Part shown: positions 1-42,618 of the stretch, in pieces
Layout of the letters: the number at the start of each line of letters is the position of its first letter
Numbering within the stretch: position 1 is the first letter of the stretch
Position numbers and translations under genes: made by a program
IMG/VR virus record: IMGVR_UViG_2529292830_000018
Strand: one strand, 5' to 3'
Source: a virus
Taxonomy: Duplodnaviria; Heunggongvirae; Uroviricota; Caudoviricetes
DNA: 42,618 nucleotides
The notes under the pieces: generated by a model
What the model was told of the DNA's origin: nothing
Seen by the model: only the letters and a program-made list of their open reading frames with translations
Databases searched by the model: none

Positions 1-1158
1 ATGCTCACCGTTAAGCAGATTGAAGCAGCAAAGCCGAAAGAAAAACCATACCGCCTACTCGATGGTAATGGCCTGTACCTTTATGTCCCTGTATCAGGGA
101 AAAAGGTATGGCAGCTTCGCTACAAGATTGACGGTAAGGAGAAAATCCTGACTGTCGGAAAATATCCGCTAATGACTTTGCAGGAGGCAAGGGATAAAGC
201 ATGGACTGCGAGGAAAGACATCTCGGTTGGCATCGATCCGGTAAGGGCGAAAAAGGCTTCGTCTAACAACAATTCCTTTAGTGCGATTTACAAGGAATGG
301 TACGAGCACAAGAAGCAAGTCTGGTCAGTAGGCTATGCAAATGAACTTGCAAAAATGTTTGACGACGACATTTTACCTATCATCGGCGGCCTTGAAATTC
401 AGGATATTGAGCCGATGCAACTGCTGGAAGTAATCCGCAGATTTGAAGATCGAGGTGCAATGGAGCGAGCCAACAAAGCCCGCAGAAGATGCGGCGAGGT
501 TTTCCGTTACGCTATTGTCACTGGTAGGGCTAAATATAACCCGGCACCTGACCTTGCTGACGCCATGAAGGGATACCGCAAGAAGAACTTCCCGTTTCTT
601 CCAGCAGACCAGATCCCGGCATTCAACAAAGCACTTGCAACATTTTCAGGAAGTATCGTATCGCTCATTGCGACCAAAGTTTTACGCTACACAGCCCTAA
701 GAACGAAAGAGCTTCGTTCCATGCTATGGAAGAACGTCGATTTTGAAAACAGGATTATCACCATCGACGCCAGTGTGATGAAGGGCCGCAAGATTCATGT
801 AGTACCGATGTCAGACCAGGTGGTTGAACTTCTCACTACGCTAAGCTCAATCACCAAACCAGTATCAGAGTTTGTTTTTTCCGGGCGCAACGATAAGAAA
901 AAGCCAATCTGCGAGAACGCGGTATTACTTGTGATCAAACAAATCGGCTATGAGGGTCTGGAAAGCGGTCACGGATTCAGGCATGAATTCAGCACGATTA
1001 TGAACGAGCACGAATGGCCTGCTGATGCTATTGAAGTGCAACTGGCACATGCCAACGGCGGTTCTGTGCGTGGAATTTACAACCATGCTCAGTATCTCGA
1101 TAAACGCAGAGAAATGATGCAATGGTGGGCGGACTGGCTTGATGAAAAGGTGGAGTGA
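1..1158 (+). CDS. int: Tyrosine recombinase / prophage integrase (P4/IntS-type)
   Basis: 385-aa ORF; N-terminal MLTVKQIEAAKPKEKPYRLLDGNGLYL and C-terminal catalytic region (HGFRHEF...RGIYNHAQY) typical of P4-family integrases; recalled as closely similar to E. coli CPS-53 IntS. Identity from memory, not searched. Confidence 0.9.
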   Translation: MLTVKQIEAAKPKEKPYRLLDGNGLYLYVPVSGKKVWQLRYKIDGKEKILTVGKYPLMTLQEARDKAWTARKDISVGIDPVRAKKASSNNNSFSAIYKEWYEHKKQVWSVGYANELAKMFDDDILPIIGGLEIQDIEPMQLLEVIRRFEDRGAMERANKARRRCGEVFRYAIVTGRAKYNPAPDLADAMKGYRKKNFPFLPADQIPAFNKALATFSGSIVSLIATKVLRYTALRTKELRSMLWKNVDFENRIITIDASVMKGRKIHVVPMSDQVVELLTTLSSITKPVSEFVFSGRNDKKKPICENAVLLVIKQIGYEGLESGHGFRHEFSTIMNEHEWPADAIEVQLAHANGGSVRGIYNHAQYLDKRREMMQWWADWLDEKVE

Positions 1159-1427
1159 TCCACCTTAACCACTATCGAAGAGCACAAAGCCTAGCAATCC
1201 AGTGCAAAGCTTGGTGTGTCTCCGTTTTGTATCACCAGTCACAGCACGCCATAGATAGAATGCTGACTTGCTTGATGTGTCTGCGGATCGCGATCCTTCA
1301 GCAATTTTCACAACTTGCCATCAAACATCCAATGGCAACGCCTTATCGTCATGTTGCGCATTTACAAAATGCAATATAAATATGTTAATTTATTATAGAA
1401 ATCACATAACGTTACGAGGGGTACACT

Positions 1428-3173
1428 GTGGGGATTTTTTTACTAGGCCGCAAGTTCGAAGGATCAAGCTTACTTTTTGATAAGGGACGCTTAATTTTAC
1501 AGAACAGCGTTGATGGAAATGTCTTCCTTGTAGTTGAGAAAGGAGGAAATCGAGCGTTTCTTCATACTGGTGAAAAATTTATAGATTTTGTTAGAGTTGG
1601 GCACTTGTCACATTTGAAATGCTATCTCTCACGTGAGAGCGACAGACTTTTATACTGCGTTTCATCATTAGGTGATGCTATTGAGAAGACAGTAACAGCA
1701 AACAGAACAAAAGCAAGTGGATGGGAAACATTTGATATGCTTCCTGCAAAAGACTTAAGCGAATCATCCATTAATCAAATAGAAATGCTTAAGGGAATAT
1801 ATTTTAAAAATGATGACTTAACATCTGTTTTCAACAGAATTGTTAGATCAGATTTGATTGACAAAGGAAGAACGATTGAAAAGCTAATTGAAATAATGAG
1901 CATCGACGATAAGGCATATATCTCTTATCATCTATCTAAAAACATCAGTGAATTAGCAACGCTTTCTGATATTTCAGGTGATGCGCTATTTAAAGCATTT
2001 GTTTCAAACCTAACCAACTACAGCAAAAAAATATCCGTCATAGATGAAAAACTTGATTTTTTATCTAAGCTTTCGAACCCAATCATTTCTAAAAACAGCT
2101 GGGTTGAACTAATTCATAATTTAAGAAAAATATCTCCACCAAAACATAAATCATGCATTGTTGCAACATGCAAAAATGAAGGTGTTTATCTTGTTGAGTG
2201 GATTGCTTACCATCTAAGCATTGGATTTGATGCAATATTTATATATTCTAATGATAATGATGATGGTTCTGACGAACTACTTAATAACCTTCATAATGAA
2301 GGAATCATATACTACATAAAAAACATTGTTGGAGATGGTGTTAGTGCACAAAACAAGGCTTATGCTCATGCACTAACAATTAACAAGGAAGTTCTAAATT
2401 ATGAATGGAGTCTTTTCATTGATATAGATGAATTTTTTGTTTTAAACGAATTCATGTTTTCTTCCATCACTGATTATCTAGACTGGCAAAACAAAAATGA
2501 AACTGACGCAATTGCTTTAAACTGGATGTTTAGCAAACCAGTTGAAAATAGCGACTGGATAAACAATCCAATCACTAAAAGATTGCCATATACTAATAAA
2601 GAAGCAAGCGCTCATATCAAAACATTTTTTAAGCCTCACAAATTCTCAGGCTCAACACCTCATTTCCCATTGTGCAATAGCAATTATAAGTTCGCATATA
2701 GAGACTCTTCAGGTAACATTCATGAAAAGTCAATCACAAAAAATGATTTATCATTTTCTAACAAACCACAAAACTCACACGCTTACATTATTCATTACTT
2801 CAATAGAAGTATAGCTGAGTTTATTTGGAAATACTCTAAAAACAGAGGTGATCACCCAAACACTAAAAGCGGAAACGACTTTACAGAACACTTATTTCAG
2901 TTCCTTAACTTCTTCACATCATCATTAGACTCACCACGGTTCGTGGAGAATGAATCAATTGCTAAAATGACTGGTGTTATTGATTCAAAAATTAGCGAAA
3001 TATTAGCAATCGAATCGATACAAATTGCGTATGAGAATGTTAAGAACAGGACAAGAGAGCGTTATGAATTAATCGAGCCTTTATTTTGGGAGTATTTAAA
3101 GGAAAACATCAACTCAGAAAAAAATAAAGACTCAATTTCAGAGTTTATATCTAGATTTAACGAAAAAGCTTAA
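1428..3173 (+). CDS. Glycosyltransferase-like protein (GT92/DUF23-like central domain), strongly AT-rich
   Basis: 581-aa uninterrupted ORF in very AT-rich DNA; motifs CIVATCKNEGVYLVEWIAYHLSIGFDAIFIYSNDNDDGSDELL and LFIDIDEFF resemble GT-A glycosyltransferases of the GT92 type. Track start is GTG at 1428 preceded by GAGGGG; true start uncertain. Confidence 0.5.
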   Translation: MGIFLLGRKFEGSSLLFDKGRLILQNSVDGNVFLVVEKGGNRAFLHTGEKFIDFVRVGHLSHLKCYLSRESDRLLYCVSSLGDAIEKTVTANRTKASGWETFDMLPAKDLSESSINQIEMLKGIYFKNDDLTSVFNRIVRSDLIDKGRTIEKLIEIMSIDDKAYISYHLSKNISELATLSDISGDALFKAFVSNLTNYSKKISVIDEKLDFLSKLSNPIISKNSWVELIHNLRKISPPKHKSCIVATCKNEGVYLVEWIAYHLSIGFDAIFIYSNDNDDGSDELLNNLHNEGIIYYIKNIVGDGVSAQNKAYAHALTINKEVLNYEWSLFIDIDEFFVLNEFMFSSITDYLDWQNKNETDAIALNWMFSKPVENSDWINNPITKRLPYTNKEASAHIKTFFKPHKFSGSTPHFPLCNSNYKFAYRDSSGNIHEKSITKNDLSFSNKPQNSHAYIIHYFNRSIAEFIWKYSKNRGDHPNTKSGNDFTEHLFQFLNFFTSSLDSPRFVENESIAKMTGVIDSKISEILAIESIQIAYENVKNRTRERYELIEPLFWEYLKENINSEKNKDSISEFISRFNEKA

Positions 3174-3238
3174 TCGATTTTCTGCGGAGGTAATCCACCT
3201 CCGCTATTTTCTAATACATTGTGTGATTTACAATATTT

Positions 3239-5503
3239 TCATGTCGATGAGTTAATTTCCTCAATGATACGCTTCAGGATTTCATTATTTCTGCGTTGTA
3301 ATGCAGCTTCAAGGACTAAAGCCTCTTCATAACGAATACCATAACGTGAGCCTGCCGGAGTGACCAGAATATCTTCATATTCTGGTTCTGCCTCTTCTTC
3401 ATACTCTTCTTCTACTTCTTGAAACTCTGTCTCGATGTACTCCTCTTCTACATCTTCAACTACAGGAACGCTTACGAATGGATTTTGCGCAAAAGGTGAA
3501 CCATCTTCATTAAGAACAGGTATCATTTCCATTTTTGGAGTCTGATACTCTTCATTCACTACTCGTTTAATCCGTGTTCCGTCTTCCAGTACCTCATCCT
3601 TTAATACCTGACGACTCTCAGTAACCATCACTGGTTTGCTTACAATTCGAGTTTTAGTAACCTGCACTGGAACTGTTGTTATGCGAGTTTTAGTAACCAT
3701 TACACCTTCGTTTGTCTGAACCTTAGTATATTGATCATCCCACTCGTCAAAGCAAAAGAATCCAAATCGGTGCACATCAAGCCCATGACGTTCAAACGCC
3801 TCCTTTGCACGTTGAGCTATTACGCCAAAATGCCAACGAGCTCCGTCTTCCCCTTTTTCTTCTGTTCTGTCAAGATACTGAAATTGAACGAAGTCAACCT
3901 CTGACCATGCGTCAAGTATTGTATCAGTGATTTCAAGAGGTGCAGTTTTAGCTCGCTCATCTGAAGTAACGGTAAAGGCTGTTTGAGTGAATCCACCAGA
4001 CCACACACGACCAGCAGTTCCGACCGTGCTGTTACTGTTCTGTGATAATGGTGCAATAGATGAGTCTACTATTACAATGCCATCCCCTTTTGGAGATAGC
4101 CTCAAATGAATATCTTTATCGCTTCCAGCAACGCCAACAGCAGGAGCATTAGATTCTGTATGCGAGCGCATGGATAGATAATTGGCAGGAACTGTAGGCC
4201 CAGACTCTATGGCAAATATAGGCAACCCAGACGATAATCGTGTAAATACTACGCCATTATCACTAAATAACATTCTGGTTGATCTGGTTGCATCCTCCAA
4301 AACAGAGAGTATTTCAGAAGTTTTCTGATTTAAATTGTTGTACCAGGTCATTGAGTGCCTATTACCAAAAGCAATTGCCACACCTTGACCTGTTGATTCT
4401 CCATCGGTTCCTTTAAGGCTATTACTGCCAAATACGATGCCCTTCAGAAAGCGCGCTGTTTTCCCAGCAGTTTTGTCGTTAGCTATTATTCCAATTGCTG
4501 CCGATGCAGCATTCAACACTTCTCCAGCTTGGGTTAATTCACCACCTGAGCCTAACCATAATGCGTCAGTCTGACCGTTGGGGAACATTGAATTAGGATA
4601 CATTTCACGCTCATTCCCCCTGTTTGCTATATCAAGTTCAAGACCGTGACTTGCTCCTATTGTTCCTGCATTGCGTATAGCTGAACCGTACAAGGCCCAC
4701 ACACTTGATCGTGAGCCAGATGTATCATCGTTTATCGCAGTACCTGCCACCCCTAATGCAGCACCGCCTGCACCACCGAGGGCAGTGTGTGCCGACCCGT
4801 AAACACCTATGCCGTCAGGTGGCGCAATAAATGTATTTCTACAGTGTCTTTCGAGATAGTAAAATATATTATTACCTACACCTGACAACCAAGGTACCTG
4901 ACGCAGCCAGTATCCACCTATAAATGAAACCCCCATCTCCATTTCCCATGATGTAAGGGGATCAGACACTACATCTTGGGTTAGTTTGTATGTGCCCGCT
5001 GGGATATAAATTTTACTTTTCGTGGCATTGGCAGCCAGAAACGCCGCAGTTGAATCAAGCACACCAGTAGGATCAGCACCTCCTGCAAAACCACTCCAAG
5101 TAACAGGCTTTGCTAATCCTCCGACAAATCCAGCTCCACCAGGACCCTCCAGTTCAGATCGCAGTTGATCAGGGTCATACTTCAGCACATTAGGAAAATA
5201 GAACTGCTGCGCACCATATGCATCATAAACAGCCATAGAATGGCCTTGCACAGTTACAAACTTGGCAATCTGTCCGTTATATACCGGATATCCAGCAGCG
5301 TTAATGATGATTGGTTGCGATACAGGAACGTGAGAGCCGTCTTCGTTCTCCACATAAACCTGAATCTGGTTTTCAGGATTTACCGGGTCAGTGTCAATTT
5401 TACCGATATAAATCTTTCCATTAGCTACGGCTTTAAAAGAACGAGCCATAGTGAAGAGTTGCGAAGGCATGCTGACTATAACATTGGCTGTAATGTCTGT
5501 CAT
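3239..5503 (-). CDS. Tailspike protein: P22 gp9-like head-binding N-terminus, distinct central domain, C-terminal S74-type intramolecular chaperone domain
   Basis: N-terminus [61 protein letters not shown] matches the P22 tailspike head-binding domain from memory; C-terminal ~150 aa ([15 protein letters not shown]...[10 protein letters not shown]...acidic tail) resembles the autoproteolytic chaperone domain of endosialidase/L-shaped fibre proteins. Confidence 0.85.
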
Positions 5504-5561
5504 TTAATTTGCTCCAGATACAAGGAATCGCCGTAGCATGGCTACGGTGAATTTTGGGCAT

Positions 5562-5584
5562 AAAAAAACCCAGCCGAAGCTGGG
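5562..5584 (-). terminator. Rho-independent terminator downstream of ant
   Basis: Stem CCCAGC/GCTGGG with loop CGAA, followed on the minus strand by a run of 7 T. Confidence 0.6.
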
Positions 5585-5603
5585 TCGTTGCGTTGGTTAT
5601 CTG

Positions 5604-6527
5604 TCAGTAGTTATGTACTGAAGGAGGTAATTCTTTATTCTTAAGTCTCATCCATGCGGAAAGATTCGTTGGTCCGTCTGGCTCATTAATATCAACATCT
5701 CGTGTGTGATTGATTAAAACGTCTCTCGCCATTCCAATAACATACGAGAACTCATGACCGTAGTCGTAGCATCTGCCGGAATAGTTAGACTGAATTTGTT
5801 TTAGCGCCGGATACAGTTCGCGGAATAATGCCTGTGAGCGGTTGGCATAATCCCATAACCATACAAGGCTGTTTGCTTCTTTTGCAGAAAGCTCGTTGGT
5901 TTTCTTCTCTTGTTTGCCAATGAACTCACCTTCAAGTGGAACTCGAGCTGCAAGTGATAGTGCTTCGGTAAACTGCTCCTCACTGATTTCTTTGTACGAA
6001 CATCCAAAATGGGATTTTAGTGACGACCACATGGTGATCATCGCCTTAGCCTGTTTTTCTTTTGGCAGAGACTGACCGCGACTCATGACGAGTTGTTTAA
6101 TGGCTTCCTGCTGTTCAGTGGTGATTTTACCCGGCAACGCCTTTTTAGCTTTGCGTGGGTTAACTACATGGCCTTTAGTCCAGTACTCGTAGAGCACATC
6201 GTCACACTCTTCCTGATACTGGATTACCTTGTCGCGGATTTCAGGGCGGACTTTGTTAGGACTGATGCTGTTCAACCAAGCTGCCAATTTTCGTAAAGCC
6301 ATACAAATCATGGCTTGCACCCCACCGGCAGAAGGTATGGTGATTTCCACCATACCCTTCGAGAAGCGTTGAGAAATCTTCTTATGTTGAGATTTCCAGT
6401 CTAGCCCCATTCCCTCAACGATAGGTTTCATTGGGGTATACGGTTCGCCGTTGTGATTGACAACATAAAGCTCTGCGCCGTGGAATGGTACATTGATAGT
6501 AGATACTGCTGTTGCTATACTTTTCAT
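5604..6527 (-). CDS. ant: Antirepressor Ant (P22_AR N-terminal domain type)
   Basis: 307 aa; N-terminal ELYVVNHNGEPYTPMKPIVEGMGLDWKSQHKKI resembles the P22 antirepressor N-domain; sits downstream of an arc-like gene and opposite mnt, as in P22 immI. Confidence 0.8.
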   Translation of the reverse strand: MKSIATAVSTINVPFHGAELYVVNHNGEPYTPMKPIVEGMGLDWKSQHKKISQRFSKGMVEITIPSAGGVQAMICMALRKLAAWLNSISPNKVRPEIRDKVIQYQEECDDVLYEYWTKGHVVNPRKAKKALPGKITTEQQEAIKQLVMSRGQSLPKEKQAKAMITMWSSLKSHFGCSYKEISEEQFTEALSLAARVPLEGEFIGKQEKKTNELSAKEANSLVWLWDYANRSQALFRELYPALKQIQSNYSGRCYDYGHEFSYVIGMARDVLINHTRDVDINEPDGPTNLSAWMRLKNKELPPSVHNY

Positions 6528-6625
6528 GTCGTTAATTCCTATGCGTGGTTTTACGATACCGAAGCCCTGACTGTTCCCGCAGTTGGGGCTTCACTGTTTT
6601 GATTTCTTTGCCGCATCCAAGCGAA

Positions 6626-6766
6626 TCACACCGTTATCCCCTCTCTCCTCAGGCTGTCCAGCACCCGTTTAATTACTTCTGCGCTGAATGAGCGACACTC
6701 TTCCTTTGCTTTTTCTTCAAGAATTTTTTCTAGCTTCTCTGGCATACGCAGTGTTTTTACCTTCAT
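6626..6766 (-). CDS. arc: Arc-like ribbon-helix-helix repressor (46 aa; below the ORF-track size cutoff)
   Basis: Translated by hand: MKVKTLRMPEKLEKILEEKAKEECRSFSAEVIKRVLDSLRREGITV; RBS GGAGGA precedes the ATG at 6766; size and position match P22 arc upstream of ant. Confidence 0.6.
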   Translation of the reverse strand: MKVKTLRMPEKLEKILEEKAKEECRSFSAEVIKRVLDSLRREGITV

Positions 6767-6776
6767 TGCATCCTCC

Positions 6777-6840
6777 GTTGTATGTGGTACGCATACATAG
6801 TATGTAGGTACGCATTGATAGTCAATAGATACCTACATAT
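6777..6840. promoter_or_regulatory. Divergent arc/mnt control region with nested palindromic operators
   Basis: Perfect 10-bp inverted repeat TATGTAGGTA (6801-6810) / TACCTACATA (6830-6839) enclosing inner palindrome ATTGA-tag-TCAAT (6814-6826); second palindrome TATGT..ACATA at 6781-6799. Confidence 0.55.
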
Positions 6841-6871
6841 CCTGTGGTAAAAAATTATTCAGGATGCGCCG

Positions 6872-7123
6872 ATGTCTGATCGTAAGTACAAAAACCCTCA
6901 AGTGAATCTGAGGCTTCCTGTAGAGATAAAGGAACGTCTTATTGAACTGGCTGAGGCTAATTCTCGTTCATTAAATGCTGAGATGGTCGCGGCACTTGAA
7001 GCGTGGACCGAAAAAAATAAACACATTCAAGCACTAGACCTTGCAACTATAGCATCACGATTGATAGATCTTGAACACGATGTTGAGACGCTAAAGACCA
7101 TGTATGGTAAGGATGCAAAATGA
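6872..7123 (+). CDS. mnt: Mnt-like ribbon-helix-helix repressor
   Basis: 83 aa, the same length as P22 Mnt; RHH N-terminus (PQVNLRLPVEIKERLIELAEANSRSLNAEMVAALEAW); divergent from arc-ant. Confidence 0.65.
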   Translation: MSDRKYKNPQVNLRLPVEIKERLIELAEANSRSLNAEMVAALEAWTEKNKHIQALDLATIASRLIDLEHDVETLKTMYGKDAK

Positions 7124-7329
7124 ATAAAAAACAGTTTATTAAGTCAACAACGTCAAGCAAGGAAGAGCTAGAGAAAGAGCTAAACTCCCTGAAATATGCT
7201 CTGTGTCTGGTTTACTCAAGACTGCCAATGGAAGATAAAAACGCCATTTACAATGAAATGATTAGCAGCCTTGATTTTAACGATAGAGACCTAGCATCCC
7301 ACCTCAACAGCTTCCGCGTCCCTGAGTAA
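7120..7329 (+). CDS. Hypothetical protein translationally coupled to mnt
   Basis: 69-aa ORF whose ATG overlaps the mnt stop (ATGA at 7120-7123). Confidence 0.4.
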   Translation: MNKKQFIKSTTSSKEELEKELNSLKYALCLVYSRLPMEDKNAIYNEMISSLDFNDRDLASHLNSFRVPE

Positions 7330-7489
7330 TTCTGTTGCGGATTTGCTTCTTGCGGTGGTTTAAGCTGGAGAGCTTGGCTTCTGCTTCTGATATTTGCGCA
7401 TCAAGATCTTTAAGCTCAAGATCTGAAAGTCGCTGGTCAAGCAGGGTTTGGTTCAACTCAATGTTGTTCAGGCGTTCTTCTATGGTCAT
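7304..7489 (-). CDS. Hypothetical small coiled-coil protein
   Basis: Start chosen at MTIEERLNN (ATG at 7489), preceded by AAGGAGAAATC; the track's longer ORF begins at 7537. 3' end overlaps the convergent ORF 7120..7329 by 26 bp. Confidence 0.35.
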   Translation of the reverse strand: MTIEERLNNIELNQTLLDQRLSDLELKDLDAQISEAEAKLSSLNHRKKQIRNRITQGRGSC

Positions 7490-7630
7490 GATTTCTCCTT
7501 GTTGAGGTTGATGTGAAACGATTGATTGTATACGCACTCTTTTGTTAGCTAGTAGCTTTGCTTAATCGCAAGATAAAGTTTCTGATTAATCCCTAAAAAT
7601 CAAAAAATAAAGTTAAAACAGGTACATGAT

Positions 7631-7834
7631 ATGGAATGGATCATAGGATTTGTTGTTCTTATCTTCATAGCCAGTATGTTTAAACCAAGAAGTTGCGATA
7701 TCTGTGGTGCTGGATTTAAGAAAAAGTACTTCACATGGACTATCGATGGAAAGAAACAGCATCTTTGTCCGTACTGCAACAGTAAAATGGAGAGACGCAA
7801 CAGCGATAGGCGCTTTAAGGATCGATTTGGTTAA
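7631..7834 (+). CDS. Small membrane protein with C-terminal zinc-ribbon motif
   Basis: 67 aa; hydrophobic N-terminal helix (IIGFVVLIFIASMF) then CDICG...CPYC; followed by a hairpin terminator. Confidence 0.4.
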   Translation: MEWIIGFVVLIFIASMFKPRSCDICGAGFKKKYFTWTIDGKKQHLCPYCNSKMERRNSDRRFKDRFG

Positions 7835-7848
7835 CCATTTTATCTCCA

Positions 7849-7876
7849 ACAAAAAACCCACCTGACGGTGGGTTTC
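7849..7876. terminator. Bidirectional rho-independent terminator
   Basis: Stem CCCACC/GGTGGG (7857-7872), A-run upstream and T-run downstream; lies between convergent genes 7631..7834 (+) and 7881..8849 (-). Confidence 0.6.
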
Positions 7877-7880
7877 ATAA

Positions 7881-8849
7881 TTAGATTTCTGGTTTCATTC
7901 TTCCGAAAACCTTTTCTATTCCTTTTTCGTATTCTTCTCTTGTCTCACTCATCGCTGCGACACCAAGAAGCTTACCGATATGCTGACGCAAAGCCTTGAC
8001 ACCAATTTCAGAAAGGAACAGATGCAACTTATCAGATTGTTTTCCGTTCTCGTCTCGGCTGGCTCGAATCTGTTCAAGGATTTTACCTTTACTCTTTGCT
8101 AGCGGGGGGTATATCTGCATGTTGGTTAGCTGCCCAAAACGAATAGGCCGTCCTTTCTCTGGCCTATTCAGGCCGTACAGTCGATACCACTCCTCGTATA
8201 GCTCATCTGGAAATTCCTTTTCATATTGACGAGCCTCTTCACGAACAAACGCTTTGAACTCGTCAATGACAGCCTGAACTTCTGGACGATAACCAGCAAG
8301 CGCATACGCAACCCCCTTAATTCCCGCCTTAGCGGAGGCATTAATAAGTCTCTGTGCTGCGGCGGCTGCCTTTAACCGTGATTGTGGTAGATCGTCATTA
8401 TCTTTGGCTTCTATTAGTGCCCTACCAATATCAACAATTGCTGTAATGTCATAACCTAACGCTTGATGAACGGTTTTAGACTTCGAAGTAAGTTGAAATT
8501 TATAGGGATTTTCCATTTTTCGCTGCAATTCTAGATCTCGGTATTTGCTCATATACTGAGCGCCAAGCAGTTGATCTAAATCCCTGGCATGTTCACCAAT
8601 CCCTAGCAACTGAGATAATCCAGTTTTCGTAACAACGACAGTTTTCGACTCGTCATCCAGTACATAACATTCAGCATCAATGCCAAAATCATCTAAAAAG
8701 TTACCACGATGAGTTGCCCTGAGAATCTTACTTTTCCATCTTGCAGCAGCTGCTTTCTTTGCTATTTCAGAACGCTGCTCTTTAGTCAGCGACTTTGCGC
8801 GAGCGATCCCGCCCTTAGCTTTCCCTTCGCCACTTTTCTTTTCAGTCAT
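7881..8849 (-). CDS. Hypothetical phage protein with lysine/alanine-rich putative DNA-binding N-terminus
   Basis: Start chosen at MTEKKSGEGKAKGGIARAKSLTKEQRSEIAKKAAAARW (ATG 8849); the track ORF extends to 8912 but would cover the operator-like repeats. Occupies the gene16-to-mnt interval where P22 carries sieA. Confidence 0.55.
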   Translation of the reverse strand: MTEKKSGEGKAKGGIARAKSLTKEQRSEIAKKAAAARWKSKILRATHRGNFLDDFGIDAECYVLDDESKTVVVTKTGLSQLLGIGEHARDLDQLLGAQYMSKYRDLELQRKMENPYKFQLTSKSKTVHQALGYDITAIVDIGRALIEAKDNDDLPQSRLKAAAAAQRLINASAKAGIKGVAYALAGYRPEVQAVIDEFKAFVREEARQYEKEFPDELYEEWYRLYGLNRPEKGRPIRFGQLTNMQIYPPLAKSKGKILEQIRASRDENGKQSDKLHLFLSEIGVKALRQHIGKLLGVAAMSETREEYEKGIEKVFGRMKPEI

Positions 8850-8850
8850 A

Positions 8851-8940
8851 ATGCAAGCACCTTTGTTGTGATGTATGCTTGCATTATATACACTGTACAC
8901 ACATACAAGCAAGCATAAAACTAAAACAAAATGCTTGCAT
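8851..8940. promoter_or_regulatory. Two operator-like inverted repeats in a divergent promoter region
   Basis: ATGCAAGCAC (8851-8860) / ATGCTTGCAT (8875-8884) with a 14-bp spacer, and AAGCAAGCAT (8907-8916) / ATGCTTGCAT (8931-8940) with a 14-bp spacer; centres about 56 bp apart. Confidence 0.5.
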
Positions 8941-9004
8941 TACAACCGCGCTACTCCAACTACACATTATCATCTGGTATCCTGCTCAAAACTAAGGAGG
9001 TTGG

Positions 9005-9395
9005 CGTGAAGCAATTTCTTACTGTTATGTTCTTATTCATATCTTTTGGGGCTACAGCAGAGTGCTGGGTCGTTGGAGATATGCGCGGAATAAGCTATTC
9101 AGAACGAAATAATTTCCATCCGGAAGAAGATGGTTTTAGTGGAACATTCATCATTAAGACAAACGGTGAAGATGCCAGCATCACATATTCTGGGACAGAT
9201 GCGGGCGGCATGGCTTACAAAGCATTGTCTAAAAACTCCATCATAGGAATCGGCGCGAATGGCGAAACTCAACGCGTTATCGACTCATGGGTAATACATC
9301 CTACTGGAACAGTTTTAATGTCAAAAACCATTTCCGGTTATGGAAATATGGATTCAACCAAAGCTTTTGTTGGAAAAGTAAAAAGAAAATGCTAA
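9005..9395 (+). CDS. Hypothetical secreted protein (signal peptide)
   Basis: GTG start at 9005 preceded by AAGGAGG; N-terminus KQFLTVMFLFISFGATA-ECW looks like a Sec signal peptide; AT-rich; orientation opposite to the flanking phage genes. Confidence 0.5.
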
Positions 9396-9405
9396 GGATG
9401 TTGAT

Positions 9406-9612
9406 ATGAAAAAATTTACTATTGGGTTATTTGCAATCTTTTTACTTGTTTTGTCTGCATTTACTGGTTATGGGGTTAAATATTCATCAATAACTGACGG
9501 TAACAAGATTGAATGTAAATACCTAAGCGCTTCTGGAAAATTCTCCAGAAATTATTGGTACTCGGATAATGGGATCATGGGGATTAGCAATTGTCCTTTA
9601 GTTGACAGATAG
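9406..9612 (+). CDS. Hypothetical small secreted protein (signal peptide)
   Basis: 68 aa; MKKFTIGLFAIFLLVLSAFTG signal-peptide-like N-terminus; immediately downstream of 9005..9395. Confidence 0.45.
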   Translation: MKKFTIGLFAIFLLVLSAFTGYGVKYSSITDGNKIECKYLSASGKFSRNYWYSDNGIMGISNCPLVDR

Positions 9613-9672
9613 CCATCCTTGGCTTTATGGGGATTAACATGGTAACGGTTGGTTGGATTATCTCGTTCCTTG

Positions 9673-11826
9673 TTACATCTTTTGGTCGCCGTCACTGGCT
9701 GTAGTATCTTGCTGAGATAACCATGTAATAATCCCAGTGCGAGCAATGGTTTTTGCTTCATCTGTTGATAGGGTTTTCTCCCATCTCTTAAATGCCCCAG
9801 ATTGCATCAGTTTCCTTTCTATTGCGCGTCTCACTTCTGCTCTGTCTACTGGTGCGTTTTGCAGGCGAAATAGCATTGATTTAAACTCAGGAGAAGACAG
9901 TAGAGCATCAGCAGCCTTTATCCTGCTTGTTTTCCCTGACATCAATGCGGACGTTATCACCCCTGTTGCACCTACACCAGGAAGACCAGATAAGCTTGTA
10001 ACACCTTCCGCCGCAGCAGCTTTTGAGGCTATTCCATAAATTTTTGCTAGACTACCCTTTTCCTTCAGAAAGTTATTAACTTGCTGATCCACAAGGCTGC
10101 TAGCATACTGCTTACCAGTATTGAGTCTATTCATAGCCTTGGCTGCTTGATAAATCGTATCAAGGCGCTTTGATGCATCTGTGCCAATAGCATCACGGAG
10201 AGCCTTCATATTGGCCCCATTGCGTGACATTCCGTTATACCATTTTACAAATCCATCAACCCCTAATTGCTGACCTGGTGATTTAGCATAGCTGGTAAAT
10301 GCTTTATTCATTGAGGTGAGCGCAACTTCCTGCCGCATATCCTTTGGAATTGACTTCATTAATTGCCTAAAGTCACCACCGTTTCCTTTTGCCATATTAA
10401 CAACGGCACTTTCAACTTTTGGAATTGCTGATTGCTGAAGTTTTCTACCCAAAACGGTTACGGCATCATCTTCAATGGATTTTCGTGTTTTTACCAACTC
10501 CTTACCAAGCGTCCATAACTCCCCTGCGCCATATTTTTCTGCGACAGCCTGTTGGTCATCTGTTATAGCTGCATATAACTTTTTAAGAACACCTGTTTCT
10601 TCATCCTTGAATGGGCCAGAGCCTTTGCCAATAGCTTGCCCAACCTGCTTTCTAGCGAGATCTAAACGCCCATACGTTGGCAAGGTGTTTGGATCAAGTC
10701 GGTTCAATGTCCGCTTCATTATTGGAGATAATTCATCAATTCCACCTATGTCATCAGCAAAATCCTCTAAAAAATTCAATGTATTGGTTGCCTCAATACG
10801 GTCTCTTACTGGAACCTTTTCGGCAATTTTGTTGTAGATGTTATCTGACTGATTTTGTAATGATGAAATGGTTTTATCAAAATTATCTGCAAGCCTGTCA
10901 GAAACCAGTTGCTTATCAAGGTTTCCCCCAAATGAAGTTATCATTTCATCAGCTTTTCTTCCTAATTCAGTAATAAATCGCTTATGTGCCTCACTAATCT
11001 CTGTTCCAGGGAGGCTTGCCACTGCATTATCAAGAGCCCTGACAGCAGGATTATTAGAGATCATTCCTGGAGTGGCATAATTTTCCAGTTCTAGCTCACG
11101 GATGGCATTTATCGCGTTAAAATCAGGATTAACTTCATCGGCGAAACCTTGAATAGCTCGTTGCCCGCCAATAAATTTATTATCCATTGCGCCAGCAGCT
11201 TTCTTTAACGTTGCTTTAGATGATTTACTCCCCATCCCTACGGATGAGCGATAAATATCCCCGGCACTATTTTTAATTTTTCCTGCAATCTTCCCAAGCG
11301 CTGGACCAACAATCTCGGCTACAGGGCCAGCCACAGCGCCAATAGCAGCGCCGGAAGCAACATCGCTATTTGTTCCATTGGCTACAATAGCCCCTTCTCC
11401 AGCACCAAGCCCTGCGGCGGCAGCCAGCCTTGCCGCTCCTTTCGGAACCTGAGAAATAATCCCACCACCACTAACAAATGGCGCTGCTTGTCCAACAAAC
11501 TCACCAACATCTTGTGCGGTTGATGGTTTTGCCGCTAACTTCTGCTGTAGAGACTGAATTGCGGCTTGCTCTTCTGGTGTCATATCCTGAAACAGGCCAA
11601 CACCTTTACCAACATCCATCAATCCACTGAGAACGCCATACATAAAACGGTCGAAACCGTTAGCATTATTAACAACATTTTCCTGTCTGGAATTTTCCTC
11701 TGGTGAAACCAAAGGAGATTGCTGCTGTTCTGGTTGGGAATCAAGCACAAAGCCATCAGGAAGTTGTGAGTTATCAGGCTGTTCATCCAGAACAAACCCC
11801 TCTGGTAAACCTACATTGGTTGCCAT
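9673..11826 (-). CDS. Ejection (injection) protein, P22 gp16-like
   Basis: 717 aa; position after the gp20 homologue in P22 gene order; N-terminal tandem [11 protein letters not shown] / [11 protein letters not shown] repeat. Confidence 0.75.
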
Positions 11827-13160
11827 TGTCCGTTCCTGTAAATAATTTTCTGACCAGTTTTAGGATTTTTCGCGGTCATACCTTCTCGAAATGTTTGACC
11901 GCCAGATGTTGCTTGTTGTGTCTGTTGTTGCGCAGGCTGCTGAATATCTTCATACAGCTTGGCTTTTCTGGATTGCAATTGCTTAGTTAGTCCGCTGGGG
12001 AGAGAATCTCCATAAGTTGAAAGATAATCATCCATTTGCTGATTAAACTTTTCGCCTTCAGTATTTGCCATCAGTTTTGAGGTGTTGATTAAGTCTTGGA
12101 CTTGCTCATTATTCAGCATCTTGCCGTTAGATAATTGGCTAACATAGTTACCAAGTGTGCCGAATATTCCATCAGTGCGTTTTACCTGCACTTGCTCACC
12201 TTCGCGTACCACAGATTGCGGATCCAGCGATTTCATATAGTTGAAAATCATTCCCAACTGCGCGGCTGGAGTGTTGCGCTTCCCAAGGGCTTGTAGGTTG
12301 TCAGAAGCACTGCGCATTGCAGAATAATTCTTTGAGAACCCATTAATATCACTATTCAGATCTCGAACAAGTTTTGGGTCAATCTTTCCGCTTTCCTGTT
12401 GCTTCATACCTAATTCCTGCAACTTCAGGGCGACGTTATCATTATGCATTTGTGCCCGCTGAGCCCTGTCTAGTTGAGCGTTCTGGATATTTGCCCATCC
12501 TCTCGCATTCTCCATGTCAGCCTGACGGATGCTTTCATCCAATCGCCCTTTCTCAAGTTGGCGACCAACCATCTTATCCTGATAATCCAGCATTTTATCC
12601 GGACCAACAGCCCCTAGCGTCATAGTAGTCAGCATGTGTGATAGCTGCTCTGGATTCTGAATACCTGTCTGAATCATCCAGTCAGCATTCGCCCCCACGC
12701 GATTTAACCTGTCCTTGTTGTCAGTAATGAATTTACTGTAGGCTTCCGGTCCCTGAGAAAGAGCGACGTTAGCCCTCATGGCTAAATCGCCCATATCGTT
12801 GCGTTGCTGCTCATTAAGACCGGAAAACGCCTGTTGTGCCTGTGCAACAAACGCTGGATTTTCCTTGGCAAACTTAAATAGTCCCGATGGATCACCAGAA
12901 GCCCATGCATCAGCATGAACCTTATTGAACGCACTAATAGCTTTCTGTTGCTGTTCCTGCTTATAAATATCAGCAACTCCAGCCAGACCACGTAACGCGG
13001 TCAGACCGACGTTATTTGCACCTGATCGAGCCAGTTCATTGTTTTCGCGAATCAGACCAAGCGTTGCGTTAATGTCGCTTGCCTTTGGTGCATTCTCATT
13101 TTGCGTACCAATGCCAGCCAGAAAACCACCAGAATTAATACCCTGTTGCCACGTAGCCAT
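11811..13160 (-). CDS. Ejection protein, P22 gp20-like
   Basis: 449 aa; between gp7 and gp16 homologues; P22 gene order. Confidence 0.75.
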
Positions 13161-13170
13161 TGATTAACCC

Positions 13171-13863
13171 TTAAAACAGTGAACCAAGCAGACCAAGACC
13201 AGCACCAATACCAGCCCCCCACGGAGTTGATAGCTCGAGAGCACTGGCTATGCCACCACCCAAAAGCGCACCGGATGCAGCACCACTAACACCCTGCTGC
13301 AATGCTGACGGTCGGTTGGCGTTTGCCGCCGCCAGTGCTGCGCTTTGCTGCGAAATCTGACTCATGTTGTTGGCATATGTTTGCCCGGCGTTTGCCTGTC
13401 CCTGAAGAGCGCCAAGACCGATATTTGCCAGGTTGTTGTAATTGTTCATTTGTCCAGATAGCCATTGCTGACCAAGCGTTGGTGCGATTGTTGCTAACTG
13501 ATTACCGGTTGCAGTGGAACCCAATCCACCTGTTGCTTCCGCTGCCGCCAGACTCTGATAGCGAGCCTGACCAGCAAGATCTTTGTACTGCTGAGAGTTG
13601 TAATACTGGTTAAGCGCCTGACCTTGCCCTTCCAGAGACGATAAGTTCTCGAGGCTGCCGAGATACTTATCAGCCAGAGGAGTAAACGGCTTCAGGTTGT
13701 TCATGATGGTGTTGAACTGCTTATTCTGCAGGTCTGCGGCATACTTCTGAGCTTCTGCGGCATACTTTGCGCTTTTATCAGAGCTGCCACCTTTCCCGCC
13801 TTTTTCAGGGCAATAAGGTTCCTCGCCGCGCAGTTTTCTGCCCAGCTTAAATGCATATAACAT
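13171..13863 (-). CDS. Ejection protein, P22 gp7-like
   Basis: 230 aa; MLYAFKLGRKLRGEEPYCPEKGGKGG and C-terminal STPWGA...GLLGSLF closely match recalled P22 gp7. Confidence 0.85.
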   Translation of the reverse strand: MLYAFKLGRKLRGEEPYCPEKGGKGGSSDKSAKYAAEAQKYAADLQNKQFNTIMNNLKPFTPLADKYLGSLENLSSLEGQGQALNQYYNSQQYKDLAGQARYQSLAAAEATGGLGSTATGNQLATIAPTLGQQWLSGQMNNYNNLANIGLGALQGQANAGQTYANNMSQISQQSAALAAANANRPSALQQGVSGAASGALLGGGIASALELSTPWGAGIGAGLGLLGSLF

Positions 13864-13865
13864 GG

Positions 13866-14321
13866 CTATCTCCCGTGATTCAGGAAGTCGATTAGTTCTT
13901 CGCGTGTGGCGCTGTAAAACGTCACGTCATCCACGCCTTTGAAGTATTTATTGATGGTTCCTACACGCTTAAGGCCAATCATTGCGCAGTACATCTGCCC
14001 GTGGCGGAATTTGCGTGCAGCGAACGATGTGACGCACTGAACGGTGGTGTTAGTCAGAATGTATCGCCAGAACGCCAGCCCGATTTCCTTGCTGAAGCCG
14101 CGAATCTCTGGCAGGTACATGGCGTGGCAATCGAATGTCAGCGGCTGAATCTCCTGATAGTAAACAATGCCGCCGAACTGCCCGTGCACGTTAACCTCAA
14201 AGTAACGGCATTCAGGCTTGTAGTCGTATCCATCGCCGTTGTTGCTCCCGGCAATAATGTCAGGGTGATTTCCGACTGCTTCTATCAGGTCGATGTTTCG
14301 CGTTGGTTTGAATGTAATCAT
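13866..14321 (-). CDS. Ejection/assembly protein, P22 gp14-like
   Basis: 151 aa; position between gp26 and gp7 homologues. Confidence 0.55.
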   Translation of the reverse strand: MITFKPTRNIDLIEAVGNHPDIIAGSNNGDGYDYKPECRYFEVNVHGQFGGIVYYQEIQPLTFDCHAMYLPEIRGFSKEIGLAFWRYILTNTTVQCVTSFAARKFRHGQMYCAMIGLKRVGTINKYFKGVDDVTFYSATREELIDFLNHGR

Positions 14322-15022
14322 CAGTCAATCAGCCCATGTAATCTAAGTGCTGTTTCAAGCGCCAGAATACGCTGCCGCGCCTGCTCCAAACCTGTAGCGA
14401 TAGCTGCGACTTCGGATTGTGTGTACGTAGTGCCGACCGTGTATGACTGGTTAGCGTTGAATGAGCCAAGAAGAGGTGTACCTGTGGCTGCAGTCCATCC
14501 GGTATTTCTTGCTCCAACAACCTGAATTCCATCAACTGAATATGATGTTTTTACATCCAGCGGTGACGCAAGAGACTGCGATTCTGTTACGGTTTTCGAT
14601 ACGTAATCACTCTTAATGCCAGAGACATCGTTTTCTACGTCATCCAGTCTTTGGTCAACAGTGACCAGATGCCCCTGAATATCGATAACCTCATCCAGCA
14701 AGTAATCAACATCGCTACGCAGTACGACTATCTTCCCTTCGGCGGTTGTTAACCTGACCTCAAGGAGATTTATCGCTTTTGTGTTTGCGGTGATTCTTGC
14801 GTCGTGATCAGCCAGTTCGACGTCCTGTTCATCGTTTTTTACCTGGGCTTCGTAAGCGCCCTGACCAGCATGATTTGCCTTCCCGGCAATTGCGCCGACA
14901 TCAGCTCCCTGATTTATGACATATAGCAGGTAAGACTGGCTGAATATATTGCGTGGCAAAATTGAAGCATCAAGGCGCGTAGCCTGAACCGCGACAGGAT
15001 TATTCAGTGATGAATCCGCCAT
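14321..15022 (-). CDS. Tail needle protein, P22 gp26-like
   Basis: 233 aa, the same length as P22 gp26; [25 protein letters not shown] and C-terminal [25 protein letters not shown] match the recalled P22 needle. Confidence 0.85.
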
Positions 15023-16440
15023 TACTCAATCCTTATCTGAGCGCCAGACAGAGTTACAGGTGACTTCGTGATAACGCGAAGTTTGAAGCCGACATTTTTC
15101 CTGATTCGCCCGACACGCTTCCACAAAACGCGTTTGTCGTAAACGAACGGTTCATTCTGCTCAATCATCTGCTCACGTCCGTAATTTATGCCGTCAGTGG
15201 TTGCAGAGAGGAACAGGCGGTCGGCGTACTGCGCAACGCCAGTTGACGATTCAACCTCAAGGTCAAACACTCTTGCGTTATCCGCTGTGAACAATGGAGT
15301 AAACAGCAGGTGTTCCTGTTGCTTGTCGTACTGGCTGCTGATATCGAACTGCAATTTACCGGTAACCGATTCCAGCTTATCGCCGCACGTTATCTGATTG
15401 CCTTCGTAAATGAAGTCGATAGCGCGGTACACATCGTCATACAGGCCTGTTTTCAACACACACCATTGCGGACCATTGGCGCTTGAAGATGCGTCGTATA
15501 CGAGGACGTGGCGCGGAAGATGGATAATCAGCAACTCATGCGCATCAAACCGCAACGATTCCATCACGCCATCAGCCAGTTCATCAGCAGTGTAGGAGCG
15601 GAGGATTTTCTCAATGCTCGCGCTGGCGATTGGTGACACCTGACCGGAACCGATGATATACACAGACGGCGCACCTGTTGCCGGATTGCTGATAAACGCA
15701 TAGGAATCAGCAAACGGCGTTTTGCAGTAAGTTCCGGCAATACCTTTCTGCACCATCAGTGATGGCTGTGCGACATACAGAGCAGCCCCAACAGTGGTTG
15801 CACCAGTCAGGGAGAAATATTCAATCGTCGATGAACCAAAGCAGACGATGAAGTCTCGCCATGTGCCGATGCCAATGATGCCGTCCGGCTGCGATTCTGC
15901 GCGATATTGTGCGCTGTAGCGGTCAGGATGCGATTCGTCTTCAAGATCAGTGATAAACCATGAATCAGTGCCGTCTTTTGACCACGCATAACGCCCACGT
16001 AAGCGCGTAATGTCACGAACCGAACCTAACTCATACTGCGTGAATCCGCTGCCTGTAGGCCAGTTTGAGACGGTTTTAACCGTGCCATCATAGCGATACT
16101 CAACCAGTTGACCATTAACGCCTACAGCCTGAGATGTTCGACCATGCGCCATTGATACGCGACCACTTCCGGCAACATCACCAACCTCGCTTTCTCCTTT
16201 GTACAGTTTGCCACCACACACGCGATAAACAGCACTCTGCGCCATGTTGTACTCGACGCCTCGCGATACTCCGTTCACATCAGAACGTTTGGCAATGCCC
16301 GGGAATGAACGAAGATATCCGCTGCTGTTAAGGATTTCTTTGGGTGTAGCCAACATATTCACTGGCAGATAGTCGATATAGTCGGCGTTTCGGAAGTCTT
16401 TGCCGACACCTTTCATGAGCGGAAGTTGCTGAATCGGCAT
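15022..16440 (-). CDS. Tail hub protein, P22 gp10-like
   Basis: 472 aa (P22 gp10 is 472 aa); gene order. Confidence 0.8.
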
Positions 16441-16449
16441 TTATTCACC

Positions 16450-16911
16450 TCACGTACTCGGATCATCTTTCTCGATGTAAAACCGATTCCACGTAAACGC
16501 GCTTTTGTTACCACTGCCGCGAGGCATGTCATTTCGCCGCTCAAGTGGTGGTATTTTGGTTAAAGCGATACAGATTGTTTGATATGCACTGTCAGCAGCG
16601 GTAAGGAGAGCGTCTGACGGCTGAATGACGTTGTCCATGCACGCTTGCACAGCGAGTTTCAAAGCGACGCCATCATTTGCCCATGCAGGGATACCTGAAT
16701 CATCGTCAGGTAACGGCATGATGCCGTTTTCTGTATCAGCAAACTGATACCCAAGCTCGATACCTTTCGCCTGCCATGCTGCCATCATGTCTTCGAGGTC
16801 ATTAATGGCATCTTCAATTGCCTGAGGGTCAGCATCTGTCAACGTGGCATTGGAATACAGCCCGGCTTTTCGTAAAGCCTTAAGAACGAGATCACCCTTC
16901 GTTTTCGCCAT
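16450..16911 (-). CDS. Head-to-tail adaptor, P22 gp4-like
   Basis: 153 aa; gene order between coat and gp10. Confidence 0.7.
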   Translation of the reverse strand: MAKTKGDLVLKALRKAGLYSNATLTDADPQAIEDAINDLEDMMAAWQAKGIELGYQFADTENGIMPLPDDDSGIPAWANDGVALKLAVQACMDNVIQPSDALLTAADSAYQTICIALTKIPPLERRNDMPRGSGNKSAFTWNRFYIEKDDPST

Positions 16912-17080
16912 CTTCTTCCGCCTTAGCCACTTTTTGCTTCGTTGCGGTTTCTTCAGGAGTTTTTACCCAACCTTTTTTCAGGTGAGATTTAACTTCTTCG
17001 TCATCAACAATGATGTAATCGACAGCAAACTGACCACAGGTGATCATGTTGCCCGGCTTATAGAGCATTGTTCGTGCCAT
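16892..17080 (-). CDS. Hypothetical small protein between coat and gp4
   Basis: Start chosen at MARTMLYKPG (ATG 17080) preceded by GGGAGAAG; the track ORF is longer (to 17119) but would overlap the coat terminator. Confidence 0.4.
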   Translation of the reverse strand: MARTMLYKPGNMITCGQFAVDYIIVDDEEVKSHLKKGWVKTPEETATKQKVAKAEEDGENEG

Positions 17081-17090
17081 TGTCTTCTCC

Positions 17091-17114
17091 CAATAAAAAT
17101 GGGGCCGAAGCCCC
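17091..17114 (-). terminator. Rho-independent terminator after the coat gene
   Basis: Minus-strand GGGGC-ttcg-GCCCC followed by ATTTTTATT. Confidence 0.6.
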
Positions 17115-17121
17115 ACCAAAA

Positions 17122-18381
17122 TTACTGCCCGGCAATAACGATGCCCGTATATTCAGGAACAAGTACAGAGCAGCCGTACAGAGTGGTGAAACGCGCAGTG
17201 GTTACGCCTTTGATGTGGTCGAAGGCGTAAGACATAATCAGCGTAGCGCCCTGCTCGGTGGTTGCCGTCATTACCTGTGGACCCTGACCAGTCGGGAACG
17301 CCAGTTTGCCGTACATCAGCTCAACAGAACCATCAGCCCAGAACAGGTTAGCAGGTGCTGCGTTCTTGTTGAGAATGGTGATTGCTGCAGTTTCTGCCGG
17401 CTTGGCATCGACGTTTGCATATGGACGGCTCGCAACATCGGCATTTCCAACAGGGAGAATCTTTGGAGAGATTGTTACGGTGGTTCCTGCTGTGTCTACT
17501 GCCAGAACGCGGAATACCTGCGGCTGCCCGGTGGTATCTTTGGTGATCTGGTGTACGGAATTCACACCTGCGATGGTAAACGCATCGCCAACCTGCAAGC
17601 CTTTAGCAGATACCGTAATGGTCCCCTGTCGGTTATCAACAGGCATGCCATTTGAATCTTTCGCTTCAACCTTGTGTTCAGGTTGATTTGATACTGTCAA
17701 GGTTTCAGTGCTTCCTGCCGGTAATCGACCGGAAATATCGGTCTTGTAGCTATCAAAGGAAGCAACCGGAGGGATCTGCGCTTTTTCGTATGCTGTCAGG
17801 GTTGCGCCCTGAGCGTAGGCACGGTGACCAAGCTCGCCAGCAAGGTCTTTGTAGTTGAATGGGTTCCAGAAAGAGCGACGGTTGATACCCTGAGGTACAC
17901 CAATCGCCGTCATGGTGGCATCAATATCTGCCGCACCATTCCACAAGGCAAGGCCCCGTGAGCCATTTTCTGAGGCAGGAATTGCGACCACGTTAGTAGC
18001 ACGCTGCGTGACCATGGAAATCAGGTCAGAGTCAATCTGTGCAGCAAGGCGCATACCTGCGGCTCGACCAGCTTCAGTTTTATGTTCCGGGTCACGCATT
18101 TCACGCGCATCCAGAGTGTACAGAATGTTTTTCGGCTCCTTGAACACAGAAGGAACAAGGCGCTGAACCAGTGCTGTTGGTGTTTTTTCGCTGAGGTCCA
18201 AGCCCTCCTCAATGTTCATGTGGTAATGCTGCGGACGATACAGAACATCACCTGCTCGCTGCATTGCTGTATCACCGGGACGGAATTTTTTAGCGTTACG
18301 GGAAACTACGCAGGCGGCCTCAAAGCCTTCAACGTAGTTTTCGAACATGATTTCAAGGTCTTTTGCTAATTGGTTAGCCAT
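17122..18381 (-). CDS. Major capsid (coat) protein, P22 gp5-like
   Basis: 419 aa; position and moderate similarity to recalled P22 coat. Confidence 0.85.
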   Translation of the reverse strand: MANQLAKDLEIMFENYVEGFEAACVVSRNAKKFRPGDTAMQRAGDVLYRPQHYHMNIEEGLDLSEKTPTALVQRLVPSVFKEPKNILYTLDAREMRDPEHKTEAGRAAGMRLAAQIDSDLISMVTQRATNVVAIPASENGSRGLALWNGAADIDATMTAIGVPQGINRRSFWNPFNYKDLAGELGHRAYAQGATLTAYEKAQIPPVASFDSYKTDISGRLPAGSTETLTVSNQPEHKVEAKDSNGMPVDNRQGTITVSAKGLQVGDAFTIAGVNSVHQITKDTTGQPQVFRVLAVDTAGTTVTISPKILPVGNADVASRPYANVDAKPAETAAITILNKNAAPANLFWADGSVELMYGKLAFPTGQGPQVMTATTEQGATLIMSYAFDHIKGVTTARFTTLYGCSVLVPEYTGIVIAGQ

Positions 18382-18399
18382 GCTTAATGCTCCGATAGG

Positions 18400-19293
18400 T
18401 TATTTTTTTGCCTTTTTAGCGGCGAAATACGGCGTCCAGTCACCAGTTTCCAGCGCCTTGGCTTTCAGTTTGTCGAGGTTATTGATTACTGCGCCGTTGC
18501 TCCCCTTAACTGTCGGGGTTGTGGCTGCCGTGGTTTTTGCTTTTGGCATGATTCTGGCCTTCGATTCGATACGTTCCAGCAGACGACCAATTGCTACGGG
18601 GTTGGTAGCTTCTGCCAGTTGCTTGCGCAGTTCAGCGTTGCGACCAAGCGCCAGAACAACGATTTCCGGCTTCTCTGACTCAAACAGGATCGCGCTTTGT
18701 GTCTCGATGGGGATTTCCTCGAGTACGGCCTGTTCTGCTTCCTGATAGCCAGGAACCTTGAGAGCCTTAACACGTTGCTGATATTTGGATAATCGCTCTT
18801 GATAGGCAGCCTGAAGCTCCTGCTCCTTCTGCTTGCGAGCCATCTCCTGTTGCTGGTACTTGCCGTTATCCTCTGCCCACTTAGCCATGCGTTGCTGGTA
18901 GATTTCTTCATCGAAACCGATGTCCTCATCGTCCAGTTTTGGCATTCGCGGTGGTTGAGTGATTACCGGCTGCTGCTCGACGGGTTTCTGAGACTGACGC
19001 ATCAGCTCTTTCAGCTCGCGGTCTTTCTCTTTAATCGTCTTGCGCAGGTGTTTTACCAGTCCATGCTCTGCGCCATCTTCGCTGGTTGGCGAATCCAGCT
19101 TTTCGTCACCAAAGTAGAATTCCTGTTCTGATTCGTCGTCATCAGTTTCAGTAGCTTCCTCTGCATCATTGCCGGAGGACTCACTGCCATCTTCTGTTTC
19201 GACTTCTTCAGCCAGTTCGACATCATCAGGAATCTGCTCTGATGTATCGGTTTCGATTTCAACTTCTGGTGTGTTTTCTGCCATCTGGTCCAT
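18400..19293 (-). CDS. Scaffolding protein, P22 gp8-like
   Basis: 297 aa; acidic N-terminus, coiled-coil core, basic C-terminus (AAKKAKK); between portal and coat. Confidence 0.8.
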   Translation of the reverse strand: MDQMAENTPEVEIETDTSEQIPDDVELAEEVETEDGSESSGNDAEEATETDDDESEQEFYFGDEKLDSPTSEDGAEHGLVKHLRKTIKEKDRELKELMRQSQKPVEQQPVITQPPRMPKLDDEDIGFDEEIYQQRMAKWAEDNGKYQQQEMARKQKEQELQAAYQERLSKYQQRVKALKVPGYQEAEQAVLEEIPIETQSAILFESEKPEIVVLALGRNAELRKQLAEATNPVAIGRLLERIESKARIMPKAKTTAATTPTVKGSNGAVINNLDKLKAKALETGDWTPYFAAKKAKK

Positions 19294-19383
19294 TTGTTAC
19301 CCCTGTTTACTCGATGTTCAGCCCATCGGAAGGCAATAGGGTGCCAGGCCTCATAAAGACAGCCATTGCACGTTATGGGTTAA

Positions 19384-21582
19384 TTACTGCTGTGGTTGTT
19401 GCTGAGTTGATTTTTGCAGGATGCTGTTGATGTCCATGCGCTGCGCATGGCCCTGCGCCTGACTCTTCAGGACAAGCTCTGCATCAGCACGGGCATTGTC
19501 TCCTTGCTGTTGCTGGAACTGTCCGAGCAGTTTCAGAGCCTCGCGGATATCAGATTTCTGCTGACTATCGGCAGATGCGAGGATTTTCACAACATTTGCC
19601 GCAGCAACCTGAGCATCAGTCTGTGCCTGGAATGCTTTAACCTGAATGGCTGCCTGTTCGTTCTGCGCTTTCTGCAATTCAGCCTGACCAGCCAGAAGCT
19701 GACCTTGCGCTGCAACCATAGCCGGATCCGGCTGACTGGCCTGTTGTTGTTTCGCCTGCTCAACCATCTGCTGTTCTTCTGGTGTTCTCGGCTTGATAAC
19801 TCCAGACAGAAGCAACTGATTGCGGTTGTATTCTTTCAGGTCTTCCATCCCTTCGCCGTCCATATTGTCGAGAATAAGAGACGATACAAGGTCATGCTTC
19901 GGCGTTCCCGGTGGGATAAGTGCCAGCATGGAAAGTAACGACTTAACCGTTGCATCACGGCGAGTAGCGAACGACTGACCAACATCGACAGTCACTTCAT
20001 AGTTACCCTGCGAAAGGTTGTTAAGAGCGATAACCTGCCCTGTCTGACGGTCAACCACTTCACCAGTCATCAGCGCCACGTCATCGCTGCCGTCCTCATT
20101 AACGATACGCATCGGCGTATCACTTCCATAGACCTCACGCGCCATAGAAAGCCACACAACGCCAGCGCGACGCATGGATTTAGCCATGTTGTCCATGTAG
20201 ATATAGGACTGCGTGTCCATCCGGTTAAAAATGCTATCAACGGTATCGGTGGCGACGTTGCTCGGCATGTTCTCAAGCTGCGACGCACCTGTAATTTGCT
20301 GAATAGCCGTTCCGGTGTACTGCAATAGCCCGGCAAGAGCAGGAGGCATTTGTGTCGGAGGTGTCCAGCCAGCAACCTGAGCCTCTGAAATGACCGTTCC
20401 GTTTTTGTCCTTCTTGCTGGTCATGGGAAGAACTGCAGGTCTTTTCTTATTCCTCTCTGCCCAGTGATTCATTAATGGACCGGGAATGAAATCAACATCC
20501 ACGATAGGAATGCCATCACCGCCAGCCTGAGTAGCGTTATCTGCAATCATGGAAACCATCAGGTTCTCAAGACGCTGTGCATCCATCGCTTTTGCAGCGT
20601 GGCCTTCGATTCGCTCCTGATTATCAACAAATGAGCGACGCCCATATACCGGGATGAGAGGAATATGTTCGCCAGGAATACGCTTCGGTTCTTCCAGCCA
20701 TTCAGCGCCAGAAAGAAGACCGCAATAAACTCGGCGTTTCTTCACTGTCCGCTCGCCAATCAGTTCGAATGCGCCATCGGTTAGCTCGTCGACAATATCT
20801 TTGATTTGCTCTTCATCATAGATTGCCGTTTCTCCGCTAACAGGGTTGCGCCACGCCGTGAGCTTCACCTTCTCTATGCGAACTTCGTAGTAGCGTCCAA
20901 CATAGATGGCATCGGGCGTTGACCAGTCATATTGAGTGCCAGTGTCATCACGAGAAAGGCTTGCCGCGGTGGAATCAGGGGATTCAGCCTCGAACGCTTT
21001 GGGCGTCATGGAGAACATTTCCATAGCCCACATAGCATCAGAGCGGTCATATTGCTTGCTGTCCTGATCGAAGAAGACGCATGTCGCCGGGTCGTAAACA
21101 GGAAGAAGGCTGATGCGTCGCTGCTCGTTACTTGGGTCCATTTCATCTTCGTAATCGGCACACATGCGGAAACAACCGAATCCGCCTGTTACAGCATCAT
21201 CAAATGCGTTATCACACGCTTCGCCACCGGATGTTTCCTGATAGTCAGCGCGGAATTTGCCGTTCATCTTTTCGGCTAACGCTTCCGATGCCTTATCGTC
21301 CTTCGGCCTGAATTTAACGCTGATGCGATTCTGTCGATACTCGCCAATGATGCGATCACATTCACGGGAAATCTTATTCAGTTCAAAGCGCGGGTAATGC
21401 TCAAACCTGCCTTCATCAAATGAGTAACCAGCGTTTGTGCTGCCTTCCCACTGTGCGCCGGACACCCGGACGAAACGTTGAGCCTCAATAATCTGCTCAC
21501 GCATATCCTGCGTTGCTGACCAGGCATTATCAAAGTTGCACAGCACCTTGCGATGCCAGTCAGCCATCTTTTTTTCTGCCAT
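19384..21582 (-). CDS. Portal protein, P22 gp1 / Sf6-like
   Basis: 732 aa; core segment ERTVKKRRVY...GEHIPLIPVYG and Q-rich C-terminal barrel resemble the P22-family portal. Confidence 0.9.
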   Translation of the reverse strand: MAEKKMADWHRKVLCNFDNAWSATQDMREQIIEAQRFVRVSGAQWEGSTNAGYSFDEGRFEHYPRFELNKISRECDRIIGEYRQNRISVKFRPKDDKASEALAEKMNGKFRADYQETSGGEACDNAFDDAVTGGFGCFRMCADYEDEMDPSNEQRRISLLPVYDPATCVFFDQDSKQYDRSDAMWAMEMFSMTPKAFEAESPDSTAASLSRDDTGTQYDWSTPDAIYVGRYYEVRIEKVKLTAWRNPVSGETAIYDEEQIKDIVDELTDGAFELIGERTVKKRRVYCGLLSGAEWLEEPKRIPGEHIPLIPVYGRRSFVDNQERIEGHAAKAMDAQRLENLMVSMIADNATQAGGDGIPIVDVDFIPGPLMNHWAERNKKRPAVLPMTSKKDKNGTVISEAQVAGWTPPTQMPPALAGLLQYTGTAIQQITGASQLENMPSNVATDTVDSIFNRMDTQSYIYMDNMAKSMRRAGVVWLSMAREVYGSDTPMRIVNEDGSDDVALMTGEVVDRQTGQVIALNNLSQGNYEVTVDVGQSFATRRDATVKSLLSMLALIPPGTPKHDLVSSLILDNMDGEGMEDLKEYNRNQLLLSGVIKPRTPEEQQMVEQAKQQQASQPDPAMVAAQGQLLAGQAELQKAQNEQAAIQVKAFQAQTDAQVAAANVVKILASADSQQKSDIREALKLLGQFQQQQGDNARADAELVLKSQAQGHAQRMDINSILQKSTQQQPQQ

Positions 21583-21583
21583 A

Positions 21584-22999
21584 TCAACCTACACCACAAG
21601 GAATTGAGTAACTGGAATAGTCGGGTTGCGCAGCCGACTCCGGGCAATGCATACACATCATCAGCGCATCAGCCAGGTTAGGAGATGGAATACCGAGCTT
21701 CTGCTTCATTTCGACCTTAGTCATTAGCTCCAGCTTCCCGTTGTTATTGAATTTGCGCTGAATCTGCGTCAGTTCTGCAAACAACTTCTCCAGCATCTTC
21801 TCGCCTATCGCTTCTTTGTCGAAACTCAGCATGTCGTCAGGGTCTGCATACTCACCGTAGACAACCGCCCGATATGTCAGATACAGCCTGTCAGCCAGCG
21901 CGTAATAGAATTGCGCTCGCTTATTGCGGAACACATCGCCAATAGTGCGAACGTTGTCGCCCTGTACGACTTCATCAGCCCATGCTCCGGCCTGATATGG
22001 CGCATCTTCATCGAATGGCGATTCGCTGCCCTTGAACATCGTGGCGGTGATTTTCTTGCCGGAGAACGCTTCCGTTGTCTGTCTGCGTAGACCCGCACCA
22101 ACACCATCACCATCCCACAGGTAATGGTCAGCACCGTCTTCAATCGCCAGCGAAGTTGCCCAGTCAGCACCTTCATTGATGTCCATCAGCAGACCTTCGG
22201 CAATGCACTTAACAACCGAACCGTGACGCGATGCATAACCTTTAGCATCCGGCCCTGTATCTGACGGGTCATGCGCAGAGACAACAGCGCCTTTCGCTTT
22301 CCATCCGAGTTTCTTGTGCGCATCGGTTGCGGCTTCAAGCCATTCACGTTTGATGATTGCCATATCACTTGCGCTTACTGGCTCACCAAGCCAGATGTGA
22401 CGATACAGTGTCGGATTTCTGCGTTTGCACTCTTCCATCTCCAGACGGAGAACTTCAGGAAAGTGCGGGTTGTCGGTGTAGTTCACCGTCAGCAGACAAA
22501 TATCATCGGGAGGATTTACAACGAATCGCTGATAGGTATCGTCGAGGATGTTCTTCGGGTTAAAGCTCACCCATATTTCAGAGAACGGCTTACGGATGGT
22601 TGGGATCAGGATATCCCACGATTCCTTCGTTACCGCTTCCGCTTCTTCCACCCAGCAAATATCAATGCCTTCTAGCGATTTAATCTTCGTCGGGTTGTTT
22701 TTGATGCCGTAGAACATGAATTCAGCATTCGTTCCGAGATGACGAATCATTGAACGCTGAATTTCAAACTCAGCCGAATACCCTTCCCGCTCTATGGTGT
22801 CTTCAAGCAACCGGATTACCGAATCGCTGATACTGTTTTGCAGTTCACGAGCACAGAGAATACGCACTGGCTGCCGACGCGCCGCTTCAACAAGCAGTCT
22901 CGCAATTGCCCATGATTTACCGCTACCTCGACCGCCTTTGGCGACTTTGTAGCGATGCGCCTCAATGAACGGTTCAAAGATAGGATTAATCGAGGTCAT
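21584..22999 (-). CDS. Terminase large subunit
   Basis: 471 aa; Walker A KVAKGGRGSGKSWAIA near the N-terminus; directly downstream of TerS. Confidence 0.9.
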   Translation of the reverse strand: MTSINPIFEPFIEAHRYKVAKGGRGSGKSWAIARLLVEAARRQPVRILCARELQNSISDSVIRLLEDTIEREGYSAEFEIQRSMIRHLGTNAEFMFYGIKNNPTKIKSLEGIDICWVEEAEAVTKESWDILIPTIRKPFSEIWVSFNPKNILDDTYQRFVVNPPDDICLLTVNYTDNPHFPEVLRLEMEECKRRNPTLYRHIWLGEPVSASDMAIIKREWLEAATDAHKKLGWKAKGAVVSAHDPSDTGPDAKGYASRHGSVVKCIAEGLLMDINEGADWATSLAIEDGADHYLWDGDGVGAGLRRQTTEAFSGKKITATMFKGSESPFDEDAPYQAGAWADEVVQGDNVRTIGDVFRNKRAQFYYALADRLYLTYRAVVYGEYADPDDMLSFDKEAIGEKMLEKLFAELTQIQRKFNNNGKLELMTKVEMKQKLGIPSPNLADALMMCMHCPESAAQPDYSSYSIPCGVG

Positions 23000-23436
23000 T
23001 TTCCGAATAGAGTGCTCATCGGTGATGTTTCAATCTGGATTGCGCCGCCGTCTTTGCCTGTTAGCTCGTGATCAACCTTGTCGCGCCATTTATCCTTCTG
23101 TCGGTTCTTAAGCCAGAAGATGGCAGCGGTTGTATCAGGCGGGTAATACTTCTCAAGCGGAGTTTCGACAATTCTGTTTTCAATAACACGAATATCGATG
23201 TCTGGAGCCACGAAGCCCATAGCGCGTTGATAAAGACGGTCACTAACTTCTGCATCAGCGACGGCCTTACCCTTTTTTATGGACTCCGAAAACTTAGGAT
23301 AATCAAGCTTCCACTTGTTAATAGTTGACTCACTGACTTCAAAGAAATCAGCAAGTTCTGCGTCTGTATAGCCCAGCAAGCACAGTTTGCGTGCCTGTTC
23401 GGCATACGCCTCTTGATACTTTGTTGGGCGCGCCAT
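22996..23436 (-). CDS. Terminase small subunit (Sf6 gp1-like)
   Basis: 146 aa; C-terminus ELTGKDGGAIQIETSPMSTLFGK matches the recalled Sf6 TerS C-terminus. Confidence 0.8.
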   Translation of the reverse strand: MARPTKYQEAYAEQARKLCLLGYTDAELADFFEVSESTINKWKLDYPKFSESIKKGKAVADAEVSDRLYQRAMGFVAPDIDIRVIENRIVETPLEKYYPPDTTAAIFWLKNRQKDKWRDKVDHELTGKDGGAIQIETSPMSTLFGK

Positions 23437-23438
23437 GT

Positions 23439-23681
23439 TTATGCTCCGGTAGTGAACAGGTCTAACGCTTCCTTCGATTTACGCACCGCTTCGATAGTGC
23501 GGGTCGTGATATCTGAATTAGCGCCGCCTGACTGGAAGTGAATTTTGAATAGCTCAAGCTTCAGCTCGTCAGTGCCAATGAACTGAAATGCTTCCTCTGC
23601 TGCTGCGTTCTGGTTCATGACCAGCTTGTAAATCTCTAACTGGAATTTCTGTTCTTCAGTCATGGGAATAATCTCTGCCAT
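23439..23681 (-). CDS. Hypothetical protein
   Basis: 80-aa ORF immediately upstream of TerS. Confidence 0.4.
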   Translation of the reverse strand: MAEIIPMTEEQKFQLEIYKLVMNQNAAAEEAFQFIGTDELKLELFKIHFQSGGANSDITTRTIEAVRKSKEALDLFTTGA

Positions 23682-23784
23682 TGTTGGCTCCGTTTATCCG
23701 TTAAAAGGGATATCAGTTAAGTTATCCCGTGTAGGGTATAAGCCATTATCAAAGCCACTCTGTAGGGAATGGCTTTTGTAATAA

Positions 23785-24165
23785 CTACTGTTCGCTTAGC
23801 TTCTGCTTCAGCAAGTAACCTTCGAGCATCCAGATTTTGTTTACAGCATTTTGCCGGGCAATCTTCCGACCAATTTCTGCATCAAAGTTTTCCTGGCTTG
23901 CACAGGCACTCTCTCCGGTGACGGTGAAGCCATTCTTCAGCACCAGTACGCAGAAAGTGAGCAACTTCAATGGTGATAAATCACGATCGCCTTCTTCTGG
24001 TTTTTCCCTGCCACAATATTCGTTGCTGGAAATGGCACCATTACGTCCATCATAAGCAGTAAAGTAATGCTCGCTTTTAATCACGTCTTCGATGTGCTGC
24101 GGAGTGATTCTCGGAGCGGTTTTGCCTTTCTCAACGATTTCTTTTTCGATTTGCTGGTCGTTCAT
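23785..24165 (-). CDS. Hypothetical protein (possibly DUF1398/YbcV-like)
   Basis: 126-aa ORF between the lysis cassette and packaging genes; family assignment is a weak recollection. Confidence 0.4.
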   Translation of the reverse strand: MNDQQIEKEIVEKGKTAPRITPQHIEDVIKSEHYFTAYDGRNGAISSNEYCGREKPEEGDRDLSPLKLLTFCVLVLKNGFTVTGESACASQENFDAEIGRKIARQNAVNKIWMLEGYLLKQKLSEQ

Positions 24166-24544
24166 AATTATGACCCTGTGGAGTGGTTGCTTGATTAGGA
24201 TGTCTTTCCATCAGTCCGCCACCACAAAGAATCTTTTTTTGCCATAAGGCAGGAGGTTCATCTTTCAGTGGATGCCAGTGTTATTTCCCCACTTACTGGC
24301 TTGGGTTGTTTCGCTGTACTGCCGTAACTGGTTACCCAGAATAAATTCCGGTTTCATTATCAAGCCCACCAGTAGATAGGCTTTGTAATGAACTGGCTCT
24401 TATCTCAACGCAGCCCCTTACCGCGCGCCAGATGCTCAATATCAAGCATCAGCAATGAGATGTTTAATCTGGATTCACTCCAGAAGTGATCACCACCCTG
24501 TCTACAGAGCCAGATGTGAAGGATGATGAGTAAAATTATCGCTA

Positions 24545-24982
24545 TCATCGAAGGCATTGCGTCCTGATGTATTCCTGCAGGTAGTTAACCTGCGCGGTTA
24601 TCCTGTCGATTCCACTTCGGAGACGGTAATAATTGAGTTCAGCATCTGCTGTAAGTCTTGGGCTTTCTCCATCGCCCATGCCGCTGGCTCCGGTCGTTGA
24701 CTTTGCACAGGTGGCGGCGACCTGCAGGCGCTTACGCCCAGCAGAAACATCAGCGCGGAGACTTTCGATAGTCGCGTTAGCATCAGCAAGCTCCTTTGTG
24801 TATCTGGCATCGAGTTCAGCTACATCACGTTGACGCTTCTGCATATCAGCGATGATGGATGTGGCTTTATCGCGCTGCTCTTTGTAGGTCATGGCGTTAT
24901 CACGGTAATGATTAACAGCCCATGACAGGCAGACGATGATGCAGATAACCAGAGCGGAGATAATCGCGGTTACTCTGCTCAT
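24545..24982 (-). CDS. Rz: Spanin, inner-membrane subunit (Rz-like)
   Basis: 145 aa; N-terminal TM helix then coiled coil; immediately after the endolysin gene. Confidence 0.8.
24598..24783 (-). CDS. Rz1: Spanin, outer-membrane lipoprotein subunit (Rz1-like), embedded in Rz in another frame
   Basis: Embedded ORF with lipobox (LLGVSAC) and proline-rich mature part ([14 protein letters not shown]); start chosen at MLTRL. Confidence 0.7.
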
Positions 24983-25455
24983 ACCTCAATCTCTCTGACC
25001 GTTCCGCCTGCCTCTTTGAATTTTGCAATCAGGTTGTCAGCCTTATGCTCGAACTGACCATAACCAGCGCCCGGCAGTGAAGCCCAGATATTGCTGCAAC
25101 GGTCGATAGCCTGACGGATATCACCGCGATCAATCATCGGTAAAGCGCCACGCTCTTTAATCTGTTGCAGTGCCACAGCGTCCTGGCTTTTCGGAGAGAA
25201 GTCTTTCAGGCCAAGTTGCTTGCGGTAGGCATCCCACCAACGGGAAAGAAGCTGGTAACGTCCGGCGGCTGTTGATTTGAGTTTTGGGTTTAGCGTGACA
25301 AGTTTGCGAGGGTGATCGGAGTAATCAGTGAATAGCTCTCCACCAACAATGACGTCATAACCATGATTTCTGGTTTTCTGACGTCCATTATCAGTTCCCT
25401 CTGACCACGCCAGCATATCGAGGAACGCCTTACGTTGATTATTGATTTCCACCAT
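24979..25455 (-). CDS. R: Endolysin (lytic transglycosylase), lambda R
   Basis: 158 aa; [45 protein letters not shown] is near-identical to recalled lambda R. Confidence 0.95.
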
Positions 25456-25762
25456 CTTCTACTCCGGCTTTTTTAGCAGCGAAGCGTTTGATAAGCGAAC
25501 CAATCGAGTCAGTACCGATGTAGCCGATGAACACGCTCGTTATATAAGCGAGATTGCTACTTAGTCCTGCGAAGTCGAGAAGGTCACGAATGAACCAGGC
25601 GATAATGGCGCACATCGTTGCGTCGATTACTGTTTTTGTAAACGCACCGCCATTATATCTGCCGCGAAGGTACGCCATTGCAAACGCAAGAATTGCCCCG
25701 ATGCCTTGTTCCTTTGCCGCGAGAATGGCGGCTAACAGGTCATGTTTTTCTGGCATCTTCAT
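25439..25762 (-). CDS. S: Holin, lambda S
   Basis: 107 aa; [43 protein letters not shown] near-identical to lambda S107. Confidence 0.95.
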
Positions 25763-26160
25763 GTCTTACCCCCAATAAGGGGATTTGCTCTATTTAATTA
25801 GGAATAAGGTCGATTACTGATAGAACAAATCCAGGCTACTGTGTTTAGTAATCAGATTTGTTCGTGACCGATATGCACGGGCAAAACGGCATGAGGTTGT
25901 TAGCGCAACCTCCTGCCACCCGCTTTCACGAAGATCATGTGTAGAAGGCCGCAGCGTAACTATCACTGATGAATTCAGGATAGTCAGTGGCTACGGCTCA
26001 GTTTGGGTTGTGCTGTTGCTGGGCGGCGATGACGCCTGTACGCATTTGGTGATCCGGTTCTGCTTCCGGCATTCGCTTAATTCAGCACAACGATAAGAGC
26101 ACTCGGTGCATTTAAGCCAAGCCCCATAAGGGAGAATGCTCTTACCTGTTGCACAGATAT

Positions 26161-26349
26161 AAAAAATCCCGAAACCGTTATGCAGGCTCTAACTATTACC
26201 TGCGAACTGTTTCGGGATTGCATTTTGCAGACCTCTCAGCCTGCGATGGTTGGAGTTCCAGACGATACGTCGAAGTGACCAACTAGGCGGAATCGGTAGT
26301 AAGCGCCGCCTCTTTTTATCTCACTACCACAACGAGCGAATTAACCCAT
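26161..26349 (-). ncRNA. Lambda 6S RNA (pR' leader transcript ending at tR'), includes the qut region
   Basis: Minus strand reads ATGGGTTAATTCGCTCGTTGTGGTAGTGAG... from 26349 and ends at the tR' hairpin with T-tract (plus-strand aaaaaatcccgaaaccg at 26161-26177); matches recalled lambda sequence. Confidence 0.7.
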
Positions 26350-26390
26350 CGTTGGGTCAAATTTACCCAACTTTATTCAAAAAGTCAATA
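26350..26390 (-). promoter_or_regulatory. Late promoter pR'
   Basis: Minus strand TTGACT (rc of 26383-26388), 17-bp spacer, TAAATT (rc of 26360-26365), as in lambda pR'. Confidence 0.7.
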
Positions 26391-26430
26391 TCATGCCGTT
26401 AATATGTTGCCATCCGTGGCAATCATGCTG

Positions 26431-27054
26431 CTAACGTGTGACCGCATTCAAGATATTGTCTGCGATTGACTCTTCCTTGTGGCATTGCACCACCAGAGCG
26501 TCATACAGCGGCTTAACAGTGCGTGACCAGGTGGGTTGAGTAAGGTTTGGGATTAGCATCGTTACAGCGCGATATGCGGCGCTTGCTGGCATTCTTGAAT
26601 AGCCGACACCTTTGCATCTTCCGCACTCTTTCTCAACAACTCTCCCCCACTGCTCCGTTTTTGCTATATCAACCGCACGGCCTGTACCGTGGCAATCTCT
26701 GCATCTTGCGCCCGGCGTAGCGGCACTACGGCAATAATCCGCATAAGCGAATGTTGCGAGCACTTGCAGTACCTTTGCCTTAGTATTTCCTTCAAGCTTT
26801 GCCACGCCACGGTATTTCCCCGATACCTTGTGTGCAAATTGCATCAGATAGTTGATAGCCTTTTGTTTGTCGTTCTGGCTGAGTTCATGCTTACCGCAGA
26901 ATGCAGCCATTCCGAATCCGGCTTGTGATTGCGCCATCCCCATAGCAGCCATCACATCAGTACCGGAAAGAGAGTCAGAAGCCGTGGCCCGTGGTGAGTC
27001 GCTCATCATCGGGCTTTTTGGCGAATGAAATTTAGCTACGCTTTCGAGTCTCAT
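26431..27054 (-). CDS. Q: Late antiterminator Q (lambda type)
   Basis: 207 aa; [48 protein letters not shown] near-identical to lambda Q. Confidence 0.95.
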
Positions 27055-27716
27055 GCGCCTTCTCCCTGTGCCTGAATCAATGTGAGGTTTCCGCAGAACA
27101 CTGCGCCGGTATCGATATACATCTGGTTGGCAAACTTGAGTGGTTTCACTGCTGGCGTATGACCAAAGATGAACATGTCCGCGCCTTTGATTTCTTTCAC
27201 GATCCCGTCTTGTGAGTTGCTGATTCGTTCGCGGTTCCAGATTACCTGCTGATGATCAACTGGCTTTCCAAACTCGTATTCGTCACAAGGATAATCGGCG
27301 TGGCAGATGACATATTTTTTATCTTTGCTCACCAGTTCGATGATTAACGGAAGTTCTTCTGCTTTATGGGCAAGAGCTTTAGCCAGAGTTTCTTTGTCGT
27401 AATCGAGATTAAAGAACCAACTACCGCCATTAAGCAGCCAGTGATTGACGTTTCCGCGCTCTGATAAGCCATCAATCATCATTTGCTCATGGTTTCCACG
27501 TACAGCTCTGAACCAGGGGAATGTGATTAATTCCAGGCATTCGACGTTCTCTGTACCGCGATCGACCAAATCGCCAACCGAGATAAGCAGGTCTTTTTTG
27601 GTGTCGAATTCTATCGTCTCCAGTTTTTTCATCAGGTTCGTGTAGCATCCGTGCAGATCGCCAACTACCCAAATATTTCGGTATTTGCTGCCATCAATTT
27701 TTTCGTAATAGCGCAT
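27051..27716 (-). CDS. ninI: Ser/Thr protein phosphatase NinI
   Basis: Start at [25 protein letters not shown] (221 aa as in lambda); metallophosphatase motifs GDLVDRG and GNHE. Confidence 0.9.
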
Positions 27717-27900
27717 CTCTTTCACTCCATCCGCGATGAACCATGAGAACGTCGTTGACGATGGCGTGCATTTTCCCGTCTTTATCATCAACGTATTTTC
27801 TGACCGTACCGCGACTACATTTCAGTCTGCGTGCTACTTCTGTCTGGTTTCCGTATGCTTCAACGAGCATGTCTGGAATGGTTTTTACTGAGAACGTCAT
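27694..27900 (-). CDS. ninH: NinH
   Basis: 68 aa; matches recalled lambda NinH. Confidence 0.85.
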
Positions 27901-28511
27901 GCGGCCTCACTTCTGCTATTTCGCAGGTCTTTGAGTTTCTGCTGATACTCCGCCTTGATGGCCCTGCACTCTTCGACAGTCCAGCGATGGCGGTTATGGT
28001 TTGATTCGATTTCGTCTACTGCTTCCTGCCCGATGCGATTAATCAGTTCGACGCGATACGGAACGAGATTTCCGCTTTTGTGCTGGTTGCACACCACGCA
28101 TTGCTTGTGAATATTGCGTTCATCAAATCGGAGTTGAGGTGCCGCAGCAGTTGTCCGGTAATGTCCGGCATCCCACTGAGCAGACGTGAGCGTTCCGCAC
28201 GAGATACATGGTAAGTCGCGGTCTCTTTCTCTGATGAAGGCGTTTACGGCTTGTTGGGCTTGTTTAATCCAGTAACTGCGGGGCTTTAAGGCGAGTTTTC
28301 GAATCTTAAGTTTATCTTTCTGTTTCTGCTCCTCTCGTCGTCGTTTCTTCTCTGCTGCTTTTTCCGCTTTTTCGCGTTCTTTGCTTCGTCGTTCGAGTGC
28401 TATCTTGGTTCCACACTCTGGAGAGCACCACCACTGATTAGCGAATGCAGGGTGAAACCATTCCCGGCATTCATCGTTTTTACATCGTCTTCGCGCTGGT
28501 TTAGCCATCAT
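27897..28511 (-). CDS. ninG: NinG (Rap recombination endonuclease)
   Basis: 204 aa; cysteine-rich N-terminus [19 protein letters not shown] as in lambda NinG. Confidence 0.9.
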
Positions 28512-28677
28512 CTTCTTCCTCGTACATTGAGCTATTCGGATCGCTCATCAGTTCTGCGCAACAGTGCTCACACACGTGAACTTCCAGCACATGCAGCTTC
28601 TGACCGCAGTTAGCGCACGTTAAAGCTCGCTCGACGCTTTCTTTCTGGTATTGAAGGGATTGGGATGGGCTAAGCAT
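28501..28677 (-). CDS. ninF: NinF
   Basis: Start at [29 protein letters not shown], matching recalled lambda NinF. Confidence 0.8.
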
Positions 28678-29077
28678 GGCTTTCACCATTAAAAAGTCGC
28701 TTGTAAGCATCAATGTCTCGTTTTGCTTCACCGAGCTTTCGTCTTAATTCCATGTTTTCTGATTCAAGCTTTTCCATGTCTTGTTGGTATCGATCGCGGT
28801 GTTCTTTCCATGCTTTTCGATACGCCTTCATGTATGTCGTTTTGGCCTTTCTCTTTGCCTGACGAACAGCGTGATGGTTTTCTACAAACCACTCAGGGTC
28901 GTTAAATGCTGCTCTGGCGCATGTAGACAAATAATTTGCTGCCTCCCTGTTTAGCCAACAAATACTGATAAATGGCAACTTGATAAGCACCATTTTTCGT
29001 TGAGACTCTTTCTCGCCAAACATGTGCCATTTTTTGATGCTAAGGCCAAATCCAGGTTGAATTAAAAGCATTGTCAT
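28670..29077 (-). CDS. Hypothetical protein inserted between ninE and ninF
   Basis: 135 aa from [10 protein letters not shown]; ATG overlaps the ninE stop (ATGA). No counterpart in lambda nin that I recall. Confidence 0.5.
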
Positions 29078-29250
29078 TTCCTCGCACGATATCTTAGCCA
29101 CCGGATATCCCACAGGTGAGCTGTGTAATTGAAGGTTTTTACGTCAGATTCTTTTGGGATTGGCTTGCGTTTATTTCTGGAGCGTTTCGTTGGAAGGTAT
29201 TTGCAGTTTTCGCAGATGATGTCGGTGAAACTTCGTCGCTGTCGCCTCAT
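29074..29250 (-). CDS. ninE: NinE
   Basis: Start at [23 protein letters not shown], matching lambda NinE. Confidence 0.85.
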
Positions 29251-29774
29251 GCCGCCCTCCTGACGCCCTGCCCGATCGCCATCAATGCCGCTTTGGATAC
29301 GGTAGTAAACATCCGTCGAGGACTGATGAACGGTCGCCAAATCAGCAGCATGGAGCCTTTGCTGTTTCCCTTCTTCTCCAACCCTGTCGATGGTTCGATA
29401 AAATTAATCCGTCCATCAGTGATAATGCGAACTTCGTCGACACTCTCCAGAGCCTTGCTGAACCATCCGACTGACATATCCTCTGGCACAAGCATAACTA
29501 CCGTCTGTCGCTGTTGTATGCACTGCTCAGCGGCTTTTTCCACCCACGGTCTGATATTGCTGTACGGTGGGTTATTCCAGATTGCACCGTGGCTTACCCA
29601 CTCAGAATTGAGCGCGTCGTCGGCCTCAGTTAGCCAGTGAGCACACAGAGCATTTTTGTCGCTCGCTGCCGAATCCAGCCAGAATCCAAACTCAATATCC
29701 AGTGCATCAAAAAGCCAAAGCGGCGTTTGCCAGCAGTCCTTGTCGTGTGCTGGCGTATTTGATTTGATAGTCAT
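29247..29774 (-). CDS. Phage-type DNA N6-adenine methyltransferase (Dam family)
   Basis: Start at [26 protein letters not shown]; NPPYS catalytic motif; start overlaps the ninB stop. Confidence 0.75.
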
Positions 29775-30211
29775 GCAGCCCGATCTCCCCATCTCGCTTT
29801 CCACTCCAGAGCCAGTCTCGCTTCGTCTGACCACTTAACGCCACGCTCTGTACCGAATGCCTGTATAAGCTCTAATAGCTCCGCAAATTCGCCTACACGC
29901 ATCCTGCTGGTTGACTGGCCTATTACCACAAAGCCATTCCCGGCAAGGTTAGGAACAACATCCTGCTGCTTTAATGCTGCGGTAAACACACACTTCCAGC
30001 TTTCTGCATCCAGCCAGCGCCCATGCCATTCAACCTGACGAGAGACGTCACCAAGGCAAGCCCAAAGCTTTCGGTTCTGGTCTAAGCTGCGGTTGCGTTC
30101 CTGAATGGTTACTACGATTGGTTTGGTTGGGTCTGGAAGGATTTGCTGTACTGCGTGAATAGCGTTTTGCTGATGTGCTGGAGATCGAATTTCAAAGGTT
30201 AGTTTTTTCAT
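29771..30211 (-). CDS. ninB: NinB (Orf recombination mediator)
   Basis: Start at MKKLTFEIRSPAHQQNAIHAVQQILPDPTKP; matches lambda NinB. Confidence 0.9.
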   Translation of the reverse strand: MKKLTFEIRSPAHQQNAIHAVQQILPDPTKPIVVTIQERNRSLDQNRKLWACLGDVSRQVEWHGRWLDAESWKCVFTAALKQQDVVPNLAGNGFVVIGQSTSRMRVGEFAELLELIQAFGTERGVKWSDEARLALEWKARWGDRAA

Positions 30212-30284
30212 GACTTCCCTCTCCCCCAAATAAAAAGGCCTGCGATTACCAGCAGGCCTGTTATTAGCTCAGTAATGTAGATGG

Positions 30285-30575
30285 TCATCTTTTAACTCCA
30301 TATACCGCCAATACCCGTTTCATCGCGGCACTCTGGCGACACTCCTTAAAAATCAGGTTCGTGCTCATCTTTCCTTCCCGTTCTTCCCTAGTAGCAAACC
30401 GGTAATACACCGTTCGCCAGACCTTACCTTCGATAACCAGAAGACCTGCCCGTGCCATTTTAGCCGCGGCCTGATTTATGCTGGTTACTGTTGCGCCTGT
30501 TAGCGCGGCAACGTCCGGCGCACAGAAGCTATTATGCGTCCCCAGGTAATGAATAATTGCCTCTTTGCCCGTCAT
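30285..30575 (-). CDS. ren: Ren
   Basis: 96 aa; MTGKEAIIHYLGTHNSFCAPDVAALTGATVTSINQAAAKMARAGLLV matches lambda Ren. Confidence 0.9.
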   Translation of the reverse strand: MTGKEAIIHYLGTHNSFCAPDVAALTGATVTSINQAAAKMARAGLLVIEGKVWRTVYYRFATREEREGKMSTNLIFKECRQSAAMKRVLAVYGVKR

Positions 30576-31273
30576 ACACTTGCTCCTTTTAGTCCGAACT
30601 TAGCTTTGATTTCTGCGATCTTCGCCAGAGCCTGTGCACGATTTAGAGGTCTACCGCCCATGACAGGAAGTTGTTTTACTGGTTCAGGGATCGCCTCACC
30701 ACGGTTAATTCTCGCAGTCATATGGACAAGCTCATCTGCGGCCTTACGGCGTAATTCCGCATCAGTAAGCGCATTGGCCCGCATGTTCTGATACAGGTTG
30801 GTAACCAGCCAGTAGTGCGCGTTTGATTTCCACGGATAAGACTCCGCATCCGGATACAGGCCTCGCTTCCGGCAATACTCGTAAACCATATCAACCAGCT
30901 CGCTGACGTTTGGCAGTCCGGCGATAACGGATGCTTCTTCCCGGCACCATGCAACAAACTGCCCGGGTGATGGCAGAAATGGTCGATTCTGCCGACGGGC
31001 TACGCGCATTCCTGCGTTAACCTGTTCCATCGTGGTGATCCCGTTTTCCCGAAAAGCCAGAACCCACTGGCGACGGATTTCGTTCACTTCGTTCTGGTCA
31101 CGGTTAGCCAGGCTCGCCGGGAAAGTTGCCAGTAACTGGCTGAACACACCGTTGATGATCTGCGCTACCTGCTGTACCTGCGGCTTTTCATCGTACTGTT
31201 CCGGCATGTTGTTGGCGATCCGACGCATCTGCTCACGGTCAAAGTTAACCATCTGTGCGGCGATGTTTTTCAT
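30572..31273 (-). CDS. P: Replication protein P (DnaB helicase loader)
   Basis: 233 aa; matches recalled lambda P throughout. Confidence 0.95.
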   Translation of the reverse strand: MKNIAAQMVNFDREQMRRIANNMPEQYDEKPQVQQVAQIINGVFSQLLATFPASLANRDQNEVNEIRRQWVLAFRENGITTMEQVNAGMRVARRQNRPFLPSPGQFVAWCREEASVIAGLPNVSELVDMVYEYCRKRGLYPDAESYPWKSNAHYWLVTNLYQNMRANALTDAELRRKAADELVHMTARINRGEAIPEPVKQLPVMGGRPLNRAQALAKIAEIKAKFGLKGASV

Positions 31274-32169
31274 AGATCCACCCCGTAAATCCAGTCTGTG
31301 TTTGTCAGGTCGAGTTTTGGTTTGCTGGCTGTCACGCCTGCCTGTTGCTTGTTACGGTTGATTTCGAGTTGGGTCCACTTATCGCGGAGTTTGGCCGGGC
31401 TCAGCACGTTACCGGACCAGAAGTTGTCCTGGCATGCCCAGCGGAACAGCACGCACATGTCGCGGTGGTTACGTCCGTCACGTTCACGCATCAGGCGGAT
31501 ATCGTTAGCCCACCCAGCAAAATTCGGTTTTCTGGCTGATGGTGCGATAGTCTTCACCATGTCAAACATCCACTCTGCGGCGGTCAGGTCTTCTGCTGTC
31601 CCCCACTTGCTGCCGCTCTGAATTGCAGCATCCGGTTTCACCACAGAAAGGTCGTTTTCTGGCTGGTCAGAGGATTCGCCAGAATTCTCTGACGAATAAT
31701 CTTTTCTTTTTTCTTTTGTAATAGTGTCTTTTGTGTCCCCCTGTTTTGAGGGATAGCAATCCCCCAATTTGAGGGATGTTTTATCCCTCGTTTTAGGGGA
31801 TTTTCCCTCGTTTTGAGGGATACACCATTCTGAGATGTTTTTATTTGGTCCAAACATGCCGCCTTGCTGCTTGATAATATTCATTCTGACGAGTTCTAAC
31901 TTGGCTTCATTGCACCGTTTGACGGGTAACTTTGTAATCTCGCTAAGTTGAGAATCGGTGATTCTGTCCATTGGTTTATTCCACCCATAGGTTTTACGCA
32001 GAATGGCAAGCAGCACTTTAAACTGTCGCTTGGTCAGATCTGCGCCCGAATAAGCCTCAAGCAGCATATTTGATAGTCTGGCGTAACCATCATCGAGATC
32101 TGCCACATTACGCTCCTGTCCGGCAAAGTTACCTCTGCCGAAGTTGAGTATTTTTGCTGTATTTGTCAT
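31270..32169 (-). CDS. O: Replication initiator O
   Basis: 299 aa; MTNTAKILNFGRGNFAGQERNVADLDDGYARLSNMLLEAY matches lambda O; ori iterons lie inside the gene. Confidence 0.95.
   Translation of the reverse strand: MTNTAKILNFGRGNFAGQERNVADLDDGYARLSNMLLEAYSGADLTKRQFKVLLAILRKTYGWNKPMDRITDSQLSEITKLPVKRCNEAKLELVRMNIIKQQGGMFGPNKNISEWCIPQNEGKSPKTRDKTSLKLGDCYPSKQGDTKDTITKEKRKDYSSENSGESSDQPENDLSVVKPDAAIQSGSKWGTAEDLTAAEWMFDMVKTIAPSARKPNFAGWANDIRLMRERDGRNHRDMCVLFRWACQDNFWSGNVLSPAKLRDKWTQLEINRNKQQAGVTASKPKLDLTNTDWIYGVDL
31690..31825. other. Replication origin (lambda-type: four iterons plus AT-rich region) inside O
   Basis: Four copies of ~TCCCTC(N)TTTGAGGGA at 31737-31821; adjacent AT-rich tract at 31693-31725. 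Confidence 0.85.
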
Positions 32170-32179
32170 AATGACTCCT

Positions 32180-32256
32180 GTTGATAGATCCAGTAATGAC
32201 CTCAGAACTCCATCTGGATTTGTTCAGAACGCTCGGTTGCCGCCGGGCGTTTTTTA
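32180..32256 (+). ncRNA. oop: OOP antisense RNA
   Basis: GTTGATAGATCCAGTAATGACCTCAGAACTCCATCTGGATTTGTTCAGAACGCTCGGTTGCCGCCGGGCGTTTTTTATT matches recalled lambda OOP RNA including its terminator hairpin; antisense to the cII 3' end. Confidence 0.8.
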
Positions 32257-32498
32257 TTGGTGAGTCCATCAAGCGCATACTTAAAAGCCCTGCTAATCGG
32301 ACTGATGTCTGATGCCATTCCGAAAGCACACAAGACCGAAGCAATAAACCGCCAGTCCGTTCTGCTTATCTTCGATTCATGACAGCCAATCATCTTTGCC
32401 AGACCGCGCTGGGTAAGCGTTGACAGGTTGATGAGTAAATCAGTTTCTGCGCGATCAACGTCACGCTGTGATAGTTTGCTGTAACTTGTTCGTTCCAT
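32202..32498 (-). CDS. cII: CII-like transcriptional activator (chimeric: non-lambda N-terminus, lambda-identical C-terminus)
   Basis: 98 aa; C-terminal LTNKKRPAATERSEQIQMEF equals lambda CII, N-terminal ~75 aa differ but keep an HTH-like segment. Confidence 0.75.
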   Translation of the reverse strand: MERTSYSKLSQRDVDRAETDLLINLSTLTQRGLAKMIGCHESKISRTDWRFIASVLCAFGMASDISPISRAFKYALDGLTNKKRPAATERSEQIQMEF

Positions 32499-32583
32499 TT
32501 CTTAAGATTTCCAATAGTGAATAGTTAGTTGAAAGGTATGCGTGGAAACGCATATGGCCTTAGTTGGTCAGATATCTTGGGAC

Positions 32584-32598
32584 TCGCTTTGTCAGCGA
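32584..32598 (-). promoter_or_regulatory. nutR boxB hairpin (P22 type)
   Basis: Minus strand TCGCTGACAAAGCGA: 5-bp stem, GACAA loop plus A; same core as the nutL hairpin. Confidence 0.55.
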
Positions 32599-32636
32599 CG
32601 TAGGACGAATGTCCATTGTGAAAATAGCGGTGTTAC

Positions 32637-32846
<210 letters not shown>

Positions 32847-32861
32847 TTAGTACATGCAACC

Positions 32862-32927
32862 ATTATCACCGCTAGAGGTAAAATAGTCAACACGCACGGT
32901 GTTAGATATTTATCCCTTGCGGTGATA
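32862..32927. promoter_or_regulatory. oR operators (OR1-OR3) with pR and pRM
   Basis: TATCACCGCTAGAGGTA (32864-32880), CAACACGCACGGTGTTA (32889-32905), TATCCCTTGCGGTGATA (32911-27); pR -35 TTGACT and -10 GATAAT on the minus strand. Confidence 0.9.
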
Positions 32928-32934
32928 GATTTAA

Positions 32935-33651
<717 letters not shown>

Positions 33652-33658
33652 CACGTAA

Positions 33659-34096
33659 ATGATTAAAGAACGTATTTCTTATATCATTCCGATTGCGATG
33701 GATGAAGGCAACCCAGTAACTCCAGTTCTTATCTATGAAATGGATAAAGACTCCCATGAAGTGGATCTATCATTTGGCGCTTTTTTTATCGGCCTTAAGG
33801 CTACAAAAAAATATTCCATAGGCATTGAGGTTTTCAATGCTCAAGAAATACCGATACCAATTGACACAAAACTGTACTCCAACCATAAGTTTTTTACGGT
33901 AGCAGAAGCCAACGATGGAGAAACCATCGTATCAACTTCTATGAGAATTAACTTCCCAAGGGTGAAAATTATCAAGCCTGGGATATTCGAAGTTAGAGCA
34001 TCACTGGTTAATCCTGATAAAGGCGAAGTAATTGATGTAAAAAGTTCGTTTTTTGACGTGAAGATAACAGGATCAGTTCGCGATGAGTTTAGATAA
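33659..34096 (+). CDS. Hypothetical protein occupying the rexA position (no similarity to RexA seen)
   Basis: 145-aa AT-rich ORF starting 8 bp after the cI stop; no TM segment; predicted soluble. Confidence 0.5.
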   Translation: MIKERISYIIPIAMDEGNPVTPVLIYEMDKDSHEVDLSFGAFFIGLKATKKYSIGIEVFNAQEIPIPIDTKLYSNHKFFTVAEANDGETIVSTSMRINFPRVKIIKPGIFEVRASLVNPDKGEVIDVKSSFFDVKITGSVRDEFR

Positions 34097-34454
34097 CAAG
34101 GTTGCTCAGCTTCGTCCAAATCAAAACATATCTCGCCCAATTGGACACTATTCCACTGATGATGCATACTCACGGCATGGTGGAGGAAACGGCGGAGGTA
34201 ACATGCTTGAGGCTAGAGTTGCAAAGCTAGAGTCTGATGTTGAATACATCAAGCGCGATCTCGCTGAAGTAAAGTCAGATATAAAATCTGTAGATTCTCG
34301 TCTGTCAGGTATTGAGACAAGCATTAGCTCAGCAAAAATCACCATCAAGGCATCTGCGGTCGTTGTCAGTTTCGTGTTCGCATTTTGCGCCTACATTTTT
34401 GGAAGTTATGTTTCCAAAATCCTTGATGCCTTAAACGGACTCGTTCTTAAGTAA
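34083..34454 (+). CDS. Hypothetical coiled-coil protein with C-terminal transmembrane helix, occupying the rexB position
   Basis: 123-aa ORF overlapping the upstream ORF by 14 nt; alternative start at 34203 (GGAGGT-aac-ATG, 83 aa). Gly-rich stretch, amphipathic coiled coil, hydrophobic helix AVVVSFVFAFCAYIFGSYV. Confidence 0.45.
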   Translation: MSLDNKVAQLRPNQNISRPIGHYSTDDAYSRHGGGNGGGNMLEARVAKLESDVEYIKRDLAEVKSDIKSVDSRLSGIETSISSAKITIKASAVVVSFVFAFCAYIFGSYVSKILDALNGLVLK

Positions 34455-34461
34455 CACACAA

Positions 34462-34487
34462 CCCGGCCTCAGCGCCGGGTTTTCTTT
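34462..34487 (+). terminator. Rho-independent terminator ending the cI operon (tImm-like)
   Basis: Stem CCCGGC/GCCGGG followed by TTTTCTTT. Confidence 0.65.
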
Positions 34488-34643
34488 GCCTCACGATCCC
34501 CTTCACCCAATAACACATAACCAATTGTATTTATTTGAAAATTAATAGATACAACTCACTAAACATCGCAATTCAGATCTCTCGATCACCTCCCAAGCCA
34601 CACACCCCTGCAAAAAAATAAATCTATATAAAAAACATACAGA

Positions 34644-34713
34644 TAACCATCTGCGGTGATAAATTATCTCTGGCGGTGTTGACATAAATACCACTGGCGG
34701 TGATACTAAACAC
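34644..34713 (+). promoter_or_regulatory. oL operators and pL promoter (lambda type)
   Basis: TAACCATCTGCGGTGATA, TATCTCTGGCGGTGTT, TACCACTGGCGGTGATA; -35 TTGACA (34679-34684), -10 GATACT (34701-34706). Confidence 0.9.
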
Positions 34714-34775
34714 ATCAGCAGGACGCACTACTCACCAGGGCGGTGAATATACAACGATTCGAATATGAATCTACG

Positions 34776-34790
34776 GCGCTGACAAAGCGC
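34776..34790 (+). promoter_or_regulatory. nutL boxB hairpin (P22 type)
   Basis: GCGCTGACAAAGCGC, matching recalled P22 boxB. Confidence 0.6.
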
Positions 34791-34955
34791 AATAACCAAA
34801 GTGAACTTTGGGGTGTGGTGAAGGGTTCATGGACGGGAATATGTCGCACGTAAAGCGGCGAGGCCTGCGGGACTATTGCCGAATTGAAGTAGGCCGAAAC
34901 AGGTCGAAATGGGTCTCCCACCTACCACACCACCAAAGTTCATCAGGAGGTCTAT

Positions 34956-35339
34956 ATGACACGCAGAACTCAGTTCAAAGGCAATTCACGTTCTCGTCGT
35001 CGTGAGCGTTTAAAGGCAAAGGCATTAGCTAACGGCGTACTGGCCCGCGAAGAAGCAATAAGTTCAGAAGTATTACACCGCCCTACTCTAAGCAGAGCGC
35101 AGATTCAGGCTAAAGGTACTCACAAAACGCCTGAGCGCATAGAAGACGCTAAGCCAATTAAGTTCATGGCACAGGACGTGATCTGGCAACAGAAAGAATA
35201 CAGACGCAATCTGGAGAGAGCGGCCATTGTGTACGCGAATGAGTTTGGACATAAGCAACCAGAAACTGGTGTATGTCTTCCAAATGTAGCTCTTTACGCA
35301 GCAGGATACCGGAAATCAAAACAACTGACGGCGAGGTAA
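34956..35339 (+). CDS. N-type antiterminator (P22 gp24-like)
   Basis: 127 aa; Arg-rich motif GNSRSRRRERLKAKA; C-terminus LPNVALYAAGYRKSKQLTAR resembles recalled P22 gp24; RBS AGGAGG. Confidence 0.75.
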   Translation: MTRRTQFKGNSRSRRRERLKAKALANGVLAREEAISSEVLHRPTLSRAQIQAKGTHKTPERIEDAKPIKFMAQDVIWQQKEYRRNLERAAIVYANEFGHKQPETGVCLPNVALYAAGYRKSKQLTAR

Positions 35340-35341
35340 TT

Positions 35342-35704
35342 ATGGGTCAAGAAGAAAAATATGAGCTTAAAAAGCTCATTGGAGAAGACGCCATAGAAGA
35401 AATTGCAGCATTAACAACAGCTATAAAGAATATTAGGTATGCGCTAAATACGCTTATCTCCTCATGCGACAAAAATAGCAGGGAATTTTTGATACTTGGC
35501 GCAGCTCTAGGAATAGTTGATGCGGCAACGCTTCACCTAATTACTCATGACGATATTCTTATTGAGCCGTATGAAACATTACTGCTTGTCAGGCAAAAAA
35601 TGGCTGATGCCGCAGCAAATGGAGACCTTCAACTTTACTTCGACTTAAGGAAAGTATTAAGGCGAATGGTCAGAACTGAAGGAGATATCCCCCTGACAAA
35701 GTAA
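35342..35704 (+). CDS. Hypothetical protein
   Basis: Start at MGQEEKYELKK (ATG 35342) preceded by GAGG, right after the N stop; the track ORF is longer (from 35273). Confidence 0.45.
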   Translation: MGQEEKYELKKLIGEDAIEEIAALTTAIKNIRYALNTLISSCDKNSREFLILGAALGIVDAATLHLITHDDILIEPYETLLLVRQKMADAAANGDLQLYFDLRKVLRRMVRTEGDIPLTK

Positions 35705-35734
35705 GGGGGTGAAGAGGCTATTTCAGGAATAAAA

Positions 35735-36229
35735 TTAATAATTTGTCAGCGGCGGAACATATACAGGCTTAGGGGCTGGCGCTCTATACATCCGGTATTC
35801 ATTCTTACAGCGAGGACATGAATGCACAAAGAATCCATTAGATTTTATAGTAACCGTGCTTGGTTGAAGTATCGATATTTTATGTTCGCCGAAGCAATGT
35901 GCACAAAGGTTATGCTGCTGAATAGAAGGATCGGAATGACTCTTAGGTCGATACACGACAGAACCACCTTCAGTTGTATGAAGTTCATAATTCTCAGCTT
36001 GCACAACAAACATCTTGATTTTTCTATTTTCATCTCGAAGCTTCATTGCGATCTCCTTCTCGGCCTGATAAAGGCCAGAGAGCTCCGCATTAAGCATCTG
36101 TAAGTCAGTTATTCTTTGGTGTAGATCACCAATAGCTTTAGCGATAACAGCATCATCTCTGGTTTCTTTTATTGTCTTCAGCAGATCATAAGCCTGTTTC
36201 GCGGCAGTTATACCAGATAATACATCCAT
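35735..36229 (-). CDS. Hypothetical coiled-coil / zinc-ribbon protein, transcribed against pL
   Basis: Start at MDVLSG (ATG 36229; track allows GTG at 36238); C-terminal CAHC...CPRC motif; AT-rich; opposite in orientation to all neighbours. Confidence 0.5.
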   Translation of the reverse strand: MDVLSGITAAKQAYDLLKTIKETRDDAVIAKAIGDLHQRITDLQMLNAELSGLYQAEKEIAMKLRDENRKIKMFVVQAENYELHTTEGGSVVYRPKSHSDPSIQQHNLCAHCFGEHKISILQPSTVTIKSNGFFVHSCPRCKNEYRMYRAPAPKPVYVPPLTNY

Positions 36230-36245
36230 ATAAATCACTCTCTTA

Positions 36246-36290
36246 CTGTAGGGGTAAGAGGATTTTACTATTTTTCTCGCTGTAGGGGTA
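36246..36290. promoter_or_regulatory. Direct repeats CTGTAGGGGTA flanking a putative promoter
   Basis: Identical 11-mers at 36246-36256 and 36280-36290, 34 bp apart, in the divergent intergenic region 36230..36432. Confidence 0.4.
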
Positions 36291-36432
36291 CACGAGAACC
36301 ACCGAGCCTGATGTGGTTAAAAGACAGGCACAATCTTTACTACCGCAAGCCACGCAGTGAAATTGGTGTGACTTGTGTTGGTCGCCAGAAAATGAAATTA
36401 GGCAGCAAACTACTTATTTGAGAGGAATTAAT

Positions 36433-37056
36433 ATGTCATCAATCCGCTTAACTACGAGAATGAAAGAGGAAATCGCTCGTAACGCTTTAATTAAGTCTGG
36501 GGTCTTCACTGAACTTGAAGAAGTAACAAAGTTAAAGAACCAGCTTGCACTTGACGCCAGAGTTATTGCGTTTGGCGGTAAAAAGAAAACTGAGGAAGTG
36601 GATCAGTTATCATCCAAGTTGGTAGCTATAAGTGAAGAACTTGAAAAGATGGGATGTTCATTTTACTCATACGATGTTAGTTCTACTTCAATTTATCTGA
36701 CTGTATCTGGCAGAAGGGTTGGATGGCATTCATATGGGAAAGACGGCAACGGCGAAGATATATTGCTCCCTACTCCGACCAAAGATAAATGCATGTTTAG
36801 CGCAGAACACGAAATAACAAAAAGGTTTGATGAAATCTGCGCATTGCAACAAAAACTTGAAGCCAAGAAAAAGGATATCGAATCAAATGTATGGGCTGCT
36901 TTGAACTCAGTCACAACAGTTAAGCGACTTATTGAGGTTTGGCCTGAAAGCAAAGAATTGCTACCAAAAGAAGCAGATAAAGCAAGTACAGCACTTCCTG
37001 CTTTACGGGTAGAAGATTTGAATAAGATGATTGGACTTCCTTCCGAGGCCGCATAG
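36433..37056 (+). CDS. Hypothetical protein
   Basis: Start at MSSIRLTTRMKEEI (ATG 36433) preceded by GAGGAA; 207 aa; own terminator. Confidence 0.5.
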   Translation: MSSIRLTTRMKEEIARNALIKSGVFTELEEVTKLKNQLALDARVIAFGGKKKTEEVDQLSSKLVAISEELEKMGCSFYSYDVSSTSIYLTVSGRRVGWHSYGKDGNGEDILLPTPTKDKCMFSAEHEITKRFDEICALQQKLEAKKKDIESNVWAALNSVTTVKRLIEVWPESKELLPKEADKASTALPALRVEDLNKMIGLPSEAA

Positions 37057-37072
37057 TCGGCCTTTATTTTTG
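37046..37072 (+). terminator. Rho-independent terminator
   Basis: Stem AGGCCG/CGGCCT spanning the stop codon, followed by TTATTTTTGG. Confidence 0.6.
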
Positions 37073-37094
37073 GCATAACCAATATGGGGTAAAA

Positions 37095-37421
37095 ATGAAA
37101 GTTTTAATGGTTTATGAAAATGTTCCAGAGTCGACTGAAATCTATATTTTTGATGCCAATGAAGATGAAGTTAACGATTTGAAATTGTCTCACGGCAATT
37201 ACACAAATGCTAATTGTGATGAAAGTATCGAAAAAGCACTATCACGTGTTCTTGTCAGAATTAGTGTTCCAGAACATTGTGATGATGATTGGCTTTCTTA
37301 TTGTGGAGCGGTAAAAACTGATGCAGGAAAATGGAGTAAAAGTAAAGTTGATAACTCAACTCCAATCATTATGAAAGATAGTGATATTGAAATGGTAATA
37401 ATAACCGGAATGATTATGTAG
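37095..37421 (+). CDS. Hypothetical protein (AT-rich)
   Basis: 108-aa ORF; followed by a long hairpin (37437-37473). Confidence 0.45.
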   Translation: MKVLMVYENVPESTEIYIFDANEDEVNDLKLSHGNYTNANCDESIEKALSRVLVRISVPEHCDDDWLSYCGAVKTDAGKWSKSKVDNSTPIIMKDSDIEMVIITGMIM

Positions 37422-37527
37422 GCTGCGAATAAGCACTGTGTATTCATTCCAACGAGTGAATACACGGAGCAATGTCGCTCGCAACTAAACAGGAGCCGAC
37501 TTGTTCTGATTATTGGAAATCTTCTTT

Positions 37528-37551
37528 GCCCTCCAGTGTGAGGGCTTTTTT
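37528..37551 (+). terminator. Rho-independent terminator (tL-like) upstream of cIII
   Basis: Stem GCCCTC/GAGGGC followed by TTTTTT. Confidence 0.65.
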
Positions 37552-37617
37552 ATATGCATACCAATAACGCTTCACTCGAGGCGTTTTCGTTATGCAATCA
37601 AACAGAAGGAGCATCCT

Positions 37618-37788
37618 ATGCAACAGTTCGCTATTGCAGGGGCGGCATCGGTTCGCCCTTTCAACCCGATTTTATCGGTACAGCATTCACGAAAAAATAT
37701 TTTAACCGGAGCAGACTTTAAACAACCAAGAATGAAAAGTTTGCTCGAAAAGCTTTGGGATATTTTGAAACAACAAGGCCGTCCATGA
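37618..37788 (+). CDS. cIII: CIII-like protein (FtsH inhibitor)
   Basis: 56 aa from MQQFAIAGAAS...KSLLEKLWDILKQQGRP; resembles lambda CIII at both ends; RBS AAGGAG. The longer track ORF overlaps the terminator. Confidence 0.6.
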   Translation: MQQFAIAGAASVRPFNPILSVQHSRKNILTGADFKQPRMKSLLEKLWDILKQQGRP

Positions 37789-37943
37789 ATTTTACAGATA
37801 ACTGGTCAGACGAAGAATTCATTCGTCAGATGAAAGAATTAATCGGTAACGAAGGAGATATTCATGTCACTTGCAACCACAGTGAAGGAGAGCAAGTTAC
37901 AGAGGCGCATGTACACGCAGAAAGCTCTCTGGTATCGACATAA
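37785..37943 (+). CDS. Hypothetical small protein at the kil position
   Basis: 52-aa ORF whose ATG overlaps the cIII stop (ATGA); function is guessed from position only. Confidence 0.35.
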   Translation: MNFTDNWSDEEFIRQMKELIGNEGDIHVTCNHSEGEQVTEAHVHAESSLVST

Positions 37944-38044
37944 TGGCGACCGCGAAGGAATGCGGGTATGCCTTAATTTGTCCAGAGTCGAAGTATTAAG
38001 TCAGCGTTATTTCCTTGGGGAATGTCCATTCTGAGAACAAACAT

Positions 38045-38650
38045 ATGAGCAAAGAATTTTACGCAAGGCTGGCAGCTATTCAGGAGAATCTGAACGCGCC
38101 AAAGAATCAGTACAACTCATTCGGCAAATATAAATACAGAAGCTGCGAAGATATTCTTGAAGGCGTTAAGCCGTTACTGAATGGTCTGTTTTTATCAATC
38201 AGCGATGAAGTTGTGTTGATTGGTGATCGGTATTACGTGAAAGCAACGGCAACTATTACTGATGGCGAAAACAGTCATACAGCAACCGCTCTTGCACGAG
38301 AGGAAGAAAGCAAGAAAGGAATGGATTCTGCACAAGTTACGGGAGCTACAAGCTCTTATGCACGCAAGTATTGCCTCAATGGTTTGTTCGGCATTGATGA
38401 TGCGAAAGATGCAGATACCGACGAGCATAAACATCGGCAGAACGCAGCAGCAAAGCAATCAAAACCATCACCTACACCTGAACAGGTTCTAAAAGCATTC
38501 ACTGACGCAGCATTGCAGAAAAACACCGTGGAAGAGCTTAAACAGGCGTTCGCCAAAGCGTGGAAGATGCTCGAAGGCACACCGGAGCAGCACAAAGCGC
38601 AGGACGTTTACAACATCAGACGAGACGAATTAGAAGGAGCGGCTGCTTAA
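38045..38650 (+). CDS. erf: Erf recombinase (single-strand annealing protein)
   Basis: Start MSKEFYARLAAIQENLNAPKNQYNSFGKYKYRSCEDILEGVKPLL matches recalled P22 Erf. Confidence 0.85.
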   Translation: MSKEFYARLAAIQENLNAPKNQYNSFGKYKYRSCEDILEGVKPLLNGLFLSISDEVVLIGDRYYVKATATITDGENSHTATALAREEESKKGMDSAQVTGATSSYARKYCLNGLFGIDDAKDADTDEHKHRQNAAAKQSKPSPTPEQVLKAFTDAALQKNTVEELKQAFAKAWKMLEGTPEQHKAQDVYNIRRDELEGAAA

Positions 38651-39033
38651 TGGCACATTCGATTACTGTAAGACTAAACAAGCCCGCAAGAGAGTTTCAG
38701 GCCGGGGAAAATATCGGATTCAACATCCGTGCTGGCGTTCAGTATTACGATCGCCAGACAAAAAAGAAAGAATGGACAAACTACAGCGCCGTTGTATTTG
38801 CCAAGCCGGGAGCGCAAGCGGATTACTACCGTAGTGTTCTTGTTGAAGGTGGCATTGTTGAAATTACCGGAGAAAACATCAGGGTTGATGTTTATCAGGG
38901 GCAAAATGGTCAATCAATCAATCTTGAATTACTGAATGCAAAGATTGGATTTGCAACTTCAGGAAACAGCCAACAGCAGCAAAGTAGCAATCATCAAAAT
39001 CATCCTGAATACGACGATTCAATTCCCTTCTAG
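38650..39033 (+). CDS. Single-stranded DNA-binding protein-like
   Basis: 127 aa from MAHSITVRLNK; Q-rich linker and acidic C-terminal tail ending DDSIPF, like the SSB tail; start overlaps the erf stop. Confidence 0.55.
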   Translation: MAHSITVRLNKPAREFQAGENIGFNIRAGVQYYDRQTKKKEWTNYSAVVFAKPGAQADYYRSVLVEGGIVEITGENIRVDVYQGQNGQSINLELLNAKIGFATSGNSQQQQSSNHQNHPEYDDSIPF

Positions 39034-39056
39034 ATTTGCAAAATAAGGATTTAATT

Positions 39057-39350
39057 ATGCCAGCGCCTCTGTATGGTGCGGATGACCCGCGCCGCTGTTC
39101 CGGCAATTCCGTATCGGAGGTGCTGGATAAATTCAGAAAAAACTACGATCGGATAATGTCGCTACCGCAGGAAACAAAAAAGGAAAAGGAATTTCGCCAC
39201 TGTATATGGCTTGCAGAGAAAGAAGAACGCGAGCGAATTTACCAGACATCAATCCGACCATTCCGCAAAGCCACATATACCCACTTCCCTGAAATTGACC
39301 CGCGCCTGCGTAATTACCGCTCACGCTATGGCGCTATCAGTAATGACTGA
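39057..39350 (+). CDS. Hypothetical protein
   Basis: Start MPAPLYG preceded by AAGGA. Confidence 0.4.
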
Positions 39351-39360
39351 GGTATTTACC

Positions 39361-39525
39361 ATGAGAGGACTTGCATACAATCCCGGCATTCTTCCGGCAG
39401 AAATGATTATTCGCCAACGCGTAAAGCCAATGCCATCGAGAGAGGAATTGCTCAAGAGAAATTCTTTTCCGTCAGTAAATCAAAACAAATATCTGAATGC
39501 GATGTGGCGGAGTGGGAAGAAATGA
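39361..39525 (+). CDS. Hypothetical small protein
   Basis: Start MRGLAYNPG preceded by GAGG. Confidence 0.35.
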
Positions 39526-39953
39526 AACAAATGTCACTAATTGAGATGGATGGTTTTCTGAAAGGTAAATGCATCCCACGAGATTTAAAGGTTAACGAAA
39601 CAAACGCTGAATATCTTTTCCGTAAGTTCGGTGAACTTGAATCAAAACTAGAAACGGCGTTGCGGGAGTGTCGTTCTTCCGGAATCACGATTGATAACCT
39701 TGAAGCCAAGTGCGCGGCGCTGGCGGCGGAGAATGCGGCGCTTAAACAGTCGGAGAAGGAATTTAATAACTTCTGTCGTCAGGAGTACTACGGTTGGGAG
39801 GACAACTTCACGGAAACCCCAGCCACCGATGCTTTCCTGGCTGAAGTACGGGCGCAGGGTGTGGAGATGTTTGCTGAGTGTGCATACACACTTGAACATC
39901 ATGATCACGCAGTAGCCTTCGCCGCTGAGCTTCGCAAAGGAGGCAACCAGTGA
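39522..39953 (+). CDS. Hypothetical protein
   Basis: Start [12 protein letters not shown] overlapping the upstream stop (ATGA). Confidence 0.4.
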
Positions 39954-40444
39954 CTGGACATGCAGCAATCCTCGACATGTGCTGTGGCAGTCGCATGTTC
40001 TGGTTCGATAAGAACGACGACCGGGCGATATTTAGCGATATCAGAAAGGAAGAGCACACATTATGTGATGGACGACGGCTGATAATTAGCCCTGACATGA
40101 TAGCAGATTTTCGTGCATTACCATTTGCAGACGCATCGTTTCCGGTTGTTGTATTCGACCCTCCGCATCTTGAGCGTGTTGGTGATAACGCCTGGATGGG
40201 AAAGAAATATGGACGGCTGAATAAAGATACCTGGCGTGATGATTTGCGGCAGGGATTTAAAGAAGCCTTTCGTGTGTTGCGGCCATACGGCGTTCTGATT
40301 TTTAAATGGAATGAAACGCAAATACCTGTTCGCCAGATATTGGCACTGACCGACAGAAAGCCTGTTATCGGTCAACGAACAGGAAAGGGTGACAAGACCC
40401 ACTGGATTATTTTTATGAAGGAGGCGACCAGTGAGCAAAATTAA
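39950..40444 (+). CDS. Small SAM-dependent methyltransferase-like protein
   Basis: 164 aa; SAM-motif-like LDMCCGSRMF and DPPH (motif IV-like) in VVFDPPHL. Confidence 0.5.
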   Translation: MTGHAAILDMCCGSRMFWFDKNDDRAIFSDIRKEEHTLCDGRRLIISPDMIADFRALPFADASFPVVVFDPPHLERVGDNAWMGKKYGRLNKDTWRDDLRQGFKEAFRVLRPYGVLIFKWNETQIPVRQILALTDRKPVIGQRTGKGDKTHWIIFMKEATSEQN

Positions 40445-40910
40445 CTATCAGGCACTGCGTGAAAAGGCAGAGCGTGCAATTCCAGCAATGGAACGCCTGT
40501 TAATGCTGCCAGTTGATGATGATTTGTTAAGTGAACAGGAACTTAAAGATTACGGTGTGGATATTGATGCGCTCAACGCCTTCAAATTTCTGGCCGGACC
40601 AGAAACCGTGCTGGCACTGCTGGATGAACGGGAAAGAAACCAGCAATACATCAAACGCCGTGACCAGGAGAACGAGGATATTGCGCTAACGGTAGGGAAA
40701 CTGCGTGTTGAGCTGGAAGCCGCAGAGAAGCGCATTGCTGAGCTGCAGTTGCGGGAGGTTGTGCTTCCGCAATGCTATAGCATGTTGCATCGCGTCGATT
40801 TTGACGAGCCTTACCACACTGAAATGGTTTACAGGCAGTATCAGGTTCTTGAGGCACTGCACAACGCTGGAATAAACGTCACCGAAGCAGGTAAAGGAGA
40901 GGCATCATGA
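40431..40910 (+). CDS. Hypothetical protein (ea-region type)
   Basis: 159-aa ORF, translationally coupled to its neighbours. Confidence 0.4.
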   Translation: MSKINYQALREKAERAIPAMERLLMLPVDDDLLSEQELKDYGVDIDALNAFKFLAGPETVLALLDERERNQQYIKRRDQENEDIALTVGKLRVELEAAEKRIAELQLREVVLPQCYSMLHRVDFDEPYHTEMVYRQYQVLEALHNAGINVTEAGKGEAS

Positions 40911-42091
40911 GCACTATTCCCAAAGAACGTCTGGAACAATTAGCATCTGGAAACGCATGGTATTGCGTTCAAGATGACGAAGCGGCTGAGCTGGCGCGTA
41001 TCGCGCTGGCATCGCTCGAAGCGGAGCCATATGGATATGTGCATAAAGCGGCATATGAGAAAACAGGCAGTTGCGGGTTGTCGAATGACCGTGAAGCCTA
41101 TCGATACAGTTCAACTCACGTGGCCGTTTACACCGCACCGCCAGCGCCGGTATCTGTGCCTGCTGCGATGGAAATGGATGATGACTTTGACAGCGCGTTT
41201 GAACACGGAAAAGCTGTCGGCTGGAACGCCTATCGCGCAGCCATGTTTCAGTCCGGAAACTTTCGGGAAAACAAGAATTCGTCAACCAATAATTTTCGTG
41301 AAATCGCGGAAACGTCAACCAACTCTCCGCTTATTCCTGGTGAAGTGTTGTCCGCAATCCGGGAGGTTGCCAGGATTCGTGCCGATTTCGATGATTTTGA
41401 CGGTGACAGGCGAGGTATCGGTGATTGTCTGGATGAGGCCGAGCAAGAGCTTATCGTTACCATTAACAAATATGCCAGTCAGTTGGCAGCAGAACCGATA
41501 GCGACTAATGACGTTCGAGAACAAACAGCCGTTCCGCCAATACAGGCTGATGTCGCGCAAGCAATTGAAAATCTCAAGCAGAAGTTAGTGGAATGCAATC
41601 GCTATAACTACTGCGCAGATGCAGTGAAGAACGTTGAGGATGCCTGCCACGCTGCCATGCTTCAGGGTAGCCAACCTGTAAGCCAAACTTACAAGTTGCC
41701 AGTTAATACACCTTGCCAAGATGCGCCAGCCCATATCTGGCTGCAAACGGCTGGAGTATGGCCAGAAGATGGCGAGTTAAGCGAATTAACGTGGTGCAGC
41801 CACAATCAGCACCATGATGACACGCTATATGTTCGAGCTGACCTTGTGAATGGCAACTCTCCGGTAACTCCGGATGGTTGGATAAGCTGTAGTGATCGAA
41901 TGCCAGAAATTAGACAAACAGTTATTGGATGGAATGGATATGCGGTTAGACAATGCGTATATACAAGAAATGAATATGCCAAGACACAGAAAGGCAGAGA
42001 GCCAAGGTTTGAAATCTTAACTGGTATATGGCATGGAGTAACCCACTGGATGCCGCTACCGGAACCGCCGCAGGAGGTTAACCGTGGCTAA
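40907..42091 (+). CDS. Hypothetical protein with C-terminal DUF551-like domain
   Basis: 394 aa; C-terminus GWISCSDRMPE...VIGW...WHGVTHWMPLPEPP resembles DUF551, common in enterobacterial prophage ea genes. Confidence 0.5.
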   Translation: MSTIPKERLEQLASGNAWYCVQDDEAAELARIALASLEAEPYGYVHKAAYEKTGSCGLSNDREAYRYSSTHVAVYTAPPAPVSVPAAMEMDDDFDSAFEHGKAVGWNAYRAAMFQSGNFRENKNSSTNNFREIAETSTNSPLIPGEVLSAIREVARIRADFDDFDGDRRGIGDCLDEAEQELIVTINKYASQLAAEPIATNDVREQTAVPPIQADVAQAIENLKQKLVECNRYNYCADAVKNVEDACHAAMLQGSQPVSQTYKLPVNTPCQDAPAHIWLQTAGVWPEDGELSELTWCSHNQHHDDTLYVRADLVNGNSPVTPDGWISCSDRMPEIRQTVIGWNGYAVRQCVYTRNEYAKTQKGREPRFEILTGIWHGVTHWMPLPEPPQEVNRG

Positions 42092-42152
42092 CCTTCAACT
42101 TGCCGTCAAAGGTGAATAACAATCCTCGCACTCGCGGGGATTTCTTTTATCT

Positions 42153-42179
42153 GAACTCGCTACGGCGAGTTTTGTTTTA
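42153..42179 (+). terminator. Rho-independent terminator
   Basis: Stem ACTCGC/GCGAGT followed by TTTGTTTTA. Confidence 0.5.
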
Positions 42180-42351
42180 TGGAGATGATAAATGCACTTC
42201 CGAGTCACAGGTGAATGGAATGGAGAACCATTCAACATGAGTTATCGAAGCAGAGAACATCAACGACTGCTATGACCACTGGATGCTATGGGCGCAGATA
42301 GCACATGCAGACGTAACCAATATTTGTATTGAAGAACTGAAAGAACACCAA

Positions 42352-42372
42352 GCCGCCTGATGGCGGTTTTTT
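42352..42372 (+). terminator. Rho-independent terminator
   Basis: Stem CCGCC/GGCGG followed by TTTTTT. Confidence 0.55.
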
Positions 42373-42417
42373 ATTACCTGATTTGCAGGTTCGATTCCCT
42401 ATTCGGAGATAGCACTC

Positions 42418-42618
42418 ATGCAACACGAACTACAGCCTGATTCACTGGTTGATTTGAAATTCATCATGGCCGATACTGGCTTCGGTAAAACCTTCATCTA
42501 TGATCGGATTAAGTCCGGAGACCTTCCAAAAGCCAAAGTTATCCACGGGCGAGCAAGATGGTTATATCGTGACCATTGTGAATTCAAAAATAAGCTCTTA
42601 AGCCGCGCCAATGGGTAA
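42418..42618 (+). CDS. AlpA/Xis-family small DNA-binding protein (putative excisionase)
   Basis: 66 aa; central ADTGFGKTFIYDRIKSGDLPKAKVIHGRARW fits the AlpA/excisionase HTH pattern; RBS GGAG. Confidence 0.55.
   Translation: MQHELQPDSLVDLKFIMADTGFGKTFIYDRIKSGDLPKAKVIHGRARWLYRDHCEFKNKLLSRANG

Follow-up and report, generated by a model that had tools for sequence, protein, structure and literature searches.

A prophage gene between integrase and tailspike encodes a GT92-like glycosyltransferase that may modify a group 3 capsule of Escherichia coli

Introduction

Among surface polysaccharides, O-antigens are well-known targets of lysogenic conversion, through the Gtr and Oac enzymes. To our knowledge, the acetyltransferase NeuO is the sole conversion example for the kps-type capsules of Escherichia coli, and a limited literature search found no phage-borne capsule glycosyltransferase (GT) of the kind described here. 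The stretch of DNA analyzed (IMG/VR record IMGVR_UViG_2529292830_000018; 42,618 nucleotides, hereafter the window) contains one long, AT-rich gene directly downstream of a phage integrase gene, and the question that it raises is what its product does for the phage or for the lysogen. The original prediction recognized a GT at a conversion locus and framed the problem in terms of O-antigen modification. Here, we ask what kind of enzyme the gene encodes, whether it is kept under selection, and which glycan is its most probable acceptor. The features on which the discussion draws are collected in Table 1.

Table 1. Features of the integrase-tailspike interval and of the right prophage end, in window coordinates
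Feature	Position	Strand	Basis
IntS-type integrase, left recombination arm of the slot	1..1158	+	ORF; CUS-3 identity
Leader of mosaic origin	1159..1427	+	blastn boundaries
GT coding sequence	1428..3173	+	581 aa, GTG start; dN/dS 0.085-0.10 vs phage-borne variants
Beta-trefoil, lectin/CBM-like domain, aa 1-108	1428..1751	+	
All-helical linker or bundle, aa 112-236, joining lectin-like and catalytic domains	1761..2135	+	DSSP on models
GT-A catalytic domain, GT92-like, aa 240-480	2145..2867	+	
DxD(E) metal / nucleotide-sugar binding motif, D332-I-D334-E335	2421..2432	+	Alignments
C-terminal helical hairpin, aa 487-577, conserved in full-length family	2886..3158	+	Models, alignment
Intrinsic-terminator-like hairpin (GCGGAGGT-loop-ACCTCCGC) and T-rich tail	3184..3212	+	Sequence
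Tailspike C-terminal part, aa 514-754, S74 chaperone and long acidic extension	3239..3964	-	Pfam, PDB matches
Tailspike receptor-binding, presumed depolymerase part, aa 114-513	3965..5164	-	Comparison with L009, L014
P22-type head-binding domain of tailspike, aa 1-113	5165..5503	-	PF09008, 223 bits
attR core TTGCAGGTTCGATTCC, right prophage end	42383..42398	+	Identical to CUS-3 att core and part of argW tRNA

The Prophage and Its Conversion Slot

By sequence comparison, the window is a CUS-3-like (P22-like) E. coli prophage at argW. In the annotation of strain ATCC 43886, intS lies directly after a tRNA-Arg gene. Window positions 1-1192 are 97% identical to CUS-3 and backbone homology restarts at 5166; between them, at 1193-5165, neuO and the endosialidase part of CUS-3 are replaced by the leader, the GT, and the receptor-binding region of the tailspike. 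The same argW/intS position is occupied in K-12 by CPS-53, with the gene order intS-yfdG-yfdH-yfdI (gtr genes). That related prophages carry conversion genes here, as had been predicted, is borne out by these gtr genes and by O-acetyltransferases in sister prophages, and the location between integrase and tailspike likewise upholds the assignment to a conversion slot. The O-antigen framing that accompanied this assignment appears less apt, the association found below being with a K locus and not with O type.

A convergent tailspike gene (3239-5503, minus strand) follows the GT gene. Its head-binding domain has PDB matches to P22 and Sf6, and its Peptidase_S74 intramolecular chaperone (aa 514-575, nt 3779-3964) has PDB matches to the endosialidase chaperone. 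The receptor-binding part that lies between has no informative relatives among deposited phages or solved structures. The 3′ end of the tailspike gene forms the right recombination arm of the slot, in which either a GT or an acetyltransferase resides, and comparison of a yak strain with PK8276 puts the swap boundary near window position 3286.

The Gene and Its Flanks

The long open reading frame noticed 3′ of int was also called by RefSeq, which annotates an identical coding sequence in ATCC 43886. A ribosome-binding site, GAGGGG, is found at 1416-1421, and the GTG start codon comes 6 nt further on. The gene is more AT-rich than the backbone, as first noted, with a GC content of 0.33 against 0.462 for the window and 0.473 for int. 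Among 50,697 phage records, DNA of the GT region had no match beyond the int flank and the GT protein had none; IMG/VR contains a single identical copy of the gene. A scan of genome contigs for relatives gave one match, which is alphaproteobacterial and 33% identical.

The leader carries traces of several sources. Its homology to CUS-3 runs to 1192, to K-12 CPS-53 to 1246, and to acetyltransferase-type sister prophages to 1301 (blastn), and homology specific to the GT variants begins at 1362-1377. Three expectations about this 269-bp segment were not borne out. It had been described as AT-rich, but its overall GC content is 0.42 and the AT-rich portion is confined to about the last 65 nt, the stretch shared with other GT variants. 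It had been credited with promoter-like elements, but a scan for sigma-70-type consensus sites came up empty in 1159-1427, and across 1100-3400 it returned four sites, compared to 8.9 ± 2.7 in shuffled sequences. Finally, the suggestion of a frameshifted gtrA/gtrB remnant in 1159-1427 found no counterpart in the sequence. A TTTACA at 1361-1366, picked out by eye as a possible promoter, is accompanied by poor -10 candidates only, and we discount it as evidence. At the other end of the gene, the terminator-like hairpin begins 10 nt past the stop codon. Phase-variation repeats like those of neuO are absent from the GT gene, in which Tandem Repeats Finder reported only an 11-nt, 1.9-copy match at 2987-3007, and they are also absent from the acetyltransferase genes of the sister prophages.

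A Soluble, Four-Part GT92-like Enzyme

The AlphaFold2 model of the product (pLDDT 91.7) is soluble and globular and is built of four parts. The central region was correctly read as GT-A/GT92-like: Pfam PF13704 (Glyco_tranf_2_4, GT2 clan) matches aa 249-341 with 65.9 bits (gathering cutoff 27.5) and PF01697, which corresponds to CAZy GT92, matches aa 254-434 with 36.3 bits (gathering cutoff 23). A precomputed PF01697 assignment is present on nearly all homologues, and the solved structure nearest to the GT-A fold of the model is a GT92 enzyme. The residues of the DxD(E) motif (D332, D334, and E335) are conserved without exception in an alignment of 44 homologues, as are 19 further positions, and the motif is likewise invariant in the 10 close homologues. 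No membrane segment is present, the maximum 19-residue Kyte-Doolittle mean being 1.27, in keeping with the cytoplasmic type first proposed. On the model and the alignments together, we conclude that the product is a soluble, cytoplasmic GT92-like GT-A glycosyltransferase with intact catalytic motifs.

The regions flanking the catalytic domain, about 240 aa at the N-terminus and about 100 aa at the C-terminus, had been called unassigned, and they are indeed covered by no Pfam, NCBIfam, PHROG, or PADLOC family. The N-terminal module has almost no detectable relatives among 1.84 billion representative proteins, a PDB sequence search with the GT family profile returned nothing significant, and the fusion of a beta-trefoil to a GT92-like domain is without a solved relative by sequence. 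Within the beta-trefoil domain, R93 is invariant in the family alignments, and W99, E100, and F102 vary rarely or not at all; judging from the modeled fold, this domain presumably binds a glycan.

The structural neighbors of the model include SunS and ThuS, which are prophage-derived peptide S-glycosyltransferases, and prophage ends are common sites for defense genes. Both points would suit an enzyme that targets something other than a polysaccharide (a host or phage protein, phage DNA, or a small molecule) in anti-phage defense or counter-defense. We consider such a role very improbable. A defense function was looked for and rejected: PADLOC gave no family at E ≤ 1, NCBIfam gave none, and PHROGs gave only noise (E ≥ 0.013 over short stretches). 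The surface glycan, protein, DNA, and defense targets that were originally listed side by side thus fare differently, with the capsule homologues described next speaking for a surface glycan and nothing, the PADLOC search included, speaking for defense or DNA modification.

Homologues in kps Loci and the Probable Acceptor

All seven close nonphage homologues (P0004-P0010; 46-52% identity, full length) are encoded in region 2 of group-3-type kps loci, one of which (L006) has the complete kpsDMTE - region 2 - kpsC layout. The identity of 46-52% extends across 95-99% of the length, and mean column identity is 65% (alignment A3). These kps-borne genes lie between the gene for a GT92-like GT and either ugd or a block of three GT genes and rml genes, and they are similarly AT-rich (GC 0.29-0.32, compared to 0.33 in the phage gene). 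In metagenomic sibling loci, the gene order is GH99-like, GT413, GT574, ugd. At pheV, ATCC 43886 carries a group 3 kps locus that is organized like the loci of the homologues but does not include the 583-aa GT; the identity of the sibling loci to this host locus is 85% for the GH99-like protein, 57% for GT413, and 86% for ugd. Across the kps loci of the homologues, the neighboring GT is 28-57% identical to that of the host. Given this divergence and the 46-52% identity to the kps GTs themselves, sequence comparison suggests that the acceptor specificities of the phage and kps enzymes may have diverged. In PF9285, the same intergenic slot of the kps locus is occupied by an AlgX-like O-acetyltransferase, which marks the slot as a position for decorating enzymes. 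One conserved kps GT of ATCC 43886 is annotated as split; many genes in this assembly are flagged as frameshifted, and the split may be an assembly error.

ATCC 43886 is listed by ATCC as K98. A K98 reference locus has been sequenced (PMC13171606), and the K locus of the carriers is the "TBA_1" locus of Hong et al. (2023). In a survey of 5426 complete E. coli genomes, the TBA_1 locus was found in 13 and the GT in four, all of them among those 13, and a group 3 kps locus is present in every carrier genome. A single clone, ST1312, accounts for three of the four, so the association with the K locus rests on about two independent lineages. DNA for the receptor-binding part of the tailspike was present in 11 of the 5426 genomes, all with TBA_1 or a related K locus. 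The association of the GT with the K locus could reflect the host range of the tailspike alone and not the substrate of the GT.

These observations bear directly on whether the acceptor is the O-antigen or another undecaprenyl-linked glycan (enterobacterial common antigen or colanic acid), glycosylated on the cytoplasmic side before flipping in a non-Gtr form of O-serotype conversion. K-12 CPS-53 carries gtrABS in the same slot, and many P22-like tailspikes, with head-binding domains of the P22 and Sf6 kind matched here, are specific for O-antigen. The fnl/wbuC genes also occur in both carrier O types, and L-FucNAc chemistry, to which the composition of O25 provides the link, may be common to the two. 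Yet the rfb clusters located in two carriers differ, being O25 in one and O15 in the other, while the K locus is one and the same. No close homologue was found in a galF-gnd cluster, compared to seven of seven in kps region 2, and the tailspike has a chaperone of the endosialidase type, as in the capsule-specific tailspike of CUS-3. We regard an undecaprenyl-linked acceptor as unlikely.

The kps region-2 homologues, the occurrence with a single K locus in strains of two O types, and the correspondence to the neuO slot of CUS-3 together point to the capsule. On these sequence relationships, we favor, with a probability of roughly 0.6, a lysogenic-conversion GT that acts on the group 3, ABC-transporter-dependent K-antigen capsule and not on the O-antigen.

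Exchange in the Slot and Selection on the Gene

The slot holds an alternative gene in close relatives. In all six non-GT strains checked (five with TBA_1 and one with a related K locus), a CatB-type O-acetyltransferase gene lies between intS and the tailspike gene; its hexapeptide-repeat core resembles NeuO, and the relationship is distant. Within one clone (ST1312 ETEC O25, K locus TBA_1), this prophage slot contains the GT in some strains and the O-acetyltransferase in others. In the yak strain, the GT cleanly takes the place that the acetyltransferase has in PK8276, within a prophage remnant that is otherwise 99-99.9% identical between the two.

Is the GT gene then merely a passenger, captured recently from a kps locus along with the receptor-binding region and without a selected function in the lysogen? 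Its low GC content, like that of the kps homologues, would be expected of such a gene, as would a leader without a recognizable promoter, and in the yak-strain copy a frameshift replaces the last 14 codons. Against this stand a dN/dS of 0.085-0.10 at a dS of 1.0-1.7 relative to 74-76% identical phage-borne variants (three phage-borne lineages), catalytic and family-invariant residues that are all intact, and a ribosome-binding site and terminator that belong to the gene itself. The GT was moreover kept in a heavily decayed remnant after it had replaced the acetyltransferase by the clean swap just described. We therefore hold a passenger role to be quite unlikely. The gene is conserved and under purifying selection, and a fusion of pseudogene fragments is ruled out. 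The original prediction had named a nonconserved fusion of this kind, or the absence of a GT fold, as grounds for its rejection, and neither was what we found.

At two other loci (L009 and L014), receptor-binding parts that are 61-64% identical to that of the window adjoin convergent GT genes whose products are 74-76% identical. The phage contexts of the pairs differ, with a lambda-J-like tail protein beside one and UmuD-like genes upstream of another, and GT and receptor-binding part co-travel in three diverged phage loci. The pairing of alleles is not strict, as the yak strain has the same GT with another receptor-binding allele. A broader and more tentative reading, which we think somewhat less probable than even, is that a GT (or O-acetyltransferase) together with a tailspike receptor-binding region forms a mobile cassette for reading and editing the capsule, through which one kps genotype would yield several K-antigen variants. 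Its conserved recombination arms would be the sequence that flanks int on the 3′ side and the 3′-terminal stretch of the tailspike chaperone, and the cassette would pass between phage backbones that are not related and also enter prophage remnants already in decay.

Comparison with Known Systems

The closest precedent for a capsule-modifying GT in this slot is NeuO of CUS-3 in E. coli K1. The backbones of the two prophages are about 95-97% identical over 19.5 kb, and both systems share the argW site, the slot between int and tailspike, a soluble cytoplasmic enzyme, a host with a locus for an ABC-transporter-dependent capsule, and a tailspike with an S74 chaperone. The differences are equally clear. 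NeuO is a left-handed beta-helix (hexapeptide-repeat) acetyltransferase, whereas the window gene encodes a GT-A fold; the GT gene is on the plus strand, codirectional with int, whereas neuO has the opposite orientation; neuO has the poly-psi heptanucleotide repeat, whereas the GT gene has neither this nor another tandem repeat; and the capsule of the NeuO host is group 2 K1, whereas the capsule type predicted for the window host is group 3 TBA_1. NeuO of CUS-3, integrated at argW, gives protection from K1 phages (PMC9659370; PMC13001214).

The GtrABC systems of P22, SfII/V/X, and CPS-53 (YfdGHI) likewise form a conversion cassette adjacent to the integrase gene, in CPS-53 at the same argW/intS position, and attach a sugar to a surface polysaccharide used as phage receptor, as we would expect of the window GT. 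However, Gtr enzymes act in the periplasm via Und-P-glucose, while the window GT would act in the cytoplasm on a kps-type polymer, and the serotype-specific Gtr transferase is membrane-embedded, in contrast to the single soluble enzyme here. That the GT stands without a flippase partner had been noted from the start, and the window has no homologue of GtrA, GtrB, or GtrC: in a tblastn search of the whole window with K-12 GtrA, GtrB, and GtrS (YfdG, YfdH, and YfdI), no match reached E ≤ 1e-3 and only noise fell in 1100-3300.

Enzymes with related folds are more remote. TarP, the wall-teichoic-acid GlcNAc-transferase of Staphylococcus aureus prophages (PDB 6H1J and others), is 13-15% identical, a generic GT-A likeness; it has neither a beta-trefoil nor a helical N-terminal module and acts in a Gram-positive host on poly-ribitol-phosphate. 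The GT92 beta-1,4-galactan synthase GalS1 of poplar (PDB 8D3T) is 11% identical, and compared to it the window GT is bacterial or phage-borne, is soluble, and has the additional lectin-like and helical modules. Galactosyltransferase activity cannot be assumed from the GT92 likeness. The kps region-2 GTs (554-593 aa; plasmid and chromosomal K loci of E. coli, and Aeromonas) are collinear with the window GT over the full length and share its four-part build. Their genes lie in cis within K loci, between a wckN-like GT gene and ugd, whereas the window gene is carried by a prophage and the K locus of its host has no copy.

Capsule conversion by Acinetobacter baumannii prophages reportedly concerns Wzx/Wzy-dependent capsules. 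The capsule predicted for the carriers is ABC-transporter-dependent, and in contrast to A. baumannii its modification would need to occur in the cytoplasm. In A. baumannii, too, prophages convert the lysogen to another type of capsular polysaccharide (PMC13228068).

Proposed Function and Outlook

We propose that the CUS-3-like prophage carries the GT as a lysogenic-conversion "moron" gene. Its product would, in the lysogen, move a sugar from a nucleotide sugar onto the group 3 capsule, probably as a side branch or an extra residue, during assembly of the polymer at the cytoplasmic side of the inner membrane. Modification on this side would make a flippase or a periplasmic partner of the GtrC type unnecessary. 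Where sibling K loci have a transferase gene in cis, the phage would provide one in trans, and the expected outcome is an altered K antigen. Since the adjacent tailspike presumably recognizes the capsule that is modified, adsorption or depolymerization by the same and related phages would be expected to decrease. The logic would be that of capsule acetylation by CUS-3 NeuO and of O-antigen glucosylation by P22/Sf Gtr. In this scheme we infer the capsule as acceptor, as well as the donor sugar, the expression of the gene in lysogens, and the exclusion or serotype phenotype.

A phage GT acting on a group 3 capsule would, if confirmed, extend lysogenic conversion to glycosylation of a kps-type polymer. 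Should the GT and the acetyltransferase of the sister prophages both be active, K loci of identical genotype would give rise to different antigens and different phage susceptibilities, with consequences for in silico K typing, for the choice of vaccine antigens, and for phage or depolymerase therapy. If the more tentative reading of a mobile cassette is also true, part of the diversity of group 3 capsules would be determined by phages and invisible to typing of the kps locus, and a capsule-editing cassette would be a determinant of phage host range.

A glycosyltransferase gene in the neuO position of an argW prophage

The window represents a prophage integrated at the argW tRNA, and ATCC 43886 carries the same 2.08 kb, 99.6% identical, after tRNA-Arg and intS; the att core TTGCAGGTTCGATTCC is found again near the far end (see table). 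The backbone is that of CUS-3, a P22-like K1 prophage carrying neuO, with ~19.5 kb aligning at 87-98% identity. CUS-3 homology runs through int up to 1192 and restarts at 5166, exactly at the edge of the tailspike's head-binding domain, so that 1193-5165 (leader, glycosyltransferase (GT) gene, and receptor-binding and chaperone parts of the tailspike) stands where CUS-3 has neuO and its endosialidase. K-12 CPS-53, in contrast, has gtrA/B/S at this position. No Gtr gene or remnant was found anywhere in the window, which disposes of the gtrA/gtrB remnant considered for 1159-1427 in the original prediction. The promoter-like elements assigned to that leader found no support either, as a consensus scan gave 0 sites there and fewer across the full region than in its shuffles. 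The description of a long AT-rich ORF directly downstream of int was accurate, with a GC content of 0.33 versus 0.473 in int and 0.462 in the window as a whole.

Elsewhere, the structural genes (12502-23785) match CUS-3 at 95% identity, and blastn aligns little or nothing of 6594-12501, 26013-28505, and 30224-37784 with it, an alternation that is typical lambdoid mosaicism. One unmatched stretch holds a P63C-domain protein gene in the immI/ant region. Directly past the attR core lies a 66-codon ORF (MQHELQPDSLVDLKFIMADTGFGK...) that looks similar to TorI, the excisionase of KplE1/CPS-53; if it is TorI, a second argW element lying in tandem would have left a remnant here.

Features of the window, the GT protein, and the compared loci (L numbers)
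Feature	Location	Strand	Remark
int, integrase	1-1158	+	one side of GT ORF
GT ORF, 581 aa	1428-3173	+	GTG start, 6 nt 3' of GAGGGG
Terminator-like hairpin, T-tail	3184-3212		after GT stop codon
Tailspike gene, 754 aa	3239-5503	-	convergent with GT ORF
Tailspike aa 576-754	3239-3778		beyond S74 domain
P63C-domain gene	7881-8912		PHROG 2384
att core, second copy	42383-42398
66-codon ORF	42419-42618
Helical linker, all-helical	GT aa 112-236		AlphaFold2 model
Helical hairpin	GT aa 487-577		AlphaFold2 model
583-aa GT in kps slot	L006 10001-11752
Empty kps slot (TBA_1)	L021, between 15796 and 15845		nothing
AlgX-like O-acetyltransferase in kps slot	L025 14947-16227		PF9285
Split wckC-like GT; frameshifted O25 wzy	L021 13092-14011; L022 95-1157		ATCC 43886
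P0010 gene	L003, within 4377-14679		Aeromonas, GCA_041402505.1
Region of GT swap, yak strain	L002 8001-10123		boundaries ~window 1298 and 3286
CatB-type hexapeptide O-acetyltransferase, sister argW prophages	L017 5144-6073		exchanged for GT cassette
same	L018 5276-5920
same	L038 4393-4920
same	L039 4544-4924
same	L040 4270-4914
same	L041 4394-4921

Family, conservation, and predicted fold

The GT-A/GT92-like center with unassigned ends was recovered by Pfam, which matches only aa 249-434 (Glyco_tranf_2_4, 65.9 bits at aa 249-341, cut-off 27.5; GT92, 36.3 bits at aa 254-434, cut-off 23) and has no family over residues 1-240 or the last 100; NCBIfam, PADLOC, and PHROGs gave no further family. 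AlphaFold2 with the family alignment produced a model (pLDDT 91.7, pTM 0.89) in four parts, a beta-trefoil, a helical linker, a GT-A catalytic domain, and C-terminal helices. No segment is sufficiently hydrophobic to span a membrane, and no solved relative was found by sequence. A search of 5.8 billion proteins returned 127 relatives with two near groups, the phage-borne P0002 (76% identity) and P0003 (74%) and the seven full-length homologues P0004-P0010 (46-52%). The N-terminal module alone has only 4 matches among 1.84 billion representative proteins, and 50,697 phage genomes hold no relative. A 44-sequence alignment has 22 invariant positions, D332-x-D334-E335 among them, and dN/dS against the two diverged phage-borne variants is 0.085-0.10 (dS 1.0-1.7). 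This conservation, together with the full-length homologues, excludes a non-conserved fusion of pseudogene fragments, named in the original prediction as a refuting condition.

Homologues within capsule loci

The close non-phage homologues all lie in region 2 of group-3-type kps capsule loci. P0006 and P0008 belong to such a locus in E. coli, mostly plasmid-borne, ordered kpsDMTE, methyltransferase, GT2, GT92-like, 583-aa GT, ugd, 3-GT block, rmlBDAC, kpsC; P0004, P0005, and P0007 share this syntenic position, and P0010 comes from a polysaccharide gene cluster of Aeromonas that also contains ugd and genes of the GT2, GT92-like, and AlgX-like kinds. The more distant P0011 (33% identical) is outside any such locus. 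The P0010 gene has a GC of 0.29 against a genus mean of ~60% and is flanked by two ugd copies and the AlgX-like gene, which suggests horizontal transfer of the family among polysaccharide loci of distantly related genera.

The pheV island of ATCC 43886 carries a group 3 kps locus, named 'TBA_1' by Hong et al., with the order kpsDMTE, methyltransferase, GH99-like, GT413, ugd, 3-GT block, rfbBDAC, kpsC, kpsS. It is syntenic with the loci of the homologues and contains no orthologue of the 583-aa GT. Two metagenomic sibling loci show the "complete" version: L032 (GH99-like, 85% identical to the host's; GT413, 57%; P0005; ugd, 86%) and L034 (GH99-like, 82%; GT371; P0004; ugd). PF9285 has an AlgX-like O-acetyltransferase in the same inter-gene position. 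Between the wckN-like GT and ugd, this K-locus family has a slot of variable content, and Hong et al. call the wckN-udg interval a recombination hot spot. Because the siblings have the 583-aa GT, TBA_1 is without it, and PF9285 has an acetyltransferase there, the family behaves as an optional decorating enzyme of these K loci, and the prophage gives a copy to a host whose kps locus is without one. The slot mirrors the GT/acetyltransferase alternation of the prophage described below.

In the ATCC 43886 assembly, a conserved kps GT, the wckC-like member of the 3-GT block, is annotated as two separate ORFs, and the O25 wzy carries a frameshift flag; this leaves capsule and O-antigen expression in the strain uncertain. 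Many other genes of this assembly are flagged as frameshifted, and both defects may be sequencing errors.

Co-occurrence and cassette exchange

Of 5426 complete E. coli genomes, 13 have region 2 of TBA_1, and the only four with the GT are among these 13. Three carriers are one clone, ST1312 with O25, and the fourth is a yak strain with an O15 cluster. Since all four are TBA_1 while their O types differ, the GT tracks the K locus, not the O type, over only ~2 independent lineages. This association could reflect tailspike host range alone. Tailspike receptor-binding DNA is found in 11 of the 5426 genomes, ten with TBA_1 and one with a related K locus. The modest identity to the kps-borne homologues is a further caveat on the capsule reading.

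The tailspike joins a P22-type head-binding domain to an endosialidase-type S74 chaperone. Beyond the latter lie ~180 residues with a strongly acidic stretch, kept in the L014 tailspike and, as its extreme C-terminus, in that of L009. The P0002 and P0003 genes each converge on a tailspike gene, and the receptor-binding parts encoded there share 61-64% identity with that of the window; at one of these loci the N-terminus of the tailspike is not of P22 type and a lambda-J-like tail protein is encoded next to it, and the other has UmuD-like genes upstream where the window has int. Because diverged GT variants adjoin related tailspikes in such different contexts, the pairing outlasts transfer between phage backbones, and pairing of individual alleles is not strict.

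In all six non-GT strains checked (five TBA_1 plus HCM-25C-3, with a related K locus), the slot from intS to the tailspike contains a gene for a CatB-type O-acetyltransferase, whose hexapeptide-repeat core shares 47% identity with the NeuO core. Small indels that distinguish the strains (1-10 gaps in ~1 kb) make the annotated coding sequences vary from 126 to 214 aa, a length variation that may reflect phase variation, decay, or assembly error; these genes showed no tandem repeat. A decayed prophage remnant is common to yak strain QML220614 and chicken strain PK8276, with 99.0-99.9% identity on either side of the cassette. The two copies differ only by a clean exchange, with a 1984-bp GT cassette in the yak strain and one of 930 bp for the acetyltransferase in PK8276. 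The moron has therefore been exchanged and retained in a defective prophage. In the yak-strain GT, the last 14 codons are replaced by a frameshifted tail.

Proposed role in lysogens

The fold assignment is not new, since the protein already has the RefSeq label "glycosyltransferase family 2 protein". What appears new is the proposal that a prophage brings in, at the NeuO slot and as the other option beside an acetyltransferase cassette, a glycosyltransferase that decorates group 3 capsule; a limited literature search found no description of it, and a 2026 K-typing paper states that modifying genes outside kps are still to be identified. In a lysogen, the soluble GT92-like enzyme would add a residue from a nucleotide sugar to nascent group 3 capsule on the cytoplasmic membrane face, before KpsMT export, while holding the polymer with its beta-trefoil domain. 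The recurrent adjacency of homologues to ugd is at most a hint on the donor sugar. Such action would resemble that of TarP, a structural match whose biology in S. aureus parallels the proposed role. For the tailspike of this phage family, the altered K antigen would serve less well as substrate or receptor, leading to superinfection exclusion, and it would also differ antigenically; this would be the NeuO logic established elsewhere (PMC9659370), carried out by glycosylation.

Follow-up and report, generated by a model that had tools for sequence, protein, structure and literature searches.

A P22-like prophage carries new Hex- and YobH-family members in its sieA slot

Some small proteins of resident phages that bear signal peptides, such as P1 Sim and T4 Sp, stop incoming phage DNA after adsorption. 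The superinfection-exclusion protein of P22 is SieA, a prophage-expressed protein that targets the gp16/gp20 DNA-delivery conduit (PMC10883804). SieA resides in the inner membrane, with three transmembrane segments and no signal sequence. On the P22 map, the sieA gene is convergent with gene 16 and lies on its mnt side.

A second system is the hex ('heterologous exclusion') locus of phage 434. 434 Hex excludes P22 in Salmonella lysogens (Susskind and Botstein 1980, as cited in PMC3564112), and when hex is lost, spontaneous induction goes up about 30-fold, in recA+ cells only (PMC3564112). A fragment of the protein, sHex, partly complements in trans and inhibits the cleavage of both the 434 and the P22 repressor in vitro, and the mechanism proposed from this work is a cytoplasmic block of RecA-stimulated repressor autocleavage (PMC3564112). 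The lambda-type cI is reportedly not protected by Hex, and the full-length protein is toxic when overexpressed, and its purification was not possible (PMC3564112). A literature search on Hex found nothing further beyond this 2013 paper. The phage 434 gene is annotated as hex, 'repressor protection protein', in GenBank (OL657227).

The third relevant protein, YobH, is chromosomal and is encoded in the mgrB-yobH-kdgR locus (b4536 in E. coli, SL1344_1770 in Salmonella). Salmonella YobH has 79 aa and its loss causes a 3-fold invasion defect; a role in host-cell invasion and secretion have been reported for the Salmonella protein only, and the function of E. coli YobH was still undetermined in 2026 (PMC13192267).

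The DNA analysed here (the window, a stretch of 42,618 nucleotides) is a P22-like prophage. Its genes include an integrase, a glycosyltransferase, a tailspike that carries the P22 head-binding domain, immI, gp7, gp20 and a lambda-type cI. An Rfam scan of the window recognised only the sar RNA in immI, at 76.6 bits, all other matches being below threshold. Two small genes on the plus strand, ORF1 and ORF2, are flanked on both sides by phage genes of the minus strand. The features of the locus are as follows.

5604 to 6527: ant, a gene of immI
6529 to 6595: sar RNA of immI, matched by Rfam
6872 to 7123: mnt, a gene of immI
7881 to 8849, minus strand: left of the cassette and divergent from ORF1, the gene of a P63C-domain protein of 322 aa (PHROG 2384)
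8848 to 8942, no strand: extended palindrome that contains ATGCAAGCA/TGCTTGCAT half-sites at four places (8851-8859, 8876-8884, 8909-8916 and 8931-8938)
8953 to 9005, plus strand: slot junction and translation-initiation region, including the ribosome-binding site of ORF1
8994 to 9000, plus strand: ribosome-binding site of ORF1, AAGGAGG, with a 5-nt spacer to the GTG
9006 to 9395, plus strand: ORF1, Hex family (PHROG 2651), 129 aa, GTG start at 9006-9008 and TAA at 9393-9395
9006 to 9059, plus strand: predicted Sec signal peptide of ORF1, residues 1-18, with cleavage between ATA and ECW
9394 to 9398, plus strand: ribosome-binding site of ORF2, AAGGA, overlapping the ORF1 stop codon, 7 nt to the ATG
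9406 to 9612, plus strand: ORF2, YobH family (Pfam PF13996, PHROG 21022), 68 aa, ATG at 9406 and stop at 9610-9612
9673 to 11826, minus strand: right of the cassette and convergent with ORF2, the gene of a gp16-type ejection (DNA transfer) protein of 717 aa
32938 to 33651: the cI gene of the window, lambda type, followed by unrelated ORFs

An earlier note on this DNA had described the pair as two AT-rich, reverse-oriented genes between the ejection genes and immI. The composition is as described, with a GC content of 40.5% for ORF1, 33.3% for ORF2 and 38.1% for the cassette, compared with 46.2% for the window. The location is correct in rough terms only: immI proper lies about 1.9 kb away, and this gap contains three small ORFs and the P63C gene. 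The same note gave 68 aa for ORF2, which is correct, and placed the start of ORF1 at 9005 with a length of 130 aa, which should read 9006 and 129 aa.

The GTG start of ORF1, proposed earlier from the sequence together with a strong ribosome-binding site, is supported by sequence comparison. ORF1 begins with MKQFLTVMFLFISFGATA, followed after the cleavage site by ECW, and would leave a mature protein of 111 aa. Among relatives the first 18 residues vary freely (MKQFLTVMFLFISFGATA, MKLIIAMAFLVFSFSVSA, MKRLIVGALMLASFGASA and MKWILALLIAAPLSSIA), and yet each has a basic K/R N-terminus and a hydrophobic core, with the AxA motif always kept before a near-invariant (E/S)CW. The internal ATG at 9027, which PGAP uses as the start of a 122-aa protein, is not conserved among these relatives, and the junction of ribosome-binding site and GTG recurs ahead of different genes in further phages. 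Since the N-termini keep the form of a signal peptide, the ATG at 9027 is unconserved and the junction is conserved, GTG is the real start; therefore the 122-aa RefSeq call truncates the signal peptide.

Both genes are short, and RefSeq labels ORF1 a 'hypothetical protein' with a different start, as might be expected if they were chance frames or decaying remnants without function. The conservation data effectively refute this reading, which retains a negligible probability. Ten distinct close alleles of ORF1 give a pN/pS of 0.18, and there are 126 diverged relatives with a conserved architecture (see below). Public contigs with the exact ORF1 protein number more than 1000 for the 122-aa call and 188 for the 129-aa call, always under the same uninformative label, and those with ORF2 number 295; both proteins occur in Salmonella as well as in E. 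coli and E. albertii. Strong ribosome-binding sites and matches to curated families complete the case that the two genes are real. Neither had been assigned to a family in the earlier note, but they are no orphans; their recognition as new members of the Hex family (PHROG 2651) and the YobH family (PF13996) in a known moron slot is sound. There is no match for ORF1 in Pfam, none for either protein in NCBIfam or PADLOC, and a profile search of the PDB found nothing.

ORF1 matches phrog_2651 with an E-value of 2.9e-61 (residues 14-129 on positions 1-116 of the 117 in the profile), and 434 Hex matches the same profile at 1.4e-58. An HMM of the ORF1 subfamily gives Hex a score of 60.5 bits (HMM 3-129 against Hex residues 3-132). 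By tblastn against phage genomes, ORF1 and 434 Hex align at about 27% identity over residues 1-129 (E 5e-5). Because they share a PHROG, an HMM score over the whole length and a full-length alignment, ORF1 is a Hex-family protein. In the same tblastn search, near-identical matches were found in the P22-like Salmonella phages Emek and ST-35, and full-length matches of about 27% identity in 434, lambda-imm434, HK446, HK633, Sf6 (gp38), Sf101, Huey and Chlobot. All the matches in the phage collection are Hex-family genes in records of Salmonella, Escherichia, Shigella and 'Enterobacteria' phages.

When 1.84 billion representatives of 50%-identity clusters were searched with a profile built from close relatives of ORF1, 126 proteins matched at E<=1e-3, nearly all of 120-140 aa and over their full length. 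The arrangement of signal peptide, AxA motif and cysteine is present in 106 of the 108 full-length representatives. An alanine stands at position -2 from the cysteine in 79 of the representatives with this architecture, and 103 have a cysteine within the last 12 residues. In 56 diverse members there is no variation at C20, G28 or G123, and at W95 and C129 conservation is 90% or higher. ORF1 has all the hallmarks of the family: the signal peptide, the mature N-terminal cysteine, a tryptophan in ETW/SWV, and the C-terminal FVGxVxxxC. With 434 Hex it has in common the signal peptide, a mature N-terminus of (E/S)CW(V/I)V, the ETW-type motif and the C-terminal FVGxVxGxC; Hex itself begins with MIRIAALLSILLTTSANS, followed by ECWIV, and ends in FVGDVVGTCNQ. 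A profile search of genome contigs gave one locus, in Candidatus Symbiopectobacterium (55% identity), a result that reflects narrow search patterns and not true rarity.

Where the two branches of the family differ is in their genomic position. The homologues of about 27% identity listed above each lie directly downstream of a repressor gene, and the 434-type hex belongs to the PRM transcript, where it adjoins cI in each of 80 loci. ORF1 instead lies in the sieA slot and not directly downstream of cI, a position that is a trait of the 434 branch and not of the whole family. Both are nonetheless placed where expression from a prophage is expected. One prophage contig has an ORF1-type and a 434-type gene together, so that the two are probably not redundant. 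Two further distant members were found, one in a chromosomal context and the other in an integrase-linked island. The neighbourhood of the chromosomal member has no recognisable repressor or phage gene, and since such contexts exist, the basic activity of the family need not be directed against phages.

The predicted export of ORF1, already proposed in the earlier note, is strongly supported by the sequence comparisons. The mature protein is predicted to fold into a small, soluble-looking beta-barrel of 8-9 strands, in which Cys20 and Cys129 are among the first and last residues; a disulfide between them probably closes the barrel. The barrel resembles ligand binders of the lipocalin, FABP and avidin type as much as anything else, and the modelled fold gives no functional clue.

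An exported barrel might also be placed at the outer membrane, either as an integral 8-stranded barrel or as a receptor-masking lipoprotein similar to Cor and Llp. The lipoprotein form was rejected for want of a lipobox, defined as [LVI][ASTVI][GAS]C where the signal peptide ends: the sequence GATA-E-C puts the cysteine at +2 after AxA, the residue before it is a glutamate, and a lipobox-like motif occurs in only 1 of 106 Hex-family members. A barrel of the OmpX/PagP/NspA type was likewise rejected, as the continuous hydrophobic outer face and the C-terminal aromatic beta-signal are both absent. No strand face is uniformly hydrophobic, ORF1 is net polar and ends in ...KRKC, and 111 residues with tight turns are short for such a barrel. 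P22-like phages utilise the O-antigen and not a protein as their receptor, which also counts against an outer-membrane role. Overall, such a role is highly improbable.

The published work on Hex offers another reading, in which ORF1 would be a cytoplasmic repressor-protection protein and ORF2 unrelated cargo. The induction phenotype of hex mutants, its dependence on recA, the inhibition of repressor cleavage by sHex in vitro and the GenBank label of the gene all speak for it. However, signal peptides and conserved terminal cysteines throughout the family are difficult to square with a target in the cytoplasm. The paper that describes Hex makes no mention of a signal peptide or of export (PMC3564112). 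It gives the N-terminus of sHex as E43 in a 158-aa numbering; when hex is read from the 5'-most AUG of its frame, this residue follows ANS directly, at the predicted signal-peptidase site ANS/E. The full-length protein, as noted, was toxic and could not be purified. In addition, ORF1 lies 23 kb from the repressor gene of the window, whose lambda type is the one that Hex reportedly leaves unprotected, and some Hex-family loci are chromosomal without a recognisable repressor or phage gene nearby. Repressor protection by ORF1 is therefore regarded as very unlikely.

ORF2 matches the Pfam YobH family at 39.2 bits, against a gathering cut-off of 27 (residues 9-66 on positions 10-68 of the 70 in the profile), and RefSeq names it 'YobH family protein'. 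By BLASTP it is 35% identical to E. coli K-12 YobH over 52 residues (E 2e-11), with both cysteines aligned. The hydrophobic N-terminus, the GYGV motif and the two cysteines are common to ORF2 and YobH; ORF2 differs in being phage-borne, in its length of 68 aa without the C-terminal tail, and in its location outside the chromosomal yobH locus. Its layout is an N-terminal hydrophobic helix followed by a domain of about 50 aa with two conserved cysteines (C37 and C63). An AF2 model of low confidence (pLDDT 67) has a helix at residues 2-19 and then four strands. The signal peptide claimed earlier for ORF2 is less certain than that of ORF1: the N-terminus, MKKFTIGLFAIFLLVLSA followed by FTGYGV, is possibly a cleavable signal or an uncleaved signal-anchor. 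No cysteine lies near it, and hence there is no lipobox there.

The ribosome-binding site of ORF2 overlaps the stop codon of ORF1, which indicates that the two genes are bicistronic. ORF2 was found in eight independent places, always directly after ORF1 and with identical spacing in all eight. Six of these places show linkage of ORF2 to the 717-aa gp16 variant. In the seventh, E. coli E7476, the gene for this variant is broken by an IS66 element, and in the eighth a DnaB-type helicase lies downstream and the locus seems to have been rearranged. In a set of 80 IMG/VR contigs that carry an ORF1-type gene, only one has ORF2; since the other 79 are without it, the two proteins need not act together.

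The same 80 contigs were used to survey the slot. A gp16-type gene was matched in all 80 loci, convergent with the ORF1-type gene, and it adjoins it at the same 31-nt offset in 74. The flanks (±4 kb) of all 80 gave no match to P22 sieA. Upstream, the marker closest to the gene is mnt, on the same strand, in 47 loci; in 9 it is the P63C gene, and the remaining loci have other genes there. In E. coli E7476 the mnt stop codon is 44 nt from the ORF1 start, with no terminator between them. The gene has the orientation and position of P22 sieA and nearly the same sequence in front. ORF1, a predicted soluble exported barrel, differs from SieA in kind; neither ORF1 (BLASTP E 0.93) nor ORF2 (E 4.1) shows similarity to it. 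In another P22-like phage the same slot, flanked by a gp16-like gene and by the tailspike, is held by a Hex-family member of only 27% identity to ORF1.

The 35-40 bp before the GTG of ORF1 are nearly the same as those before sieA (catctggtatcctgctcaaaactaaggaggttggcGTG and catggtatcctgcacaaaactaaggaggttggtGTG, respectively). A junction with the consensus ...GGTATCCTGC(T/A)CAAAACTAAGGAGGTTGG(C/T)GTG precedes epsilon34 gp14, a small ORF of JEP4, ORF1 of E7476 and P22 sieA, and megablast matches in phages without ORF1 span only 8953-9015 of the window. Behind this junction there is an HkcB-like gene (a transmembrane segment and a coiled coil) in epsilon34, an unannotated 62-aa ORF with two transmembrane segments in JEP4, and a YobH-like gene in E. 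albertii. Because the same sequence precedes these different genes, it is one recombination junction at which genes for small envelope proteins are exchanged. ORF1 and ORF2 form a moron-like, AT-rich unit whose transcription opposes the late operon.

The 156-bp spacer between the P63C gene and ORF1 holds the palindrome, which has a fold z-score of -5.3. Its good sigma-70 promoter is that of the P63C gene, on the minus strand (TTGCTT at 8912-8907, 18 nt, TATAAT at 8888-8883), and overlaps the palindrome. A plus-strand promoter scan of 8850-9005 found none, and a relaxed scan gave only a weak candidate, TTGTGA-17-TACACT, with 8/12 matches. According to the earlier note, the two ORFs share an operator-containing divergent promoter region with the 322-aa gene. 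This link is not integral to the cassette: homology with the mnt-linked and other contexts of ORF1 begins at about 8953-8975, downstream of the palindrome, which argues that the palindrome probably belongs to the P63C module rather than to the cassette, and the P63C gene is upstream in few of the loci surveyed. Control of the spacer by Mnt or Arc was considered and rejected, as Pant/Pmnt has no further copies of the ATGCTTGCAT half-sites. No terminator was found after ORF2 (fold z-score -0.44).

How might such a cassette act? An exclusion or envelope role for ORF1 fits both its homology to 434 Hex and its position in the sieA slot of P22. The reading put forward here, tentatively and with slightly less than an even chance of being correct, is that ORF1 is a periplasmic exclusion protein that would hinder DNA delivery by P22-like phages in a manner analogous to SieA. 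It is favoured because of the export signals and terminal cysteines found family-wide and the repeated placement beside ejection genes in the sieA slot. Points on the other side are that Hex could exclude P22 at a step after injection, that some Hex-family members are chromosomal, and that PADLOC gave no match. The region would then be a bicistronic, horizontally mobile moron cassette that the prophage most likely expresses: read-through from Pmnt would serve where mnt precedes it, and a weak promoter close by in the present window. ORF1 would be exported by the Sec route, lose its signal peptide, be released into the periplasm and fold there into a small, soluble, disulfide-closed barrel. Its target might be the conduit formed by the ejection proteins gp7, gp20 and gp16 of incoming P22-like phages, or their needle; the likeness to the unrelated, inner-membrane SieA would be functional only. 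The likeness to P1 Sim and T4 Sp is a conceptual analogy, and T4 Sp is helical, not a barrel. ORF2 would either be exported or use its N-terminal helix as an inner-membrane anchor, with its two-cysteine domain of about 50 residues in the periplasm. It may be an optional add-on: an accessory factor for the envelope or for exclusion, or one for interaction with the host, such as Salmonella YobH.

The last of these options leads to the main alternative, a module for lysogenic conversion or host fitness (envelope, invasion or ligand binding) that has no effect on phages. The invasion link of Salmonella YobH, the calycin-like appearance of the ORF1 barrel, the Hex-family members located outside prophages and the AT-rich, moron-like nature of the cassette are all consistent with it. 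However, the one characterised relative of ORF1 has a phage-exclusion phenotype, and ORF1 is repeatedly linked to ejection genes in loci where sieA was not matched. Furthermore, ORF2 has limited identity to YobH, and the mechanism of YobH itself is unknown. A pure host-fitness role is a serious candidate, and on balance the less likely one.

It is possible to go further than exclusion by ORF1 and to speculate, with considerable doubt, that the whole Hex family (434 Hex, Sf6 gp38, ORF1 and the roughly 126 clusters) consists of periplasmic, disulfide-closed barrels that bind the ejection conduit of P22-like podophages. The cytoplasmic 'repressor protection' might then be a side effect or an artefact, and the Hex-, SieA-, HkcB- and YobH-like genes might be alternative anti-ejectosome modules swapped at one junction.

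Which P22-like phages are able to superinfect E. coli, Salmonella and Shigella depends in part on the prophage genes in the sieA slot, a matter of relevance to phage therapy and to competition between prophages. A very common 'hypothetical protein' is now tied to an old genetic locus, hex. The predicted export of the Hex family makes the mechanism of heterologous exclusion testable, and suggests that the sole biochemical model of Hex needs a second look. Similarly, a phage-borne paralogue could help to reveal what YobH does. As a minor observation, the minus-strand ORFs of 38-69 aa within the ORF1-ORF2 region were taken as chance frames.

A junction of approximately 35-55 bp, GGTATCCTGC(T/A)CAAAACTAAGGAGGTTGG(C/T)GTG, is conserved 5' of differing small envelope-protein genes in P22-like phages. 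Copies were located as follows:

window 8953-9008, junction 5' of the Hex-like gene ORF1
L022:2830-2866, junction upstream of P22 sieA
L008:2500-2547, junction in phage JEP4
L002:5000-5043, junction in E. coli E7476
L007:2490-2534, a further copy of the junction

Besides sieA and the Hex-like gene, the genes that follow the junction include an HkcB-like gene in epsilon34, a YobH-like gene in E. albertii P0027, and, in phage JEP4, a 62-aa two-TM ORF that lacks annotation (L008:2545-2733). It looks like a site of cassette exchange.

The YobH-family ORF2 is almost always linked with one variant of the gp16-type ejection protein, the 717-aa form of PHROG 6704 (window 9406-11826; L014-L021), while prophages carrying ORF1 only have gp16 types of 612-636 aa. 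This association may reflect either simple linkage or functional pairing. Insertion elements have entered two related loci: in E. coli A28 (L004:2492-3966), ORF1 is broken by the IS256-family element ISEic2, and in E. coli E7476 (L002:5708-10573), an IS66 element lies inside the adjacent 717-aa ejection gene. ORF2 is intact in both.

Two branches of Hex can occur in one virus. The 41-kb viral contig IMGVR_UViG_648276644_000012 (L087 and L105) carries a 434-type hex beside cI and, in the sieA slot, a hex-like gene of the ORF1 type; because both are present on this contig, the two branches are suggested to be non-redundant. The RefSeq/PGAP call for ORF1 is usually 122 aa, starting from the internal ATG at 9027 instead of the GTG at 9006, and the n-region of the signal peptide is thereby lost. 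Hex of phage 434 often appears in annotations as a 103-aa version without a signal peptide, and the label 'Hex' is absent from both the 122-aa and the 103-aa annotations. The phage 434 gene is:

L006:1429-1905, hex of phage 434

The published stable fragment of this protein, 'sHex', has E43 as its N-terminus in the 158-aa numbering, and toxicity was seen for full-length Hex; export was not considered in that study (PMC3564112). E43 is the first residue past a predicted signal-peptidase site, between ANS and ECW. The cytoplasmic RecA/repressor model of Hex may need to be re-examined.

Next to the slot, the start of the P63C-domain gene carries a further element:

window 8848-8942, extended palindrome in which the half-site ATGCAAGCA/TGCTTGCAT occurs four times

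The palindrome overlaps the start codon of this gene and its promoter, TTGCTT-18-TATAAT (minus strand), and the region has an RNA fold z-score of -5.3. The half-sites do not recur at Pant/Pmnt.

Several other genes of the window are of note:

7631-7834, plus strand, 67-aa ORF with a hydrophobic N-terminal segment and a CxxC...CxxC zinc-ribbon-like motif
33659..34096, 145-aa ORF at the rexAB position downstream of cI
34083..34454, 123-aa ORF at the same position, with a hydrophobic C-terminal segment
1428-3173, plus strand, 581-aa family-2 glycosyltransferase between integrase and tailspike
3239-5503, minus strand, tailspike with a P22 head-binding domain and a Peptidase_S74 intramolecular-chaperone domain

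The P63C gene and the immI side flank the 67-aa ORF, which has no match in Pfam or PADLOC, and a weak one in PHROG (phrog_3794, E 0.006). The prophage repressor is a lambda-type cI of 237 aa; together with the two ORFs downstream, it covers 32938-34454. These two ORFs are unrelated to rexAB, have no Pfam match, and are candidate morons of the PRM transcript. The glycosyltransferase is probably a surface-polysaccharide conversion gene.

Follow-up and report, generated by a model that had tools for sequence, protein, structure and literature searches.

The interval between cI and N is a known hotspot of prophage diversity, holding both rexAB and bstA, and bstA, which encodes an abortive-infection protein, has a layout there that is described as conserved (PMC8585504). 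The rex slot is the classic prophage exclusion site, yet most of its cargo is uncharacterized. Position in this slot alone is no proof of defence, because roles outside defence are reported for the lambda rex genes as well (bioRxiv 10.1101/2021.04.19.439022). In phage epsilon34, Villafane et al. (2008) remarked on the rexA/rexB-like position of genes 44 and 45 (PMC2629481). In the lysis region of PBSX, the gene for a beta-sandwich protein, xepA, directly precedes xhlA, whose product is needed for lysis (PMC6834076).

Here we describe a pair of overlapping genes, ORF1 and ORF2, that occupies the rex slot of a tailed-phage genome (Caudoviricetes; IMG/VR record IMGVR_UViG_2529292830_000018), analysed over its full 42,618 nucleotides (the window). 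We define the borders and predicted products of this cassette, document its dispersal and the exchange of its parts among related phages, and weigh several functions that it might serve. From position and architecture, the pair is best read as an exclusion module expressed in the lysogen, and we regard it as a good candidate for a new anti-phage module.

Results

Organization of the locus

Comparison with lambda by blastn aligned window positions 32623-33647, cro through cI, with lambda 38255-37231 (97.7% identity), and positions 34460-34746, covering tImm and oL/pL, with lambda 35826-35550 (89%), the second match beginning 1 base past the rexB stop. Because the two matches end at the borders of the interval, the 812 bp between them exactly replace 1404 bp of lambda (Table 1), and the cassette is ~600 bp shorter than its lambda counterpart. 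The first-pass annotation had proposed that two unrelated ORFs stand here in place of rexA-rexB; this is borne out by the blastn borders and by hhalign probabilities below 1%, and the coordinates and lengths that it gave for both ORFs, which overlap by 14 nt, are correct. Its description of the surroundings as otherwise lambda-identical applies from cro through pL and fails past ~34746, where the lambda likeness ends; the gene at 34956-35339 is an N gene other than that of lambda. Likewise, the ORFs were called AT-rich, which is true of ORF1 (37% GC, against 46% for the whole window) and only slightly so of ORF2 (43%).

Table 1. Coordinates of the cassette, its parts and its flanks in the window.
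Feature	Position	Strand	Basis
oR/pR/pRM region between cro and cI, lambda-homologous	32838..32937	.	Inside 97.7% lambda match
Lambda-type cI repressor, 237 aa	32938..33651	+	ORF list and lambda cro-cI nucleotide match
Replacement interval, 812 bp for lambda 35827-37230 (rexB, rexA, cI-rexA spacer)	33648..34459	+	Limits of the two blastn matches to lambda
ORF1, 145 aa, PHROG 5893, variable partner of the module	33659..34096	+	
ORF2, 123 aa, PHROG 6136, predicted tail-anchored membrane protein	34083..34454	+	
ORF2 N-terminal extension, residues 1-32, variable, disordered, co-varying with partner type	34083..34178	+	Open frame, dN/dS, co-inheritance
Gly-rich linker GGGNGGGN, SD-like GGAGGT (34195-34200) and ATG (34203-34205, Met41)	34179..34205	+	
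Six-heptad coiled coil, residues 42-86	34206..34340	+	AF2 helix and heptad repeat (over 45-86)
C-terminal TM helix (about residues 89-110) and conserved 13-residue tail SKILDALNGLVLK	34347..34451	+	Hydropathy, family alignment
Intrinsic terminator, lambda tImm homologue; 8-bp stem, 6 GC pairs, then T-run	34460..34491	+	Terminator search and lambda match
Lambda-type oL operators and pL promoter	34640..34712	+	pL-like site 34679-34707; inside 89% lambda match; operators readable in sequence

A promoter search placed a pR-like site at 32890-32862. By homology to lambda, pRM presumably lies between cro and cI, and cI would be the first gene of the lysogenic transcription unit. ORF1 starts 7 nt past the cI stop; a terminator search found none between the two genes, the single terminator detected being the tImm hairpin at 34460-34481, 6 nt past the ORF2 stop. 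This layout supports the earlier proposal that the pair is positioned for co-transcription with cI. Both genes show dN/dS values of 0.10-0.40, which together with homologues in more than 100 protein clusters indicate purifying selection on real, functional genes rather than chance reading frames; they lie between cI and tImm and are coupled in translation. Two other candidate features were set aside: a promoter-like site at 34142-34170, upstream of an internal start in ORF2, is at chance level (6 sites against 4.7 expected), and an antisense ORF of 110 aa (33841-34173) was taken as a shadow ORF.

Predicted properties of the two proteins

ORF1 is predicted to fold as an Ig-like/E-set beta-sandwich (AF2 pLDDT 88), with significant structural matches, and hydropathy analysis detected no hydrophobic segment in it. 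The model suggests a soluble Ig-like binding module without a catalytic signature; as predicted, this is a generic fold that gives no functional inference. ORF1 had no match in Pfam or NCBIfam, nor in sequence searches of the PDB with either the single sequence or a profile, and no solved structure was found that resembles ORF1 or ORF2 past the generic fold. Its dN/dS is 0.10-0.22, and within its own subfamily selection is purifying, not diversifying.

ORF2 has exactly one hydrophobic segment, at about residues 88-110 near its C-terminus, so that the early description of the products as a soluble protein plus a small single-TM membrane protein agrees with hydropathy; the Gly-rich stretch, coiled coil and internal GGAGGT-ATG ascribed to ORF2 are likewise all present. 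AF2 models residues 1-41 as disordered and 42-121 as a single long helix, in which the a/d positions of the coiled coil are V45, L48, V52, I55, L59, V62, I66, V69, L73, I76, I80 and A83. The protein lacks a signal peptide and is predicted to be almost wholly cytoplasmic, with ~13 residues past the TM helix; in the family alignment both this helix and the tail SKILDALNGLVLK are strongly conserved. The N-terminal extension is also maintained as coding sequence: all 42 distinct homologues keep its frame open, where the other two frames contain 184 and 32 stops, and its dN/dS is 0.15-0.40.

Similarity searches with ORF2 returned only weak matches, among them the coiled coils of XhlA, of FlaC and of a phage tail needle. 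Those in Pfam and NCBIfam were sub-threshold and of the coiled-coil kind, and the PDB sequence search yielded only coiled coils, including phage tail needles and GCN4 fusions. NCBI names the homologues "hemolysin XhlA". ORF2 itself scores 19.3 bits (E 0.0013) against Pfam XhlA (PF10779), below the gathering threshold of 34.7 bits; 26 of the 39 family members match at E<=0.01 (best E 8e-6), and the coiled-coil family FlaC_arch matches still more of them (29/39). By these scores the label appears to be a sub-threshold, coiled-coil-driven match.

This label bears on one alternative, in which the pair is a lysogenic-conversion factor unrelated to phages, a "haemolysin" or a virulence or envelope-stress function serving the host. 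The NCBI name favours it, as do the virulence role that Niu et al. (2015) proposed for a Mannheimia XhlA-domain protein encoded beside cI (PMC4553209) and the presence of the cassette in the EPEC strain E2348/69. Against it stand the origin of the label in that sub-threshold match and the predicted, nearly all cytoplasmic disposition of a protein with no signal peptide. The cassette is also rare (16 of the 5426 E. coli genomes) and extends beyond pathogens, its other hosts including pig, chicken, cattle and ground-beef isolates. We consider this alternative very improbable.

Putative internal start and recombination at the Gly-rich linker

Within ORF2 an SD-like element and start codon are spaced as GGAGGT-N3-ATG (34195-34205), and all 42 homologues (42/42) have a conserved ATG or GTG that is preceded, at 4-10 nt, by a G-rich SD-like element. 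A nested 83-aa product is therefore possible; the case for it lies mainly in the conserved Met, because Gly-Gly codons yield an SD-like sequence almost automatically. We take the nested in-frame products of P22 (SieB/Esc) and lambda (S107/S105) to be parallels of this arrangement, although they have no sequence similarity to ORF2, in which internal initiation is putative.

Homology to epsilon34, and to the E. coli variants H20 and H21, stops at 34199-34207, that is, in the linker, and the alignments thus place recombination breakpoints on this Gly-rich segment. In 29 pairs of loci the partners are <25% identical, yet the ORF2 cores are >=75% identical, and the partner and the ORF2 N-extension are inherited together. 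This pattern in the compared loci indicates that partner plus N-extension is swapped as one block against the core of coiled coil plus TM helix; physical linkage alone could account for the co-variation of partner and N-extension. A variable partner joined to a conserved membrane core fits the sensor/membrane-effector logic suggested in the first-pass annotation.

Distribution and genomic context

A survey of co-occurrence was positive. An abutting upstream partner accompanies the ORF2 homologue at 77 of 80 related viral loci, and the gene directly upstream is a repressor at 63 of 78 viral loci, with an Arc-like gene at 3 more. These repressors comprise at least nine divergent, Pfam-verified S24 proteins and a short-HTH class, and represent several unrelated immunity types. 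Among 44 distinct partners, 37 fall in one BLAST cluster with ORF1 and the remainder are Zn-ribbon proteins; partners are thus interchangeable, being either divergent Ig-like proteins or Zn-ribbon proteins. The homologues form ~100 protein clusters spread across Enterobacterales, and the Zn-ribbon variant of the pair is also found inserted in tail gene clusters, beside gtr-like glycosyltransferase morons.

Such insertions recall proteins of DNA-entry superinfection exclusion. On that account ORF2 would block genome injection as HK97 gp15, P22 SieA and T4 Imm do, with ORF1 as its chaperone or stabilizer and without cell death. The gene for HK97 gp15 lies in a tail gene cluster region, much as the variant pair does. 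Probable expression with the repressor and the predicted inner-membrane location are in keeping with this account, and the conserved TM helix with its short periplasmic tail SKILDALNGLVLK could contact a host or phage membrane component. Set against these points, ORF2 is predicted to be nearly all cytoplasmic, only ~13 residues following the TM helix; known Sie proteins, to our knowledge, act alone; and a conserved, interchangeable Ig-like or Zn-ribbon cytoplasmic partner does not sit easily with a passive block to entry. We judge the account unlikely.

In E. coli, a full-length lambda-type cI is present in 618 of 5426 complete genomes, only 99 of which carry rexAB. The cargo found behind this same cI is rexAB, the ORF1-ORF2 pair, a 129-aa ORF, a 180-aa ORF with a DUF1828 gene, or a 301-aa ORF. 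Judged by its position, the pair behaves as a prophage moron of the cI-N hotspot, that is, as variable cargo co-oriented behind the repressor. The Gifsy-1 genes STM14_3218-3220 occupy the same slot and are other cargo, not the ORF1-ORF2 pair (PMC9879122).

These distributions also bear on the proposal that the pair is a life-cycle regulator, tuning the lysogeny-lysis switch or the timing of lysis as an XhlA-like holin accessory or antiholin, or as a modulator of a membrane protease, in the manner of the roles other than exclusion ascribed to RexA/RexB and to Hex of phage 434. ORF2 resembles XhlA, which is preceded by xepA in PBSX (PMC6834076), its nested-start layout recalls holin/antiholin pairs, and the rex slot also houses switch modulators, as reported for RexA/RexB (bioRxiv 10.1101/2021.04.19.439022) and Hex (PMC3564112). 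We nevertheless give this proposal a low probability: the pair lies outside the lysis cassette, apart from the late genes; it is dispensable in lambda-immunity phages, in which the same cI has other cargo or none; it moves between phages whose repressors and lysis systems are unrelated; and XepA/YomS was not found among the structural matches listed for ORF1.

Searches for defence and toxin-antitoxin families

ORF1 had no match in PADLOC-DB v2.0.0, and ORF2 had only weak coiled-coil matches there, to a CorA-like model (E 0.004) and to LmuB (E 0.03). PHROG 5893 and PHROG 6136 carry no functional annotation, and Tai systems (PMC11364771) were judged unrelated to the pair. The system had been put forward as undescribed; this is correct insofar as our literature search found no functional study of the pair or its homologues, and overstated insofar as the position of epsilon34 genes 44/45 had been noted (PMC2629481) and an NCBI label exists.

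A toxin-antitoxin-like module for addiction or stabilization, in which ORF2 would be a membrane toxin and ORF1 its neutralizer with no specific sensing of phage, would accommodate two small overlapping genes, a soluble protein encoded upstream of a small holin-like membrane protein, and a mobile, moron-like pair. Neither protein matches a TA family in Pfam, NCBIfam or PADLOC, however; Ig-like and Zn-ribbon partners would be atypical antitoxins, and the pair keeps a steady place inside a repressor operon rather than forming an autoregulated unit. This too seems quite improbable, with the proviso that the line between TA and Abi is blurred, because many TA systems are Abi systems.

Discussion

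Our leading reading, to which we assign slightly less than even probability, is that lambdoid prophages carry the cassette in their repressor operon as a mobile moron of two genes, which most likely excludes other phages at the inner membrane. Several lines of evidence argue for it: the pair is conserved behind unrelated repressors; it precisely replaces rexAB between cI and tImm, in a hotspot with rexAB and bstA as precedents; its dN/dS values mark functional genes; the architecture of ORF2 resembles that of the holin-associated XhlA of Bacillus prophages; the variant pair also behaves as a moron in tail clusters; and in lambdoid phages of Mannheimia cI is again followed by genes for a Zn-ribbon protein and a coiled-coil single-TM protein. 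It is weakened by the purifying, rather than diversifying, selection on ORF1 within its subfamily and by the lack of any link to defence in PADLOC, PHROG or the literature.

Under this exclusion reading, both proteins would be made in the lysogen from the pRM transcript. ORF1, or the Zn-ribbon protein of other phages, would hold the N-extension of ORF2 and so keep the coiled-coil membrane core inactive. Binding of a product of an infecting phage to the variable partner would then free ORF2 to oligomerize through its coiled coil and TM helix, damaging the membrane by holin-like depolarization or premature lysis, so that the infection is aborted. A truncated 83-aa form, if made from the internal SD and ATG, may modulate full-length ORF2.

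A bolder extension, which we regard as rather unlikely, is that the family constitutes a previously unrecognized, modular prophage immune system: a swappable cytoplasmic sensor, Ig-like in this phage and a Zn-ribbon protein in others, would be tethered to the variable N-extension of a conserved, tail-anchored XhlA/holin-like effector, a phage product bound by the sensor would release that effector to oligomerize and permeabilize the membrane, the 83-aa form would serve as a modulator or self-immunity factor, and new specificities would arise by recombination at the linker.

Whatever its function, the pair represents a compact family of ~800 bp that combines a swappable soluble module, a coiled-coil membrane anchor of lysis-associated type and a likely nested product. 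Should the pair act in defence, it would bring a new type of effector and a simple model of how prophages shuffle sensor and effector halves, and would correct a misleading "hemolysin XhlA" annotation already taken to denote a virulence factor. Even without a defence role, it would still represent a widespread function of the lysogeny operon.

Comparison with known systems

The pair shares with lambda rexAB an identical slot between cI and tImm/oL, co-orientation with cI, two genes, and a soluble plus a membrane product, and it is presumably expressed in the lysogen as RexAB is. Homology is ruled out, in agreement with the dissimilarity claimed at the outset: hhalign gave a probability of 0.2% for the ORF1 family profile against lambda RexA and 0.6% for the ORF2 family profile against lambda RexB. 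RexA is a DNA-binding protein of 279 aa (PMC11077077), whereas ORF1 is a 145-aa protein with a predicted Ig-like sandwich; RexB is a 144-aa multi-pass protein, whereas ORF2 combines a single TM helix with a coiled coil. BstA of prophage BTP1 is likewise encoded in this slot, behind the repressor, whose promoter its gene presumably shares. It differs in being a single protein that acts at sites of phage DNA replication (PMC8585504), and in having no sequence relationship to the pair, PADLOC giving no meaningful match.

Like ORF2, XhlA is small and joins an N-terminal coiled coil to a C-terminal TM helix, and the nested 83-aa form would equal it in size; in contrast, ORF2 has an additional N-extension, and its gene sits between cI and pL in the immunity region, not beside holin and endolysin genes. 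XepA, an exported two-domain pentamer of 279 aa, differs from ORF1. The lambdoid phages of Mannheimia haemolytica (vB_MhS_3927AP1 gp59/gp58) have the same order of cI, a 126-aa Zn-ribbon protein and a 161-aa coiled-coil single-TM protein, and their Zn-ribbon protein resembles the Zn-ribbon partner type of ORF2 homologues (BLASTP E 2e-6). Their gp58 shows no significant similarity to the ORF2 family (hhalign probability 7% against the ORF2 profile); its TM helix is central, and its long coiled coil is C-terminal.

True homologues in the same position behind a repressor are genes 45/44 of epsilon34, shared by g341c and NM-3. By tblastn, identity is 74% between ORF1 and epsilon34 gp45, and 61% between gp44 and the first ~67 residues of ORF2. 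The epsilon34 locus differs in its immunity, its repressor gp46 having another N-terminal DNA-binding domain, and in the coiled-coil/TM core of gp44, which is another allele (37% identity) exchanged within the Gly-rich linker.

Exact replacement of rexAB in a mosaic immunity region

Alignment with phage lambda (blastn) defined two matches flanking the cassette formed by ORF1, the gene of a 145-residue soluble protein, and ORF2, that of a 123-residue membrane protein with a single transmembrane (TM) segment. The second match, which includes tImm and oL/pL, starts one base past the rexB stop codon; the two matches therefore mark an exact replacement, in which 812 bp stand for the 1404 bp of lambda that comprise rexB, rexA and the cI-rexA spacer. 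The first-pass annotation had placed two ORFs in the rexAB position between lambda flanks, an accurate description by both the ORF list and the alignment. Its wording that the region is otherwise lambda-identical applies as far as about 34746 and fails beyond, where the N gene (127 aa; PHROG 271) is not lambda N and represents a different N family, with ~73% DNA identity to the N-like gene of epsilon34. Because lambda identity ends near 34746, just past pL, the immunity region is a mosaic whose lambda-type portion stops there. Gene order in the window is the reverse of the standard lambda map.

Coordinates of features in and around the cassette
Feature	Position	Strand	Source or remark
O	31270-32169	-	ORF list
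cII	32202-32498	-	ORF list
Match to lambda 38255-37231	32623-33647		blastn, 97.7% identity
cro	32637-32837	-	ORF list
cI	32938-33651	+	ORF list
Segment replacing rexAB	33648-34459		812 bp
ORF1	33659-34096	+	ORF list
110-aa antisense ORF	33841-34173	-	Over ORF1 3' half and ORF2 5' end
ORF2	34083-34454	+	ORF list
Sigma-70-like site	34142-34170		TGGACA-17-CATACT, 9/12
Homology breakpoints	34199-34207		Epsilon34, E. coli H20/H21
Internal start (Met41)	34203		
Intrinsic terminator	34460-34481		Signal scan
Match to lambda 35826-35550	34460-34746		blastn, 89% identity
N gene	34956-35339		PHROG 271
167-aa ORF	35735-36238	-	PHROG 1244, function unassigned

A scan for signals located pL, pR and a single intrinsic terminator, and no terminator between cI and ORF1; the ORF1 ATG lies seven nucleotides from the cI stop, and 14 nt are shared by ORF1 and ORF2. 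The antisense ORF is most likely a shadow ORF. Within the pL operon, on the opposite strand, the 167-aa ORF combines an N-terminal coiled-coil-like region with a CxxC...CxxC zinc-ribbon motif and could be a second moron.

The interval from cI to N is known as a hotspot and is occupied by rexAB in lambda and by bstA in BTP1 (PMC8585504), and yet other cargo adjoins the repressor gene gfoR in the immunity region of Gifsy-1 from S. Typhimurium 14028s (PMC9879122). Among 5426 complete E. coli genomes, 618 encode a full-length lambda-type cI and only 99 carry rexAB, many of these being K-12 laboratory strains; the cassette occurs in 16. Behind the same cI lie a 129-aa ORF in O157:H7 86-24, a 180-aa ORF with a DUF1828 protein in O104:H4 2011C-3493, a 301-aa ORF in another isolate (alternative-cargo loci L084, L085 and L086) and, in this window, the ORF1-ORF2 pair.

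Conservation and predicted structure of the two proteins

Judged from sequence conservation, ORF1 and ORF2 are real genes. The copy in E. coli E2348/69 is 100% identical, and genes 45/44 of Salmonella phage epsilon34 share 78% DNA identity with the cassette. Estimates of dN/dS were 0.10-0.22 for ORF1 and 0.15-0.40 for the variable, disordered N-terminus of ORF2 (N-extension). Close clusters retrieved by protein searches numbered 20 with ORF1 and 73 with ORF2, and a profile built from divergent partners retrieved 81 clusters; all named sources in these three sets belong to the Enterobacterales. A library of 1.84 billion representatives yielded 122 matches, of which ~100 are proteins of about 140-150 aa that stand alone.

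The ORF1 product (pI 5.4; PHROG 5893, function unassigned) has no hydrophobic segment by hydropathy and no match in Pfam, NCBIfam or PADLOC. Its AlphaFold2 model, computed from an alignment with 48 homologues, is a confident eight-stranded beta-sandwich (pLDDT 88.3, pTM 0.83). In ORF2, residues 1-41 are predicted to be disordered and 42-121 to form one long helix; the features include the Gly-rich stretch GGGNGGGN, a coiled coil whose six canonical heptads carry V/L/I in positions a and d, a single TM segment near residues 89-110, and a conserved C-terminal tail of 13 residues. Hydropathy, alignment and heptad analysis thus bear out the architecture first proposed for both proteins, including the confinement of the TM helix to ORF2, and neither protein resembles RexA or RexB, as had also been stated. 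ORF1 encodes a soluble module of Ig-like fold, and ORF2 a coiled-coil protein anchored in the membrane by its tail.

NCBI names ORF2 homologues "hemolysin XhlA". The Pfam XhlA match of ORF2 is sub-threshold (19.3 bits; threshold 34.7) and no better than its matches with other coiled-coil families, so that the name should be read as architectural resemblance only; 26 of 39 homologues match XhlA at E<=0.01. A virulence or "haemolysin" role, as the name would imply, we regard as highly improbable.

A conserved pair with interchangeable halves

A search of viral contigs, with the ORF2 alignment as query, yielded 80 loci, in 77 of which a same-strand ORF of ~90-190 aa abuts or overlaps the start of the ORF2 homologue. 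Among 44 distinct partners, 37 fall with ORF1 in one BLAST single-linkage cluster, at identities down to ~24%, and six are Zn-ribbon proteins (CxxC...CxxC). The latter (110-132 aa, CPICxS...CxxCG; L027 4578-4961, L051-L054, L066 4639-4971) make up another class of partner, unrelated to the first, that goes with the same conserved core of coiled coil and TM helix. A repressor lies directly upstream of the partner in 63 of 78 loci, being of the S24 peptidase/LexA type in 35 (at least nine divergent representatives verified in Pfam) and of a short HTH type of ~128 aa (Phage_CI_repr) in 28; an Arc-like protein takes this place in three further loci. The survey of co-occurrence behind repressors that the first-pass annotation had proposed is positive. 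A minority of Zn-ribbon variants are insertions among tail genes: one pair (L053 4520-5252) has gtr-like glycosyltransferase morons and a DUF6246 protein on one side and the tape measure gene on the other, and a further pair (L051 4541-5273) separates the tape measure gene from that of the baseplate hub.

When 47 distinct loci are compared pair by pair, the partner and the N-extension are seen to travel together, the core being exchanged independently: partners at least 70% identical have N-extensions 75-100% identical, with cores only 29-39% identical in some such pairs, and 29 pairs combine partners <25% identical with cores >=75% identical. Breakpoints of homology with epsilon34 and the E. 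coli variants H20/H21 fall on the Gly-rich linker. In alleles such as H20/H21 (NZ_CP125889, NZ_AP027570; P0084, P0085, P0091), ORF1 and the N-extension are kept, the core is different, and DNA homology stops at 34199, exactly at this linker.

An internal ATG/GTG (Met41) is conserved. Upstream of it all 42 of the 42 distinct homologues keep the frame open to the partner stop, the two other frames holding 184 and 32 stops, so the long form of ORF2 is translated, probably by coupling to ORF1. Every homologue also carries, 4-10 nt before the internal ATG, a G-rich element resembling an SD sequence, and 31% of the Gly codons there are GGA; since Gly-Gly codons necessarily resemble an SD sequence, a nested, XhlA-sized product of 83 aa is only plausible. 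The N-extension also contains a weak sigma-70-like site, ~30 nt before the internal SD and ATG, whose position recalls that of lambda pLIT inside rexA; statistically the site is at chance level.

Proposed function and comparison with known systems

The pair is conserved, translationally coupled and placed inside the repressor transcription unit, with interchangeable halves. Position (blastn against lambda), co-occurrence (77/80 and 63/78 loci) and modelled architecture give partial support to the abortive or exclusion function of sensor/effector type suggested at the outset, which is our leading though tentative reading. Superinfection exclusion by blocking of entry appears unlikely to us, as does an involvement in switching or lysis of the prophage itself; a toxin-antitoxin-like stabiliser is slightly less likely still, and some weight is left to functions of other kinds. 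Under an abortive or exclusion function, pRM would express both proteins in lysogens, the partner would bind the N-extension, a phage product would act as trigger, and the ORF2 effector would then oligomerise and damage the membrane.

The system had been called undescribed. A 2008 paper (PMC2629481) had already remarked on where the epsilon34 homologues lie ("like rexA and rexB ... no matches"); we found no functional work on the pair in the literature, and PADLOC v2 has no entry for it. Rex-slot cargo of prophages that pairs a soluble with a membrane protein is of a kind already known; the novelty lies in the protein families, in partner types that can replace one another, in the breakpoint at the linker and in a possible nested product.

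In PBSX the order is xepA (beta-sandwich), xhlA, xhlB, xlyA (PMC6834076), an intriguing parallel to ORF1 before ORF2 that we keep as analogy only because XepA/YomS is absent among the structural matches listed for ORF1. Mannheimia phage vB_MhS_3927AP1 (KP137439; L090 1966-3546) encodes, after cI, a 126-aa Zn-ribbon protein followed by a 161-aa coiled-coil protein with one TM segment; the latter, annotated XhlA/haemolysin and taken for a haemolysin by its authors (PMC4553209), has a sub-threshold XhlA match (24 bits). The Zn-ribbon protein resembles its enterobacterial counterpart (E 2e-6), and this arrangement in Mannheimia lambdoid phages is a Pasteurellaceae parallel to the architecture of the cassette.

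Follow-up and report, generated by a model that had tools for sequence, protein, structure and literature searches.

The pL operon of IMGVR_UViG_2529292830_000018, a 42,618-nt stretch of viral DNA (hereafter the window), raises the question of what a single gene lying antisense to all of its neighbours does there, and how it is controlled. The initial annotation, drawn from the letters alone, had described a 164-aa open reading frame (ORF) with a private, repeat-flanked promoter and had read it as an exclusion gene expressed in the lysogen, a moron in the slot where lambda and P22 carry sieB. Judged from sequence, this reading is supported by homology. We consider it quite probable that the ORF is an abortive-infection protein of the Rip1 family (HkaP clade), a prophage accessory gene in the sieB slot that would be expressed from a sieB-type promoter and shut off by a sas-like antisense RNA. 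The grounds for this seen in the data are the reality of the gene, its family membership by sequence and fold, the homology of its upstream cassette and the covariation of the RNA encoded on the other strand.

The window is a P22-like prophage with CUS-3- and HK620-like virion genes, and the early-left region around the ORF contains the following features:

32938-33651, plus strand: lambda-type cI
34679-34707, plus strand: pL-like promoter, upstream of N
34956-35339, plus strand: N antiterminator gene of the 933W/HK620 type
35342-35704, plus strand: hkaQ, 120 aa, phrog_7374 (an entry of function unknown), convergent with hkaP across a 30-bp gap
35735-36229, minus strand: the ORF, hkaP (rip1-like CDS), 164 aa, stop codon at 35735-35737
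36433-37056, plus strand: Nmad5-family gene (PF18757, E 1e-71)

The antisense position within the pL operon is thus as first described, every neighbour of hkaP in the window being on the plus strand, and transcripts from pL and N cross hkaP in antisense orientation and the sas-like region beyond it in sense orientation. In the ORF listing the frame begins at a GTG (35735..36238, minus strand, 167 aa), while the ATG at 36229 gives 164 aa; we placed the start at 36229 because the family alignment shows a conserved N-terminus beginning MD. Of three details in the initial annotation that had to be corrected, two concern the gene itself: the ORF does not directly follow N, as hkaQ lies between the two, and it is not AT-rich, with a GC content of ~41% vs 38-44% for its neighbours. 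No convincing intrinsic terminator was found 3' of hkaP. The adjoining hkaQ, which has no Pfam match, occurs solely with the E. coli hkaP allele of ~99% identity, not beside diverged homologues or HK446 Rip1, so that the idea of hkaQ as a dedicated partner or antidote of HkaP, as a general feature, was dropped.

Several other elements of this prophage deserve mention in their own right. A mosaic junction at ~36330-36346 joins the hkaP module downstream to an Nmad5/Stx-phage-like segment, as opposed to the cIII-kil region in HK620; the Nmad5 ('nucleotide modification associated domain 5') gene of the pL operon belongs to a segment that is common to Stx phages and not part of HK620. At 6529-6595 (plus strand) we identified a sar antisense RNA (Rfam RF00262, 76.6 bits, E 2e-14), from which it follows that the prophage has a P22-type immI (ant) region besides its lambda-type cI. 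The rexA/rexB slot right after cI is filled by two plus-strand ORFs (33659-34096 and 34083-34454; phrog_5893 and phrog_6136), the second with a coiled coil and faint XhlA-like matches, and these are followed by a strong terminator-like hairpin at 34460-34481. Both ORFs are candidates for further lysogen-expressed genes.

A first concern is whether the ORF might be a chance or decaying frame, and the 11-bp repeat upstream of it a chance duplicate. E. coli NCCP 13717 has a prophage that matches the hkaP region at 100% identity, with the product named 'hypothetical protein' by PGAP, and the repeat duplication in this one window is just modestly beyond chance when taken alone (0.24 matches expected; at least two in 2 of 100 shuffles). 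Against this stands the conservation of the gene. HkaP of coliphage HK620 (AAK28864; also HK629_042 and HK630_040) is 98.8% identical in protein sequence to the ORF, with 98.8-99% nucleotide identity between the window gene and those of HK620, HK629 and HK630 and the same N and hkaQ neighbours in HK620. A search of 5.8 billion proteins returned 34 homologue clusters at 45-99% identity, all full length and all from Enterobacterales (Salmonella, Serratia, Yersinia, Pantoea, Hafnia, Edwardsiella, Sodalis and Enterobacter), and the family alignment has 21 invariant columns. An exhaustive profile search of 1.84 billion proteins gave 2,132 50%-identity clusters at E<=1e-3, nearly all of 150-175 aa. 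Among 5,426 complete E. coli genomes the gene is present in 66, with O26 Shiga-toxin and porcine ETEC strains among them. Both repeats are kept in loci retrieved by protein similarity alone, and since both copies are conserved in these independently found loci, the repeats are clearly non-random. Because of this conservation we regard the chance or decaying frame as refuted, its probability being vanishingly small, and the degraded, unconserved remnant for which the initial annotation had allowed gave way to a gene kept at full length across at least eight genera.

The position of the gene varies among homologues: it follows N in Serratia and HK446, and lies between Q and holin in Yersinia and Enterobacter, antisense to all neighbours in every enterobacterial context examined. 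Six loci were matched by a protein-alignment scan of genome contigs. The authors of the HK620 record had labelled HkaP a 'putative superinfection exclusion protein' in 2001. Our literature search on hkaP gave no relevant match; a paper on Tai tail-assembly interference was considered as a source and set aside, HK620 being used there as a challenge phage only.

What kind of protein is HkaP? An AlphaFold model on the family alignment (pLDDT 85.3) shows helices at residues 3-22 and 26-78 and, after them, a small beta domain with four cysteines, in agreement with the N-terminal helical part and C-terminal CxxC...CxxC domain that had been read from the sequence; C109, C112, C138 and C141 are among the invariant columns and unchanged in 35 homologues. 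A structure-based homology search had been proposed as a check, and Foldseek against the PDB returned a single significant family, 9OOX ('HK446 Rip1 in complex with T6 small terminase'; E 4.9e-7, TM 0.56/0.69). The HkaP family profile matched PDB 9oox_L, 'ring interacting pore 1 (Rip1)', with E 9.3e-18 over residues 16-150. By BLASTP, HkaP matched HK446 gp37 at 4e-14 and Pseudomonas JBD30_030 at 2e-15, and reciprocal tblastn searches led to the same phage set. When the HkaP alignment (A1) was compared with an HK446/JBD30-type alignment by hhalign, 157 columns were aligned at 99.8% probability (E 3.3e-28). HkaP, HK446 gp37 and JBD30_030 are each 164 aa long, share the architecture of helices and a Cys4 domain, and have the four cysteines invariant in both clades. 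HkaP therefore agrees with Rip1 in sequence, in fold (N-terminal helices plus C-terminal domain) and in being a single prophage gene. By contrast, no model of Pfam, NCBIfam or PADLOC-DB v2 (2023) matches the ORF beyond sub-threshold noise (SprT zinc ribbon, Cas10 fragment etc.), and its PHROGs match, phrog_1244, is an entry of function unknown.

A 2026 review of the work of Patel et al. (Nature 651:1060) describes Rip1 as a defence consisting of one protein, encoded by a prophage. Some ~12 copies gather on the small-terminase ring, an 11-mer, or in Pseudomonas phages on the portal; late in infection the inner membrane is then disrupted by a pore made of the N-terminal amphipathic helices, and Rip1 alone is not toxic. 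The HK446 member shares with hkaP the prophage origin, the antisense position directly after N and an identical 100-bp upstream cassette, and its GenBank note reads 'similar to HK620p16', which is HkaP. JBD30_030 is likewise antisense between its neighbours, an upstream DUF1804+HTH gene and a 550-aa gene with no Pfam match, both annotated as hypothetical. From their position these neighbours might be the small and large terminase genes, in which case they fit the placement of P. aeruginosa Rip1 between terminase subunit genes given in that review.

HkaP nevertheless differs from the characterised Rip1 proteins, HK446 gp37 and the JBD/D3112-type protein of Pseudomonas, in forming a separate clade, with 27-28% identity to them, and in an N-terminus that is ~11 residues shorter than that of HK446 Rip1 and less hydrophobic (maximum 19-residue hydropathy 0.6 vs 1.28). 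Pore formation by HkaP is not guaranteed on account of this N-terminus. The same two differences would suit a protein that shares the Rip1 fold and acts otherwise, either by binding the rings and blocking packaging with no pore, or as a zinc-ribbon coiled-coil regulator of RNA polymerase or nucleic acid in the manner of DksA/TraR; the antiterminator gene (N or Q) that adjoins the hkaP-type gene in every enterobacterial context seen could also be cited for the latter. DksA/TraR-type proteins are superficially alike, being small, with a long helical hairpin and four cysteines, yet HkaP has no sequence match to them (no zf-dskA_traR match in Pfam at E<=0.1, nor any Pfam match to a DNA-binding family), and the structural searches gave no such match above generic helical ones. 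The homology with Rip1 is full-length and includes the helical N-terminal half. Moreover, the Pseudomonas relatives, between their DUF1804+HTH and 550-aa genes, have no antiterminator beside them, which is why we take the adjacency to N or Q to reflect insertion sites and not function. A different mode of action is accordingly improbable in our view, and we file HkaP as a divergent clade of the Rip1 family, for which ring binding and pore formation are suggested by analogy.

A shorter relative was seen in the Shigella flexneri (L008 4067-4276) and E. coli (L009) chromosomes, where a 69-aa ORF encodes the Rip1-like C-terminal CxxC...CxxC domain only, at 31% identity, ~1.6 kb from an IpaH-like LRR gene. 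This ORF is probably a decayed remnant.

The predicted control elements of hkaP lie in the DNA upstream of it. The 100 bp before the start codon are identical in HK620 and HK446, although the HK446 protein is 28% identical to HkaP, and the same cassette can still be recognised in loci of Serratia, Yersinia and Phlomobacter retrieved by protein similarity alone. These 100 bp are also the upstream region of sieB in lambda (nearly identical) and P22, which bears out the sieB slot proposed for the ORF. On the window, the promoter side of the cassette comprises:

36230-36255, minus strand: predicted hkaP 5' UTR, 26 nt, with +1 near 36255 via the aligned P22 sieB RNA start
36238-36244, minus strand: Shine-Dalgarno-like AAGAGAG in the hkaP leader
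36246-36256: proximal repeat, CTGTAGGGGTA on the plus and TACCCCTACAG on the minus strand, where the hkaP transcript is predicted to begin; part of hairpin B in the pL-strand RNA
36262-36267, minus strand: -10 element TAAAAT, aligned with TAAACT of the annotated P22 sieB promoter
36280-36290: distal repeat, which coincides with the -35 position of the predicted hkaP promoter and supplies the loop of hairpin A in the pL-strand RNA
36285-36290, minus strand: TACCCC at the -35 position, transferred from the P22 sieB promoter

The two direct repeats are exact copies, as first reported, with CTGTAGGGGTA occurring exactly twice in the window at a distance of 34 bp start to start. The P22 record annotates a 'promoter, sieB RNA start site' as TGTACCCCTACAGCGAGAAATCGGATAAACT; on the cassette, the -10 of this annotation falls between the repeats, its -35 position is covered by the distal copy and its RNA start coincides with the proximal one. 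Other cassettes have TATAAT, TAAAAT or TAATAT at the -10 position. By homology to the annotated P22 promoter, we propose a minus-strand promoter for hkaP at this place, and the promoter and start position given in the initial annotation agree with the P22 features by alignment. The claim of a private promoter stands in so far as TAAAAT lies between the repeats and is homologous to the P22 element; a strict sigma-70 consensus scan of the minus strand gave no -35/-10 pair and no recognisable -35.

Repeat invariance among the IMG/VR loci described below is uninformative, as their retrieval demanded both repeats and would make the argument circular. More telling are two variant cassettes. Escherichia phage PhiR29_2, which was found by protein similarity, has TTGTTGGGGA instead of CTGTAGGGGT in both repeat positions, and a divergent second cassette, in L128, has GACTGTGGAA in both, while the repeat spacing of ~33-34 bp and the downstream helices are unchanged in each. 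This concerted change suggests that the two copies must match each other. In PhiR29_2 itself (L018 2779-3507), the annotated 242-aa CDS swallows the sas/sieB-promoter-like cassette (L018 2885-2983), and translation of this Rip1 homologue probably begins near 2990-3001 instead.

The repeats are also part of a structured antisense RNA region on the pL strand, which the initial annotation had not foreseen. In P22, sas is a 127-nt antisense RNA in the pL direction, known from RNA-seq of P22-infected cells, and the plus strand of the window aligns with it from the proximal repeat onward, with one base differing in the last 73 nt. The P22 sas sequence matches 140 phage records. The corresponding elements, all on the plus strand, are:

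36237-36336, plus strand (pL direction): sas-like antisense RNA region, covariance-model match 102.4 bits
36239-36261, plus strand: hairpin B of the sas-like RNA
36274-36279 paired with 36293-36298, plus strand: hairpin A, whose loop is the distal repeat
36299-36302 paired with 36313-36316, plus strand: helix S2 (CCAC/GTGG), crossing S1
36306-36310 paired with 36325-36329, plus strand: helix S1 (GCCTG/CAGGC), crossing S2

No Rfam family matched the cassette at a threshold as loose as E<=10. A covariance model was built from 29 diverse cassette copies, and 99 copies were found in the loci examined; the MAFFT alignment of the cassette (A2) had put helix arms out of register and was realigned with the covariance model (A3). 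Hairpin A, S2 and S1 are paired in 96.3% of cells, with changes on both sides in 10 of 15 pairs, in an alignment that was fitted to hairpin A and S1 and in which many rows are closely related. None of 500 shuffles reached the observed pairing values, and slid controls were 30-43% paired. Both S2 and S1 (window 36299-36329; A3 columns 80-119) covary, for example as CGGGA/TCCCG, CCTCA/TGAGG and GCCGGG/CCCGGC, and they may form an H-type pseudoknot at the 3' end of the sas-like RNA. The strand of the RNA is indicated by G·U pairs, 27 on the pL strand vs 3 on the gene strand, with 32 vs 56 unpaired cells. Hairpin B had no common register and was folded sequence by sequence, with a window mean of -7.9 kcal/mol on the pL strand vs -3.6 on the gene strand. 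The strand assignment is comparative, through this G·U asymmetry, and not based on the single sequence, because the window's own sequence folds equally on both strands (-27.5 and -27.4 kcal/mol) and its shuffle z-score is better for the gene strand (-3.2 vs -1.5 for the pL strand). No separate plus-strand promoter for the sas-like RNA was recognisable in the window or in P22.

Could the repeats instead be operator sites, at -35 and +1, for a DNA-binding regulator of the minus-strand promoter, with the hairpins incidental? Copies over the -35 position and the +1 have classic operator geometry, the promoter is without a -35 consensus, the concerted change in the variant cassettes would also suit an altered regulator specificity, and the better z-score is that of the window's minus strand. 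However, the cassette moves between phages with differing repressors and is followed only by the defence gene, be it SieB, Rip1 or other; the helices on either side show covariation, with G·U pairs in excess on the pL strand; and an RNA over precisely this region was detected in P22-infected cells. With no cognate regulator travelling with the cassette, we judge operator sites to be rather unlikely. In our preferred reading, the distal copy, exposed in the loop of hairpin A of the pL-strand RNA, would find its complement in the proximal copy at the single-stranded 5' end of the toxin mRNA and would nucleate antisense pairing there.

The likeness of hkaP to the SieB/Esc/sas system of P22 and lambda extends to genomic slot, orientation, promoter region and antisense-RNA region, and both SieB and, by analogy, HkaP are put as lysogen-expressed abortive-infection functions. 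The proteins themselves are unrelated, SieB being a PF14163 membrane protein whereas HkaP has neither a PF14163 match nor a hydrophobic segment. In P22, sas reportedly shifts the translation of sieB away from SieB and over to Esc, the inhibitor of SieB. Ranade and Poteete are said to have found in 1993 that P22 unable to make this switch kills itself. In hkaP and the other Rip1-type genes no conserved Esc-like internal start is evident; the candidate Met73 was rejected, being conserved in the HkaP clade, missing from HK446-type Rip1 and not preceded by a Shine-Dalgarno sequence.

To see what else follows the cassette, we scanned IMG/VR with the pattern ACCCCTACAG-N(18-32)-CCCCTACA, which gave at least 120 stretches. 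Of 69 distinct cases among the matches listed, 18 have a next gene that fits the HkaP profile (11 HkaP-type and 7 HK446-type); most of the other following genes among these listed matches are SieB relatives, of which six representative subfamilies match PF14163 (E 1e-13 to 1e-29), and a few encode 80-105-aa proteins with no Pfam match. As the cassette precedes both kinds of gene, Rip1-type genes replace sieB behind a shared cassette. The term moron, as applied initially, is thus apt with respect to a promoter (by homology) and to a slot that holds SieB, two Rip1 clades or other genes, with the Q-holin interval as a further site, but no convincing terminator of its own and no deviant base composition were found. 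The small proteins with no Pfam match that follow the cassette (L019 ~1140-1390, L108 ~690-930, L124 and, with the GACTGTGGAA variant, L128 640-800) include an 80-83-aa family (MDIPDMVFP...), a 105-aa membrane protein and an MSDRLSPLKY... protein, and are possible new exclusion genes.

These observations permit a broader and more tentative proposal, which we hold to be possible although it is not our leading expectation: the ~100-bp sieB-promoter/sas region would be a portable control module that prophages set before abortive-infection toxins of unrelated kinds, with six SieB subfamilies, two or more Rip1 clades and the 80-105-aa proteins as its cargo. It would encode on the pL strand a conserved antisense RNA with two hairpins and a possible H-type pseudoknot, and would keep its repeats matched. 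Both repeats would change together in variant cassettes because the distal copy must stay complementary to the toxin mRNA.

How the system may work can be sketched as follows, the expression pattern, the trigger, pore formation and the antisense control of HkaP being what we infer. In the lysogen, a weak sieB-type promoter, with its -10 between the repeats and its +1 at the proximal repeat, would yield a low level of HkaP that, by analogy with Rip1, should be harmless alone. Ring-shaped late proteins of an infecting phage (small terminase or portal) would be bound by the C-terminal Cys4 domain, and the N-terminal helices of ~12 HkaP copies would then form an inner-membrane pore, so that the cell dies before progeny mature. 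The sas-like RNA, complementary to the hkaP 5' UTR and start codon, would arise only on derepression of pL. Upon induction, or superinfection by a phage with the same module, N-antiterminated transcription from pL and the sas-like RNA would silence HkaP and provide self-immunity; the shut-off would thus come from convergent transcription together with an RNA covering the 5' UTR and start codon. Self-tolerance might come from simple silencing of the Rip1-type gene or, alternatively, from rings of the resident phage that escape recognition.

This kind of system was already known, with the sieB promoter and sas described in 1993, HkaP annotated in 2001 and Rip1 characterised in 2026. With the ORF being a Rip1-family HkaP and the promoter a sieB promoter/antisense-RNA cassette, the hkaP observation is largely explained by known biology, and the window allele is an uncharacterised divergent member. 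What may be new is the re-use of one structured antisense/promoter cassette for several unrelated abortive-infection genes, and the co-variation of its direct repeats. A gene that RefSeq names 'hypothetical protein' in 66 complete E. coli genomes hereby gains a likely function and mechanism, and Rip1-type and sieB genes appear as interchangeable cargo behind one regulatory cassette. The cassette also serves as a search handle, one motif scan having given more than 100 loci, including small genes as candidate exclusion factors. Finally, it offers a testable idea of how a prophage escapes killing by its own sensor of terminase or portal rings: if the module works as proposed, any resident phage that has it would be protected from its own toxin while it is induced, which would explain how prophages tolerate Rip1.

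Follow-up and report, generated by a model that had tools for sequence, protein, structure and literature searches.

Accessory genes and shared stem-loops between N and cIII in the PL operon of a lambdoid prophage

Results

Organization of the N–cIII interval

The DNA analysed, a window of 42,618 nucleotides, is a lambdoid prophage and is 100% identical to one found in E. coli NCCP 13717. On the + strand, the order of the elements is PL, nutL boxB, N, the interval studied here and cIII, the latter being the first backbone gene found after the variable interval (Table 1). PL was assigned on the basis of the homologous site, labelled PL in the HK542 record, and of a lambda cI gene at 32938-33651; in a consensus scan it is the sole strong promoter-like site located 5' of the interval on this strand. 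The boxB sequence is presumably the same as that of the P22 nutL boxB. The interval, bounded by N and cIII, belongs to the PL (early leftward) operon and is an accessory region of hypervariable content.

Table 1. Features of the PL operon from the promoter to cIII. Positions refer to the whole window.
Feature	Position	Strand	Basis
PL promoter, TTGACA-17-GATACT, inside lambda-type OL operators	34679-34707	+	scan, consensus 10/12
nutL boxB, GCGCTGACAAAGCGC	34776-34790	+	exact match; 0.23 expected by chance at <=2 mismatches
N-type antiterminator, 127 aa, Arg-rich N terminus	34956-35339	+	PF25694 N_peptide, E = 9.5e-16; phrog_271; RefSeq product name
orf120, phrog_7374	35342-35704	+	phrog match, RefSeq annotation
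Antisense gene, 164 aa, phrog_1244	35735-36229	-	ORF list, phrog match, RefSeq annotation
3' remnant of a dead lambda/HK542-type N gene	36338-36421	+	alignment; ...YYRKPRSEIGVTCVGRQKMKLGSKLLI in ORF list
ORF1, 207 aa, full-length Nmad5 family	36433-37056	+	PF18757, phrog_1965; same ORF annotated in RefSeq
Terminator-like hairpin with T tract after ORF1	37045-37073	+	stem 37045-37051/37058-37064, then TATTTTT
ORF2 cassette, 342 bp: Shine-Dalgarno GGGG, ORF 37095-37421, 5 nt	37085-37426	+	alignments with relatives
14-pair hairpin without T tract	core 37436-37449/37454-37467, outer extension over 37425-37478	+	folding
Intrinsic terminator homologous to lambda tL2a	37528-37551	+	stem 37528-37533/37540-37545, then TTTTTT
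Second terminator-like hairpin	37566-37590	+	stem 37566-37573/37578-37585, then TTCGTT
cIII homologue, 56 aa	37618-37788	+	phrog_550, E = 1e-22; cIII label in HK542 record

An earlier note had reported, in the last part of this interval, two ORFs of unknown function followed by strong stem-loops, and had taken them for morons with private terminators, forming an accessory island of about 1.7 kb together with the antisense gene located upstream. The two ORFs and the stem-loops at 37045-37073, 37436-37467 and 37528-37551 were all found again by ORF calls, scan and folding. The single island had to be rejected, because its three modules, namely orf120 with the antisense gene, Nmad5 (ORF1) and ORF2, occur apart, each being found without the others. 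The first of them is an independent module by itself: its antisense gene occurs in strains HB37 and O26 RM8426 accompanied by neither Nmad5 nor ORF2, and is thus unlinked to ORF1 and ORF2. The protein encoded by this gene has an N-terminal coiled coil and, at the C terminus, a CxxC...CxxC motif. The N gene remnant preceding ORF1 is the left homology arm, which moves together with the Nmad5 cassette.

ORF1, a solitary Nmad5 gene

ORF1 starts 12 nt past the stop codon of the N gene remnant and has a G+C content of 40.4%, only mildly low relative to the 46.2% of the window. Its match to the Pfam family Nmad5 spans the full model (profile positions 1-206 of 206) and scores very high, 241.5 bits against a Pfam gathering threshold of 27 bits. 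Contrary to the earlier note, ORF1 is thus not entirely devoid of a family assignment. For ORF2, no Pfam, NCBIfam or PADLOC match was found. PADLOC, NCBIfam and PDB searches gave no match for ORF1, and its AF2 model (pLDDT 85) produced no enzyme-like fold match. Of 5426 complete E. coli genomes, 211 carry the Nmad5 gene, at 229 places altogether. In the prophage studied here it holds the slot occupied by ral in lambda; in strain ETEC1701 it separates ral from the hairpin, as additional DNA relative to lambda.

As the family name suggests, ORF1 might take part in the modification of phage DNA or nucleotides, ORF2 being an unrelated passenger, but this is considered improbable. Besides the full-length Nmad5 match, two published observations speak for it: in M6/SN1-type phages Nmad5 lies within the thymidine-hypermodification gene cassette (PMC9476957), and in Dhillonvirus a missense change in nmad5 leads to escape from the Tmn defence system (PMC11846954). 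Deletion of the Dhillonvirus gene, however, left Tmn sensitivity unchanged, and a gain of function, rather than enzyme loss, was suggested by the authors (PMC11846954); this work, itself indirect, is the only experimental literature on Nmad5 that was found. The family owes its name to a link, in genomes, with enzymes that modify nucleotides or bases; no such link is seen within 9.5 kb of ORF1, where the annotated genes are N, cIII, Erf, an anti-RecBCD protein and similar ones, and where none of the possible partners (aGPT-Pplase, 5-hmdU kinase, hydroxymethylase) is annotated. The only methyltransferase in the vicinity is located about 3 kb downstream, in another module. While Nmad5 is part of a base-hypermodification cluster in M6/SN1-type phages and adjoins capsid genes in Dhillonvirus, ORF1 has no such neighbours and is solitary within a lambdoid early operon.

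ORF2, a cassette inserted in the backbone

ORF2 codes for 108 aa and is called identically in the RefSeq record. Its cassette is inserted in the 18-nt spacer separating the linker which follows ORF1 (see below) from the 14-pair hairpin; the insert has no more than 10 nt before the ATG and ends 5 nt past the stop codon. The insert is absent from the otherwise collinear site in lambda, HK542, mEp235 and HK75, and the view of both ORFs as variably present accessory genes is borne out. ORF2 was found at 16 places in 16 of the 5426 genomes, preceded in the same slot by Nmad5, ral, a 104-aa ORF or an 83-aa ORF.

The G+C content of ORF2 is 32.7%, against 46.2% for the whole window, and the protein is acidic, with a pI of 4.4 and 20 acidic versus 10 basic residues. 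An 81%-identical homologue is located in another lambdoid prophage, after Ral and just upstream of cIII. With a dN/dS of 0.08 in this comparison, and a pLDDT of 96.7 for its AF2 model, ORF2 is a genuine gene under strong purifying selection. Its fold is confidently predicted and, as modelled, unlike any solved structure. A profile search of PDB sequences returned nothing, and comparison of the model with BFVD gave matches limited to its own uncharacterised phage family. Five homologues were obtained by word-indexed search and 52 cluster representatives, none of them named, by exhaustive HMMER search. The family, phrog_4658, is carried by temperate lambdoid, virulent T4-like and Klebsiella phages; the copy of RB16, in the T4-like group, lies in a run of small genes including ndd.

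Stem-loops of the interval

The hairpin following ORF1, found by pattern scan, folds at -11 kcal/mol, with a modest z of -1.4. The ORF1 stop codon sits within its loop: the final part of the ORF1 reading frame makes up the 5' arm, while the 3' arm and the T tract are formed by a linker, GGCCTTTATTTTTGGCATAA, which is also found behind ral and other genes or cassettes. The structure cannot, for this reason, be regarded as a terminator private to ORF1. A role as terminator is itself uncertain, given this modest energy and the degraded state of the hairpin in HK542 and lambda.

The 14-pair hairpin folds at -27.4 kcal/mol (z = -5.6), a value matched by 0/200 shuffles. It belongs to the lambda ral–ea10 spacer, shows 96-97% identity to its counterparts in lambda, HK75, HK542 and mEp235, and is nearly invariant across 132 copies, which are too alike for covariation and contain single changes only, with no compensatory pairs. 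It is possibly an RNA processing or stability element.

The hairpin at 37528-37551 is labelled 'Transcription terminator tL2a' in the record of phage O276, and as a terminator in that of HK75. The name tL2a is taken from the O276 GenBank annotation; a literature search for it returned nothing relevant. A fourth element, missed by the earlier note, was observed at 37566-37585, immediately before the ribosome-binding site of cIII. It folds at -16.2 kcal/mol (z = -5.6), is annotated as a terminator in the HK75 record and corresponds in position to lambda tL2b.

Terminator-like sites are 9 in the region 34400-39200, versus 4.1 +/- 2.2 in shuffles, and the whole spacer 37422-37640 folds with a z of -6.35. 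In a Rfam scan of 34400-38100 (E <= 1), the two matches obtained were both sub-threshold and attributable to chance, so that no known RNA family covers the hairpins.

From 37425 to 37620, and likewise over 37433-37600, the DNA is 96-97% identical to the lambda ral–ea10–cIII spacer containing tL2a and tL2b, with the same elements in the same order and in the same position ahead of cIII; to the lambda tL2 cluster it can be assigned by this ordered homology and by the G+C-rich hairpins with T tracts. The two phages differ in the genes hosted: in lambda, ea10 is located between tL2a and tL2b and splits the spacer into two pieces, whereas here this slot is empty (20 nt); upstream of the 14-pair hairpin, lambda has the 18-nt spacer only, whereas here ORF2 is inserted. 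The hairpins at 37436-37467, 37528-37551 and 37566-37585 are elements of the backbone, carried without ORF2 by lambda, HK75, HK542 and mEp235, and are not private terminators of this gene.

A rather doubtful reading is that the stem-loops serve chiefly for RNA processing or for translational control of the cIII leader, rather than as terminators, the ORFs having landed in a tolerant spacer. Translation of lambda cIII depends on alternative mRNA structures and on RNase III, and the unusually structured spacer, as well as the near invariance of a hairpin devoid of T tract, would fit such a role. Two elements, however, have the canonical shape of terminators and are annotated as such in phage records, and the hairpin copies are so alike that compensatory changes cannot test the structure. 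Control of cIII in this way can be compatible with the explanation proposed below, the two not being mutually exclusive.

Prevalence of the spacer and of its cassette slots

Searched for in 5426 complete E. coli genomes, the backbone spacer was located at 3231 places, spread over 2248 of them. At 126 hairpin loci, the gene directly 5' of the hairpin belongs to about 15 or more unrelated families. Slot occupancy was evaluated for the subset of these loci with enough upstream sequence. The slot between linker and hairpin is empty in 50 of them, contains ORF2 in 5 and other cassettes in 9, while in 47 no linker is found within 1200 nt; the slot between tL2a and tL2b is empty in 39 and has the size of ea10 in 20. 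The stem-loops are a punctuation almost identical among lambda, HK022-like, Stx and many other prophages. As they are shared by lambda and thousands of prophages, the layout of the interval is an ordinary one.

Discussion

The interval is best explained, with a probability of roughly 0.75, as a succession of cassettes without promoters of their own, with conserved punctuation between them, read from PL under N. The punctuation comprises the linker with its hairpin and T tract, the 14-pair hairpin, tL2a and the second terminator before cIII. Being nearly identical in different prophages, these sequences would provide homology for recombination, so that cassettes could be swapped in and out between them. 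ORF1 and ORF2 would be transcribed from PL only once N modifies RNA polymerase at nutL, the modified polymerase reading through the terminators, and would be silent in the repressed lysogen; they would thus be delayed-early genes of infection or induction, rather than morons expressed by the prophage. The terminators of lambda keep downstream genes, including cIII, kil and the recombination genes, dependent on N. By homology with lambda, both termination and N-dependent read-through are expected here, and read-through from PL under N antitermination is the likeliest mode of expression of the two ORFs.

The signature of morons, proposed earlier for the locus, stands as far as the extra DNA and the composition of ORF2 are concerned, and falls for the promoter and the terminator that the insert should own. 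ORF2 resembles the morons described in HK97 and HK022 in being 'more DNA' between elements adjacent in relatives, in its atypical base composition and in its assortment, independent from that of its neighbours; unlike them, its insert includes no terminator and, by consensus scan, no promoter. It is quite unlikely that the two ORFs are true morons, each autonomous, with its own promoter and terminator, switched on in the repressed prophage and conferring an exclusion or fitness trait. The AT-rich extra DNA and the terminator-like hairpins 3' of both ORFs would agree with such a view, as would the contents of the same region elsewhere, which include prophage-expressed exclusion genes (lambda sieB, HK75 and O276 nun, the last with its own annotated promoter in O276) and, in O26 strains, an annotated 'superinfection exclusion protein'. 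A consensus scan of the + strand from 35851 to 37387, which weak or non-sigma-70 promoters would escape, revealed no sigma-70-like site before either ORF, and the 10 nt and 5 nt flanking ORF2 within the insert also argue against autonomy. In addition, the hairpins after ORF2 are present in about 3200 prophage copies without it, both ORFs are co-oriented with PL, directly downstream of N and nutL, and ORF2 homologues exist in strictly virulent phages, where a lysogen-specific function would be senseless. As ORF2 points the same way as the antiterminated early operon that contains it, its expression by the prophage is not expected.

ORF1 and ORF2 have known counterparts in the same genomic slot: lambda ral, sieB and ea10, HK022 nun and P22 gene 17. 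Such genes are dispensable, variably present and linked to conflicts of phages with their hosts or with one another. Lambda ral ends in the same linker sequence as ORF1, while neither ORF1 nor ORF2 has sequence or fold similarity to any of the five. ORF2 is also, like Ral, Ocr and ArdA-like proteins, a small acidic protein of an early operon, encoded near the ral slot, a resemblance not to be read as functional evidence; Pfam, NCBIfam, PADLOC and PDB profile searches found no similarity of ORF2 to characterised anti-restriction or anti-defence proteins. By analogy with slot neighbours such as Ral, both proteins are likely to be host-takeover or counter-defence factors; this is the weakest step of the proposed explanation and an inference, not a result. 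Only tentatively, ORF2 may stand for an uncharacterised family of early proteins, small, acidic and new in structure, blocking a host defence or taking over a host function, and solitary lambdoid Nmad5 proteins may be non-enzymatic and interact with host immunity, for example through Tmn-type sensing, rather than being DNA-modification enzymes. Since ORF2 is rare, strongly purified by selection and predicted to have a fold unlike solved structures, it is a reasonable candidate for an anti-defence screen.

When lambdoid early operons are annotated, the hairpins found beside a gene should not be taken as its own terminators. Those described here are operon punctuation, derived from a lambda-type backbone and doubling as recombination joints. 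Two discrete cassette slots, one between linker and hairpin and the other between tL2a and tL2b, have been mapped, whose borders are nearly identical in thousands of prophages; they offer a simple route to harvest candidate early accessory genes.

Organization of the interval

Over 34600-38100, this lambdoid prophage matches the E. coli NCCP 13717 chromosome at 100% identity; among 5426 complete genomes, no other covered at least 80% of the segment. Its features are collected in the table below. Both ORFs and the three stem-loops are present at the positions given in the earlier note, and the placement of the ORFs between N and cIII was correct. The cIII gene is followed by small ORFs, which records of related prophages show as Kil-like, and by Erf and an anti-RecBCD gene.

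Features of the prophage segment, in window positions
Feature	Position	Strand	Remarks
Lambda-type cI	32938-33651
PL promoter	34679-34707	+
nutL boxB	34776-34790	+	exact match to a type which we take to be that of P22
N-family antiterminator	34956-35339	+	PF25694
orf120	35342-35704	+	phrog_7374
Antisense gene	35735-36229	-	164 aa, phrog_1244
N-gene 3' remnant	36338-36421	+	ends in YYRKPRSEIGVTCVGRQKMKLGSKLLI
ORF1	36433-37056	+	207 aa, Nmad5
Post-ORF1 stem	37045-37051/37058-37064		7 pairs, then TATTTTT
ORF2	37095-37421	+	108 aa, phrog_4658
Hairpin without T tract	37436-37449/37454-37467		14 pairs
tL2a	37528-37551		stem 37528-37545, then TTTTTT
Fourth element	37566-37585
cIII homologue	37618-37788	+	phrog_550

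The leader between PL and N (34708-34960) is highly structured (z = -4.3), with a long stem pairing ~34801-34819 with 34917-34936, immediately 5' of the N ribosome-binding site, a layout reminiscent of the lambda N leader with its processing by RNase III. The minus strand holds a second boxB-like sequence, TCGCTGACAAAGCGA (32584-32598), which is probably nutR. The position of rexA and rexB in lambda, between cI and PL, is taken here by two ORFs encoding 145 and 123 aa (33659-34454), the second with a hydrophobic C terminus, and a terminator (34460-34481) comes after them. The two may form a defence or exclusion pair expressed from the prophage; PADLOC gave no significant match for them.

Stem-loops of the spacer

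The hairpin lacking a T tract exists, and is stronger than had been described: its 14 pairs yield -27.4 kcal/mol (z = -5.6), and none of 200 shuffled sequences folded equally well. The following element, tL2a, has the shape of a textbook terminator, and a fourth one, previously overlooked, folds at -16.2 kcal/mol (z = -5.6). The entire 219-nt spacer folds at z = -6.35; terminator-like sites number 9, roughly double the 4.1 +/- 2.2 of shuffled sequence.

The decisive comparison was an alignment with lambda, HK75, HK542 and O276, in which window 37433-37600 proved to be the ral–ea10–cIII spacer of lambda (96-97% identity); in lambda the spacer is divided into two pieces by the ea10 gene. The fourth element lies just 5' of the cIII ribosome-binding site, at what we take to be the position of lambda tL2b. 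The tL2a sequence is labelled "Transcription terminator tL2a" in the GenBank record of phage O276, and both it and the downstream hairpin are annotated as terminators in that of HK75. In HK542, mEp235, HK75 and lambda the hairpin and terminator elements are present and ORF2 is absent. Among the 5426 complete E. coli genomes, the spacer (37425-37600) was found at 3231 places in 2248 genomes, the Nmad5 gene at 229 places in 211, and ORF2 at 16 places in 16. The identity with lambda, the ORF2-free relatives and the prevalence of the spacer relative to ORF2 thus assign the hairpin and the two terminators to the backbone of the operon, and not, as had been suggested, to ORF2 as its private terminators.

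In a more distant lambdoid prophage (Logan contig ERR4405589_1369, 4328-4535) hairpins and a terminator, GGCCTCTTCGTGAGGCCATTTTTTT, lie between an ORF2 homologue and cIII. By eye, no clear sequence resemblance links this spacer to the lambda-type one, so that the design itself, with a terminator before cIII, seems to be conserved, and not sequence alone. A 31-codon ORF (37472-37567, +), with GGAG 5 nt 5' of its ATG, crosses the tL2a hairpin; its frame is also open in lambda, for 29 codons, and may reflect chance or a small translated ORF of the conserved spacer.

The linker following ORF1

The ORF1 stop codon lies inside the loop of the post-ORF1 hairpin, whose 3' arm and T tract form a linker, GGCCTTTATTTTTGGCATAA, also found behind other genes: ral in lambda and strain SW070919, a 104-aa ORF in strain 2014EL-1343-2, an 83-aa ORF in strain ES5, and further genes in IMG/VR viral contigs. 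This terminator is therefore not private to ORF1 either. In ETEC1701, where the order is ral, linker, Nmad5, linker, ORF2, the Nmad5 gene is bracketed by the linker on both sides. Since the 5' arm is supplied by the end of whatever gene precedes, hairpin strength differs by locus (-11 kcal/mol in the window, -11.9 in SW070919, -13.9 in ES5, about -5 in HK542). The lambda linker forms no terminator-like hairpin, its best fold (-6 kcal/mol) being no better than shuffled sequence.

The ORF1 and ORF2 cassettes

ORF1 is a full-length member of Nmad5 (PF18757; score 241.5 bits, cut-off 27), with homologues spread through Enterobacterales; its AF2 model (pLDDT 85) combines a long helical coiled-coil with a small beta sheet and, at the C terminus, short helices. 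The family name derives from gene neighbourhoods in thymidine-hypermodifying phages (PMC9476957); no partner genes for this modification are annotated near ORF1. In the single experimental study of Nmad5 found, a Dhillonvirus escaped from Tmn defence through a missense change in its nmad5 gene, though not through deletion of the gene, which also resisted cloning, apparently through toxicity (PMC11846954).

Directly 5' of Nmad5 lies the defunct 3' end of an N gene of the lambda/HK542 type, whose stop codon precedes the Nmad5 start by 12 nt. The prophage's working N belongs to another, P22-like type. In HK542 Nmad5 directly follows an intact N gene, and in mEp235 the same remnant lies behind a nun-like gene. 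The remnant looks like a left homology arm moving with the Nmad5 cassette.

Compared with the empty site, formed by GGCATAAAnAACA joined to GAATAAACACTGCACTG, the window contains 342 additional bases (37085-37426), consisting of TGGGGTAAAA, ORF2 and 5 nt; judged from this composition, the insert is too small for a promoter and carries no terminator. A promoter scan revealed no sigma-70-like site on the plus strand of 35851-37387. ORF2 is acidic (pI 4.4), its structure is predicted with very high confidence (pLDDT 96.7), and a dN/dS of 0.08 against an 81%-identical homologue indicates strong purifying selection. That homologue, in another lambdoid prophage, follows Ral and again lies just 5' of cIII. 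A search of 1.8 billion proteins found 52 cluster representatives of this small family. Its members include proteins of virulent phages, both T4-like and Klebsiella ones; the RB16 homologue belongs to a run of small genes including ndd.

The upstream module

The orf120 and antisense genes (35342-36229) form a module that recurs as a unit in further E. coli prophages. Strains HB37 and O26 RM8426 carry them without Nmad5 or ORF2; the proposed single accessory island of about 1.7 kb hence resolves into three or more modules that assort independently. Some RefSeq records name the orf120 product 'antitermination N domain protein'. The antisense gene, coiled-coil and zinc-ribbon-like, has the position and orientation of lambda sieB, yet is unrelated to it. 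Two copies of the 11-mer CTGTAGGGGTA (36246-36256 and 36280-36290, 34 bp apart), the first also part of a bidirectional hairpin (36239-36261), flank the region just upstream of its start codon (36229, minus strand) and, from their placement, could be operator sites around its promoter.

Occupancy of the slots

Viral contigs with the exact 16-mer just 3' of the hairpin, combined with loci from earlier comparisons, provided at least 132 hairpin copies, 126 with enough upstream sequence to call the adjacent gene; the loci, from among the matches listed, are non-independent and all counts are illustrative only. Among the matches listed, the hairpin is nearly invariant in the 132 copies, and the gene immediately 5' of it belongs, over the 126 loci, to about 15 or more unrelated families, with Ral (at least 35 loci), a 156-aa family (at least 19), Nmad5 (at least 14), a 149-aa membrane protein (at least 10), a 62-aa family (at least 8) and ORF2 (at least 5) as the largest. 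In loci with at least 1200 nt 5' of the hairpin, the linker-to-hairpin slot was empty (18 nt) in at least 50, and filled by ORF2 in at least 5 and by other cassettes of 223-513 nt in at least 9, every cassette opening with a Shine-Dalgarno sequence directly behind the linker; in at least 47 further loci no linker was found within 1200 nt. The tL2a-to-tL2b slot was empty (20 nt) in at least 39 loci and ea10-sized in at least 20.

Interpretation

The interval has a cassette-and-punctuation architecture, with stem-loops that are those of the lambda backbone. By analogy with lambda, ORF1 and ORF2 would be transcribed from PL; without N, termination would occur at the hairpins, and N bound at nutL would allow read-through, resulting in delayed-early expression in the lytic cycle. 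Neighbours of the slot such as Ral, the orientation of the genes, the acidity of ORF2 and its presence in virulent phages hint at counter-defence or host-takeover proteins. The view of both ORFs as morons holds for variably present accessory DNA, and fails on its defining point: neither are the units self-contained nor are the terminators private to them. The ORF2 family provides one modest lead; the locus itself represents ordinary, though neatly resolvable, lambdoid mosaicism around known terminators.
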